From NCBI RefSeq assembly GCF_001194135.2, contig NC_068993.1:44257361-44321360 (forward strand): 64,000 bases of DNA, given 5' to 3'. A program made the position numbers and the translations under genes. Below the pieces are notes generated by a model. The model ran no database searches. It worked only from the letters and a program-made list of their open reading frames with translations, and was not told the DNA's origin. This DNA is from Octopus bimaculoides. Taxonomy: Eukaryota. Positions 1 to 64,000 of this stretch are shown here, in pieces (positions within the stretch are counted from its first letter, which is position 1; each line of letters begins with the position of its first letter).

Positions 1-25
1 ACCACTTTAGTAGAAAGTGGGTTAT

Positions 26-70
26 TGCAGCTCAGCGGGCTGCGTGATCGAATCACGTCGGGGGTCACCA
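26..70 (+). other. tRNA-Trp(CCA) 3'-half copy including the CCA end (extended primer-binding site on the minus strand)
   Basis: tgcagctcagcgggctgcgtgatcgaatcacgtcgggggtcacca aligns to positions 33-76 of eukaryotic tRNA-Trp as I recall it, with about 5 mismatches and 1 extra G. The T-arm hairpin CGTGAT/ATCACG is visible. It is not a full tRNA gene. Confidence 0.75.
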
Positions 71-421
71 GTATAGCTGAAAGTGGGTTATACATCTTTA
101 GATTGTATACCTGACTTCCTACTATAAAATTAAAGAATATAACGGAACGCTGAACTCCAGACTATCAACTTAAACAACACTTTATTTAGGTGGTAAATAT
201 ATAAACATCGTTAGTTCTTGTTGTTACAGCTTCTGTGTGTATGAGCATAGTTGTTGGGACGTTGTTCTGTAGTTGTGAGCGAGCTGTCGAGTGTAAGTCC
301 GAAATATGTACAGAGACAGCTTAAATACGTCCATGCTCAATCGCTGGCCAGCGAGAAAGAGAATGAATTGAGCGGGAACGCTTGGTTGTTTAATTCTACG
401 CGTGCGCACGGCGTTACTACA
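71..421 (-). mobile_element. Probable 5' LTR of an LTR retrotransposon whose internal region runs off the left edge
   Basis: Minus strand begins TGTAGTAACG at 421, has AATAAA (tttatt at 181-186), is CpG-rich, and is followed on the minus strand by TGGTGACCCC (Trp PBS). Confidence 0.55.
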
Positions 422-429
422 AAGTAAAC

Positions 430-1700
430 AACTCCAAATGTGAGCTCTGGACCACCTGGCTTCTCAACATCAACCAACTATTGACATTTTTGCAGAGCCC
501 TTCCCTTCCATTGCAGTCCATCCCCCATCGGCTTGCTGTTCCTTAGGAGCCCCAATCACTGACCTTGCCTTTTAGTTCATTTTCCAGTTGAAGGTGGCTG
601 CCCTTGAGCAATTGCTGAAAAATATCGAAGCTATCGAACCCCATCAAGGTTTTCTCAAACTTAGGAATTACCTCTCGATCCCAAAGCTTCTGTATTTGCT
701 CAGAGTCAGCTCGTCTTACCGATTCCCATCATGCCGCCAATGCTTTGATAACCTAATCTTTTAGAGGCTTGAATGCTTAGTCAATGTCAGACTCTCTCCA
801 ACGTCCTGCGATCGGGCTGCCCAAGCGATTTGGAGGTCTTGANNNNNNNNNNAGGCTTGAATGCTTAGTCAATGTCAGACTCTCTCCAACGTCCTGCGAT
901 CGGGCTGCCCAAGCGATTTGGAGGTCTTGATCTTCGTAAGTGTTCGTCCCTCTCTTCCTCTCTGCTTCCTTTACTCCATCCACGCCTGCTCCACCCTGGT
1001 GAGCAACATCCTCTCCTCTCCAACATGGACCAGGGAGGTGGATGAAGGTCTCCAACGCTGAAGGGAGTGAGGCTTGTCTGGTGGAGGACTGTCAGAGGCA
1101 GAGAGCTTGGGACAACCTAATTTCGAGGGCTTCCTCTTCATCCAGTCGGACCAGTTTTCAAGGTGCCGCTTACTGTCTGCTAAGGCCAAATACTCAGGTG
1201 ACTGGATTGATGCCATCCCTGTGGCTAATGCTGGTAGCCTACTCAGTTTGGACGAACTTCATGTCTCCATTGCCCTCAGAGTGGGAGTTGACGTATGCAA
1301 AGGTTTGATCTGTCGTTTGTGACAGGCTTCTCGACTTCACAGGCCTCCATGGCCTTTCTTGCCGCCTGAATGCTGGTCGCTTCGCGTCTCATACCCTGAT
1401 ACTCAAGAGGAGCTTGGCCCAAGCAAACATCCCCTCCATCTTGGAACCATCTGGATTGTCCAGATGTGATGGGAAGAGACTTGACGTCCTTACCCTGTTC
1501 CCCTGGTAGCAAGGCAGATGCCTTGTCTCGGATATCACAGTTAGCGGCTCCTTTGCTTCTTCTCACATCCTGGATGCTGCGGTCAGGGCGAGATCCACAG
1601 CTTCTGCGGCAGAGAGGAACAAAATCCTGAAATACCGCAATCTGTCAGCCAACTACATTTTCCATCCTGTGGCGTTGGACCACTAACTGCGAGATTCCTG
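430..1700 (-). mobile_element. Degenerate RLE-type (HERO/R4-like) non-LTR retrotransposon, C-terminal region
   Basis: Frameshifted minus-strand peptides HLENWSDWMKRKPS, SLQRW and RLSKHWRHD (the WRHD motif follows the CCHC knuckle in RLE LINEs). Boundaries are approximate. Confidence 0.55.
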
Positions 1701-3431
1701 TCTTCACTGGTAACTCACCTTGCGGAGGTAACTGATGAAGCTCGTGAGGGCCAACTTTTCAACCCAAAGTGGTGAATTGTTTGGGGTTTTTCTCCCTTTT
1801 CTTTTTTTAATTTTTTCAATTGTGTTCTCTGTTTTGTCCAATTTTCTAATTTAATTTTGTAAAACGGTAAACACTGTGAAAGCAATTGAGGTAAATTAAC
1901 AACTGCAAGGTTTTCTAGTATGAAACCGTTCATTAACGTATGTGTGTAGATTCTCACATGCATACGTTCACGTGCACACACATACATTCATAGACATGCA
2001 CCTATGCTCACATATGGTTAGTGTTTAGGTTAATGATTACGAATATGTTGAAAATTTTTTTTAATATATTTCTGCTTTAAACGAGGTTTAACCACCGTTT
2101 TGTAACGTTGATGTTGTCAGTTTGAGACATTATACCCATTGTGTTTCCAAATTTCTGTCTTTTTAAAAACGAAAATGTCCCAACTGTGACCATCCCATCT
2201 CTTTTTCTCTCTCCTTCCCTCCCCCCTCTCTCTTTCTCGCATAATTACACTTTAGTACTCTCTGTCAATAATACACATTTTTATATGTAAAGGAAATCAG
2301 CCAACTCATTTTCTCATTGTACCTTAAGCTCCGGGATTTCTACACTCACACACGTACGCACAGACAGAGGCTTGTCTAGTGACCAGTATTACAAACCCAT
2401 AACTAAAGTCTGGCTTCTTCTCTTCTTGCCATTCTCTTTCACTTTACCTTTTCTTTTCATTTCCTGTCTCTTTCCTTCTTGTCTTATTGACGTTCTTTTT
2501 TTCTCTATTTACACTAACACCGTCAAGCGAGAAAAAAAAAAAAGACCTGCTTTTCTGATGCTCTCACCCAAATCTCAGTTAAATAAAATAACAACGAACC
2601 TACAAGCTGCTATTATTGTCCCGTTATTGTTTTTTTTTTTTGTCCCCGTCTCCAGTTACTGACTGACACTTCAGTAAAGTGGGTGCTAAGATACAAGATC
2701 TTAACATGACTGTTTAATAATGCACACCCATATCTTAAGCAGAATGTATACAGGTAAATTTTTGTTGTATCTTGTTACCTTCACTTTATGTGAAAAATTT
2801 TGATGCTGGTTTGTGCATATCTGAAATAGAGGACATAAAAAGATTGCGTGTTTATAAATATTAATAATCGTTTTTAGGTTAAGCACAAAACCATCATTGG
2901 GGTGAGGGGTCCTGAACTCGGTTGAGATAGGAAGCGAACAGATGGTGAAATCGACCCAGTTATTGACGAGTACTTTATTTTTAATACCCACCCACATGAA
3001 ACCCGATAACAATCTCTTTATTACCACAATAAATTACAAGTGTAGCTTCGTATTTCTATACTACAAATTGACTTTCTTTCTATTTTGCACTTACGACAGG
3101 AAATTGACAGAGCCGTTAGGGAGTGGTGCAAAAAGGCCTTGCAATATTTGTTCTGACTCTCAACACAGACTTCAAATCTCATTGAGGTCAACATTGCCTT
3201 TCATTCTTTCAGGGGCGATAAAATATAGTCCCAGTCTACTGTAGATTAGCTAGACGAGGTAGATAGCGGGGGTGGCAGTCTACCCTTAGGCGACGCTTTT
3301 ATGAGGGGTGATACTTTTGGGTCCAATATACAAGCCTGTATAGGAGCAGTGGCAGCCGGAGGCCAGAAGTAGGATACGGTAAACTCAGAGGCCAACCCGT
3401 GTGGTCCACACTCTCGCTATGCTATTGCCAG

Positions 3432-4480
3432 TGTAATATACGACCGTACGAACCAAGGAGATGGTGACGAGTGGAAGAAAACTATTTTTTACGCGTCGCA
3501 CGGTCGAATACAAAAAATACTTGTTATATAACATAAGATGGGCTCCCAATGAGAGATGATGCGAGCGAGTGCCCGTAAGGAAAGAGAGAGATGGACACAA
3601 CCGTTAGATATATAAAGAGAGTAGGTTTATTAACATAGTGAACAGCGTGTCTGTGTGTGCGTGCATGCGGCATATAGACAATACAATGTGTACAGGCCTT
3701 CTTGTACAAGAGTATTTATACAACAATATGAATGACTGACCGTCGTATAAGCAAGAGTGTGTGTACAATTAGTGAGAGTACATAAAGGTGTGTGTGTGTG
3801 AGTGAGAAATACAGAGCATAGAATAAATGTCTGTAACAGTGACAAATAAGCGTCGGAACACATAGATAAATGCCAGTTCGTATAAGAGTTACAGTCGGTA
3901 ATGTTCGTACGCAAGAAGTCATGGCCAAGGAGCAGAGCTGTGGTGTCACATGTTGTGTGTGAAGTTGAGCGTCGATGCTGTAGACCGGTTACTTGGTACA
4001 GAAGGTTCTCGCATGGTTGTTCTGGCTGTTAACTTCGTGGTGGAAACAATCCACTCAAACAGTGTCGAGATGAAACCGCGGTTGTTGTTGTTGGTGGTGC
4101 GTGTACTCTGGTGGTGGTGCTGGTGCTGGCGACGACATTGTTGTAGACAGTAGATCGGTGGTGTTGGCGTCGTCGCTGGAAACTGGCTGGTTGGTGTGTG
4201 GTCTACGATCAGACCTAAAAAGGTCTGTGGTCGTGACAAACTGGCGTAGTTGGAACAGGGCTCACCGGAAACGCAGAAAAACTCTCTCACGTGACCTTAT
4301 CTGAAGGCCACGATTGGACGGTATGCACCCTGGCGAGAAACAGAACTGGAGATAAATGCCGCGCAAATAAGAACCAATCAGGGTGGTGGACACAAGGGTC
4401 CAAGCGTGCCGAAGGCTAGATGGTATTAGCCGCTTCGTTATCATTTGTAATTAAATACCGGAGAGAGAGGTTTCACTACA
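3432..4480 (-). mobile_element. Solo LTR, about 1.05 kb
   Basis: Termini TGTAAT...CACTACA with a 4-bp TSD CCAG (3428-31 and 4481-84); homologous to 6588-7636. Confidence 0.85.
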
Positions 4481-6587
4481 CCAGTATAGGTTGTTGTATT
4501 GGTAGAATTGTCTGAGCATTGGACAAGATGGTCAGACAGTGCTTTATTTTTGTGCATAGACATAGACGTGGCTGTGTGATTAAGGATTTTGCTTCAGTCA
4601 TGTGGTCTCCAGTTCAATTATATTGCATGGCACCTTGGCTAAGTGTCTTCTACTATAGACTGGACTGACTGAAGCCTTGTGAATGGATTTGGTAGATGGC
4701 AACTGGAAGAAGCATGCTGTCTGTTTGTCTATTTACTTACATATATATATATGTGTGTGTGTGTGTCTATGTATTTGTGTGTACCTTTGTCTTGATATCA
4801 CATGATAGTTGTAAACGAGCATCATCATCATGCAAACAACGTTGTTCCTTTCCCATCTTCTGTGGAAAACATGTCTTGCTTGGAAGGGCCTCTAGCTGTT
4901 AAAAATATGTCAACAAATTCCACTTGACCCTTGTGAGCATTCTTACATGATAAAAATGATGTATGTGTGCTTGCTCTTATGTCATAAATACCCTTGTCTG
5001 GCATACATTTGCTTTCAATCACACCAATCACTTGCAATTGTGTATATTTGTTTGCATTCACTTATGTATCTACCCTCATTTGTGCACCCTCGTGTATATA
5101 TAGAAGCAAAATGTCAACATTATATGAAGTATTAAGTTTTCAGTGTATGGGATGTGTATTGTGTGATTGTCTACCTCTCTACTGCATGTTTCTTTTATTG
5201 TTGTTTAACACCAGGTCTGCCTAATTGGGTAGATATATAACCAAAGGCAGCACTACAATCACAGATGTGCACATGTGTAGCAACAGCATCATTACAGATT
5301 GTGTATGTGTGTGTGTGTTTTGCAGCATCACCATTACAGATGTGTGTGCTTATAGGTGTGTAGTAGTATCACAAATATGTAAACAATGTTGCTTGCAAAA
5401 TTATGAATATTAAGTTTTACAGTCTGTATACATATATATCTAGATATATCTCTTAATCCCTGAGGTAATTTTCTCATTTGCTTTAATGTGTGGTACACAC
5501 ACAAATTCTGCTACCCACATGCCTATATAAATGTGTATACGCACGCACACACATGATTGTGGTTGGAAAATGTCATCGTAAGGGTTGTCATCCATGGGTT
5601 GGGGTGGGGTGGGGTGGGGTGGGCTGATCTTGGGTATAAATAACATTATTATCTGTCCATTCTCCACACATCCTCTCTCTCTTCTTACAAATAACTTTTT
5701 ATCAAAGCCTTCTTAGTTTAAACCTTGTCAGCATACTCCAAATTTTATTGTTTCTCCTTTTGTTTCTAAATAGAAACAAATAAAAAAAAAAGCAAATAAA
5801 CATAAAACACTGAATTTTTTATTTTATTAATTTGTTTGTTTCTTTATTTGTTTTATACCTTTTAACATAGTATTTACTCTTTACAAGTTCAGAAATACAA
5901 TTCTACTATTAGAATTCCAGTTGTTTGATTTAGAATGTTGTCGTGATAGTTAGTGAGAGACAATAATAGCAACAAAAGACATTCTTGAAATATTTCACTA
6001 ACTTTTATTATTAATCATTGTTGAACAGAATCAGTTGACTCTTAACAATTTTTGTTTATCTTTTTTCTTTTCTTTTCTGTCTCATTCATTTTCATTATCT
6101 TTTTTTTTTTTATCAGTTTGAGTGTCCCACAAAGAAATATCTGATTTTTTTCAGTAAATTGATTTCATACCTGGGTACAAAATAAATTGTTTTAGGTCAG
6201 ACAGTGTAATTTGATGGAATTGACTCTAGGCACTGGCATGGTTGTGTGGTTAAGTTTGCTTTGCAGCTACATGATTTCAGGTTCAGTCCCACTGCATAGC
6301 ACCTTAGGCAAATATCTACTATTATAATCCTGGGCTGACCAATGCTTTGTGAGTGAATATGTCAGATGGAAAGTGTATGGAAAGCTTGCCACATGTGTGT
6401 GTGTCTGTGGAGGTGTGTGGGTTAGTGGTTGCATTCATGATCTTACGATTGTAGTGAGACATTGTGTTCTTCAGCAAAACACTTCATTTCACATTACTCC
6501 GGTTCACTCAGCTGGCAAAAATGAGTAATCCTGCTACGAACGGATGAAATATTTACCACAGAATCCAGGAAACTGGCCTTATGAATC

Positions 6588-7636
6588 TGTAAGGGACGAC
6601 CGTGCGAACTCAAAAAGGAGAAATGGTGACGAATGGACAAACAGAGGACTCCTTTTATTTAATCGTGTCACACGGTCGAACACAAAATAATATATCGAAG
6701 ATGATATACTAATATGTTATGCGACGATAACATAGATGACCAGTAATGAAAGACCACAACCGTATTAGATGAATAACAGAGATATTTATGATGGCGTTAA
6801 AGATGTATGTCTGTGTGAGAGTGTGAATGCGACCTATAAGAACATAATCAAAGACAGGCTGTCGTACAAAGAAAAGTGTGTATGTGAGTGATACATGTGT
6901 GTNNNNNNNNNNNNNNNNNNNNNNNNNNNNNNNNNNNNNNNNNNNNNNNNNNNNNNNNNNNNNNNNNNNNNNNNNNNNNNNNNNNNNNNNNNNNNNNNNN
7001 NNNNNNNNNNNNNNNNNNNNNNNNNNNNNNNNNNNNNNNNNNNNNNNNNNNNNNNNNNNNNNNNNNNNNNNNNNNNNNNNNNNNNNNNNNNNNNNNNNNN
7101 NNNNNNNNNNNNNNNNNNNNNNNNNNNNNNNNNNNNNNNNNNNNNNNNNNNNNNNNNNNNNNNNNNNNNNNNNNNNNNNNNNNNNNNNNNNNNNNNNNNN
7201 NNNNNNNNNNNNNNNNNNNNNNNNNNNNNNNNNNNNNNNNNNNNNNNNNNNNNNNNNNNNNNNNNNNNNNNNNNNNNNNNNNNNNNNNNNNNNNNNNNNN
7301 NNNNNNNNNNNNNNNNNNNNNNNNNNNNNNNNNNNNNNNNNNNNNNNNNNNNNNNNNNNNNNNNNNNNNNNNNNNNNNNNNNNNNNNNNNNNNNNNNNNN
7401 NNNNNNNNNNNNNNNNNNNNNNNNNNNNNNNNNNNNNNNNNNNNNNNNNNNNNNNNNNNNNNNNNNNNNNNNNNNNNNNNNNNNNNNNNNNNNNNNNNNN
7501 NNNNNNNNNNNNNNNTCACGTGATGACAAGGAATGGGTTCTCTACTACGCTCGCATTTATTTATATTTAAATGAGAAGATTGTATGTAATGGCGATAGTA
7601 GTTTTGTATCTAGTGACGATAGGTAGTTTCACTACA
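6588..7636 (-). mobile_element. Solo LTR related to 3432-4480, spanning an N gap
   Basis: Termini TGTAAG...TTTCACTACA with a 4-bp TSD AATC (6584-87 and 7637-40). Shares acgaccgt.cgaac, atggtgacga and cacggtcgaa with the first copy. Confidence 0.85.
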
Positions 7637-7678
7637 AATCTATGGCTCAGGAAGAACCTTTGATCCTATGTATGTGTG

Positions 7679-7728
<50 letters not shown>

Positions 7729-7732
7729 TGTG

Positions 7733-7781
<49 letters not shown>

Positions 7782-8236
7782 GTGTGTGTCTGTGTTTTAC
7801 CACCATCACCATCACTTGACAGCTAGTGTTGGTTTCTTTACATCCCCATAACATAGTGATTTGGTAAAAGATACTGGTACAATAACTACCAACCTTTAAA
7901 AAAATAAGTACATGCATGGCTGCAGTTCAGTGATGAAACAAGTAAATGCCTTCTAACAGGATACATCTGTGCTAAAAAAAAATGGTAATCTTTAATTCTA
8001 CAAATTCATATGTAATTTATAATAAATTACTAAAAATTAGAAATGATTAATTTCTAAATCTCACAGAGAGACTTCAGCAGCAGTGTCATGATAAAGTGGT
8101 TGCATACTGTCAACTTAACGTGACAGTCCCAATAAGGGAATCATACTACTGCTATTTAGCCCTAGGCCTTGACACATTTCCTGTGTCCTTATGTTTATGA
8201 GGGGGAGACAAGCACCTCCACCCAGCCTAGCCTGCA

Positions 8237-8279
8237 TTCAGGGACATGTTTCTGAGTTTTTGCTCATCATCAGCCTGAA
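8237..8279 (-). ncRNA. Minimal type I hammerhead ribozyme motif
   Basis: Minus strand reads UUCAGG-CUGAUGA-UGAG-CAAAAA-CUCA-GAAA-C-AU-G-UC-CCUGAA: 6-bp stem I, 4-bp stem II, complete core, palindromic ACAUGU stem III and a GUC cleavage triplet. Confidence 0.75.
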
Positions 8280-11200
8280 GTAGCATGACCAGGTGCCTGT
8301 CAAGCTCTCATAAATATATATATTTCTAAATATTACTGTTTTGATCTTTTAAAGATAATTCTTTTTCTTTTCAATATGGATCTCAGTATCAGATAATTTC
8401 AGATTGGAATGTAGGCAAATGTTTGTTCATAGCCTTAAAGTTTACCCTTATCTGATGTAGATTTTCCCTCATTAGGTTTGTATGATTTGTGCCAAAATAT
8501 TACAATAGAGTGTTTGGTTATATTTATGTTTCTGTTTAAAGTTTGTTTTCCTAATCATTACAATTTATATGATCTTTTCTCAAATTAGATAAATTTTTTC
8601 CTTTCATTCCTCCGAGATTCACTCTGGTACTTTCTATTATTAGTCAAATTAGTTCTTACCATTGCTTTCTTATTTCACACAAGACAATCCCAAGGAGGAC
8701 ATGCCAATTGAATTAGAACCCAGTGTATGTCTGGTATCTATTTTATTGACCTTGGAGTGATGAAAAACAAAGTTGATTTTTAAAAAAAACAAAAAAAAAA
8801 ACGGAAAGCCCATGGCAAGTAAAATGACTTAAGAATCAGGATCTGAAGAGAACTTGTTCTTAAGATTTCCCAACATTGTTTCAGGGGGTTGAGAATTTAG
8901 AAAAAGTGTTTATCTTTGCTTTTTAAAATTAATAGTACACTGAGTAATGGGCAGATAATAATTTTCTCCTTTTTTTCTGTGGTTGCCTAAATAAATCTAG
9001 GTGTTTTTTGTCATTTTAGATCCAGGAAGTGAAAATATAAAACCAACAACAAAAAAAAAAAAAAAAATAGTTTAACTACAATCTGAATTAGGATGAAGTA
9101 ATTCAGGGAAAGAATAAAAGTAAAATAAAATTTGATATTTAACTACTGTTCTTTGATAAGTCTTTTTTCAGTTCCTTGTGATACCAAAAGGGTAGCTTGA
9201 TCCAAACAAGAAAATGGCATTTTTACACCACTTTAGAATCAAATTAATAGCCAGTAGGTTGGGGCAGTAGGGTGCGTGTGGGGTTTCAAGTTGAAGTACT
9301 TTCATTAAGTTGATTTTTAAAGTTTTATTTATATTTATAGAACTGTCAAAGGATTACTGTACATTCAGTGCAGTAATGTGTTTTGTTGTTTTTGTTTGTC
9401 ATGTCTCTGGATGATTTATCAGACGGAGTATTATTTGTACAGCTAAAGACACTTCGCCAGTTGACCAGCTGAAGAAGCTGAATTAGAGGCATTGTTGTTT
9501 CATTAGCCAAGATGTTAGATCCTCCTCTTTCTCTTTGTCCTTTTAAAAATTTCTTATGTACAATGACAAAGAAACCTGTTTGGTCTTGTTTTCATTATTT
9601 AATACTTAATTCTCTTGCTGCAAATGTTGAACTACTCACTACATAAACAGTCACACGCTACTGACTATGCTGATAAAAATTGACTACTATTGGATTGCTG
9701 ACTACATAAATAGCCATGAATCAAAAACTCAAGATAATTTATGCGCAAGTTATTGCGGAAGCCATGCACTTCTATTTAACTCAGACTACTTAGTTAAAAG
9801 TTTCTATTTTATTTCAAGGTTGAGTGGTTAGATATTAAAAGAGCATTCAGCTGTAACCAAAGCAAATAAAAGAATTCTAAAAAAAAAACAAGGCTGTTGC
9901 TATTACAAGAAACTTTAAATTACTCCATTAACCTTTTATTATTATAATTATCAGTGAAGCATGTTTGAGATTGCTGCAGAGCTGCAAAACCATTTGGTAC
10001 ACACTCGTTCAATATCCAAGTATTGTAAGTTTACAGAATGATGTCAAACAATTATTGCCGCATGTTGGACAGATGAAGGTGTTAACTGAGGCTATCATGA
10101 GGTTTCACTGCCCTTAAGTTGGGAAGACAGACTGTTTATTCAGTCTTGTGACTATGGATAAAGGGGATTGTGGTCTGATGTTTTCATCTTTGGTTAAGAT
10201 TTCTGTGGTGTATGTGTGCAAGTAGATGTAATCGCCTTACCTCGGTTTTCCTTTCGTCGACTGCGAGTCTGTCTTGCGGTATCCGATCCTCGAAGCTTGC
10301 CTCGACATGAAGAACACTAGGAATAGCAACTGCTTTTCCCAAACCTAGACCGTCACTTAGCACGCCCTCTCCTGACAACGACCCGGTTCGAAAAAGGGTA
10401 CGAAATCCTGATCGAGGCTCCCTCTGCCCTTCTTCCTCTTCCGGTCAACTTGCCCTTCCGGTCAGCTCCCCAGTCACTGACGTCATACCACAATTTCATC
10501 AACTTCACCACCCACCACTTGGAGGAGGTGTGACTTTCAAAGAATTTGCTACAAGTTAGGCACAGGTCCTGAATATATTTTAACTGAATGACCTCACTCA
10601 AAATGTGCCTCTAGGTCAGAGGACACACCATAGAGTGAGAGAATGAGAGGATTTGTTCTTAGCTGTAAGAGCAATGCAAGACCTATGGAATGGATTCCCT
10701 GGTGGCTGTCCTTCCTACTGAGACCTTGTATTTCATTCTCTGTTGTTTTTATTCTCTGATTTTTTAAAATTTCATAATTGATTCTATTATATACAATCTA
10801 CAATCACCACTGTTTTTGTAATTACGTAATGCCCTCTTGTTGTTATTATTAAGGTGGTTGGTGTTAGGAAGGGCATCTAGCCATTAAAGCTCTGTCAAAA
10901 TGGACAGTGAAGCCTGATGCAGTCTTCTGCCTAGCAGCATTTTATCTGTCTTTACAATCTGAGTTCAAATTCTGCTGAGGTCAACTTAACCTTTCATCCT
11001 TTAGGGGTTGATAAAATAAGTACCAGTTAAGCACTGGGGGTCAATGTAATCAACTTACCTTTTACCTGAAATTGCTGGCTTTGAAATAACAGAAACCAAA
11101 ATAAGAGTAAAAAGAACATATAAAAAAAATCGTGTAATTGGATTCTGTCATACTGAATGCATTTCCAGTAATGAATTGGGTACATCTTAAAGGGTGTCTA

Positions 11201-12244
11201 TTTTGAACTATTGATTGGTGATCCATTGAAAGTCACGTTTACTTTGTCAACAACACAATACAGCTTTACCACCAGCTGTGACTTAACATATAATGAACAA
11301 ATATGGAAATTGACCTTTGAGGTTTGGTGACAATAAAAGTTGCAATGCTGGCATCATAAACATTGTTATTGATAGGGAAAATGAATATATATTGATTGGA
11401 AATGTTTTGCTTGTTTATATTGTGTTAATTTCTAGATAATGCTTTGACTTTGTTTTTTTTTTTTTGTTCATTATGGTGTTGTTGCTGTTGTTTATCTCTT
11501 AGTTGGTTCACTATTCACTCTCATTTTACTGCTACATTCTAGCACTGGCTGCAACAATACTAGACCTGCTAGAAATACCAGCCAAATCACCATCCAATTA
11601 CATGCTATCATTTTAAAACCAATTGAAGAATACATTGTATAATGATGCTTGACGATCATGGTTGGAATACTGTTGATAAAAGTTCAACTTGATCAGAGAT
11701 GACGTGGGGCTAAGCTTCCACAACTCAGTTTGAGAATTTTAAAACATAATTTCACTTAGTTAAACATCTTTATTATCATATATTTTTGCTTTCATTATCG
11801 TTAGTTCTGTAGATGAAAGAAGTAATAAAGTTGTTTAAACACTTCATATGCTCCCATTAAAATCCCCTTTCAGAAATAAGTCAATAAAAGTGTCTATAAG
11901 AGGTCACTGGCCCAGCCTGCTAGAAATAAACCACTAAATATATTCTTAAATACAGCATAGTCGTTGTCAGCAGCAGTATTTTAACATCCATTTTTCCATG
12001 TTTGTATGGGTCAGGTGGAATTCAACTGAGACAGATTTTATACAGACAGATACCCTTTTTGTTGCTAACCCTCACCGGTTTCCAAGTACAGTCATGTTTT
12101 CCCTCAGTTGGATATTGTCACAGAAGACTAGAAACAAACGACATCACTTGTATGACAATGACACTTGCTTACAACTATCACGCAATGTCAAGGCATGGAG
12201 ACAAAAACATATGCACATACACAGATACACACATGCAAAATAAA

Positions 12245-12515
12245 GGGTGAAGACCCCCTCCAGTCACAAGTGACCATGAGATTGCACCTAGAAAGTTCCC
12301 CTCTGAGGCACAAGTCCAGGCAAGACCAGCAATTGCCCATGCATACCAGCCTCCCCTCTGCATACCAGCGATGTTAGTGAAGGGAAAGACAAAGGCTGAT
12401 ACAGCTTGGCACCAGTGACATCACAACTCATTTCTACATCTGAGTGAACTGGAGCAATGTGAAATAAAGTGTCTGGCTCAAGAGAACAACACATGGCCCA
12501 ATGCTGTAACCACTG
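12245..12515 (+). mobile_element. Interspersed repeat (RTE/SINE-like); a second copy lies at about 47625-47785 on the minus strand
   Basis: Shared core gaccatgagattgcacctagaaagttcccctctgaggcacaagtc...gcccatgcataccagcctcccct occurs in both copies. Confidence 0.6.
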
Positions 12516-13123
12516 AGCTATGTATGCATGCACACACACACACACACACACACACNNNNNNNNNNNNNNNNNNNNNNNNNNNNNNNNNNNNNNNNNNNNN
12601 NNNNNNNNNNNNNNNNNNNNNNNNNNNNNNNNNNNNNNNNNNNNNNNNNNNNNNNNNNNNNNNNNNNNNNNNNNNNNNNNNNNNNNNNNNNNNNNNNNNN
12701 NNNNNNNNNNNNNNNNNNNNNNNNNNNNNNNNNNNNNNNNNCAAAATAATAGAAACACCTTCAAATTTCAAGCAAATTTATTTTAATATGGGGTAGGACT
12801 GCCTTTGGCAATAGTTGCAGCTTGAATTCTATGAGGTATGGACTCGTACAAAGTTTGAATTGTTTCCAAAGGAATTTTTGTCCATTCTTCAGTTAAAACA
12901 GTCTCCAGTTCTTGTAGTGATGATGGTGGAGGATATCGACTCCTTATTTGTTTTTATAAAATACACCAACTGATGTTGGTGTGTTTATGTCCCCGTAACT
13001 TAGCAGTTCACCAAAAAGAGACTGATAGAATATGTACTAGGCTTACAAAGAATGTCATGGGGTCAATTTTTTTGACTAAAGGCAATGCTCCAGGATGGCT
13101 GCAGTCAAATGACTGAAACAAGT

Positions 13124-13182
13124 AAAAGAATAAAAGAATAGATAAAAGAATAAAAGAATAGATAAAAGAATAAAAGAATAGA
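13124..13182. repeat. 20-bp tandem repeat, about 3 copies
   Basis: Unit aaaagaataaaagaatagat at the tail of a SINE. Confidence 0.85.
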
Positions 13183-14044
13183 CTATTCACGCAGGGACAG
13201 GAAAGGTATGTCACAGCTTGAATGCCTTTGATATTAGGCCTTGTCAATCAAGACTGAGCTGAGGCTACTAATGTTTCATCCTGGCTTTTTTTCTTTTTGC
13301 TCTTCCAGAATATCAATAAAACGAGTACACCAGGCTATAGAAACTAGTAGTGAGTCAAATGAATAACTATGAGGTTAACTCAACAAGCAGACCTATCATA
13401 ACAAGTGTTCAAGCTGTGACCATCTAGCTGTATTTATCAAATTATCTAATGAGAAAGGCTTGGCTGTTGTTTCTAACAGAGCAGGTGATAATGGTTATAG
13501 CTAGAGGCAGCCAAAGGTGGATTCTATGAGACCAAAAGTGTCTCATTAATTTTAGATTCATCAATGATTATTTCATTGATTTTAGTGATAATTTAAGCAG
13601 CATGTTAGCTGAGTCATTAGAGCACCAGACATAATGCTTTGTGGTATTGGATCTTTTCTGTTTGGCTACAGCTATGGAAATTTTACATTTTATTGAAAAT
13701 TTTCAAGTTTGGTGTATTAGTGTAGTTTTTCAAGCTGAATCTCAGAGAGTATTTCACTTTTTCCACTAAGCATTTTGTTCAACACATTAATACCTCTGCC
13801 AGTTCACCACTAATAATAATAATAATAAAAGTTTCTAATTTTTGTGCAAAGCCAGCAATGTTTGTGGATGATTGTCCGTTAACCCCAGTCTTTGACTGGT
13901 GCTTTATTTTATTGACCCTGAAAGGATGAAAACAAAGTTGAGTGCAGCAGAATTTGGTGGACTTAGAAGAACATAACAAGATATCACAAGACATTTTGCT
14001 TATCACTCTACTGAATCAGTCAATCACCATTGTATATAATATTA

Positions 14045-14897
14045 CCGTTGGATGTGTAATGTCAATGTGAATACCCGTCAGAGTGTAAGTATCTTGAGAG
14101 AAAAGCTGAACATTAGAAGCATCAGTTGTGGCGTGCAAGAGAGACGATTGTGCTGGTATGGACATGTGGTGAGAATGGAGGAGGATAGCTGCGTGAAAAA
14201 GTGCCACACCCTAACAGTTGAGGGAACCCGTGGAAGAGGTAGGCCCAGGAAGACCTGGGCTGAGGTGGTGAGGCAAGACCTTCGTACATTGNNNNNNNNN
14301 NNNNNNNNNNNNNNNNNNNNNNNNNNNNNNNNNNNNNNNNNNNNNNNNNNNNNNNNNNNNNNNNNNNNNNNNNNNNNNNNNNNNNNNNNNNNNNNNNNNN
14401 NNNNNNNNNNNNNNNNNNNNNNNNNNNNNNNNNNNNNNNNNNNNNNNNNNNNNNNNNNNNNNNNNNNNNNNNNNNNNNNNNNNNNNNNNNNNNNNNNNNN
14501 NNNNNNNNNNNNNNNNNNNNNNNNNNNNNNNNNNNNNNNNNNNNNNNNNNNNNNNNNNNNNNNNNNNNNNNNNNNNNNNNNNNNNNNNNNNNNNNNNNNN
14601 NNNNNNNNNNNNNNNNNNNNNNNNNNNNNNNNNNNNNNNNNNNNNNNNNNNNNNNNNNNNNNNNNNNNNNNNNNNACACCATTTCGAGCGTGGCCGTTTT
14701 CGTGCGGGTGACACGTAAAAGCACCCACTACACTCTCTGAGTGGTTGGCGTTAGGAAGGGCATCCAGCTGTAGAAACTCTGCCAAATCAGACTGGAGCCT
14801 GGTGTTGCCATCCGGTTTCACCAGTCCTCAGTCAAATCGTCCAACCCATGCTAGCATGGAAAGCGGACGTTAAACGATGATGATGATGATGATGATG
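14045..14897 (+). mobile_element. 5'-truncated RTE-clade LINE, 3' end (spans a gap)
   Basis: Peptide ..RRLCWYGHVVRMEEDSCVKKC..VEGTRGRGRPRKTW.. is the typical RTE C-terminus. The 3' UTR ends ggacgttaaacg(atg)n. Confidence 0.85.
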
Positions 14898-17747
14898 AAT
14901 AATAATGGTTTCAAATTTTGCTGCAAGGGCAGCAATTTTTGGGGAAGAGATGAGTCGATACATTGGCCCCAGTCTTCAGCTGGTACTTATTATATCCCAA
15001 AAGGATGAAAGACAAAGTTGACCTTGGCGGAATTTGAAATCAGAATGGAGCAACAGACAAAATGCTAAGTATTTCATCCAACATGCTAACAATTCTGCTA
15101 GCTTGCCATCTTAATAACAATAATGCGTAGTATATGGTTGTGGTGGTTTGTATGTATTTTTGCTTGGGTCAAAGAATATGGTTAAAAATAATGACAGACA
15201 ATGTTGTAAACAGTGTTAAGAGATGGAATGAGTATAATAGATTATAGCATATGAACTCACAAAACCTTCTGCTATTCAAGCAGTAATCACCTTATCTTTT
15301 CTACATCTAAAACTACATAGTCAATATATGTCCTTTTGTTTATGGTCTTAGTATGATTTAAGAGAATTTGACTGCTTTTCCTAGCAGCTCTTGTAACCAT
15401 ATAGAGGCTCATTTGTTTGTTTGTGTGGGTACGTTTTATACCTAGGTAAACTCTGCTATCTAAATTCCCAGAGATTCAAGAACAAGATCTTTGTTGTAAG
15501 TATTGTCTAGTTAGACTAACCAAACTGGTTGGTTCACAAATATACCTTTGTTTACTATATAATTACTATCATTGTCTTTTTATCTTAGATACACCATTTA
15601 TATACTTAGTCTCTTATCAAACTAACTTACCAGTTCTGGCAAACATCCTTACTTTTCTTCTCTCTCTCTCTCTTGATATGTTTATCTCCCACAATGAGAT
15701 TTTTAATGTCATGACTAATTCCGAAAAAATTCATTAAGAAACAATCTTTGGTATTACTGTAACAAAACTGCATTCCACCTGTCTATGTAGCATGGGTGGT
15801 GGTTTTGCTGCTGTAGTAGTTGTAGTAGTGGTTGTAGTAGTAGTAGTAGTAGTAGTTACTGTTGTTATCTTTACTAGTTTAGTTGATGTCTTTTAAATAT
15901 AGAAGCAATGTCGGCTGGCTAGTCTTTTGACCTGAGCGACAGCAGATCCAACTGTGTTTACATGGCTGACGTTAAGCCAAAAGAACACTTCTCTTAAGCC
16001 CAGACATTCCAAAGATGTCAAGTCATGGCAGTTCAGTTGAATTGAACCAGTTATTAAATCACTGTATAGATTCCGCTAATGTTGATCTAGTTTAGCACTT
16101 ATTGTGTATGTATGTATGTGTGTGTGTGTATGTGTGTGCACACACACATTCACCAGAACAACAAACGTCTAAAGTAGCCATTCATCTTCATATATGGGTA
16201 AAGTCCTTCACCTGCATCATCTTGTTAGCCGGGAATGAAATATTTAGCACAATCACCATCTTTAATAACATCAGAGGGCTGGGCTCTGGTAACAAATTGA
16301 CTTTAGCAATGTTGGGCTGCTAATGAAGCAAGTGTCTCTAGTGATACCAGTCTGCTTTTTTGATATTTTAAAAGTTCTACTTACCAAAAATGGTAAGACT
16401 GATATAATTGATATGCAGTTAAATCAGGAAAAAAAAGGGATGGGGCAGTGACATTGACCTTTACAAGGCTTTCACAACCAGTAGGATTGATAGATTTGGT
16501 GTTCAATTTCAATTAGGTGTAAGTTCATCATAATCATCATTTAGTGTCTTTTTTTCCATACTTGTATGGGTCAGATAGAATTTGTAAAAAGCACTGGTGC
16601 TGGTGCCATGTAAAAAACACCTAGTACACTCTGTGAAGTGGTTAGCATTAGGAATGATAACCATCTGTAGAAACCAAGTCAAAACAGACTGCCCTGCCCT
16701 TGTCAGTTCTTGTCAAGGCACCCAATCCATGCCAGCATGGAAAACAGATGTTAAACGCTGATATTTATGATTTTCTACAGACAGATGCCCTTCCTGTCAT
16801 GAGCATTTTCTAGGAAAGGTAATTTTTTCCCATAGGCAGATATTTTTCACAGAAGATTGGAAACAAACATCGTCTGTATGATGATGATGTCTGCTTACAA
16901 CCATTATGTGATGTCTAGGCAAGGCTACAACACACACACGTCCATGAGAATGTCAGTAAGAAAAACTGTGGATGGGAAAGGAATTTCAGAACATTGGTAT
17001 TCTGAAGAGAAAATAACTCAGTTGAGTGTTTCAGGTAGGATCTTGCAGAGGTGATGAGTGTGAGAGATAGAAGGTACTTTGGGTGTTCCTAGAAGTGCAA
17101 GGTATGGTATGCAACTATCTAGTTGAGATGAACAAAATTTGTTGTAGCAGTGATAGAAAAGATTATGCAAAGATAGCATTTAATTTAGATTGCCTCAGCA
17201 GTATCTGATTGCTAATAAAGCCTGATATGCAGTTCTAGCTCTGGGTATTGCCTGTGAAACTATCTTAACAATATTCAATGTTTTAGCTCTAATCTTATAT
17301 TGCTAACTGGATGAGTACCTCTCCTGACGTGAAACATCAGACTATTGCAAGTAACATTCTTAGAGGATCTGGCATTTTTCCACTTACAGTTTGGTAGATT
17401 GTCTGGAATTAAGTATCTGCCAAATAATCAACAAAATTTCTGCTGTGCTGGCAAACTACTGCATCAGGTACTTACTATACGTGGTACAAGTAGTGCAAAC
17501 TATTGCAGCCTATAACACAATGTTTTGTAATTGCAGTCCAAGGGACTACATATGATACTGGGAAATACAAAGTACTCCACTTGGTACTGATTGTTGCTGC
17601 CACTGTCTGAACCAGTTCTACAATATCTACTATCTGGTTGTGCTAGTTTTACTTAAGACATAAGCCAATGTGGAAGCCTGTCTGTATTAGTAGCCAAATC
17701 TCCCTCAAATCACATATTACCTACTGTTTTGAAAAAAGATAGATACA

Positions 17748-18110
17748 TCATCATCATCATCATCGTTTAACGTCCGCTTTCCAAGCTAGCATGGGTTGGA
17801 CGATTTGACTGAGGACTGGTGAACCAGATGGCTACACCAGGCTCCAATCTGATTTGGCAGAGTTTCTACAGCTGGATGCCCTTCCTAATGCCAACCACTC
17901 CGAGAGTGTAGTGGGTGCTTTTACGTGCCACCGGCACGAAGGCCAGTCAAGAGGTACTGGCAATGGCCACGCTCAAAATGGTGGATTTTACGTGCCACCC
18001 ACACAAGAGCCAGTCCAGCGGCACTGGCAACGATCTCGCTCGAAAGTCCTTACACATGCCACGGGCACAAGTGCCAGAAAGGCGACACTGAGCACAGGTG
18101 CCATCACGTG
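17748..18110 (-). mobile_element. RTE 3'-UTR-derived element (short LINE remnant or SINE)
   Basis: Near-identical to the reverse complement of 14700-14897, with a (cat)n tail at the left end. Confidence 0.8.
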
Positions 18111-18584
18111 GATAATATAATTCTTTAAAGAAAGAAATTGATGACCATAGCTGGAATGCCCTCGATCATGGGTGTGGTCAATATCTTTTAAAATCTATTG
18201 ATTGTGAACATTTAAACAAAAATTATAAAAGAATAACTTGAAGAAGGTCAAAATATTGATGAAAGATAGAGGCAAAATTTAGGTTACTATCCAAAACAGC
18301 CACTCACTTCCTCTTCCTAAAGGCAAAATAACATATTCTGTATTGCAAATATTTTGGAAATGAAAGAAATTTAGGAAGCATTTTGTTCTTTCCTCATGTA
18401 TTTCATATCTAAAACTACATTATCAAGTGTTATCTCTTTCAAAATGCTAGGGTATATTTTGAAAGAGATTTAGCTGCTTTCTACAGCAGATTTGAGCATC
18501 CACTTAGAGGCATTTTTGTTTGGTTTCTATATTTACTAGTTGTTGTTTACTCTGACTTTCTTCATTGTAGCTCACCTCACCTCA

Positions 18585-18617
<33 letters not shown>

Positions 18618-19013
18618 ATGTGTGTGTGCAGTATTCATGGTCTGGAGTGGTGGTGTGTGTATGTGTGCCTGCCTGGCTGTCAATTCAGTTTTCTATATTA
18701 TGTTACAGAGATCAAGTCAAATGCTTATCTGAGAAGTGAAGAATCACCACAACCATCATCACAACCATTAGCAACACCACCACCAGCAATACTATCATTA
18801 CCACCACCACCACCACCACCACCACCACTAACACCACTAGCACCATCATTACTACAATCCCTACAGTCACCACTATCATCATCAACCATCTTCACTCCTG
18901 GACATACAGCACAACTTCGTAGATATATTTATCATGAAATCCTCAAAATACTTTGGTGAAAACACTCTCTCTCACTACTTTCTGTCTTCCTTTCTCTCTC
19001 TTCCCTTTTTCTG

Positions 19014-19059
<46 letters not shown>

Positions 19060-19168
19060 NNNNNNNNNNNNNNNNNNNNNNNNNNNNNNNNNNNNNNNNN
19101 NNNTGACATATACATACAATTACATGATTATAACTTTGGAAATAGATTTCCCAAACCAAAAAACTGCT

Positions 19169-19204
<36 letters not shown>

Positions 19205-19797
19205 TATACACGCATAGACATATTTGGAGTTAAATGTGTTACAATATGGTGTTGTGTGGTATATGGAATGGTATGGCATGGTTTGTTTGTGTTATTTGTG
19301 TGTGTGTGTGTGTGTGTACGGGAAGATCTGCTTCATTGATTGCTCAAACTGTGTCTAGTTTAACCATACCTTTGTTCTCACCTATCCATTTGTATCATAT
19401 TTTAATGGTTCTGTTAGTCTGTATTTAGTAACCAGTAGATTACTGCGGCTACTCTTATTAATATCTGCCAGTCTTATTATATTGCTTTCACAGTCAAACC
19501 GTCTATTTTGGTGATGCCAATTTACTCACTTTATTCACATTGTTTACAGTTGTACAATTATTGCCATTCTTCCTTTTTGTTGGGTTTATTTTTAACCCTT
19601 TTATTTTGTTTAATTTTTTTATTTTGTTTTCTATCCCATTTGATGTCTGTGAAAACTGTATTGGATACTAAAAATTACCATTTCCTCCAGAATAGTCTGC
19701 AACTCAATATCCTTAACAATTTTTGACAAAACTAATATTGACTATTTCTAACATTCAGAGACAGCTACATATACATTGAGGCAGAGTTAATACGTAC

Positions 19798-19965
19798 CCC
19801 TTTAGCATTCAGAGTATTCTGTCAAATATAATGCTTATTTATTCAATGTGATTGTTTGCTTTTAGACTGACATTGTAGGATAGATGAGAAGCCAGATCTG
19901 GCTGGTTTAAACATAAAATAGCTAGAATATTTTGGCCGGATATGACCGGTTTAAATGCTAAAGGG
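19798..19965. mobile_element. MITE with 12-bp TIRs (piggyBac-like CCCT ends)
   Basis: ccctttagcatt (19798-19809) and aatgctaaaggg (19954-19965) are exact inverted repeats. Confidence 0.7.
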
Positions 19966-21355
19966 ATATTGTGAATTACCCTTTGACTTGATCACTGTCT
20001 ATTTCCTCAGTCTTCCATGAAAGCTGTGTGAATCTAATGTTAACTATATTTTCCCACAAGCTCCCACTCAACTTACCCAACGTTTTGTGAAAATGTACAG
20101 TCAATTTTGTGGCCCTTTAGTATTTTATGGAAAAGTACACTCACTATATTGACCATCTTGTATTTGGAAATATACAGTCTAGACCTTGGTTGACTTAGAA
20201 CTGAAGAAGACATTTCTCTAAGACGTCAAAGAGAAGTAGTGAATCTGAAGCCATGTGGTTTTGAAGCAAGCTTTTCAATCACATAGCCCCCTCTACTCAG
20301 TAAATATGTGCAACAATTTTATTTGTTTTTCCTTGTGATATGTGCAATACTGAATTGTGCTGCACAATTAGTGTAAAAAACAATATATAATTATTAATCC
20401 CTGCAATAAGAATGTTTAATAATGTACTAATGATAATTAGACTTATTTCAAGCAGCTAACCTTTTCCATACAGTAATCTTGTTTGTATACACATTAATAA
20501 TTTCTTGTGTGTACACATTAATTTCATTTGTGTACTGGTTGCAAAATGTATGTATAAGCACACAGCCATAGCTCACTGAGAATTGTGCAGGGAAGCTTAT
20601 AGTCTTAAAGAGGATAGCTTGGACAGTATAGTCAACTAACTGAAAAATAAAAAAGAACAGGATAGCCATGGCTTCACATTGTCTTTGATCATAGATATGC
20701 TCGATCAATTGATTCAGGGCTAAACCACAATACCATCAACAAACTCTCTATCCTACAAAATAAAGATGGTGATGGTGGTGGTAGTGGTGATTGTGACAAT
20801 GATGATATTAAATTTAGTGATGATGGTGATGTCTTTTTGTATAGATAGGTACACAGCCTGAAAATTTGAGAGCAACAGCAGGGCTTAGTTGATACCAACA
20901 ACCCCAGTATTTGACTGGTATTTTATATACATTATGAAAAGCCAAGTTGATGTTGGCAGGATTTGAACTCGGGAAGAAATGAGCTGAAATAAAATACCAG
21001 CAGATATTTCGTTTGACACTCTAACCATTCTGCCAATTCACTATTCCATTCTTACCAATCCACCATCCAATAACTGCTTAATTAATTATACTTCTATCTT
21101 TAGAAAGAAAAAAGAGATCAATTAAGAAAAAAAACTCAGCCAAATACTTAATATCTGGCTGATTTTTTGATGACAGAAATGGTTGATTTAGCATTTGAGC
21201 TGAATTGGGTAAATTAGGTACAACTAAATTACGTATAGTGGTAGCTAATTTCTGGTACATGTATAAGAGAATGAAGTAATTAGTGTGAGAGGAGAGTAAA
21301 TTGTGTATATGTATTTATATGACCACTTGACTGAAATTTGCCTTAAACAGGCAGG

Positions 21356-21359
21356 CGCG

Positions 21360-21400
<41 letters not shown>

Positions 21401-21542
21401 TCACTCACTCACTCACTCACTCACTCACTCACTCACTCACTCACTCACTCACTCACTCACACACTCACACACTCACTCACTCACTCACTCACTCACTCAC
21501 TCACTCACTCACTCACTCACTCACTCACTCACTCACTCACAC
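21356..21542. repeat. Compound microsatellite (GC)n(AC)n(ACTC)n
   Basis: Direct reading; about 35 ACTC units. Confidence 0.95.
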
Positions 21543-22499
21543 TCTCTCTCTCCCTTTCTCTCTTTCCCAAGGTTTTGCATAGTTTCCAGCTACTTAATTC
21601 CACTGACACAATATTGGCCAACCTGTGGCTATGGCAATAGAAGACACTTGACCAAAAATGTTGTGTGATAGAATCGAACCCAGGACTGCATAGTGATTAA
21701 GTTGAACTTGTTTTAAAGCACAAATTATTAAATGACATGAGAAGCTTCCATACTTCAACAACAGGAAGAGAAAATGAAGTCATTCTACTCCTTGTGACCT
21801 ATGGATGGTAGCTTTTCCAGAGCAGTGGTCTTCATTTCTACTTAATATAATTTGATGTGGTTCAAATTGTAAGGTGAAGCATGAAATGCCCCCTGGCCTC
21901 CCTCCAGCAATACAATACTACTTTTCTCCTCCTTCGCTCCTTCCCTACAACTCCCACTCTGACATACACCACCCCACCAGCTTCCAATGTACCCCAATCT
22001 CTGAATTCCTTGTAATTGCTTGATATTATTTCTAGGAATGTCAAAACTTCTATCTCCAGGATTGCAGACACTACCACTTCCAGAACCCTTCTTTCATGTC
22101 CCAGCAGAATCACCACTATCTACATGCCTTCCCTCTTTCAGCAGGGCACTACTAGTACCATCTATATAGTACCCCATCACCAGCCCACATGCATACACTG
22201 CTATGCTACTACCACATACATAGCCCCACCTCCCATGCACATATCTTCATATACACATGTGCACAAACACATACATACATACACATACACACATGTATAC
22301 ATGCCACACATGCAACATTACCAGCACATCACCACTACCGCCTACATAATCCCAGCACACACATAACCAACACCATCAACACCCCTCCAACTCCACATCT
22401 ATCAACAAAACACTACTGCCCCCCCCTCCGACACATACATATTTCTAACTCACACCAATGTACATGACAATGTCTCACCTCTTCATGCATACATATACT

Positions 22500-22938
22500 C
22501 TTTACTCTCTTCTACTTCTTTCAGTCATTTGACTGCGGCCATGCTGGAGCACCACCTTTAGTCGAGCAAATCAACCCCAGGACTTATTCTTTGTAAGCCT
22601 AGTACTTATTCTATCGGCCTCTTTTGCCGAACCGCTAAGTTACGGGGACGTAAAAACACCAGTATTGGTTGTCAAGCGATGTTGGGAGGACANNNNNNNN
22701 NNNNNNNNNNNNNNNNNNNNNNNNNNNACAGACACACAAACACACACATATATATATATACATATACATATATACGACGGGCTTCTTTCAGTTTCTGTCT
22801 ACCAAATCCACTCACAAACTTTGGTCAGCCCGAGGCTATAGTAGAAGACACTTGCCCAAGGTGCCACGCAGTGGGACTGAACCCAGAACCCTGAACAATG
22901 TGGTTGGTAAGCAAGCTACTTACCACACAGCCACTCCT
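22500..22938 (-). mobile_element. Composite tRNA-head SINE (head, TG/TA microsatellite, tail)
   Basis: Head ..gtgtggtaagtagcttgcttaccaaccac..ggttcagtcccactgcgtggcaccttgggcaagtg.. and tail ..ccccgtaacttagcggttcggcaaaagag..cagcatggccgcagtcaaatgactg... Other copies at about 4566-4900, 6235-6410, 27186-27328, 37070-37525, 37575-37745, 39110-39390, 46028-46385, 48428-49050 and 56115-56245. Confidence 0.85.
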
Positions 22939-23739
22939 GCCACCCCCAATGGATCTTCCTGTCTACTACCACCAGATCTTCTGTTAGTAAACCAACCCTA
23001 AGAAAAGAGATTAATGAAATACTAGGGCTGAAGATGGAACAAAAGCAGTGTTCTCTAACTGATGTATTGACTACTAAATGTGTTAATTTTCATTGTAGGG
23101 GTATGTGTAATGTATGTGTTCAGGGTAGTAGGATTTTGTAGATAGTTGTGGTCTTGAAGGAGTGTTGATAGTGTTGATTAAATGTGTGCAGGGATTGTAG
23201 GTGGTGAGGCAGTGACATGCTGGTTATGTTGTATGTACGTGTGTGTCAAAGGTTGCAGAAACTAAAATAGAAAAGAAGTGAACATAAATAAACACTTCCA
23301 GGAATTATACATATTGTCAACATCAGATGATGCAGGTAGGAGTGTATTGAGTGACTGACCTAGTGGCCTGGTTGTGTGGCCAATAACTTGGTTCATTCCC
23401 CTCTTTCTCCTGCTTTTCATTTCTTTCTTTACCCTTTCCATCACTCTTTCCTTACCCCACCCCACCAAAAAAACTAACCCTTTCCCCACTTGCACTTCAC
23501 CACCCACTCCTGTTTTGTAATTAGCCAGTGAGTCTTCCTTTCACTAGGACTACTCTCTCTTTCTCTCTCCCTTCTATGACCCCCTCATGCTCTACCCTCA
23601 TACCAGCCACTACAATGGTGTCTGTGTGAATATCAGATATCTTCTTTTCTAAGAGGATAGGCTGAAGTTTGAGGGTAATTTGGCTGATATTTATACCAAT
23701 TCAAGCAATCACATAGCCCCACCCCCTCATCGGTTCAAT

Positions 23740-23782
23740 TTATATATATATGTATATATATATGTATATATATATGTATATA

Positions 23783-23828
<46 letters not shown>

Positions 23829-23928
23829 NNNNNNNNNNNNNNNNNNNNNNNNNNNNNNNNNNNNNNNNNNNNNNNNNNNNNNNNNNNNNNNNNNNNNNNN
23901 NNNNNNNNNNNNNNNNNNNNNNNNNNNN

Positions 23929-23983
<55 letters not shown>

Positions 23984-24080
23984 CACGTATGCATATGTAT
24001 ATGTACACATATGTATGTGTATATGTATGTGTGTATGTATATATATGTATGTGTATGTATACGTGTGTGTATGTATGTAT
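23740..24080. repeat. Long (TA)n/(TATG)n microsatellite with an internal gap
   Basis: Direct reading. Confidence 0.95.
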
Positions 24081-24188
24081 GTGGCAGCAGTTCCTGACTG
24101 GGATTGGGGAGGGCTGTGAATTGAGTTCAAAACATGCAGTGTAGGCAGACCTTTCAAAAGTCCTGGTGCCATGAGAAAATTCCTGTAA

Positions 24189-24513
24189 CCCCTTCTCTGG
24201 CGACTTTTTTTTGGAGAAAGCATTTAATTTCAGGCAAATTTTTTTATTGCGTTTTTTTATAGTATTTTTAATGCTGATTATGGAAATAACTTTTATCTAT
24301 TTCCAGTATTTCACTTGAAATTTTATTTTGAAGATACTATTTTTGGTAAAAACGAGATAACTCATCTTCCCATATTTTTGAAATATTTTTTTGATGTATA
24401 AACTTGTCTGTGGCTGTTTCTGAAATTATGTGTTTTGGACGAGTTTATTTGTCGCACTCTGAAAATGACAAATTGGGTGAAGACAAGTTAATTCGTCTTT
24501 GCTGGGTAAGGGG
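24189..24513. mobile_element. piggyBac-like MITE
   Basis: (g)taa|CCCCTT...AAGGGG|ttaa termini with a TTAA-type target. Confidence 0.55.
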
Positions 24514-25502
24514 TTAATTAAAGTCCTTATTTGTGGAAAGGTTTTGGGAACCAGTGGTGTATAACAATCAGCATTTAATACCATACATCTCCATTTGATC
24601 AGCTTTACTCACTGATCATGCTTCTTTCAGAAGAGCCAAGCTGATTGTATGAAATCTTTAGAATTAAACTTTGTCATCTTGATTACCACATGCATATAGA
24701 ATAGAATCTGCAAAATAGGATCTATGGTCCAAAGAAGAAAACTTCTATGTATTAGTCAGCCTGTTAGGAATGAATAGCAATCAAGTTGCCCTCAGCTACT
24801 ATCTCTGTTGGCGACCAAACTGATTTATCTTTGACCTAAAGACATTCCAGTTGTAGACTCTCTTGTCTTTTTGTATACCTAGGATCACACTTTCATACTG
24901 AGGAATTTCAACCAGGTTTCGTGGTCTGCTACCACAACAGCTCCTTTATAGGATCCAGTTAGCTCACTGTTTGGTGATCAGCAGCAGGTACAGAGAGTAT
25001 TTAGCTATTCAAAAAAAAGTTACTTCAACAAATAAAGCATCTTATTGTGCTAGCATCAAAAAATGTGGTGATACACACACACAAGCACATGTACATATAC
25101 ACACATATTGATTTAGATATAGACGCTTTGATATATTATATCAATTTATATCTCTCTCTCTCTATATATATATATTTGTATATTAATGTATGTGTGTATG
25201 TATATAAAGTGATGAGAGGTGGCTGGCAAAATTGATAGTTCCTCAAGCAACTTTCTATTATTTGATAGCATCTTTTCATTTTCTGTTTTCAAATTCCTCA
25301 TTGGTTACTTTTCTTCCTTTGATCCTTTTGTGTTCAACAAACTAAGTCCTAGAGTCTATAGAATTGATTATACTCTTAAAGGCAGCAATACACTGAATGA
25401 CCAGTCAGTCTAACTGCTCAAACCAACAAAAGGATATATACCATGCGCACACATTAATAGTTTGACTCGGAATTCTGTAAATTAAAGTTCAATGCTTGTC
25501 AA

Positions 25503-25700
25503 CAGTTTCTTATTTCTTTATTGCCCACAAGGGATTAGACATAGAGGGGACAAACAAGGACAGACAAAGGGATTAAGTCGATTACATCGACCCCAGTGCG
25601 TAACTGGTACTTAATTTATCGACCCCGAAAGGATGAAAGGCAAAGTCAACCTCGGCGGAATTTGAACTCATAATGTACAAACAACGTTTCTGCCATCTCA
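25503..25700 (-). mobile_element. Well-preserved copy of a second SINE family (ggggtcgataaattaagtaccagt core)
   Basis: The same core recurs at about 10960-11060, 13885-13960, 14960-15110, 35740-35880, 42660-42845 and repeatedly at 51965-53290. Confidence 0.8.
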
Positions 25701-26321
25701 CCGCCTCGTCAACAGTTTCTATCGACCAGATTCACTCATATGACTTTGGTTGCTCTGGAGATATAGAATACTTACCATAAGTACCTCACAGTGGGATTGA
25801 ACCCAAAACCACATGGTTATAAAATGAGCACCTTAACCACACAATCATGCCTACACTTATGTCTATATTTGTCTGCCTATCCACCAATCCCATCCCTTTT
25901 CTTCCTTTTCTCTCTTTCCTTCTCTCCCTTCCCATTCACCCCATGTTTCAGCTAGTAATGACTTGAGGTCATGTCGAACCTAATAACATCACCTAATAGA
26001 GAGAACTGGGTCACTGGAAATTAAATTAAGTTTACAGTTCTCAGAACAGCAATGTGTTGCTTCTTTATTAGCTGGTTGGCTAGTACTTTAACAATATAAT
26101 TGCGTGTAATCTATAGTTTAATAGATTATTAATAATTCTTTAAGAACAGTATTCAAGACAACCGTGTACACACACAAACACACATAAATTAAAATCCATA
26201 CAAGGAAAACAGTCTCCTCTATAGGGATGGAAGTGTCCAATTTTTCATTGGTTTGGCAGTTTAATACCCAATATAGCAGAGAAAAACTTTTCCACAATTC
26301 AAATGGGTATATATTCAATAT

Positions 26322-26593
26322 ACAAAAATGAAAAGAAAATGGAGATTTACGATTGACATATTATATTATCTTTATAATATAGTATAATATAAATATCATA
26401 ATCCTGCAATTGTTTCAATTCAGGCCCAATAATATTTCCCTGATGAGATTCTTACCCATAAAACGTGAATTTTTATAGATTTGTTATTGGGTCTGAATCA
26501 AAACAATTGTAGGATTATATTATGTTATAATAGTCATATAATGTTATGTTAATAAAATATGTCAATTGTATATCTCCATTTTCTTTTCATTTT

Positions 26594-26596
<3 letters not shown>
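26322..26596. mobile_element. Foldback/palindromic element
   Basis: 41-bp outer arms with 2 mismatches, plus 32-bp inner arms (26401-26432 and about 26484-26515). Confidence 0.8.
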
Positions 26597-26641
<45 letters not shown>

Positions 26642-29600
26642 CTGTTTATTTTTATTTTTCTTGACCATATTATACTGACGAGTAGAAGTTGTATAATACT
26701 ACAATAACTACGAAATCATGATCTATAATTTAGTTCATTTTTAAGAGGTTGGCTTTGAGAGTTGCATTTCCTTGCATTCGGTAAAGATGTGCTTTTTTTT
26801 ATAGTAGTCTGACCTTAGAGTCCCTCATGGCGTGAGGCGTTATTATATAGTAATGCCCTTATATAAATATAATATATATATATATAAGTTTAAAAAAAAG
26901 ACAAAAAACAATAACAAAAAACAACAACTTGAGGACGTGATACGGATAGTGTTATTAGACGCTCGGGAAAGGAAAGAGAAAGTGGCTTCTACTAACTTCA
27001 GGCCACAACCGATAGAAAGGATGCTCATGAAGCTGAGAATTTGATACTTCACAAACTATTGCTTAGTTTTGTGACCATCCATGAGACAGTTGTGATAGTA
27101 CAGAGCACCCTGTGAAACTCTGAGCAACAGATTGTGAATTTTCTTTTCCTTTTGGCTTTAATAAAATAGTATATATATTGGTTCAGGTGTGGTTGTGAGG
27201 TAAAGAGTTTGCTTCCCAACCACATGGTTGGGGTTCAGTCCCACTGTGTGGCACTTTGGGCAAAGGTCTTCTGCTATAGTCTTGTGAGTGGATTTGATAG
27301 ACAGAAACTGAAAGAAGCCCATTATATANNNNNNNNNNNNNNNNNNNNNNNNNNNNNNNNNNNNNNNNNNNNNNNNNNNNNNNNNNNNNNNNNNNNNNNN
27401 NNNNNNNNNNNNNNNNNNNNNNNNNNNNNNNNNNNNNNNNNNNNNNNNNNNNNNNNNNNNNNNNNNNNNNNNNNNNNNNNNNNNNNNNNNNNNNNNNNNN
27501 NNNNNNNNNNNNNNNNNNNNNNNNNNNNNNNNNNNNNNNNNNNNNNNNNNNNNNNNNNNNNNNNNNNNNNNNNNNNNNNNNNNNNNNNNNNNNNNNNNNN
27601 NNNNNNNNNNNNNNNNNNNNNNNNNNNNNNNNNNNNNNNNNNNNNNNNNNNNNNNNNNNNNNNNNNNNNNNNNNNNNNNNNNNNNNNNNNNNNNNNNNNN
27701 NNNNNNNNNNNNNNNNNNNNNNNNNNNNNNNNNNNNNNNNNNNNNNNNNNNNNNNNNNNNNNNNNNNNNNNNNNNNNNNNNNNNNNNNNNNNNNNNNNNN
27801 NNNNNNNNNNNNNNNNNNNNNNNNNNNNNNNNNNNNNNNNNNNNNNNNNNNNNNNNNNNNNNNNNNNNNNNNNNNNNNNNNNNNNNNNNNNNNNNNNNNN
27901 NNNNNNNNNNNNNNNNNNNNNNNNNNNNNNNNNNNNNNNNNNNNNNNNNNNNNNNNNNNNNNNNNNNNNNNNNNNNNNNNNNNNNNNNNNNNNNNNNNNN
28001 NNNNNNNNNNNNNNNNNNNNNNNNNNNNNNNNNNNNNNNNNNNNNNNNNNNNNNNNNNNNNNNNNNNNNNNNNNNNNNNNNNNNNNNNNNNNNNNNNNNN
28101 NNNNNNNNNNNNNNNNNNNNNNNNNNNNNNNNNNNNNNNNNNNNNNNNNNNNNNNNNNNNNNNNNNNNNNNNNNNNNNNNNNNNNNNNNNNNNNNNNNNN
28201 NNNNNNNNNNNNNNNNNNNNNNNNNNNNNNNNNNNNNNNNNNNNNNNNNNNNNNNNNNNNNNNNNNNNNNNNNNNNNNNNNNNNNNNNNNNNNNNNNNNN
28301 NNNNNNNNNNNNNNNNNNNNNNNNTATTATTATTATTATTATTATTATATTTTATACACTTAAAGCTTATAAATGATCACTGTGCCTTGACTAAGATAAA
28401 TAGTCTAATATTGGAGCATATGAGCCCTTGATGGAAAAAAGTAGGGTTTTCCGTACTTTTTTCTTTTCCTTTCCTACGTTTTTTTTTCTGTCAAGGGTTT
28501 ATATGCCCCATAATTAGACTATTTACCTTAGTCAATGCACAGTGATCACTTATAAGCTTTAAGCTTATAAAATATTATTATTTACAGAATTGTAGAATCA
28601 ACATTGTTTACTGCATAAAAATATGACTGATGTTGGTGCGTTTACATCCCTGTAACTTAGCAGTTAGGCAGAAGAGACCAATAGAAAAAGTACTGGGATC
28701 AATGCCATTGTCTTACCTCTCCCCTTAGAACAGCTGGTCTGGTGCCTAAAGTAGAAGCCATCGTTAAAAATGCACAGCTCTTTTTATTCAGATTAACTAA
28801 ATACATTTTTATTTTTATGATTTATATAAAATAACAAAAAATCTTGTAATGGAACTACAAGATGGATGAGTGAATAAGTGAACTACTGAATATTCTTGTG
28901 CCATTTCTAGGATAGCAAGACCATCAGAGAAGTGCCCAATGTTGGCAATAAGAAAGACTAGTGCCCGATGCAATTTTCACAGAATAAAATGATTCCTAAT
29001 TTTGTCTTGTCACTGTACCATACAGGAAACATGATACATCATTTGAAAATTTAGCTGGCTAAAGCTAAAATGTTAAACAGAAAAGATTGTAGATAAAACA
29101 GTAAATAGCAAATAAGTAGTAAAATAAAATGAGATAACATCAACGCTTTAAGTGTCTATAATTGGATTCAATGGCTTTCTAAGTTGTTTGTTCATTCCAC
29201 ACATATGAAGCACTTTATATATTGAATATCACACTAACAAAAACAGAATTTATACATAAGTCTAGAGTAGCTGTTAATTAATTAATTTAGCAACAGGTTA
29301 ATTGAAATAATTAGCAAAGATTTAATTATTTTTAGTTAAAACTAACTCTGACATTGGTTTGAAATTATTTAAATTAAGTCTAATTTAGTCCAGTCTGGGT
29401 TTGCTTGTTTGTTTGTTTGTTTATTTACTTATCTATTACCTATCTTTTACTTGCTTGACTCATTGGACTGTGGCCATGCAAAAGCACTGCCTTAAAAGGA
29501 TTAGTTGAACAAACCAAGCCCAATACTTTGTTTGTAAAGTCTGCTACTTATTGGTCACTTTTTTTTGATGAATTACTAAGTTGTCAAGCAATTGTCAAGC

Positions 29601-30628
29601 AGTGAGTGGGGAGGGCAAACACGAAAACACACACACACACCTTTCAGTCATTAGATTGTGGCCATGCTGGGGTTCTGCCTTGAAGGGTTTAGTTGAACAA
29701 CTAGACCCTAGTACTTATTTTCTTAATTCTTGATACTTATTCTGTTGGTCTCTTTTTACTGAACTGTTAAGTCACAGGGTGTAAAGAAACCAACTCTTTG
29801 GACATGTTTTATATTTCCTCATTCTATGTAACCCTTTGTGTTTTGTAATATTTTTCATCTTTGCCCTTGTGGCAATAATAATGGTTATTATTAATATTGA
29901 AATTGTAGCCCTTTTATTATTATTATTAGAACCTCCCAGAACCTCCTGGAAAATAACCATAGTGAGGGACATTCCACAGTTGAATTAGAACAGTCACAAA
30001 CAGTGAAAGAAGACATGCACCCAACACCAGAGCTGAAGACACCTCCGAAAGGAGGGGCCTCGCCACGTCAAAACGGTAGAGGAGTAGGGGCCGAAACCGG
30101 ACGTGGTTCCTCCTGATGATGTCTTGAGCTAACTGGATCCTATAAAGGAGCTGTTGTGGTAGCAGACCACGAAACATGGTTGAAATTCCTCCTTATTATT
30201 ATCATCATCATCTAGAAAATTTTAGGTTAGACAGAGCATAGCTAAGATAAAGTTTTAGCACAACAATAGAAATCTCTATAAATATCTCAATGTAGTTAAA
30301 ATATGGAAATCTATGAACATCTCAAAGTTTTAGCAAACATATAGAAATCTATCTATAAGCATCAACTTTTGAATGACAGAGAGGGCTGTTTCAGAGTCTG
30401 CATCATGATTGTCATCATTATCATCAGGCCCAAATTATAATGATGAAATGATAAATATCAATGGTAAATATTATGACTCACTCCCTCTATTAATTATAGA
30501 TGTCTGTGCATGTGACTGTTTGCATGTCTGTATTTGTATCCTTATTAGCGTGTATATAATATAAAATTGACATTGTGTAAATACCTTCCTATTCAATACA
30601 ATGTTCTTTTTACTAATAAACCTAAGAA

Positions 30629-30663
<35 letters not shown>

Positions 30664-32450
30664 CTTCTAATGCCCACACAATAGTTTACAATTGTATTGA
30701 GTTCTGTCTTAGCAGAAGTAGTACTTAGTACACTTATTGTATGTTATATATATGTGTATATATCATCATCATCATCATCATTATGTCCGATTTCCATGCT
30801 GGCATAGGGAAGCATAATTGAGTTACTCAAGCAAAAGTAAATTCTTTCCTTTTGATCTTCCCTACTTTTTATATCAATTCTATTGACATACATCCCTTAT
30901 CACTTCTTCCACCAGAGCAGCAGAAACCTGTTCAGTGTGTGTGAATGTGTGTTATATTTGCATGTATAGTAGAATCAATGGTAGGTTGTCAGCTAGATGG
31001 GTCTGCTACATGGTTTCAATTCCTAATTGAGTTATTGCACTCATTTTCTCCTGCAATTTCTAGCTGTGGTCAATCAAGATATGAAGACTAGAAGACTCAT
31101 TTCTGTGCGATCGGCTGATGATACAACACCCCTTATTCTCACCCTAAACATTTTTCTTCTACCCTTTCCTTATGTTTCTCAAAACATGACACCTTTTTTT
31201 TCTCCAGTTTCTCACATCAGTCTGTTTATATAAGTTGTTGACACTAACTATTGTGTAGGGTTCTTCCTGACTGTTTCTGTTCTGGCCTTGATCGTTGTGT
31301 AAGGGGTTGGCTCTGATTGGAGTGAGATTATTTGGCACAGCTGACTGGACATTCAGCCTGTTTTGATAACATTGCTTTAGCTCCAGGTGAACCCTGTTTG
31401 AGTAGACAAAAGATAAATGATTATTCTTGATGTAACTATCCCATCTCTTTAGGAATATCTAAAGCCTAGACTCCATTTTAAGGTAGTTAGTTGTGATTTG
31501 AGGGAGATATACCTGCAGGTTGCAGGGTTGGTTAATTTCCAGCATGTAGACCAACCATAGAGAGGCACCCTCATTTGTTTAATTCAGAAAAGCTGGTATC
31601 TAACGACTTAACTTGACCATGGGTAGAGTACAGCTCTCAAGTACTTAGCCATGGACAGAGTATAGTCCTTAAGTGACTTAACTATGGATATAATACAGTT
31701 CAAAGTGATTTAGCTATGGACAAAGTACACATCTAAGTCATCATCATCAGCACCATCGTTATCATTATCATCATTGTCATTATTATCATCATCATTGTCC
31801 ATCATCATCATCATCACCATTTCACTTTTTTTCTAGTCAGTATGAGTTGTACAGTGTTTTATGGCTGGATATCTTCCCTGATGCCAACCATTTTAGATAG
31901 CTTTTTCAACATGCAGAGTTATGGTATACCCAGACAGGGTACTCACATTTGTGTAGGAGGTAGACATGACCTCTACCCACTTATCAGCCTCTCAGATGGT
32001 TGTTCACTCTTCAACCTGTCTGTGATTCTCATTAGACTTAATGAGGCCGATCAAACGTAGAAATGGAGAAAGGAAGAGAAAGAGGCAGGAGAGTGAGGGA
32101 AGAGGGCAAAAAAATGCTGGCTGGCTAACTTAAATAACTTTACTCAGACCTCTCATGAAAACGCATTAAAAACTGTTGATTGTACATTATTATTCCAGCC
32201 AAGGTGAATTACAATGAAACAAAGAGGAATCCAAATAAATGGAATGGTTGGCCGGTTGTCAGTGTTAGGTAGGGTTAGGTGTTGATAATGATGGTGGCAG
32301 TGGAGGTGATGGTGATGCTTGTAGTGGTTGTTGGCTTTTGGTTCTTGTAGTAATGGAATTTGCTTAATCAATAGTCACGTTATATTCATTATGAATGTAG
32401 GAGGTAATCCTCCATTTCTCTCTTTATTCCGTCTCTCTTCCCCTCTTCTT

Positions 32451-32491
<41 letters not shown>

Positions 32492-32506
32492 ATATATGCA
32501 TGTGTG

Positions 32507-32538
<32 letters not shown>

Positions 32539-34044
32539 TAATACACAAAAAAGCTCACACCCTAGGCACACAAACTGAATGTGATTGATTTGGTGTTTGT
32601 TTTATAAGTTAATCAGTTATTTGGGTTTAGGATTACACCAAGAGACTANNNNNNNNNNNNNNNNNNNNNNNNNNNNNNNNNNNNNNNNNNNNNNNNNNNN
32701 NNNNNNNNNNNNNNNNNNNNNNNNNNNNNNNNNNNNNNNNNNNNNNNNNNNNNNNNNNNNNNNNNNNNNNNNNNNNNNNNNNNNNNNNNNNNNNNNNNNN
32801 NNNNNNNNNNNNNNNNNNNNNNNNNNNNNNNNNNNNNNNNNNNNNNNNNNNNNNNNNNNNNNNNNNNNNNNNNNNNNNNNNNNNNNNNNNNNNNNNNNNN
32901 NNNNNNNNNNNNNNNNNNNNNNNNNNNNNNNNNNNNNNNNNNNNNNNNNNNNNNNNNNNTAAATTAGGGCAGATAAACCCCACCTTGGTACTTGAGAAGA
33001 CCTAGTTAAGTGTTCCAGCTATGATCATTCAATCTTTTGTTGCAGACAGTGTATCTAGATCTTCATTATTTTATCTTTCTTCGTTCTCTCTTTCATTTTG
33101 CTTTTTAATTGTTTGAAATGCATATGAGTGAGGGAGACTTGTTGCTATTTCTAGTGAACTGAATTATCATGTAAAGATTTCCCTGTTGTTGCTTAAACTC
33201 AGGTCAGCTCTGATCAAACACTTCTATGAGCAAAGACATTCCAGCCATGACCGTTTCATTTAGATTTTGTCAGTTGGTTTTTTGTTATGTTATTGACTCT
33301 CCCTCCCCCCTCTCTCTCTCTCTCTCTCTCTCTCCCTCTCTCTCTCCCTCTCTCTCTCTCTCTCTATCTGATGTGTGTGTATATGTTCTTATTACTTTTA
33401 GAAAACTTTTGAATTTTTTTTTCCTTTTTGATGAAGAGACTTAAAAACATTGAATATTCTTGTCTCACTCACCCACCACCACCATTATATAATAATATGC
33501 TAACCCAAATTTATGAACATTACCAAATTATCTTCACTGACAGGCCAATACTAGATTCATTGACCTCTGGTTTATATTTACCCAGTATTCTTAGGAATAT
33601 AAACTATCTATTCAACTATTTGTCACTCCCCTCCCTTGTTTTACAATAGTATGTGACACTTTGGCACAGACGTTTTGGCACTGCCTATTTGGTGTTACTG
33701 ATTCAATGCTCACTTATTTGACATCAGATGTTTTTAATGTTTCTCTCATTCTCTTCTTTTTTCTCACTTTCCATTTATGTGTGTGAGCCTCTAGTTATTT
33801 TTGTATATAAGCATAATGTGTCTCTCCTCCATTCTCACTATCTCTGTATCTATATATTTCTGTGCATGTGTGTGTTTGCATACAGTGTGCCAAAATATAG
33901 TCACCAAAACAGATTGAACATCCAGTCAGCCATGCTAAATAATCAGTGTCCAAACAGCAGCACCCAGTTTTGTCGTGTTTTGAATTTATTATAGGAATAA
34001 ATGCTGCAATAACAACAGCAATAACAATATTAATAATTATTATG

Positions 34045-34078
<34 letters not shown>

Positions 34079-36274
34079 TAATCAATTATATTAACCCCAT
34101 TGTTTGATTGGTACATTACTGAAAATGTGAAAAGCAAAGTCTACTGCAGTAGGTTTTGAACTAAGAATGTAGAGGAATGAAACTAAATTTTGGAAGTCTG
34201 ACACAACACACTGTGTCCACAATAATAATTTGTTAACTGGCATTCTATTGCTTATGACAACAAGGGTTTCAGTTGATGTTATCAGTGGAAGAACCTGCTC
34301 ATGAAATTAACGTGCAGGTGATTGATCACCCCACAGACACATGTACCCTTAATGTAATTCTTAGGGAGATTCAGTGTGACACAGAATGTGACAAAGCTGG
34401 CCCTTTAAGATACTTATTTTTGCCAGCTAAGTGAACTGGAGCAACATGAAATAAAGTATCTTGTTGAAGGACACAATGTGTCACTGGGAATCGAACTTGC
34501 GACTTTACGATTGTGAGCCAAATATCCTAAACACTAAGCCATGCACCTTTGCTAATAATTTGTAATATAGATGCAACCATGGCCGTTTGGTTGAGAAGTT
34601 TGCTTCTGAACTAAGTGATTTTGGTGTTAGTGCCACTATATGGTGCTTTGTGCAAGTGTCTTCTACAATAGTTCCAGGCTGACCAAGGCCTTGTGAGTGG
34701 ATTTGGTAGACAGAAACTAAATGAAGCCCATATGTTTGTGTGTACCCATGTTTTGACATTGTGTGATGGTTGTAAACAAGCAATTCTGTCACACAAGTAT
34801 TGTTGTTCATTCCAAGTCTTCCATGGAAAACCTATCTGGCCATGAGAAAATATTAACTTGCTTGGAAATAGGCGAGGGTTAGCAACATGAATGGCATCTG
34901 GCCATAGAACATCTGCTGCAACAATTTCTGTCTGAGCCATCCATATTTCCATGTCAAGCATGGAAATATGGATGTTAAATGATGAGGCTGATTATGATTT
35001 TCAGAGCTAAAAATTTGAAGGCAAGGGAACAGTTGACAAAATTTAGCATTATTTAAAAAAAATTTCATCCTTCACAGGTCAGTTTTTCAAAAAACTAGAG
35101 TAATTTCAAGACAAAAAGAAAACCAACAACATTTAGTTTTGGTAATGTTATCGATTTGCAAAAACATCTCTAGACAGAGACTGGATACCGCACCTGTTCT
35201 GCTATATTGTAATTTCTGGTTCTACCAGGTTGATAAGATAAATACTACGCTGGTATCCAGAGTTGATTTAATTGATTACACTTTAATTCCCCCCAACAAA
35301 TTTGTGGCTTTATGCCAAAGCCTTAAAAAAATAATTAAATAAAGTAAGTTTGATTATTTAGTAAATGTTTCTGATACTATCCCACTATTGATAGAAGTGT
35401 TACAATATAACAATTACTTATTCAATGGAAATTCATTTCCATTTTTAGAATAAACATATGTTTTGTATTGAGGAATGTAAAAAAAAAAATAGAAAGGTAT
35501 GAAATATTTTTGTAGATTCTAAGGAGAAGAAATATCAATTGTTTTAAGCAAGTTGATTCCCATTCAATCTCTCGGAAAAAAAAAAGTAAAAAGAAAGTGA
35601 CTGGGGTGGGGAAGAGGGTAGCAATAATTGTCTGATCTTAAACTTTCCCTTATTATTATGAAGGTGGTGAGTTGGCAGAATCATTAAAACACCAAACAAA
35701 ATACTTAGTGGTATTTTATCTGTCACTACATTCTAAGTTCAAATTTCACTGAAGTCGACTTTGCCTTTCATCCTTTCAGGATCAATAAAATAAGTACCAG
35801 TTAAGTGCTGAGGTCAAATGTAATTGACTTACCTGCTCCCCCAAACTTATTGGTCTTGTGCCAAAATTTGAAATCATTATTTTTAGGTAATGAGCTGGCA
35901 GAATCAATAATCACAAATTAGTTGGAGAGAATAAAAGTAAATTTGGTAGAAAGAAACAGAAAGAAGCTCATTGTGTGTGTTTACACATCTCTCCTTGAAA
36001 TGATGACCTTGTGCCAACATAAGCAATCACCAGTATACATTCAGTTTATTTACTTTAATTGTTCTTGATTGGAATGACTTCTTCCTTGATGAAAACAAAC
36101 TTTTGATGCAAAATTATACACATACACACACAAACATACATTCACACACTGACAGCTTATGATTGCCCATCAAATCCAATGCCTTTCATCAACCATCTCA
36201 TGTTTCATTTGTGAATTCCTTCATGATCCCAATCTTTGGTGTTCAGCTTCATTCACAAACCTGGAATTACTTAG

Positions 36275-36483
36275 TAATTGCTGACAAGTTCCTCGCTTTG
36301 GGTAAAAGAAACACAGGAGAACCAGTTATGATTTTATTAACATAGTCCCCTCTCAGACTCGCACACTTATTGCAGCAGTCTTTCAGTTTTTCTAAACCCT
36401 GTAAAAGAACTCGGAAGGTTGAGCCCCCAGCCAGGCCTTTCATGATACCCTTAAAACCAGGAACTTTCCAGCACACCCTCGTG
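36275..36483 (-). mobile_element. Mariner-derived MITE
   Basis: TIR cores gctgacaagttcct and aggaactttccagc. The minus-strand peptide GLEKLKDCCNKCASLRGDYV resembles the mariner transposase C-terminus. Confidence 0.7.
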
Positions 36484-36707
36484 CATACATACCTTTATTT
36501 CTTACCTTTCCTGATAGTGACTGGGTATGTTTTTTTCTCCATATCTTCAACACCCCTACAACTATGAGATTATCAAAATGAATGGCAAGTAGTCTTCCAG
36601 TCTTCAAGTGATCATCATAGTGTAGCTGATTGTAAAGACTCTTAAAGAAGACAAGAGTCATGCACTAATGCATGTACATACATATGCCCTAATGCAAGCA
36701 TTAATGC

Positions 36708-36828
36708 ATGTTAGAGCTGAAACATGGAAAAGAAACATTTTCTCACAATGGATTTCTGTACATCTTTGACAAAGTAAAACTGACAGTAAATTTGAATTTT
36801 GGTACTATGAGCAGAAAGATCAGAGAGA
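36708..36828 (+). mobile_element. FLYWCH-like (MULE transposase N-terminus) fragment
   Basis: HGKETFSHNGFLYIFDK, then after a frameshift SKTDSKFEFWYYEQK; truncated by a gap. Confidence 0.5.
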
Positions 36829-37280
36829 NNNNNNNNNNNNNNNNNNNNNNNNNNNNNNNNNNNNNNNNNNNNNNNNNNNNNNNNNNNNNNNNNNNNNNNN
36901 NNNNNNNNNNNNNNNNNNNNNNNNNNNNGGTGGTAGTGGGGGGTCCATGCAAACAAAATAGTAAATTGGGAATTCACAATAATTATTTTAAGGGTGTGTT
37001 TAAATTTTACTTTAGAAAAATTTATTGCAGGAAACAGCTAGATTTCTTTCCCTATTGTTTCACATAGGTGCAGGAGTGGCTGTGTGTTAAGTAGCTTGCT
37101 TACCAACCACATGNNNNNNNNNNGCTGTGTGGTAAGAAGCTTGCTTCCCAACCAAATGGTTCTAGGTTCAGTCACATAGCGTGGCACCTTGGGCAAGTGG
37201 CTTCTACTATAGCCTCAGGCTGACCAAAGCCTTGTGAGTGTATTTGATAGACAGAAACTGAAAGAAGCCCGTTGTGTGTA

Positions 37281-37311
<31 letters not shown>

Positions 37312-37544
37312 GTATGTATGTATGTATTTGTGTGTCTGTCTTTGTCTCCCCCACCATCACTTGACTACTGTTGTTAGTGTCTTTACATCCCAGCAACCTA
37401 GTGGTTTGACAAAAGAGACTGATAGAATAAGTATTAGGCTTACAGAGAATAAGTCCTGGGGTTGACTTGTTTGAGTATAGGTAGTGCTCCAGCTTGGCTG
37501 CAATCAAATGACAAACAAGTAAAAGAATGTATATGTGTGTGTGT

Positions 37545-37584
<40 letters not shown>

Positions 37585-38264
37585 CAGGCTTCTTTCAGTT
37601 TCTGTCTGCCAAATCCACTTACAAGGGTTTGGTTGCCCTGAGGCCATAGTGGAAGACATTTGCCCAAGGTTTCACAGAGTGAGACTGAACACAGAACCAT
37701 GTCATTGGGAAGCAAGCTGCTTACTATACAGCCACACCTATATATATAATGAATTTTAAAAATTATAGGTAAAAAAAAAGGGATTTAACAACTGCTAGAG
37801 GCTTCTGTGGGTGGTGTACTCAGTCACTTTTCCTTACCTATTAAATACACACATTAAACACGATTTCTTACATATAACAATTGCTTGCATTACCGGTTGA
37901 CACATCAACTGTTGGTGATCGGATATGAGTCAGAAGTGTGACACAATTCTCTGGCAAGTGAGGGGAATGCGTGTGTGTGAGTGTGTGTGGGTGGGAGGGG
38001 GGAGTGGTGATAGTTGTAGGCTAGCAAGCCTAAGACTGAAGACCAATTTTGGGGCTTGTGTTTCTAATAATCTCACCTACTCCTGCACGAAAATATAGTT
38101 ACCATACAATACAGGTATAGGATTCAAATGTTGATTTAAACATTGAGACTGAAATACCTGAAAATGTGTACTGCATTGATGCAAAATACTTTGTTTGTAT
38201 GTACATACATGTGTGTGCATGCATCTGTGTGTGTGTATACATACATACATACATACATACATGT

Positions 38265-38296
<32 letters not shown>

Positions 38297-41200
38297 GTAC
38301 ATAGTCACCTAAGAATCTGTAAGTCAAAAAAATAGGCAATCATGTTTGTCAATAGCATGGGTATATTAATCAAAATATTTAGTATTATGGATCCATTGCA
38401 GCTAATATTACCAATTAGTTTTACAACAGATGTTAGACTCACTGCATCAAAACAGCCTCTATAGCGCTGGTGTCACCAAATAAATGCCTCCAGTATACTG
38501 TAAAATGATTGGTGTCAAGAAGGGCATCCAGCTATAGAAAACATGATACAAAAATTTTACTTTTGAATCAGTTGTATTAACTAAATTTGCCAACTAAAGA
38601 CTATAAGGCTATGATAATGATAAATGAAAATTTTCCACAAAAATCTCCTTGTATTCTAGGTTATCAGATTAGCCATTAATTACATCCTCATTCCTCATGT
38701 TTAATTCCACTCAGAGAAATGTCTGTGCCTACTAATAACTAATGCTTATCTTGTGTTATATGTCACTCTGTTTATATTACATGAAAGGTTTCTTGCGTCT
38801 CTCAAAGAATAATACTGTTAATTAATGCTCAGTTCCTACACTCATGGAAATCTATAATGGCAATCAATAACTTAAAAAAGAACTACTATGGCTGCTATTG
38901 AAAGTGAAGTACACAAACATGTTATTTATCATTGAAATGTGGCTGTAGTCAGACCACTTTTAATTAAAACGGCAAGTCTGTAGCATTTTTTTTTCTTGGT
39001 CTCGAAATTCTGTCAAAAACATTATTGCACAGTAGGAATGGAGGTTTATATAGTAGTTGGTGACTATCAAAAAATGGTGTCATTTTTTTTCTTAGGCCTT
39101 GTGAGTAGATATGGTGAAAGGAAACTGAAAGAAGCTTGTCATGAGTATTTGTATGTTGATGTATGTATGTATGTATGTACCTGCGTGTGTGTTTGTTTAC
39201 TACCACTACTTGACAACCAGTGTTGGTTTGTTTGTCACCATCACTTGGCATTTTGGCAAAAGGGACCAATAATTTTAAGTACCAAGCTTTAAAAACAAAA
39301 TAGGTACTGGGGTCAATTTGTTTGACTAAACCCTTTAAGGCAGTGCCCCAGTATGGTCGCAGTCCAGTGACTGAAACCAGTAAAAAGGTAAACAATTTAC
39401 TCTAGTAACTAATCAGAAAGTTTGGTATAAAACACTAAACAAGATTTTAAATGACTTTTGGTGGTGATTAGAACTCGTACTGTTAAGAAAATCCTACAAA
39501 ATCCTGGATCCCTTAATGATACTCAAATGCACTATTGGGTGATTTTTGTAGTGTTAATTCTTGAAGTAATTTCTGGAAACAACTCTCATCTCTTTGCTAC
39601 ATTGGAATTATAAAGTGATGTATTTCATTTGGCTGTGAAATCTTCAACTGATGTTTAATCTAGGGTGATGGTTAAACATTTTTAGATGTGACACAAATCA
39701 TAATTTGATGCAGCAATGCTACCATTGAGAAGCACATCAGATTTGTTCATCCTCTTGACTACATAAGCCAACTTAGCTTTCCTTGCATAGAAAGGTTCTG
39801 CTAATGAAGTAGATTCTTTCTATTATCTGCATGAGATACCATCAAGGGGTACCGTGAATAAGACTGAGATTAGATATAGCTTGAGTTGTACCAAAAGTAT
39901 CACTATTCCTGATAATCACTTTGATATATCTACCCTGACTCCTGATGGGGTATCTACTAAATAAATCCCATTAAACACTACAAATTAAGGAACTGTCTTT
40001 AGATTTTGTTCCATTTTGGTCTACTTTACATTAAAAGACTGTAAAATATGGTTGCACTTAAACATCTTTGCTGAGTTTGTTTCTAAAAGTTTGTTTCTAA
40101 AACCACATGATTTGCCTGCTATGAATCTCCTTTTATCAAATATATCACAAACTGGCTGTCATCCATGTTAACAGTTCTCCCATTGAATAAACCTTCTCCC
40201 ATTGAATATTTCTTATTTCTTGTAGCTGGCCTGTCAATCACATAGCAAGCTATAAATCTGCTATACTCTCCCAGGGTCTTAGGCAGAAACACTGAATACT
40301 GGCATTTATCTCTGATTTCATGTTACTAAATCACTAATCAGAATATGAATTTCCTAGTCCTGGATAAGATACAAGTCTGTGTGTAACAATATTCCTTGAA
40401 ATTTATTTATCTGTAGATTGGTGAATTGAGACTTTCTGAAATTAAATATATTGTACAGAGATATATCCATGAAATGACAACAAATGATTTCTATTTATTT
40501 TTCTTAAATAAGGTCAGACAGAGCAGTATTGAATGAAATATATTCATGTAAAGTCATACTCAACATGTTCAAGAGCATTCAGATGTGAGAAGACTTTCAC
40601 TGCAGAGATAATCCAAAGACAAAAATTTTTCCTCTTAGATATGTGTGAAAACAAAAGATGGGCTGTGCAACATTATGTATTTAATTCTAACTTGACCAAG
40701 CTTTGCACGTATCAACATATATTCTATATGTTGTTTTAATAGGAATAATTGTTCTTAGCAGGTTGTGAGTGATAGATTTGGTTTTTTAACCAACACAGGA
40801 AACATGTCATAAGATGCACCAGAATTCATGTGTTGCTCTTTCAAAAAAGAAAAAAAAAACAAACAAAAAAAATGTTTCCAAACACAATTTGGTGGTTTTC
40901 TCCCAGGTCTATTTTCAGTGAAAGTTCTTATTGTCCAAATACACTGAAACATATTGAATATGATTTTATATGAATATATTTTATATTCTATTTAATTCTA
41001 TTATACTATTTAATTCTAACTTGACCAAGTTGTACACACATAAACGTATGTTCTGTATGCTGTTTTAATAAAAATAATTCCATTCTTATCTAACTGTGAG
41101 TGACAGCAATGTTGATTGTAGCTAACAAAGTGAAATGGCACAGAAATGCATGCATCCTATGATCCAAAGATGTCATTCACAGCCCTTATGTGTTTTCACA

Positions 41201-43482
41201 TATGTCTAACATGCGAATTTTCTCCCAGAACTATCTCCTTAGCTGAAGGTTTTCTCACATCTGAGTGCACTTGAAATATATTCATGTACAGTCCCACTTG
41301 AGTGTGACTGTACAGGAACATATTTATTTATTTCTCAGTCAAATCGTCCAACCCATGCTAGCATGGAAAGCGGACGTTAAACGATGATGATGATGATGAT
41401 GATGATGATGATCCAATATCATAGTTGAACATTTTAGTTATTAACTACAGGCTTGTAATGGGCCAATCACTAATTAACTGCTTTTCTGATGGCAACAATA
41501 AGATAGTGTCTGTGACTCAATGTAGAACAAGTGCGTTCAAGGATTCATTCATAAAGCAATGAGGTTACAGATGTCTGTAACCTTTACTGATATATTTCAG
41601 TGAAAGGCACACACGCACATCTTGCTCTCTCGCTCTCTCTCCTCTTCTCCCTTTCTTTCTCCCCTCTCTCTCTCTCACACACACGCATACCCACACAGGG
41701 CTTTCATACAGTTTCCATCTACAAATTCCACTCACAAGTTATCATACAAGACATTTGCCCAAAGTGTCATACCGTGGGATTGAATCCAGATGTATGTAAT
41801 TGTTGAGAGAACTTCTTACCCATACAGCCAAGCCTGCACCCATGCTCAAGACATACAAGCTAGTATTTATTGGGGAATGTTGGCCTTTCCCATTGAAAGA
41901 ATATCACGAACAGATAATTAGTAAGAGCATTTTGAAGATGTTTTTATTTAGCCACAGGTCAAATCTGATAAAACTGATTCTACATTAGGCAAAATGTAAA
42001 AGTATAGTATTATCTACTTGCAGAAATATTTCTGAAAAAAAAAATACTCTGTGTGTGTGTTCATATGTTTGTATATATGTGTATGCATGTATGTATATAT
42101 GTGTATGCATGCATATATATTTTTTTATGTGTGTATATGTACATATGAACAACCAATCCTTTGAATGTTTTTTGAAAATATATGTTCACACACATACATA
42201 TATATACACCTTTGAATATGCTTTTAATGAAAAAATATGCATGCCTATATACACACACACCAGGCATAAGGAATATTGAAAGGTGTAGTTGTTAATATAT
42301 GTATGCTGTTTATCACCATCACGTTTGGCTAGATATATATCTGCTTTGCTTCTGGCCTATATTCCACAACACTTCAAACCATGAATGAAAATGTAGCTTC
42401 CCATTTCACCTCAGTAGTTTGTATTCTGATCTGAGCTGTGGTTATCTGTTGTGGCATTTGGAACAAATGGTGTATTGTGCCTGTCTGTTCATTCACACAC
42501 ACACACACACACACAAGCATTGTCGATAATAAAGTGTTAAACAGATTGGCTTCCATTCCAGGAAAAATATTTCCTGCTTAACCCTTTTAATGTTATCATG
42601 TCTGAGACTGCACACTCTGAAGTCTTCATAATTAAATTAAAAGTTTTATCAAAACTAATGGTTTCAAATTTTGGCACAAGACCAGCAATTTTGGTTACAT
42701 CAGCCCCAAACTTATCTTATTGACCCCAAAAGGATAAAAGGCAAAGTCTACCTTGGAAGAATTTGAACTCAGAATGTATAGACAAATGAAATACTGCTAA
42801 GCATTTTGTCTGGTATGCTCATGATTCTGTCAGCTTGCCACCTTAAAATATCATCTTCATTATTTAGTGTCTGCTTTCCATGCTGGCATGGGTAAGACAG
42901 TTTGATTGGAACTGGTAAGCCAGAGAGCTGTATCAGGTTCCAGTCTGATTTGGCTTGGTTTCTATGGCTGGATGCCCTTCCTAATGCCAATATTGTAAAA
43001 CCTTATTACAATATTAATGATAATGTTAAATAGCACTTGGTTAATTCAACATAAAGCAAAGCCATCACTTGTAAACAAGTGTGACTCGGTGATATTTATC
43101 ATGGTTGAGTTAATCGTTTTAGGTGTATCTATGTGGTCATGAACAGATATAAGCACCCTCTTGACCCTCTTCTCATTGATCCAGAAAAAATCCATGATGT
43201 GACAACTAACAGGAGAGCAGGTTGCACTAATACTAGACTGGTGCTCATTTTTAGCTGAGTAGACAGGAGCAATATGACATAATGCCTTGCTCAAGAAGAC
43301 AATACACCTCCTACACCAGAAATTGAACCTATGACCTTATCCTCATGAGTCCAACACCCTAACCATTAAGCCATGTGCCTTCACTAACCAAATTAATATG
43401 ACACCAATTTTGTAACAAACCAGCATCTATATGGTCATTCATTCTGCAGCCAAATCTTTCAAATTACATTCTATGATCTTAA

Positions 43483-43714
43483 TCCCTAAAGCCCACAGGT
43501 ATACTTTAGTGGGTGTAATTTCATTTGCTTGTACCCCAAGAAGATACAAAAGCAGGTAACCAAATGGTTTTTGTGTTTACAGTTAACTGATATGCAGAAA
43601 CATCATTATTTCCTCTGTAAACACAAAACTATGTGGATGCCCATTTTTTAGTTTTTCTGGTTTATAATCACATGAAATTATACCCACTAAAGTATACTCA
43701 TAAGTTTCAAAGGG
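43483..43714. mobile_element. Palindromic MITE (piggyBac-like ends)
   Basis: gtatactttagtgggtgtaatttcat pairs with atgaaattatacccactaaagtatac; inner arms tttgtgtttacag/ctgtaaacacaaa; degenerate TTAA-ccct...aggg-TTTA ends. Confidence 0.7.
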
Positions 43715-44374
43715 TTTAGCAAGGGAATGGCTATGGCTGGTACACCGTTGATCAAAGGTCTATTTGATCAAAGCTAATCAGGGAGAGAGAGAGATAACAG
43801 CTAAAAGGATCTTTCACGTGGTTTTTATTCAGCTTTGTCATTTGCAATAAATATTCATATTTTGAAATAAATTAACAAGATTTTGATATAGATTATATCA
43901 AACATTATGAAGTACCAATTTTCAAACAGAAGAGAAACAGGGGTGGTTACACTGACAAAACCTTGACCCAATTATTTACAGCAGTCAGGTGAGTGAGTGT
44001 TACAGATGATACTGCTGACCACCTTCGGTTCCTGCTTCTCAAATTATGCTTCTATCATCACCATAGCTATCAGCACCACATTTAAATAGTTGTGGTTAAA
44101 TAACAGAAATTTGAGGAGCGACAGATGTTCTACTGTAATGCAGTCACCTGGAATGTATGTATACTGTGACCCTGATTATATCAGCTGGCTAGTTGCTGCT
44201 TTTTTTCTTTTTTTTTTTTGTCTTAAATTAGTATAGATAAAGTCTTATATATATTTAATTACTTTCTATGAGAATGAATGTTGTTTTTTTTATCTCTAGG
44301 TAAGGCTTGATTGAACACACCTGTGATTGAAGATGTTTCAACCATGACCAGCTTGTCTTTTACTCTGGATTATA

Positions 44375-44620
44375 TTATCCAGTTGGTCTTTCCTTAGACA
44401 GTAGGGATGTGAATTGAGAGAAAGATTCATCAGCTATAACATTTAGCAAGTCAAGAGACTGTAAAAGCTCCATCATTGGTTCATGGGAAAGAAAGTTGCT
44501 ACTTGTAGTAGTATTAGAGGTACCCTCTATTGGAAGATAATGACAACATTTGGCCATATTAGGAATACCTTGAGGTTGTGTTTGTTTAGAGATACAATCT
44601 CATCCAGTAGAGAGTACCCT
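44375..44620 (-). mobile_element. Possible LINE APE-endonuclease remnant
   Basis: The peptide TTSS..MELLQSLDLLNV..ERPT only loosely resembles the APE C-terminal half. Confidence 0.3.
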
Positions 44621-47184
44621 TAACACTGTCACAGGTTGTCATCTTTCTAGGTATGATTGTGTTTGGTTAGAGAGTAGTGGAGGAACATAAGCTGAGACAA
44701 GGTTTGGAAGGATACGATTGTGAAGAGGAAAAAATATTGAATGTATTCAACATAGGATTTTGAAAAGTGTTAAGTGCAAGTGAGACTAGAGGAAAAGATA
44801 GAGTATTTGTTATTATTAATCACTAGATCAGTCCAGATCCAGCTGATCTTTGGTCAAAGACATTCCAACTATGACTATTTTATCTTATTTTCAGATGGAA
44901 TATATCTAGGATGACACTATCCTATTGTGCATTTTATGAACACACGAATTACACTATCCTATGTGTTTCTTCTTTTTCTAAAATGCTAGAGAGCATTTTC
45001 AAGGTTATTTTTTGCTGCTACATCTAGCTGACTAAACGGCCATGTAGAGGGTACTCATTAATATAGGTTTAGTCTGGTATGAGAGTCAGAGGGCAAGTTC
45101 AGTACAGAGCAAAAGGTTTAAAACATTCAAAGTTTCAACTTTAGGTCTGAGTCATGGCTCATGTGTTGTTCGTGTTAACTTTCTAAATTACAGAATATTC
45201 TTTACACATCAGAAATGGGTTAAAGGCTGTGTAATACTGGTCTGGCACATAAAACTGGACAGTGATTCATTTAGCAAGAAGCTTTTGCAAACATATTTGC
45301 TGGGCCAGAGCTGTGCTGATGCTAAATGACAAAAACAATAAAAAGAAAAAGACAAATAGCTTATATTCTAATGTCTTGTCATTTAGCTGTTAGTCATACA
45401 ACCTTGAGATTTTTTAAAATTTCAATTCTAGCTAACAAAAAAAAAAAAAGAAGCTAAATTAAGAAGGTTTAGTAAGATTTAGTATGGTTTGGTTAAATAT
45501 AGATCCTGATAAACATGCCATATGCCACGCTTGGAAATGTATTCTAAGAATTGTTGGCTATTTACAAAAATGAGATTAAGATAAAAGTAAAAGTTATTTT
45601 AATCCATCATTTAAACAGTATGATCAGAGACGTAACACGTATGAAGTGTTATTTTACTTCAGCTGTCATATGAGGAAGTAAATTCTTTCACTCACAGCTC
45701 TGTATACATACATGCATATAAACCCACAACTGCACAATAACATAATTGTGCAGTCGTGGCTGTGTGGTTAAGATATTTTCATTCCAACTGCATAGTTCTA
45801 GGTTTGATTCCACTAGTATTTTGATGTTTGCACTAACTTCAGCAATGGTCTGCAGCTAATTAAGTTGACATGTGACAGACATTTCATATAATTTCTCTGA
45901 CTGGTGGCTACTGGATCCATTGATTTGACAGGTTTAAGAGCTAGTTGTTCTGTTCTCTCTGGCATTCCACTGTTGCTGGGTATATGTCCACATGCATGCA
46001 CGTGCGTGCGCGCACACAAGTATGACTATGTGGTAAGAAGCTTACTTCCCAACCACATGGTACCAGATTCAGTCCCACTGCATGACAATTTGGGCAAGTG
46101 TCTTATGTTAGACCTTGGATTGACCAAAGCCTTGTGAGTGGGTTTGGTAAATAGAAACTAAAAGAAGCCTGTTGCATATATATGTATGTGTGAGTGTCCC
46201 CACCATTACTGATTGACAACTGGAGTTAGTTAGTTAACATCCCCACAACATAGTGGTTTGGCAAAAAGTGACTGATAGAATAAGTACCAGGCTTAAAAAA
46301 TAAGGTACTGGAATCAATTTGTTTGACTAAATCCTTCAAGGTGGTGCCCCAGCATGGCCACAGTCTAATGACTGAAATAAGAAAAAGACACACACACACA
46401 CACACACACATCCACACACACACATACACCATTACATGCATTGTCATGTGATTAGTAAGTCAAATAATTTAACCAGCCACCATACTAAAATTTTTGTTTA
46501 TTCACTTTAATGGAACAGCATTCATATTGCTTATAGCAGTGAGCTGTCCTGCTCCTATTGTACTAAGTGGTCACTCACCTTGCTAGAAAAGCATTTATAT
46601 CTTCTTTAAATCAGAACATGTCATCTTAAAATAAGGTACAGTATATTAGCTAATATATTCCAAGTTACCCTGTGTCTGAAAGGAAAAAGGATGGAATGTG
46701 CTCTGCTGGAATATCTGTGTTCGTATGTCTTCACAATGAGACAACACCTAAGTGGACTGGGCCAGTATTAGAGCCTTGAACTCTTACACAGTGTTGGCAT
46801 CAGAATGTATACCATCAATTCTTTGGTTGGAAATTTGACTTTATTAATTCCACCATCTATTACACTCTCTAACAACAAGGCATGAACTGCATTTCCTGAA
46901 ACACAAATGGTTATGGCCATGCACTTTTCTGTAATGGTGTTTAAGCCCAAAGTCAACTTCGAGTAGTTCTATAAAAGCATGCCAGATATGACCATCAACA
47001 AGGAGTACATTATCTAATGCATCTTTTTTATTTTTAAATGCAGTAGGGTGTGATTTAAAGATTTGGCTACTGTTTCTAGATAGTCAAGACAACTATGTTG
47101 TCTATAGCACAGTGGGACCTTTTCCCACTGTTGTTTTAGTACAAGGGATAAATTGTAAGTGCATAAGAACTTGTAGGATTGCAT

Positions 47185-47581
47185 TGTAGTGGCGCGTATG
47201 GCTGCCATTGGCCGCCATCTTGGGAAGTGCCATTGCGCATGTGCAGGGGATTAGCCGTCAGCAGAAGTACCCGAGCACGCATGCGCAATGCAACAGGTGG
47301 AGAGAAAGCAGCTGTCGTGACAACACGTAACTCTTTTCTCTCAAGCTGGCGTCGTGACAACATGTGTCTCTCAACTCGACCCCGACATGTGGTCGAAGCT
47401 TCTTTGGTATTCGAGCGGCATGCCTATTCACCCAGGAACAAAACGGCTCTACACCAAACTAGAATAAACTATTGATCTGTTGTTACCATTATCCCTCGTG
47501 TTGTTGTATTTCTGAATTTTAATGATTAATATAAGAACTGGGGAGAGACAGCCGAGCCGTTATATCTCATCCAATTCTTAT
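47185..47581 (+). mobile_element. Solo LTR, 397 bp
   Basis: Starts TGTAGT and ends TTATA (probably a decayed TTACA). TSD GCAT (47181-84 and 47582-85), AATAAA at 47463-68, CpG-rich. Confidence 0.7.
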
Positions 47582-48019
47582 AGCATCTGTGCTGAGAAAA
47601 ATATTTTATCTTGAATTTTACTAACTTACCTTTCCATCGGTGGTATGGAGAGGGGAGGCTGGTTTGCATGGGTGACTGCTGGTCTTCCATGAGCAACCTT
47701 GTCCAGACTTTGTGCCTCAGAGGGGGACTTTCTAGGCACAAACCCATGGTCATTAGTGACCAAAGGAGGTCTTTACCCTGTACATGCCTGCACATATTAA
47801 AATATTATTCATTAAATAATAAATAAACAAACAGTTCCAAATTTGAATGCCAGCAAAATTTTGCAAACACAAAGATTTTGCTTGCAAGTGAAGGGTTTCC
47901 CATCCCAGACGTTGAGGTTTTGGCGTTGCTTTGTATCTGTGTATTTTTAAAATGCTACGATTTTTGTTTTCATGCCATTTATTGTCTGAATCTAATTTTT
48001 ATTTTATTTTCTGTTTTAG

Positions 48020-48172
48020 TGGACGCTGACCTCAAAGAACTTGAGAAAGGTATCGTTATGAATAAGGTGAAACATGGAAACCAATATGAACGGATCTACG
48101 TCCTCGACCGAGAAAAAATGGTGCTCCGTTATGAAGGCTCTACCAAATTTTTCCGCAAAAAAAATCCTGAAA
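48020..48172 (+). CDS. PLCD: Phospholipase C (delta/eta-like), first identifiable coding exon; N-terminal half of the PH domain
   Basis: Acceptor ttttctgttttAG at 48018-19 and donor GTAAGA at 48173; phase 1 to 1, 153 nt. Encodes xDADLKELEKGIVMNKVKHGNQYERIYVLDREKMVLRYEGSTKFFRKKNPE, which resembles the PLC PH domain (KVK...ERxY...). The symbol is family-level only; paralogue identity is not established. Confidence 0.88.
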
Positions 48173-49109
48173 GTAAGAAAATATCCATATTCTCCAAACT
48201 TTTCTTTTTGTTTGTTTTTTATGTGGATTCATTGATTTGTTTTACATGTTTGTTATTTATTTATTACATGACAATAGGCAGCTTGTGATGGCATAAGAGG
48301 CTTAAATGTTTTTAATAACAGTACTTTCAGTTTGGTATTCAAATCTTGAAGATATTAAGTTCACCTTGCTTTCATCTGCGGTCAAGAAATTACACAGTAG
48401 TGTTGTGTATTTTTCTTTTTTTTTTTGGCTGTATGATTAGGAAGCTCACTTTCCTACCACATGGTTTCAGGTTCAGTCCCTTGGCACCTTGGACAAGTGT
48501 CTTCTACTATAGCCCCAGACTAATTGATGTATTTTGAGAGAATTTGGTGGATGGAACCTATGAAGAAGCCTGTTGTGTGTATATATACATATATTTGTGT
48601 GTGTGTCTGTTTTTGTCACCCCATTGCCACAACTTCACAACAGGTGCTGATTTCTTTATGTTCCCATAACTTAGCAGTTCTGTAAAAGAGACTGATAGAA
48701 TAATTTCCAAACTGCAAAAAACAAAAAGTACCCTTCATGATTGCATCCTTTGGTGGAACAGAACTTATTTTAAAACATTTGTAACTAGGTGTCACTGTGG
48801 GGTAAGAAGCTTGCTTCCTAACTACATGGTTCTGAGTTCAATCCCAATGTGTGGACATCTTGGGCAAGTGTCTTCTACTATAACCTCAGACCAACCAAAG
48901 CTTTGTGAGTGGATTTGATAGATGGAAACTGAAAGAAGTGTCACCAGACTTTAAAATGAAATTAATAAGTTCTGGGATCAATTTATTCAACTAAAAATTC
49001 TTCATGGCGGTGCTCCAACATGACCAGTCTAATGAGTGAAACAAGTAAAAGATATAAATCATAAAAGAATCAGGAGTAGCAAAATAAACACTAATAGTTA
49101 GTAATGTTG

Positions 49110-51130
49110 ATAATAGGTTACCCACAGGACCTCTCTATGAACACTTTCACTAAAGTTTCTAATACTCCTAGATACTTATAACTCTCTCATCCTCCTGTCA
49201 ACGATTTCAGTGTCTGGCCATCTGGTAATTGGATGCCTTCACTGTAGACTACCTGTCACCTCCTCATGACTAATATTACACACTTATCCATGCCAAATTC
49301 CATGCCTGTATCTTTGCTGAAGAGTCTTAGTCTGTATTAAGGAATCTATCTCTTTTTTATTCTTACTAAAAGCCTTCAAATCATCCATATAGAGTAAATG
49401 GTGAATTTTTCCATTACTATTTCTGAACTGATACCCTGCCTTTGCCTTCCTTAATACTAAACTGAGTGGGATCAAACATAAGACAAATATTAAAGGGGAC
49501 AATGAGTCCCCTTGGAAAATTCCTCTTTTGATATTAACTTTCCCTAAGAGTGTGTCACATGAGTAGAGATCTACTTTTCATTTCTTCATGCTAAAACTAA
49601 TTATCTGCTCTACTGAATATACTCAAACATTCACTTATCCATGAGTATGGGATCATGTCATGCTATTGTTAGATTTTTCTTTCTCGCTTTTACTTCATTT
49701 AAAACTGCTTTGTCTATATATAATAGATCATGCGTTCTTTAGCCTTCTTCCTGCAACCTTTCTGTTCTTCTGGTAGTAAATTCTGGTTGTCAAGGTGCAC
49801 ATAAATACTTTCTGAAAGCATTCTTGTTAGCAGCTTCCACATTAATGGTAAGCAAGTGATGAACTAAATCTGGTCCTGGGTCCTTCCAATTTGACATTTT
49901 TCCTAACACTTTATTCATTAATGTACTAGTTAATCTTAGACCTAGGTATTTCTTCCCTCACTTTCTTTAACCATACTGCATCTCCATTATGATTGACTGA
50001 TTTATCCCAAATATTATTCCAGAACTTTCTAGCTTCCTCTGCATTAGGTTTCTCATCTTCAGTACTTTGTTCTCCACTATTTATTTGGTTATAAAATCTC
50101 CTTTGGTCTGTCTCAAATAATCTATTCTGTTGATACTGGTTTGTTCTTTTCTGATACCTGGAGAGCTTGCCTGCTACTGCTATAATACACTATTTCAACT
50201 CTTCTATTATTATCCCAAATCCGTTCTGTTTAACTAAGTATCTTTCCTCAAGGCAAGAATTGCATCTTGTGTTTCCTAACTTGTTTGTTTTCCAGGCTTC
50301 TATTCTACTCAGATCTTGTCTTAAAGTTCACTTTATCTTGTAGTCTTCTTTTGCTCTTTTTAATATTTCCCTGTGAGATAGCTAATCTTCTGGTAACTAC
50401 TACCCCTCCTACATAGATCAATAAGTTAGTGTCTTCTATACTTTTAGTATATATCCTACTGATAATAGAATCTACTTTCCTAGTCATTGCTTCCTTTTGT
50501 TGGTACCTTTTAATGCTGGCAATCTTTTTCTTACTTCTTTACTCATTACTTCCTGCAACTCATCTAAAATCCCTTAAGTCATTGGTACTAGTTGTCCCTT
50601 CCTTATTGGTAGTGCTATTATTATTTTTTCCCTTAGGTTCTTCTTTGGGTTGAGCTGTATCTTTTATGTTGTTGTTTGTCTTTTCCACTGCCTGATCTTT
50701 CTTTTCCAGTTCTCTTGTGATCTCTTCTACCACCAATTCTGTCATCCGCTTTCTTCTCCTAAAAGCATTAGCTTGATCAGCTAATCTCTGCTCAGTCACT
50801 TTAAACATGCCCTTCTCTACCCAAGGCATTAACATTCATTTTCTATAGCCCCTTCTTTTAGGTTCACTTCCTAAGTAGCACTGTATCACTATCCTGTTTT
50901 CTTTGCTGGTTCACTTCATCCTCCTTGCTCCGTTATCTGCTGATGCTGTATTAGGATGACAACTGTGGTCAGTCTGTATCTTCACTGATCCACTGCTGAG
51001 TGAGAGGTCTTCCCTTAAAAGTCCAGCTTCATTTTTGCTGTTACAACCAGCGTTCTTCAGAAACTCCTGTCTCTCATAAACTGAGAGACATCCCCTTTGT
51101 CATCACCACTATTATTTTTAGACATCTGAC
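49110..51130 (-). mobile_element. R4/Dong-like RLE LINE remnant (N-terminal region plus partial RT), in a PLC intron
   Basis: RT motifs (GDS)MSPLIFVLCLIPLS and HHLLYMDDLK; the N-terminal fragment EKGMFKVTEQRLADQA is typical of this clade; many stops. Confidence 0.8.
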
Positions 51131-51964
51131 AGTTTCAAGCAACTTTTAATTGCATCATGATTATTATTATTATTATTCAACATTTGATAGTTTCAGGTAG
51201 GTTTCTACTGCATCATCTGCTACACCTCCATGATGTTAATGTGTATGAGTGTGTGCAGTATTGTATGTTCTTTCTCGCTGTTGGGGGAGGGCAAACTCTT
51301 CCCAGTATTGTACAGTGTCAGTTTGTTTTGTTATGGGGTATGGCTGCAGTCTTTTGTTTTAGTGTTTGTTTGGAATGAAAACAAACTGTGTTCTGTTGAT
51401 TATCCGGCGTGTTGGTGGTCGTTTATTATTATTTAAATACAAAGGAAACTGATGGAGACCACCACATTCTGAATAAAGATTTTTAAATTGGAATGTTACA
51501 GGGTAAAGACTTGAATCCTATCTTGTAATTCTCTTTCACTTCACTTGCCTACTCTCTTTTCTCTCACTCTTTCCCTTCAATCATACTCTCATCTTTCACT
51601 TTCTCTCCATTCTCCTCTCTCTCTCTCTATCTTACACGCACACACATAATTGCATCGTTGAAGATAAACTGAAGTCATAATCTTCACCATAGATTTAGGT
51701 CACTATGGCCATAAATAACCAACAATTCACATGCCCTCCTGTTAACCTGATAGCACGGCTGTTTTTATACTTGTCCTCACGTCAAGATTATGTTAACCTT
51801 AGTTTACTGAGCCAAGTGATACCTCGCCATTGTTCTTTAAACTTTGTCATTAAAAAGAGAGAAAAACAAATGCTTACCTGCAGTTAAATAAAAATCTGTA
51901 GGGAAAGTTTATGTTTAGTTATGGGAGAACAAGGCACAACAAATCCTAAAATTCAATATATGAC

Positions 51965-52546
51965 AGTGCATAAATAATTCTAATTTTGGCACAAGGTCAG
52001 CAATTTTGAGAGATGGTGTTAGTTGATTACATTGACCCCAATGCTCAACTGAAAGGATGAAAGGCAAAACTGACCTCGGCAGCATTTGAACATAGAACCA
52101 GAAGAATTACTGCTGAGCATTTTGTCTGGTGCAGTAACAACTCTGCTAGTTTGCAACCTTACAGTGCCTAAATAATAATTATGGTGGTGAAATTTTAGGG
52201 GAGGGAGCTACTCAATTACATTGACTCCCAGTGCTCAACTGCTACTTATTTTATCAAGGATGAAAGGTACAGTTGAACTCAGAATGTGAATCTAGATGAA
52301 ATGCTGCTGAGCATTTTGTCCAATATTCTAATGATTCTGCCAGCTCACTCTCTTACTAAAGACACAAGGCCTGAAATTATAAGGGAGGGGACTAGTCAAT
52401 TATATCGACCCCAGTATTTCACTGGTGTTTAATTAATCGACCCCAAAAACATGAAAGGTGAAGTTGACCATGGTAAAATGTGCAAACAGATAAAATGTCG
52501 CTAAGCGTTTTGCCCAGCATGGTAGTAATTCCGTCAGCTCACCACC

Positions 52547-52578
<32 letters not shown>

Positions 52579-53290
52579 TCCAAATTTTGCCTCATGGGCA
52601 GCAATTTTGGAGGTGGGAATGAGTCGATTACATCAACCCCTGTGTTCAAGTGGTACTTATTTTATCAACTCTGAAAGTATGAAAGGCAAGGTTGACCTCA
52701 GAACATAGCGACAGGCAAAATACTGCCAAGCATTTCATCCAGCACACTAACGGTTCTGCCAGATTGCTGCCTTAAAAATGATAATAATAGTTTCTGATTT
52801 AGATACAAACCTACTAAGTTTAAGGGGAGGGGATTTAGATACAAACCTACTAAGTTTAAGGGGAGGGAATTTAGATACAAACCTACTAAGTTTAAGGGGA
52901 GGGGATTTAGTCAGTCCCATCTACTTCAGTACTTGATGGGTACTATATTTTATCAACCCTGGAGGAATGAAAAACAAAGTTGATCTTGGTAGGATTTGAA
53001 CTTAGGATGTAAAGTGCTGGAACATGTTGCAAGGCATTTCTCCAAATGCTAGACCAAGAACAGCAATAAAAATAAAATTTGTTTTTAATATAGGCACAAG
53101 GCCTGAAATTTGTGGACAGAGAGTTGATTAAATTGACTCTGTCTTTCATCTCTTAAGGTTTGATAAAATAAAGTACTAGTCAAGTATAAAGTTGACCACA
53201 GCAGGATTTGAACTCAGAATGTGAAGAATTGGAACATATACTGCAAGGCATTTTTTCCAATGCTCAAATGATTTTGTCCATATTCCAGCC
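51965..53290 (-). repeat. Head-to-tail cluster of about 6 diverged SINE copies
   Basis: The block gattacatcgacccc...aaggatgaaagg.aa.gt.gacct...gcattt...ctgccag recurs roughly every 180-220 bp. Confidence 0.75.
52797..52910. repeat. 36-bp tandem repeat, 3 copies plus a partial
   Basis: Unit atttagatacaaacctactaagtttaaggggagggg starting at 52797, 52833 and 52869. Confidence 0.95.
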
Positions 53291-54436
53291 TTGATAATAA
53301 ATAATGGCCATCACTTGCTATCAGCATGCACTGTCACTCACTAATGTTTTTTAGGTGCCTATGTTGTTATTTAGAGTGAGAGAGGGGGGGGACACATCTT
53401 CACTAAGGAAATGCCTCTCTCAACACTTTACCCCTCTCTTTCTCTCTCTCTCCTTTACCCTTTCTCTCTCCCCTTTACCCTCTCTCTCCCCTCTCCCTCT
53501 CTCCCTTACTTGCATTCCATGAGAGCTGAAATTGTAAGTATTGCTTATGAATCTTTGATAAACAACTTGACCATGACTCAAGCTTTCTGTGATCAAAAGC
53601 TCCGTTTCAAAAGGTCTTTATTATGTAACACCAACACACTAACATACACTGGATTTGTTTAGATTTTGAAACTGATTTATACTGGTGCAAACCATTGTTA
53701 ATTATTCTAGTCTAGTTGTTATTCTTTAGCTCTAGGTCAACTACAATCAAACAGAACTATAATCAAAAAAGGCTTTCTGTATATGACATGACAAGCTTGT
53801 CTTTTCAGATGTTGTATATCTAGAACAACATTGTCTAATGTGTCCTTCCTTTTTTGCTTTCTTAATTCTGTTACAATTCTATTAAAAATACTTAAAAGGT
53901 ACTGATATTAGACATTAAAAAGACTAATCTGAGATAGAAAACTTATGGAGTACTTATTTTATTGGTCTCTGTATGTCAATCACTAAGTTACAGGGTGTGA
54001 AGAGACACAACATAACACCAGTTTTTATTTTTAGATGAATATGAATATAAAACTTCATTCTATTTGTGTGTGTGTACCTTATACAATGTAATAAAGTGCA
54101 ACGTGTTTCATGCTGGTCACACAGGTAGAGGGAAACTAAAGCAGCAAATAGTGAGTTTGAGTGACAGTGAGAGATGCTAACTGCAGGCAGACCTTGGTAA
54201 AAGGTTTTACGTGAAGTTGCAGGTATTTTTAGTCAAAATGAACTGAAAATTTTCATTGCAAATTATATTTATTTTATCAATTTCACAAATACACATATTT
54301 ATGAAATCAAATATTAAACTTTTGTTTTCAAAATGCTACTGTTCACATAATATTTATAAAGCAACCTTACTAAGCAACTCAATGACCAGAACAATACAAA
54401 TGGTAGTAATATTTTCCTTCTCTGTCTTTTTTACAG

Positions 54437-54507
54437 TTGCTCTACACAACATAATTGAAATTCGATTGGGAGAGAACTGCCATACGAAAAGATTTCGAAA
54501 CCTAAAC
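54437..54507 (+). CDS. PLCD: PLC exon; middle of the PH domain
   Basis: Acceptor tctgtcttttttacAG at 54435-36 and donor GTAAGA at 54508; phase 1 to 0, 71 nt. Encodes IALHNIIEIRLGENCHTKRFRNLN, matching the PLC 'IxEIRxG' segment and in frame with the previous exon. Confidence 0.88.
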
Positions 54508-54944
54508 GTAAGAATCTTATAACATGTTCAATCTATTATCTTCTCTTTCAATACCTTTTTTATTTTACTTTTTTTTTACCTGGCTATTGTGAAAAAAGAG
54601 GTAATCTCTTTTACTTGTGAATTTGGTTGGTGGTTATATTCTAGTAAAGCCAGGTGAGTGCCACTCGCACACTAAAAATGGTAAATTTTCTTAATATACA
54701 CTCAGAAAACAAAGATTAAGTTAGTTTGAAATCATGTAGACCCAGATGTAGCTGTATGGTTAACAAGTTTGCTCCCTGCTTCCCACTGCATGGCACCTTA
54801 AGTTACTGACTTCTACTAGAACCCAAACAAAGCCTTGTGAGTAGATTTGGTACACAAAATCTAAAGGAATTTCATCATATATATGTACTGTATATATAAA
54901 CATAATTAAGGGATCAGCAACAGTTGCTTCACTGTATGTGTGTA

Positions 54945-55241
54945 TCATCATCATCATCATCATCGTTTAATGTCCGCTTTCTATGCTAGCATGGGTTGGA
55001 CGATTTGACTGAGGACTGGTGAAACCGGATGGCAACACCAGGCTCCAGTCTAATTTGGCAGAGTTTCTACAGCTGGATGCCCTTCCTAACGCCAACCACT
55101 CAGAGAGTGTAGTGGGTGCTTTTACGTGTCACCCGCATGAAAACGGCCACGCTCGAAATGGTGTCTTTTATGTGCCACCCGCACAAGCCAGTCCAGGGGC
55201 ACTGGCAACGATCTCGCTCGAAAATCCTACGGGAGCCAGTC
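54945..55241 (-). mobile_element. RTE 3'-UTR-derived element
   Basis: Near-identical to 17748-18110 and to the reverse complement of 14700-14897. Confidence 0.8.
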
Positions 55242-55251
55242 NNNNNNNNNN

Positions 55252-55303
<52 letters not shown>

Positions 55304-57262
55304 TGTGAGTGTTTGCATTTCTTCATTTTGACATCATGTGACAGTTGGAAATGAGTATCCCTGTCATACAAGCAGTGTCTTTCATTTCCAATATTCTCCA
55401 TATCTGGCCAAGGAAACAAGTAAAGTTTGGTGACCTGGAAAGCATCCAGCTGTAGAAAATCTGCTTCAGTGATCTCTGTGGAACAAATCAGGCATAGAAA
55501 AGTGGACATTAAAACAGTGATGATGATGATGTTGTTTTTACTTACTCTAGCTCAGCATTATAACATAGTTTGTAACAACCATCACTATAAGCCTCTGAAA
55601 TTTGGTTCCTCACAACTTTGTTTTAATTGTTAAAATTGTTACTATTTCACATTTGATATGTAGCACTGTCTACTGGGAGAGTACTAGAGAAGCACATATG
55701 ACTTGCACTTTTGCATGATGTATTACTACTGTGAAGATATTACTGGCAGGAAATGGTTAACAAAGGGAGGGTTGTTATTTTATCAGTGGGACTATTTCTT
55801 ATTACTAACAGCTTTGAATCATGACAGTGAGTCATCAAATTCTCTAAGTCCTATTTTTTTTTTCTTGCTTGTGCCTCCAAACAAACAAGACTGTGTATGG
55901 GTTGAGGTATATATAATAATGTATTTGTTCACTAGAACAAAACATAAATTTTAATAAAGAACTCAATACCTGTACATAACATAGTAAGCTATTATATATT
56001 TGTTTAAGCTGAAAGTATTGAATACCAACTGAAATACGTGAATTTCATCATCTTCATTTAATGTCTGTTTCATGCTGGTGTGCGTGCATGTATGTGTGTG
56101 TGTTTGTGCATAAACACACCAGGTTTCTTTCAGTTTCTGTCTACCAAATCCAGTCACAAGGCTTTGGTTGGCCCAAGGCTAGAGTAAAAAATACTTGCCC
56201 AAGGTGCCATGCAATAGCACTGAACCCAGAACCATGTGGTTTAGAAGCAAACTTTTTACCACACCGCCTCAAGTTTGAGGGAAGGGATTCAGTCAATAAC
56301 ACTAGCATTTCACTAGTGTCCTAATGTACTATTTTATTTTAGTGTACTATTTTACTGACATCCATTCTCCCAGCCTTCAAAAGGCTGGGAACTAAATTTG
56401 ATATTGGTTCAGTTTGAACTCATGGCATAAAATGCTGTAACAAAATAGCACAAGGCACCTTATTCATCATTAACAATTCTACTGATCCACCATCCTAGCA
56501 GTAAAATATATTGCTATATATTGATTTATTGTAGTAACTTATTGTATCGATTCATGTTATTGATTAATTTATTAGACTGAATTATTGTATTGATCACCTT
56601 CACTCACTCATATAATTACAAATTTTCTTGTTCTACATTGCTTGGAAAAGAAAGTATTCAGAATGCAAGTTTCTATTGAGTGTGTATGCCCATGTGCATG
56701 TCTGTCTGTATGTCTATATCTGTCTGTGTGTGTGTGTGTCTGAATATAGATCTAGTCCTCTCTCTCCACCTCTCTCTCTTTATTTTGTAGCTGAATGTCT
56801 GCATTGGTGTGTGTTTATTTGTCTGTGCATATATATTCACTTGTGTGAGTAAACGTGTGTGTGTATGCAAATGTGTATGTCTATCTGTGTGTGTTCCTGT
56901 TGTGCATAAGTCTGTCTTTAGCTGTCTGCAAGTGTCAGTATGTGGTGCTCTTCTCTTTTTTCATGTAACTGCATGTCTGTACTGGTATGTGTGTATTTGT
57001 ATGTATGTCTGTCTATCTTTGTTTGTGGATGTATGCTTCTCGCTCTGTGTGTTTCTCTCTCTCATTATATATCTATCTGAGTGTGCATGTATGGGTATCT
57101 TTTTAGGTATATACATGTTCCAGTCTCTGTGCATATTTTCATATATGCAGGTATGTGTGCATGCACACAATTCTTGATCATTTCCTTTTAGTTTTATGTT
57201 GGATTTATATTTTATTGCTGTGTATTTAGCTTATATTTCTTGTTTTATATCTTTTTTTCCAG

Positions 57263-57414
57263 AAAGAGCAATGTTTTAGTATTGTGGTTGGTGCACGCCA
57301 TAATCTTGTCACACTGATGAGTCCGAATGAAAATCTTAGAGACATGTGGGTACGAGGACTTCGTCATGTGATTGCCTCTGAAAAATCTGCCCAACAAGAG
57401 AGAGAATATGACAG
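57263..57414 (+). CDS. PLCD: PLC exon; C-terminal PH domain
   Basis: Acceptor cttttttttccAG at 57261-62; phase 0 to 2, 152 nt. Encodes KEQCFSIVVGARHNLVTLMSPNENLRDMWVRGLRHVIASEKSAQQEREYD(R), with the PLC PH motifs CFSIV and WVxGL. Ends at the U12 donor ATATCCTTT. Not present in the supplied ORF track. Confidence 0.92.
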
Positions 57415-57579
57415 ATATCCTTTGTTCCTGTTTTTTTTTTTATAAATTGCTTTATTAAATGTTGTTTCTAATGATTCTTTAGCAACATAATAGTCAACTA
57501 AATCTTTTGTTTCTGTCATAAATGAGATCATTAGGTACAACTTTTGTTTCACTGATGGTTGATAGTTTTATATTCGCAA

Positions 57580-57940
57580 GCATGGCTGTGTAGTAAGAAC
57601 TTTTTTTTTCCCAACCACATGGTTTCAGTTTCAGTCCTACTGTGTGACATCTTGGGCAGTTTTTTTCAACTAGAGCCCCAGGCCGACCAAAGCCTTGTGA
57701 GTGGATTTGATAGACAGAAACTGAAAGAAACCCATTGCATTTATGTATGTATACATACATGTAGCATTTTGTGTGTGTGTGCGTTACTGTCTCCTTTTCT
57801 GGCATCACATGATAGATGTAAGCAAGTGTTACCATCATACACATAGTGTCCTTCATTTCCAGTCATCCAAGATATGTCTGGTCATGAAGAAATATTATCT
57901 TACTTGGAGGGTTGGCATCAAGAGCATCCAGCTGTAAAAA
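57580..57940 (+). mobile_element. tRNA-head SINE inside the U12 intron
   Basis: Same head as the other copies (ggctgtgtagtaag..ccaaccacatggtttc..ggccgaccaaagccttgtgagtggattt..). Confidence 0.75.
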
Positions 57941-58272
57941 ATGCACCTCATCAAATTCCATCCAAACCATGCAAAATAAAAAAAGTAAAGGTTAAAACGA
58001 TTCTGATGATAAACCCATCTATGATAGATACCCACCTATAGTGATAGGTACGGAAAAATAGTGGTTGGCATTAGGAAGGACATCCAGCCATAGAGACCAA
58101 GCCAAAACTGACTATGGCATCTGGTGTGGCCCCTAGCCTTGCCAGTTCATGTTAAGTTGTCCAACCCATGCCAGCATGGAAAACAGATGCTAAGGTTACT
58201 TGATCAGAGTTGACCTGGGGTTAAGTAACAATATGCATTAAAAAAATGCATCTATTTTGTAAACTGAAGTTC

Positions 58273-58374
58273 ATGTGTATTCTCTGTTTTCTGTGCATGT
58301 ATGTGTGTGTATTCTCTGTTTTCTGTGCATGTATGTGTGTGTATTCTCTGTTTTCTGTGCATGTATGTGTGTGT
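58273..58374. repeat. 32-bp tandem repeat, 3 copies
   Basis: attctctgttttctgtgcatgtatgtgtgtgt starting at 58279, 58311 and 58343. Confidence 0.9.
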
Positions 58375-58684
58375 ATGCTTGTCTGTGTGTTTGTTTGCAT
58401 TCAATAAACTCTGCTGCTGTAAACTAAATAAAATTTATAGATTCTTTGTTAGTTTTGACAATGAGTATTTAGTCATTTGATCAACTCGCCTTGTTACTCA
58501 TCAAATTAATACACACACACACTTGAAACAAGGTGTGGTTGTGTCGTTAAGAAGCTTGCTTCCCAACTTTCTAGGGGTAAGCAAGTAGGAAATAACAGTT
58601 ACTACCCAAGGACAAAAATTGTGTTACGCAGTGTTATTGTAATATTAACCAAAAACATATAAGTTCCTTAACCAATTTTTTCAC

Positions 58685-58814
58685 ATGGATCAGAGATGCT
58701 TTTCTAAGTGCTGACAAAAATTCTGATGGTGAAGTGGATTTCGATGAACTGGTTAAATTACTGAAGACCCTTAATGCACGCATGAAGAAGAAATACATTT
58801 TGCAGATTTTCAAT
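58685..58814 (+). CDS. PLCD: PLC exon; EF-hand 1
   Basis: Phase 2 to 0, 130 nt, donor GTAATT at 58815. Encodes (R)WIRDAFLSADKNSDGEVDFDELVKLLKTLNARMKKKYILQIFN, with a canonical EF loop DKNSDGEVDFDE as in the PLC-delta/eta 'WxxxxFxxADKN' segment. Confidence 0.93.
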
Positions 58815-59529
58815 GTAATTTCTTTTGCATTTATTTCATTTTTTTTAATTTCTTTTTTTTTATACTTCATTTATTAATAAATATATTTTGTTTCATAACA
58901 TGTGAACAAAAGTGTTATTAGTTACAAGAATCCAATACGTAAATCACTGGCTCATTGCATTTCTGATAGTAAAGAACTATCTGTAATTTGGTGCAAAGTT
59001 AGCAGCAGAGGAACAGACTTTAATCCTTTACCTGTCCAAAGAATCTCATAAGTTTGTGCTAAACATTAATGCGTGTTTTCAGACTTTTAGTTAGTCCCTG
59101 TTTCATGTTCTGAGTAATTAATATAAATCTTTTCTTTCATAAGTACCAAATTACTATGGTGGTTGAAAAAATTGGGAATGTACATCATATATGATGCCTG
59201 GATGCCAGAGAAATATGCCCATGTGATAAACAGGACCGGCAAATGGCTAAAGATAAATTGTATTGAGAAACTAATGGTTAAAAAACAAAATCATAGTTGA
59301 GTCAAACTCAAACATAGAATATGCAGTGATATACATGAGGCTATAACTCACATCATATAAGATGCCCACAGTTAACTCAAGATGATTATAAAAAGTACAG
59401 GCTTCAGAAAATTGCTGCAATAATTCAACGGAATTTTTTTAAGAGGTTCAATTTTTTTTTTTTTTTTTTTTTTTGATATGCAAAAAGGAGCATTGACTAT
59501 TTTTGTGGGAACAGAAATGAAAGCTCTTG

Positions 59530-59790
59530 AAGACAATAATATGAAGATATGGGATTTTCCTACACATACTGAAAATAGAACAGAGCACAAGTTGGATTTT
59601 GTTGTTGTTATGAGAAAAAGAAAGTATGTCTGGATGCACCCTTTTGATACCAGAGTTGAGAAAAAGAAGAAAGAAAAATTAGAGTATTATAGAATCTTGG
59701 AAAATGAAATTCTCAAACATTGGAATAAAGATATTAACAAGGTCATGATACTGCAAATTATCATTGGGACCTTGGAACTGTGATGAATAA
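59530..59790 (+). mobile_element. RLE (restriction-like endonuclease) domain fragment of an R4/Dong-like LINE
   Basis: KIWDFPTHTENRTEHKLDFVVV..PFDTRVEKKKKEKLEYY..IIIGTL matches the WDFxxxTD..PD(I)VV..K..KY..GALG pattern. Confidence 0.75.
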
Positions 59791-60078
59791 TTTGAGTGCA
59801 ATCTGTGAGTGAGTGCTGTACTGAAAACCTTTTTACTTGGTTCAATGAGAATTATCCAGTCAGTTGGCAATATAAAGTAAGGACAGATATGAATAGCATA
59901 AAACGACTTTAATAGAAAATAGTGCAAGAGTGCTTCTCATCCAAGCCCTTAGGTTGTGGTTCAATAGGGAGCATAATTAAAGTGGTTACAGAATCAGTAT
60001 TGTATGACTATAAATAATTTTAATAATTGTTTCTAACAAAGGCACAAGGCTATAATTTTTTTTTTTTTTCTTTTAAAG

Positions 60079-60197
60079 GAAGCTAACACAGACAAAACTG
60101 TCAACCGTCATGGTAAGCAAACTTTGGATAGTGAAGAATTTGTGAAATTCTATCATCTTCTCACTAGGAGAAGTGAACTGGAAGAATTGTTCAAGAG
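60079..60197 (+). CDS. PLCD: PLC exon; EF-hand 2. The gene continues beyond the window
   Basis: Acceptor poly-T...ttttaaAG at 60077-78 and donor GTAAAT at 60198; phase 0 to 2, 119 nt. Encodes EANTDKTVNRHGKQTLDSEEFVKFYHLLTRRSELEELFK(R), resembling PLC-delta 'TLxxEEFVxFYxxLTxRxExxELF'. Confidence 0.9.
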
Positions 60198-61949
60198 GTA
60201 AATATTGCTATTTTTTGCCTTCCCTTGTCATTCTTTAATTTAACTTTCCATTTCTTAACATTTCTACTAAAAGAAAAAAGAAACAATGTTTGTGTTCCTT
60301 TTGCATATGTTTCCTTTATTCTTAATCAAATCTTTGTGCGTGTGAAATACTAAACAGTTTTTGTTATTGTAATAATATCATTTTTTAAAACCTATTTTCT
60401 ATTAGTTACATGAACAAGAAGTTTTAGATTTATGAGGAAGATAAGAATGTATGATGTTCATACCTTTTCCCAAGAATATAAGCAAACATTTTTCACACTT
60501 TTCAAAAAACATATCCATGAGTGTTATATTTCTTCCTCCAACTAGTATGGAAGCCAAGCCAATATGAAGGTCTAGATTTCGTATTAGCTGAACCTCCTCA
60601 ATCAAGCAACAAAATCTTCAGTAAACCTTCTGGCATCTTCAAAATGGAGAGACATGTGTTTGGAGTCTTAAATCATCTGTCCATATTAGAGACAAGGTAA
60701 CCATGAATGACTACGACACTGATTGAAAACATTATTCAATCATGTCTTTCTCTCTCTTTGGTGGCTGCGCCAGCATTGCAGAACAGACACAATTCAACAA
60801 AACTAAAATTCCTTCCTCAATAAACCTCAAGCTTTATGCCCATCGCATTGAGATATTGTTATAATTATGGGAAGTTTGTTTTACTTTGTGTTTCTCTTTC
60901 TATTTCTTTGCCATTTCATGAATGTAATAAGTTTATATATTGTATTTATTATTCTATAACCTCTTATTTCATATATATATTTATCATTTCTGATTCCTCC
61001 TTTCACTCCTGCACTCATTGATTCAGCCCAATTCTTTGTCCTTGCTGTGCAAGTGTAACAAACATGTAATGAAACTTCTATATAGTCGTGTATAAATAAA
61101 ACAATATCCAAATTTTTATCAACAAACTCCCTGACATCTGTGGAATGAGGACCACGTTTTCTGTGCTAAGCGTTAAGATAGTATGCTTCACCAAAAAGAA
61201 AGGATGAACTAGCAAAGGAAGCTCAATGTAGTTGAAATAGCACTTAAATACTTTCCTAATCACATCCCACAAGCTAAAATAATTAGATACATTTTAATAA
61301 TCTACTCTTAGATTCAGTGTCTAAAAAAAAAAGAATAGGATTGTTACAGTTAAAACATTTGCAATCAGAGGTCTGTTGGATCAGGGCTGATCTGGGGTCA
61401 AAGGTCAGCAAAAATAATGATATAAAGGTTTATTGATTGATTGTTTGAATATAGTAGAGTTAAATAAGGCCTAGGGACCAAATGTGTTATGTTACAGTCT
61501 TAATCCAGCACTGTATCTAAGAAATCTGTATTCTTATAAAATAGAGCCTTTGCCTCTTAATTTCTTAATTGTTATTTTTCCCTCTCATGAGGAAAGACAG
61601 GCATTTCACATCTTCCAAATTTGACTGCATTTTGATAGTTATTCAATTTGTTCAGCTAAGTCTTCCTACCATCTCCCATTGACATTAACTATTCATCACA
61701 CTGATTATGGGAGATATCAATTTGGCTGGAGTTTCGATATCTAACCAAAGAGATTGGATTGCCATTAACCAGAAATGGATTGAAACACATTTAGATCAAC
61801 TCTCTGAGAATTTAGCTTCTACACGATTTTGTTGCAGTATTTTGTGTTATTTCTATGGCATTAGAAAGTAACAAGGAGTAGGGAGCTGGCAGAATCGTTA
61901 ACATGCCAGGCAAAATGCTTTGCACCGTTTCATCCATCTTCATGTTCTG

Positions 61950-61984
<35 letters not shown>

Positions 61985-62043
61985 GATAGATAGATAGATA
62001 GATAGAAATATTTACCAAAATTACATAAAATTATCTTTAAATA

Positions 62044-62290
62044 CAGTAGTGGCCATAATATAAGGGTCATTAAGAACAAGTGTATTATTATAGAAGATTA
62101 ACAAAACGTTGAGACTAGATATTTTACACATATTTAGATATATCTAACTCTTACTATTAATATTTTGTGAACATCTCTTTACTATCAATGACCTCCTGAC
62201 ATCTCTTACCACAAGACTGAATTAATCTCTTGCAAAATGATGGAGTAATATTGTTCCATTCGTTTTTCAATAATTCCCAGAGTATCACTC
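62044..62290 (-). mobile_element. Tc1-family transposon 3' end
   Basis: TA|CAGTAGTGGCC terminus at 62042-44. The minus-strand peptide LWELLKNEWNNITPSFCKRLIQSCGKRCQEVIDSKEMFTKY* is the Tc1 C-terminus. Confidence 0.8.
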
Positions 62291-62570
62291 TCGGTACATG
62301 TCCACAGATTGCACTGTCCCCAGAATGATACTCAAACACTCTGAAATGTCCATACTGGAGCTTCTGGTGCAAATGCCAAGCAGCACAGCATGTCTTTTCC
62401 AAATTTCTGACAGTGAAAATCATCATGGTATTGTTTTTCTCACAAACACTGCCCAACTGACCCTGCTATACTGTGTAGTCAACAAAATCAAAAACAAATT
62501 AATGATGCACATGTGAGAAATTAAAAATATAGAATGGCGACAATTTACCCATCGCACCTTCTGTGTGTGC

Positions 62571-62615
<45 letters not shown>

Positions 62616-62939
62616 AAACTCTGTGCTGCATCTCGGAATATATATATATATGTATGTGTGTGTATATATNNNNNNNNNNNNNNNNNNNNNNNNNNNNNNN
62701 NNNNNNNNNNNNNNNNNNNNNNNNNNNNNNNNNNNNNNTATATATATATATATATATATATATTATGCATAATTTTTCCAGTATGTCTTTGTGTGAGTCC
62801 TTTACTAACAAATTAACACTGACTGTCAGACCAACCTTGATGATGTCAGTATTACTTGCTTCCTTTTAGAAAATAAATAAATGAATATAAAGCAGAGTTT
62901 CTGTGAGGTCAAGGTAGTGGAATACTGAGCACTAACTTT

Positions 62940-63341
62940 ATTATGACATTTTGTTGTGTTGTACTTCTGAATATGACACATACTGTTCTGCTTTTGTGTC
63001 AAAGAACACTACTTAAGTTACAGGAACTGAACTGTCGTTCAAGTACTGTCACCCAACATATTCACCAAACCTTGCACCAACAGACTATCATGTTTTCCAG
63101 GTAATAGACAACTTTTTGCCAGGAAAAAACTTCAAATCTGAAGAAGATGCAAAAAAGCCTTTAGTGATTTCATCACCTCTTGCTCTCCAGAAATCTACAT
63201 TGCTGGCATAAACTACCAATAAAAAGGCAAAATTGTGTTGATAATTTAAGTGCATACTTTGATTAACTGCATTGCTTTTTGCTGAGATAAAGTAAAATAA
63301 ACTTTAGTTCAAAATTGGACATTTCATTCTTAATGACCTGA
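62940..63341 (+). mobile_element. Mariner transposase C-terminal remnant with right TIR
   Basis: HPTYSPNLAPTDYHVF..FLPGKNFKSEEDAKK matches the YSPDLAPxD motif. Terminus ..ggacatttcattcttaatgacctga|TA at 63341. Confidence 0.8.
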
Positions 63342-63438
63342 TATAAAGGAGTATAAAGAAACCAACAAAATCATTACACTCATTGGTCTGGATACTCGTA
63401 CATTAAATGAATTTGTGTACAAATCTCTCTTCTTCTCC

Positions 63439-63473
<35 letters not shown>

Positions 63474-64000
63474 CTTATAGCATCTATTTAAATACAATAT
63501 AGTTTTCCTCTTATTCTTTCCATATTTTTGTTTTTACATTATAACATTATGAATGTTTGAGATGGTTGATACAATTCATTTTCAATACCTTCGTATTTTG
63601 GCTTTAAAAAGAAAACTCTTGCTGTTACTCTTCAAGACCAAACTGAACTTAAAGAAAGGATGGAGGTTGGGAGAACACTAACAGATGTTATTGGCTAAAA
63701 TTTAATACTGATCAATCTGCACATCTAGTATTAATTGATATTGATGGATGTTTGCTAACATCCATCAATAGATAGCTTTTGATTCTAATGTTACACACTC
63801 AATTATTTGTAAGCATATATTTCATCCATCAAAAATTCATAACCTGAGGGAAGATGTCCCATGGTCCAGGCTTAGTTCAGGCCCCAACTAATGCACTATA
63901 GAGGTTCTTGAATTTAGCTGTGACATCATATTGGTACCTCTCTTTTGGCAATGCAGTTTAGTCATTCACCTGACAGGGACAAATTCCACTGAAATAGATA

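What the first reader, a model, noticed from the sequence alone, without database searches (positions are those of the whole stretch)
57415..58684. AT-AC minor-spliceosome intron separating the PH and EF-hand domains of a PLC gene
Seen: a full U12 donor ATATCCTTT, a full branch site TTCCTTAAC about 13 nt before a terminal AC, no polypyrimidine-AG acceptor, and exact frame restoration (phase 2, Arg split AG|A). The neighbouring introns are GT-AG. Established: U12 introns are rare, the AT-AC subtype is the rarer class, they need U11/U12/U4atac/U6atac and can be rate-limiting. GT-AG-only predictors will mis-model this gene; without splicing the frame reads RYPLFLFFFYKLLY to a stop, leaving a PH-only product. 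Inference: this genome has a working minor spliceosome that may control PLC output, with a possible PH-only inhibitory isoform on intron retention.
Basis: partly seen in the sequence, partly recalled or inferred. Interest (0 to 1): 0.85.

Follow-up and report, generated by a model that had tools for sequence, protein, structure and literature searches.

The report
Conserved AT-AC minor intron in PLC-delta-like gene
The window holds a textbook AT-AC minor-spliceosome (U12-type) intron between the PH and EF-hand parts of a phospholipase C-delta-like gene. It sits at the same codon position as the U12 intron already catalogued in vertebrate PLC-delta genes, so it is real but an expected, anciently conserved feature.

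Summary
Observation confirmed at the stated coordinates. Intron 57415-58684 starts with ATATCCTTT. It has TTCCTTAAC with the branch A 13 nt from a terminal AC, lacks a normal pyrimidine-AG acceptor, and joins two exons in phase 2 (AG|A). The spliced model aligns without a gap to rat PLC-delta1 (PH and EF-hand) and to vertebrate PLCD1 fragments.

No in-frame GT/GC-AG alternative keeps the conserved residues. The other four near-matches to the 8-base donor core in the window have no open frame upstream.

New here: I fetched PLCD1 loci from an owl, a vole and two fishes. All four have a U12-type intron (GTATCCT... / TCCTTAC-like branch site) at the identical place. It falls after base 2 of the codon before the invariant Trp-Ile that opens EF-hand 1.

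The MIDB tables list PLCD1/3/4, PLCH1/2 and PLCZ1 as minor-intron genes. PLCD3, PLCH1, PLCH2 and PLCZ1 are already AT-AC. So this is an orthologue of a known conserved minor intron, not a new kind of thing.

The PH-only inhibitory isoform and "controls PLC output" ideas are untested. No transcript evidence could be obtained. Interest is low.

The parts
48020..48172 (+). Exon A of the PLC-delta-like gene (start of the PH domain: DADLKELEKGIVMNKVK...KKNPE). Acceptor ttttag|, donor |gtaaga. Phase 1 at both ends.
   Evidence: Aligns to rat PLC-delta1 PH domain 1MAI and to vertebrate PLCD1.
54437..54507 (+). Exon A2 (IALHNIIEIRLGENCHTKRFRNLN), the middle of the PH domain. Acceptor tttacag|, donor |gtaaga.
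   Evidence: Found by a phase-constrained AG...GT scan. Its R and G (R60, G62) fall in invariant columns of the alignment with vertebrate PLCD1.
57263..57414 (+). Exon B (KEQCFSIVVG...MWVRGLRHVIASEKSAQQEREYD + AG). It holds the C-terminal half of the PH domain, including the invariant PH Trp.
57415..58684 (+). U12-type AT-AC intron, 1270 nt, phase 2.
   Evidence: Same position and phase as U12 introns in L001-L004.
57415..57423 (+). U12 5' splice site ATATCCTTT.
   Evidence: The identical 9-mer scores 99-100 in the MIDB tables, e.g. PLCH1 CCA|ATATCCTTT.
57443..57445 (+). TAA stop reached if the intron is retained (…EREYDRYPLFLFFFL*).
57577..57867 (.). Interspersed SINE-like repeat inside the intron, with 12 partial copies elsewhere in the window in both orientations.
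   Evidence: blastn of the intron against the window.
58060..58193 (.). Second interspersed repeat inside the intron, with 5 other copies in the window.
58274..58376 (+). 32-nt tandem repeat, 3.2 copies, 100% matches, inside the intron.
58664..58672 (+). U12 branch-point sequence TTCCTTAAC. Branch A at 58671 (or 58670), 13 (14) nt from the 3' end.
   Evidence: The optimum distance of 11-13 nt is given in PMC3584512.
58683..58684 (+). Terminal AC of the intron.
58685..58814 (+). Exon C (A + WIRDAFLSADKNSDGEVDFDELVKLLKTLNARMKKKYILQIFN). This is EF-hand 1, with a canonical DxNxDGxVDxxE loop. Donor |gtaatt, phase 0.
60079..60197 (+). Exon D (EANTDKTVNRHGKQTLDSEEFVKFYHLLTRRSELEELFK + AG), EF-hand 2 region. 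Acceptor tttaaag|, donor |gtaaat.

Best explanation
Positions 57415-58684 are a genuine U12-type (minor-spliceosome) intron of the AT-AC subtype. It lies in a phospholipase C gene of the delta/eta/zeta type (PH-EF N-terminus).

By the established mechanism, the U11/U12 di-snRNP recognises ATATCCTTT and TTCCTTAAC together. U4atac/U6atac.U5 then replace U11. The branch A at about 58671 attacks the 5' site. The exons are joined 13 nt downstream, at AC|A, giving ...GAA TAT GAC AGA TGG ATC... (E-Y-D-R-W-I).

The intron is the orthologue of the U12 intron that vertebrate PLCD1 carries at the same codon position, and most likely of those in PLCD3/4, PLCH1/2 and PLCZ1. It was therefore inherited from at least the last common ancestor of this animal and vertebrates.

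Its body is repeat filler with no sign of function. Its likely effect on expression is the generic one for minor introns: slower removal, and dependence of PLC output on minor-spliceosome activity.

Shown: motifs, frame, homology and positional orthology. Inferred: actual splicing in vivo, the snRNP mechanism and any kinetic effect.
For: (1) The motifs are exact and correctly spaced, and the spacing matches the 11-13 nt optimum (PMC3584512).

(2) The spliced product aligns gaplessly across the junction. It matches rat PLC-delta1 1MAI (E 1.2e-9) and 1DJG (E 5.4e-8), with YDR|WIRDAF opposite LQH|WIHSCL. It matches a fish PLCD1-like transcript at E 5e-21. In a 7-sequence alignment, W126 and I127 right after the junction are invariant. 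Pfam finds EF-hand_1 and EF-hand_10 above cut-off, and PH_12/PH just below.

(3) All 47 in-frame GT/GC-AG alternatives have weak sites. Each one either deletes the PH C-terminal helix or EF-hand residues, or inserts unrelated sequence.

(4) Orthologous loci all have a phase-2 U12-type intron at this exact place:
- owl L001: CAA CA|GTATCCTTTGCC...GATTTCCTTACATCATCCTGCAG|C TGG ATT
- vole L002: CAG CA|GTATCCTCTT...TTTTCCTGACGGCTTGCCCAG|C TGG ATT
- fish L003: GAG CA|GTATCCTTAC...TTGTCCTTACATGCAAACTTCACAG|C TGG ATC
- fish L004: GAG CA|GTATCCTTATCG...CTCCTCCTTACATCACAAACTCTTCAG|T TGG ATC

(5) About twenty genomic ORFs from other vertebrate (apparently mammalian) assemblies read ...QKLQQYP, which is the donor CA|GTATCC read through as codons.

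(6) MIDB lists PLCD1, D3, D4, H1, H2 and Z1 as minor-intron genes. D3, H1, H2 and Z1 are AT-AC.

(7) The next intron downstream (...IFN|EANTD) is also at the vertebrate position (...IFR|ECDHS).
Against: - No transcript or cDNA evidence could be obtained. Protein searches with the spliced model found nothing from this or a close species. A degenerate junction scan of metagenome contigs found nothing.
- The minor snRNA genes cannot be checked, because only 64 kb is available. Rfam finds none in the window.
- The catalytic X/Y domains lie outside the window. The PLC identity therefore rests on the PH-EF N-terminus at 25-32% identity to vertebrate PLCD1.
- Positional identity with the AT-AC paralogues (D3, H1, H2, Z1) rests on MIDB donor 12-mers plus my memory of the protein sequences, not on loci fetched here.
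Confidence: 0.9

Rival explanations
1. The major spliceosome removes a different, GT-AG intron here, and the ATATCC/TCCTTAAC motifs are coincidental.
For: Each 9-mer alone is expected about 0.4-0.6 times per 64-kb strand. In-frame GT-AG pairs do exist, for example 57368/58610, 57346/58693 and 57430/58693.
Against: These donors (CAT|GTGATT, CAT|GTGGGT, CCT|GTTTTT) and acceptors (pyrimidine content 0.18-0.59) are poor. Every product either loses the conserved PH helix or EF-hand residues, or gains unrelated sequence. The AT-AC junction falls exactly at the position and phase of U12 introns in four vertebrate orthologues.
Confidence: 0.03
2. The locus is a decaying pseudogene or an assembly artefact, and the intron is not spliced at all.
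For: The window is a draft, with 13 N gaps totalling 2868 nt. The first coding exon and the catalytic exons were not found in the window.
Against: There is no gap in 57263-58814. All five exons are open, have good flanking sites and keep invariant residues. These include the PH Trp, the W-I after the junction and a canonical Ca-binding loop. Perfect U12 signals are not expected to persist without selection.
Confidence: 0.03
3. One reading: the U12 intron is a regulated switch. Retention yields a stable PH-only protein that acts as an inhibitor by sequestering PIP2/IP3.
For: Retention would end the frame after the complete PH domain plus 10 residues. Minor introns are removed slowly and this can limit expression (PMC3584512). 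From general knowledge, an isolated PLC-delta1 PH domain binds PIP2/IP3.
Against: There are no data for retention here. A stop 29 nt into the intron, with at least two exon junctions downstream, predicts nuclear retention and decay rather than translation (PMC3584512). Nothing in the intron looks conserved or regulatory; it is SINE-like repeats and a tandem repeat.
Confidence: 0.05

Closest known systems
U12-type intron of vertebrate PLCD1 (human chr3:38011674-38016490 in MIDB; seen here in Bubo scandiacus L001 14178-18366, Myodes glareolus L002 11209-16458, Ameca splendens L003 2658-2849 and Plectropomus leopardus L004 6653-6807)
   Same: Same gene family. Same position: after base 2 of the codon preceding the invariant Trp-Ile that opens EF-hand 1. 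Same phase (2). U12-type donor and branch site, with a short branch-to-3' distance. The next intron downstream is also at the same position.
   Different: The vertebrate PLCD1 intron is the GT-AG subtype (GTATCCT...AG). The window's is AT-AC. The split codon is His (CA|C/T) in vertebrates and Arg (AG|A) here. Lengths range from 155 nt to 5.2 kb, against 1270 nt here.
AT-AC U12 introns of vertebrate PLCD3, PLCH1, PLCH2 and PLCZ1 (MIDB, Olthof et al. 2019, PMC6717393 supplement)
   Same: The AT-AC subtype, with donors CCA|ATATCCTGC, CCA|ATATCCTTT, CCA|ATATCCTTG and GAG|ATATCCATT. The PLCZ1 branch site is ATTTCCTTAACT. The exonic triplets fit a phase-2 split of the codon before Trp. For PLCZ1 this would be ...ATG AG|A TGG, the same AG|A Arg split as here. 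That last point rests on my memory of the protein sequences.
   Different: I did not fetch these loci, so the positional identity is inferred, not shown. PLCZ1 lacks the PH domain.
U12 introns of PLCB1-4 (MIDB)
   Same: PLC family genes with a minor intron.
   Different: GT-AG subtype. By its genomic coordinate the PLCB1 intron appears to lie far toward the 3' end of the gene, so it is probably a different, non-homologous position. This rests on my memory of the gene's extent; I did not check it.
U2-type AT-AC introns
   Same: AT-AC termini.
   Different: From general knowledge, these lack the TATCCTT donor and the TCCTTAAC branch site and carry U2-type signals. The window's intron has both U12 elements in perfect form.

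Membership tests
U12-type (minor-spliceosome) intron, AT-AC subtype | 5' splice site /RTATCCTT at the first intron base | tested here: met
   ATATCCTTT at 57415-57423. It is the only RTATCCTT in the window preceded by an open frame.
U12-type (minor-spliceosome) intron, AT-AC subtype | Branch-point sequence TCCTTAAC close to the 3' splice site (optimum 11-13 nt) | tested here: met
   TTCCTTAAC at 58664-58672, with the branch A 13 nt from the 3' end. The criterion is from PMC3584512.
U12-type (minor-spliceosome) intron, AT-AC subtype | No distinct polypyrimidine tract; matched AT...AC termini | tested here: met
   The 3' end is ...AACCAATTTTTTCAC| with terminal AC. There are only 12 nt between the branch site and the 3' end.
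U12-type (minor-spliceosome) intron, AT-AC subtype | Removal restores a homology-supported reading frame | tested here: met
   Phase 2, AG|A. The alignment across the junction is gapless against rat PLC-delta1 and six vertebrate PLCD1 fragments.
U12-type (minor-spliceosome) intron, AT-AC subtype | Orthologous introns in other lineages are U12-type | tested here: met
   L001-L004 show GTATCCT donors and TCCTTAC/TTCCTGAC branch sites at the same codon and phase.
U12-type (minor-spliceosome) intron, AT-AC subtype | Spliced in vivo, dependent on U11/U12/U4atac/U6atac | not testable with these tools
   No transcript data were reachable. There are no snRNA genes in the window, and the rest of the genome is not available.
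Phosphoinositide-specific PLC, delta/eta/zeta-type | N-terminal PLC-type PH domain followed by EF-hands | tested here: met
   PDB 1MAI E 1.2e-9 and 1DJG E 5.4e-8. Pfam EF-hand_1 31.9 bits and EF-hand_10 28.3 bits are above cut-off. PH_12 at 23 bits and PH at 22.1 bits are just below cut-off.
Phosphoinositide-specific PLC, delta/eta/zeta-type | Catalytic X and Y boxes and a C2 domain | not testable with these tools
   No further exon was found between 60198 and 64000, so the rest of the gene lies beyond the window. Delta, eta and PRIP (catalytically dead) types cannot be told apart.
U2-type AT-AC intron | AT-AC termini with U2-type donor and branch signals, and no TATCCTT/TCCTTAAC | tested here: not met
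   Both U12 elements are present in perfect form.

The most novel reading that the evidence does not exclude
Two readings remain open.

(a) AT-AC is the ancestral state of the PH|EF intron of the whole PLC delta/eta/zeta clade. It would have been kept for more than half a billion years in this invertebrate and in vertebrate D3/H1/H2/Z1, with independent AT-AC to GT-AG subtype switches in D1 and D4. D4 is now degenerating (GTATCGGCA). That would make this family a clean natural series for the Burge subtype-switch-then-conversion model.

(b) The more novel reading: retention of this intron is regulated and produces a PH-only PIP2/IP3-binding decoy that damps PLC signalling. The probability given below is for (b).
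Probability: 0.05. Interest if true: 0.5.

Novelty: new member of a known kind. Interest (0 to 1): 0.15.

Why it matters
The main value is practical. Gene models for this PLC will be wrong unless the annotation pipeline allows AT-AC U12 junctions. The vole PLCD1 model found here shows the typical failure: read-through of the donor and 46 spurious residues.

It also adds a deep-branching data point. It shows that the PH|EF minor intron of PLC-delta-type genes predates the split between this animal and vertebrates, and that AT-AC is probably its original form.

It does not open a new question. PLC genes are a known minor-intron-rich family, and minor introns in molluscs are already surveyed.

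Tried and rejected
- Two protein searches of the 5.8-billion set with the spliced 94-aa and 207-aa models gave no hit. There is thus no annotated or transcript-derived protein from this or a near species to confirm the junction.
It could not reach significance against 1.8 billion proteins, and that library has no names or genomic context.
- A degenerate scan for the spliced junction (EYDRWIRDAF back-translated) in JGI metagenome contigs gave 0 matches.
- An Rfam scan of the window for U11/U12/U4atac/U6atac or any other RNA gave 0 matches.
- Levine & Durbin 2001 (PMC60238) is not held. The supplements of Larue & Roy 2023 and Lin et al. 2010 hold nothing on PLC.
- A search for the next exon after 60197 and a look for the ATG-bearing first exon were both unsuccessful.
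- Pfam scans of five non-PLC ORFs that looked like transposon remnants or other candidates gave no hits, so I make no claim about them.
- The organism could not be identified with the tools. The SINE-like repeat recalls octopus SINEs from memory only.

Full report
**What is there**

- Exon B is 57263-57414. It encodes KEQCFSIVVG...MWVRGLRHVIASEKSAQQEREYD and ends ...GAC AG.
- The next nine bases are ATATCCTTT (57415-57423).
- TTCCTTAAC lies at 58664-58672. Its second A is 13 nt from the last intron base.
- The intron ends in AC (58683-58684) after CAATTTTTTC.
- Exon C is 58685-58814. It begins A TGG ATC and encodes (R)WIRDAFLSADKNSDGEVDFDELVKLLKTLNARMKKKYILQIFN.
- The junction is phase 2 (AG|A = Arg).

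One detail is wrong. The unspliced frame reads RYPLFLFFFL then TAA at 57443-57445, not ...FFFYKLLY. The conclusion of an early stop stands.

**Gene model**

Five + strand exons of one gene lie in the window:

| Exon | Coordinates |
|---|---|
| A | 48020-48172 |
| A2 | 54437-54507 |
| B | 57263-57414 |
| C | 58685-58814 |
| D | 60079-60197 |

All other introns are ordinary GT-AG with pyrimidine-rich acceptors. The ATG exon was not found. No exon was found after 60197, so the catalytic part lies beyond the window.

The 207-aa spliced product has these matches:

- rat PLC-delta1 PH domain 1MAI: E 1.2e-9;
- rat PLC-delta1 catalytic-core structure 1DJG, from its first residues: E 5.4e-8;
- Pfam EF-hand_1 and the PLC-type EF-hand_10: above cut-off;
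- Pfam PH_12 and PH: just below cut-off;
- a fish PLCD1-like transcript: E 5e-21.

So this is a PLC of the delta/eta/zeta (or PRIP) type. The subtype cannot be decided from the N-terminus.

**Is it more than chance, and is there a GT-AG alternative?**

Each 9-mer occurs once on the + strand. About 0.4-0.6 are expected per 64-kb strand, so a motif alone proves nothing.

What matters is placement. The donor starts exactly where homology to PLC-delta1 stops. The AC lies exactly one base before the Trp codon where homology resumes. The frame is restored. That coincidence has a probability of order 1e-7 or less.

The four other RTATCCTT matches in the window have no open frame upstream.

I listed all 47 in-frame, stop-free GT/GC-AG pairs around the two exons. 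Their sites are weak. Every product either deletes the PH C-terminal helix or part of EF-hand 1, or inserts unrelated residues.

Across the AT-AC junction the alignment with seven sequences is gapless, and W126-I127 right after it are invariant.

**Comparison with other genomes**

This is the new evidence. A search with the rat PLC-delta1 N-terminus, taken from the PDB output, returned vertebrate PLCD1 fragments. I fetched four genomic loci and mapped the proteins onto them.

| Source | Exon end \| intron start ... intron end \| next exon |
|---|---|
| Window | GAC AG\|ATATCCTTTGTT ... AGTTCCTTAACCAATTTTTTCAC\|A TGG ATC |
| Owl L001 (14178-18366) | CAA CA\|GTATCCTTTGCC ... GATTTCCTTACATCATCCTGCAG\|C TGG ATT |
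| Vole L002 (11209-16458) | CAG CA\|GTATCCTCTTGG ... TTTTCCTGACGGCTTGCCCAG\|C TGG ATT |
| Fish L003 (2658-2849) | GAG CA\|GTATCCTTACAC ... TTGTCCTTACATGCAAACTTCACAG\|C TGG ATC |
| Fish L004 (6653-6807) | GAG CA\|GTATCCTTATCG ... CTCCTCCTTACATCACAAACTCTTCAG\|T TGG ATC |

All five introns split the codon before the invariant Trp after its second base, and all are U12-type.

About twenty genomic ORFs from other vertebrate (apparently mammalian) assemblies read ...QKLQQYP. That is the donor CA|GTATCC translated as codons.

The next intron downstream is also at the same place: ...IFN|EANTD here against ...IFR|ECDHS in the vole. The window's intron is therefore the orthologue of the vertebrate PLCD1 minor intron.

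**What is already known**

- The review PMC6865273 states that 60% of human PLC genes carry minor introns.
- The MIDB tables (Olthof et al. 2019, PMC6717393) list PLCB1-4, PLCD1, D3, D4, PLCH1, H2 and PLCZ1.
- Their donors show that PLCD3 (CCA|ATATCCTGC), PLCH1 (CCA|ATATCCTTT), PLCH2 (CCA|ATATCCTTG) and PLCZ1 (GAG|ATATCCATT) are AT-AC. PLCD1 and D4 are GT-AG.
- The exonic triplets fit the same phase-2 split before Trp. That mapping uses my memory of the protein sequences and is a lead, not a test.
- Larue & Roy 2023 (PMC10639083) report relative enrichment of minor introns in molluscs, include Octopus sinensis in their conservation matrix, and give about 26% AT-AC among human minor introns.
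- Turunen et al. (PMC3584512) give the defining features: no pyrimidine tract and an 11-13 nt branch-to-3' optimum. They also describe the slow, possibly rate-limiting removal of these introns and their deep conservation.

**Mechanism**

The most likely mechanism is standard U12-dependent splicing. The U11/U12 di-snRNP binds the donor and branch site co-operatively. U4atac/U6atac.U5 then enter, and the 3' site is chosen by distance from the branch point.

This is inferred from established knowledge; nothing here measures it.

The intron body carries two interspersed repeats, one of which has 12 partial copies elsewhere in the window. It also carries a perfect 32-nt tandem repeat. It looks like filler.

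That the genome has a working minor spliceosome is a fair inference from a perfectly preserved U12 intron in a conserved gene. It is already expected for molluscs.

That GT-AG-only predictors mis-model the gene is demonstrated by the vole annotation. That model reads KLQQYPLGQGVPAGCGMCGGHCATGSCGFTWLGSWGHQAAVCFPDGLPS before rejoining WIHSCL.

That minor splicing controls PLC output, or that a PH-only inhibitor is made, has no support here. A retained intron gives a stop 29 nt in, with exon junctions downstream. This favours nuclear retention and decay.

**Limits**

- No transcript evidence was reachable.
- The snRNA genes could not be checked.
- The organism was not identified.
- The subtype of PLC is open.

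**Verdict**

This is a real, textbook AT-AC U12 intron, orthologous to a catalogued conserved minor intron of the PLC-delta family. It is useful for annotation and as a deep data point for subtype evolution, but not surprising.

Noticed in passing
L002 10001-17030 (Myodes glareolus GCA_038090675.1, protein P0001): The deposited PLCD1 gene model is mis-spliced at the orthologous U12 intron. It reads through the donor (…KLQQYPLGQGVPAGCGMCGG…) and into the acceptor side (…AAVCFPDGLPS|WIHSCL…), adding 46 spurious residues.
   Followed up: yes
window 54508-57262 and after 60197: Relative to vertebrate PLCD1, this gene has an extra intron inside the PH domain (…FRNLN|KEQCFSIV…) and another after …ELEELFK(R). 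Vertebrates keep both regions within single exons. The A|A2 and C|D intron positions are shared.
   Followed up: partly
window 48018-48022: Exon A opens in phase 1 with x|TG GAC GCT GAC (…DADLKELEKG), and no in-frame ATG lies upstream in the same ORF. If the unseen upstream exon ends in A, the start codon itself would be split by an intron (A|TG). This parallels fish PLCD1, which starts MEGDPDL. Speculative.
   Followed up: no
window 57577-57867, with copies at 4672-4853, 12123-12223, 22732-22933, 27213-27323, 34648-34731, 37124-37287, 37569-37734, 46017-46189, 48450-48620, 48795-48937, 54828-54898 and 56109-56268: An abundant SINE-like interspersed repeat in both orientations, 68-81% identical between copies. 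From memory it resembles the common octopus SINE. That is the only hint to the organism and it is unverified.
   Followed up: partly
window 58060-58193, with copies at 14740-14873, 16637-16754, 17767-17899, 42864-42990 and 54978-55100: A second interspersed repeat family, 72-78% identical between copies.
   Followed up: no
window 19707-19717 (+): ATATCCTTAAC: a U12 donor and a branch-site motif overlapping in one 11-mer, with stops in two of the three upstream frames and only low-complexity sequence in the third. This is a chance match, and a reminder that the motifs alone are not diagnostic.
   Followed up: yes
window 843-852, 6903-7515, 12556-12741, 14292-14675, 19060-19103, 22693-22727, 23829-23928, 27329-28324, 32649-32959, 36829-36928, 37114-37123, 55242-55251, 62670-62738: 13 runs of N (2868 nt in all), so the window comes from a gapped draft assembly. 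None lies in the exons or in the U12 intron.
   Followed up: yes
MIDB supplement (PMC6717393), PLCD4 rows: The PLCD4 donor is degenerate (human CCA|GTATCGGCA, mouse TCA|GTATCAACC, scores about 61-63). This looks like a U12 intron drifting toward U2 type within the same family.
   Followed up: no
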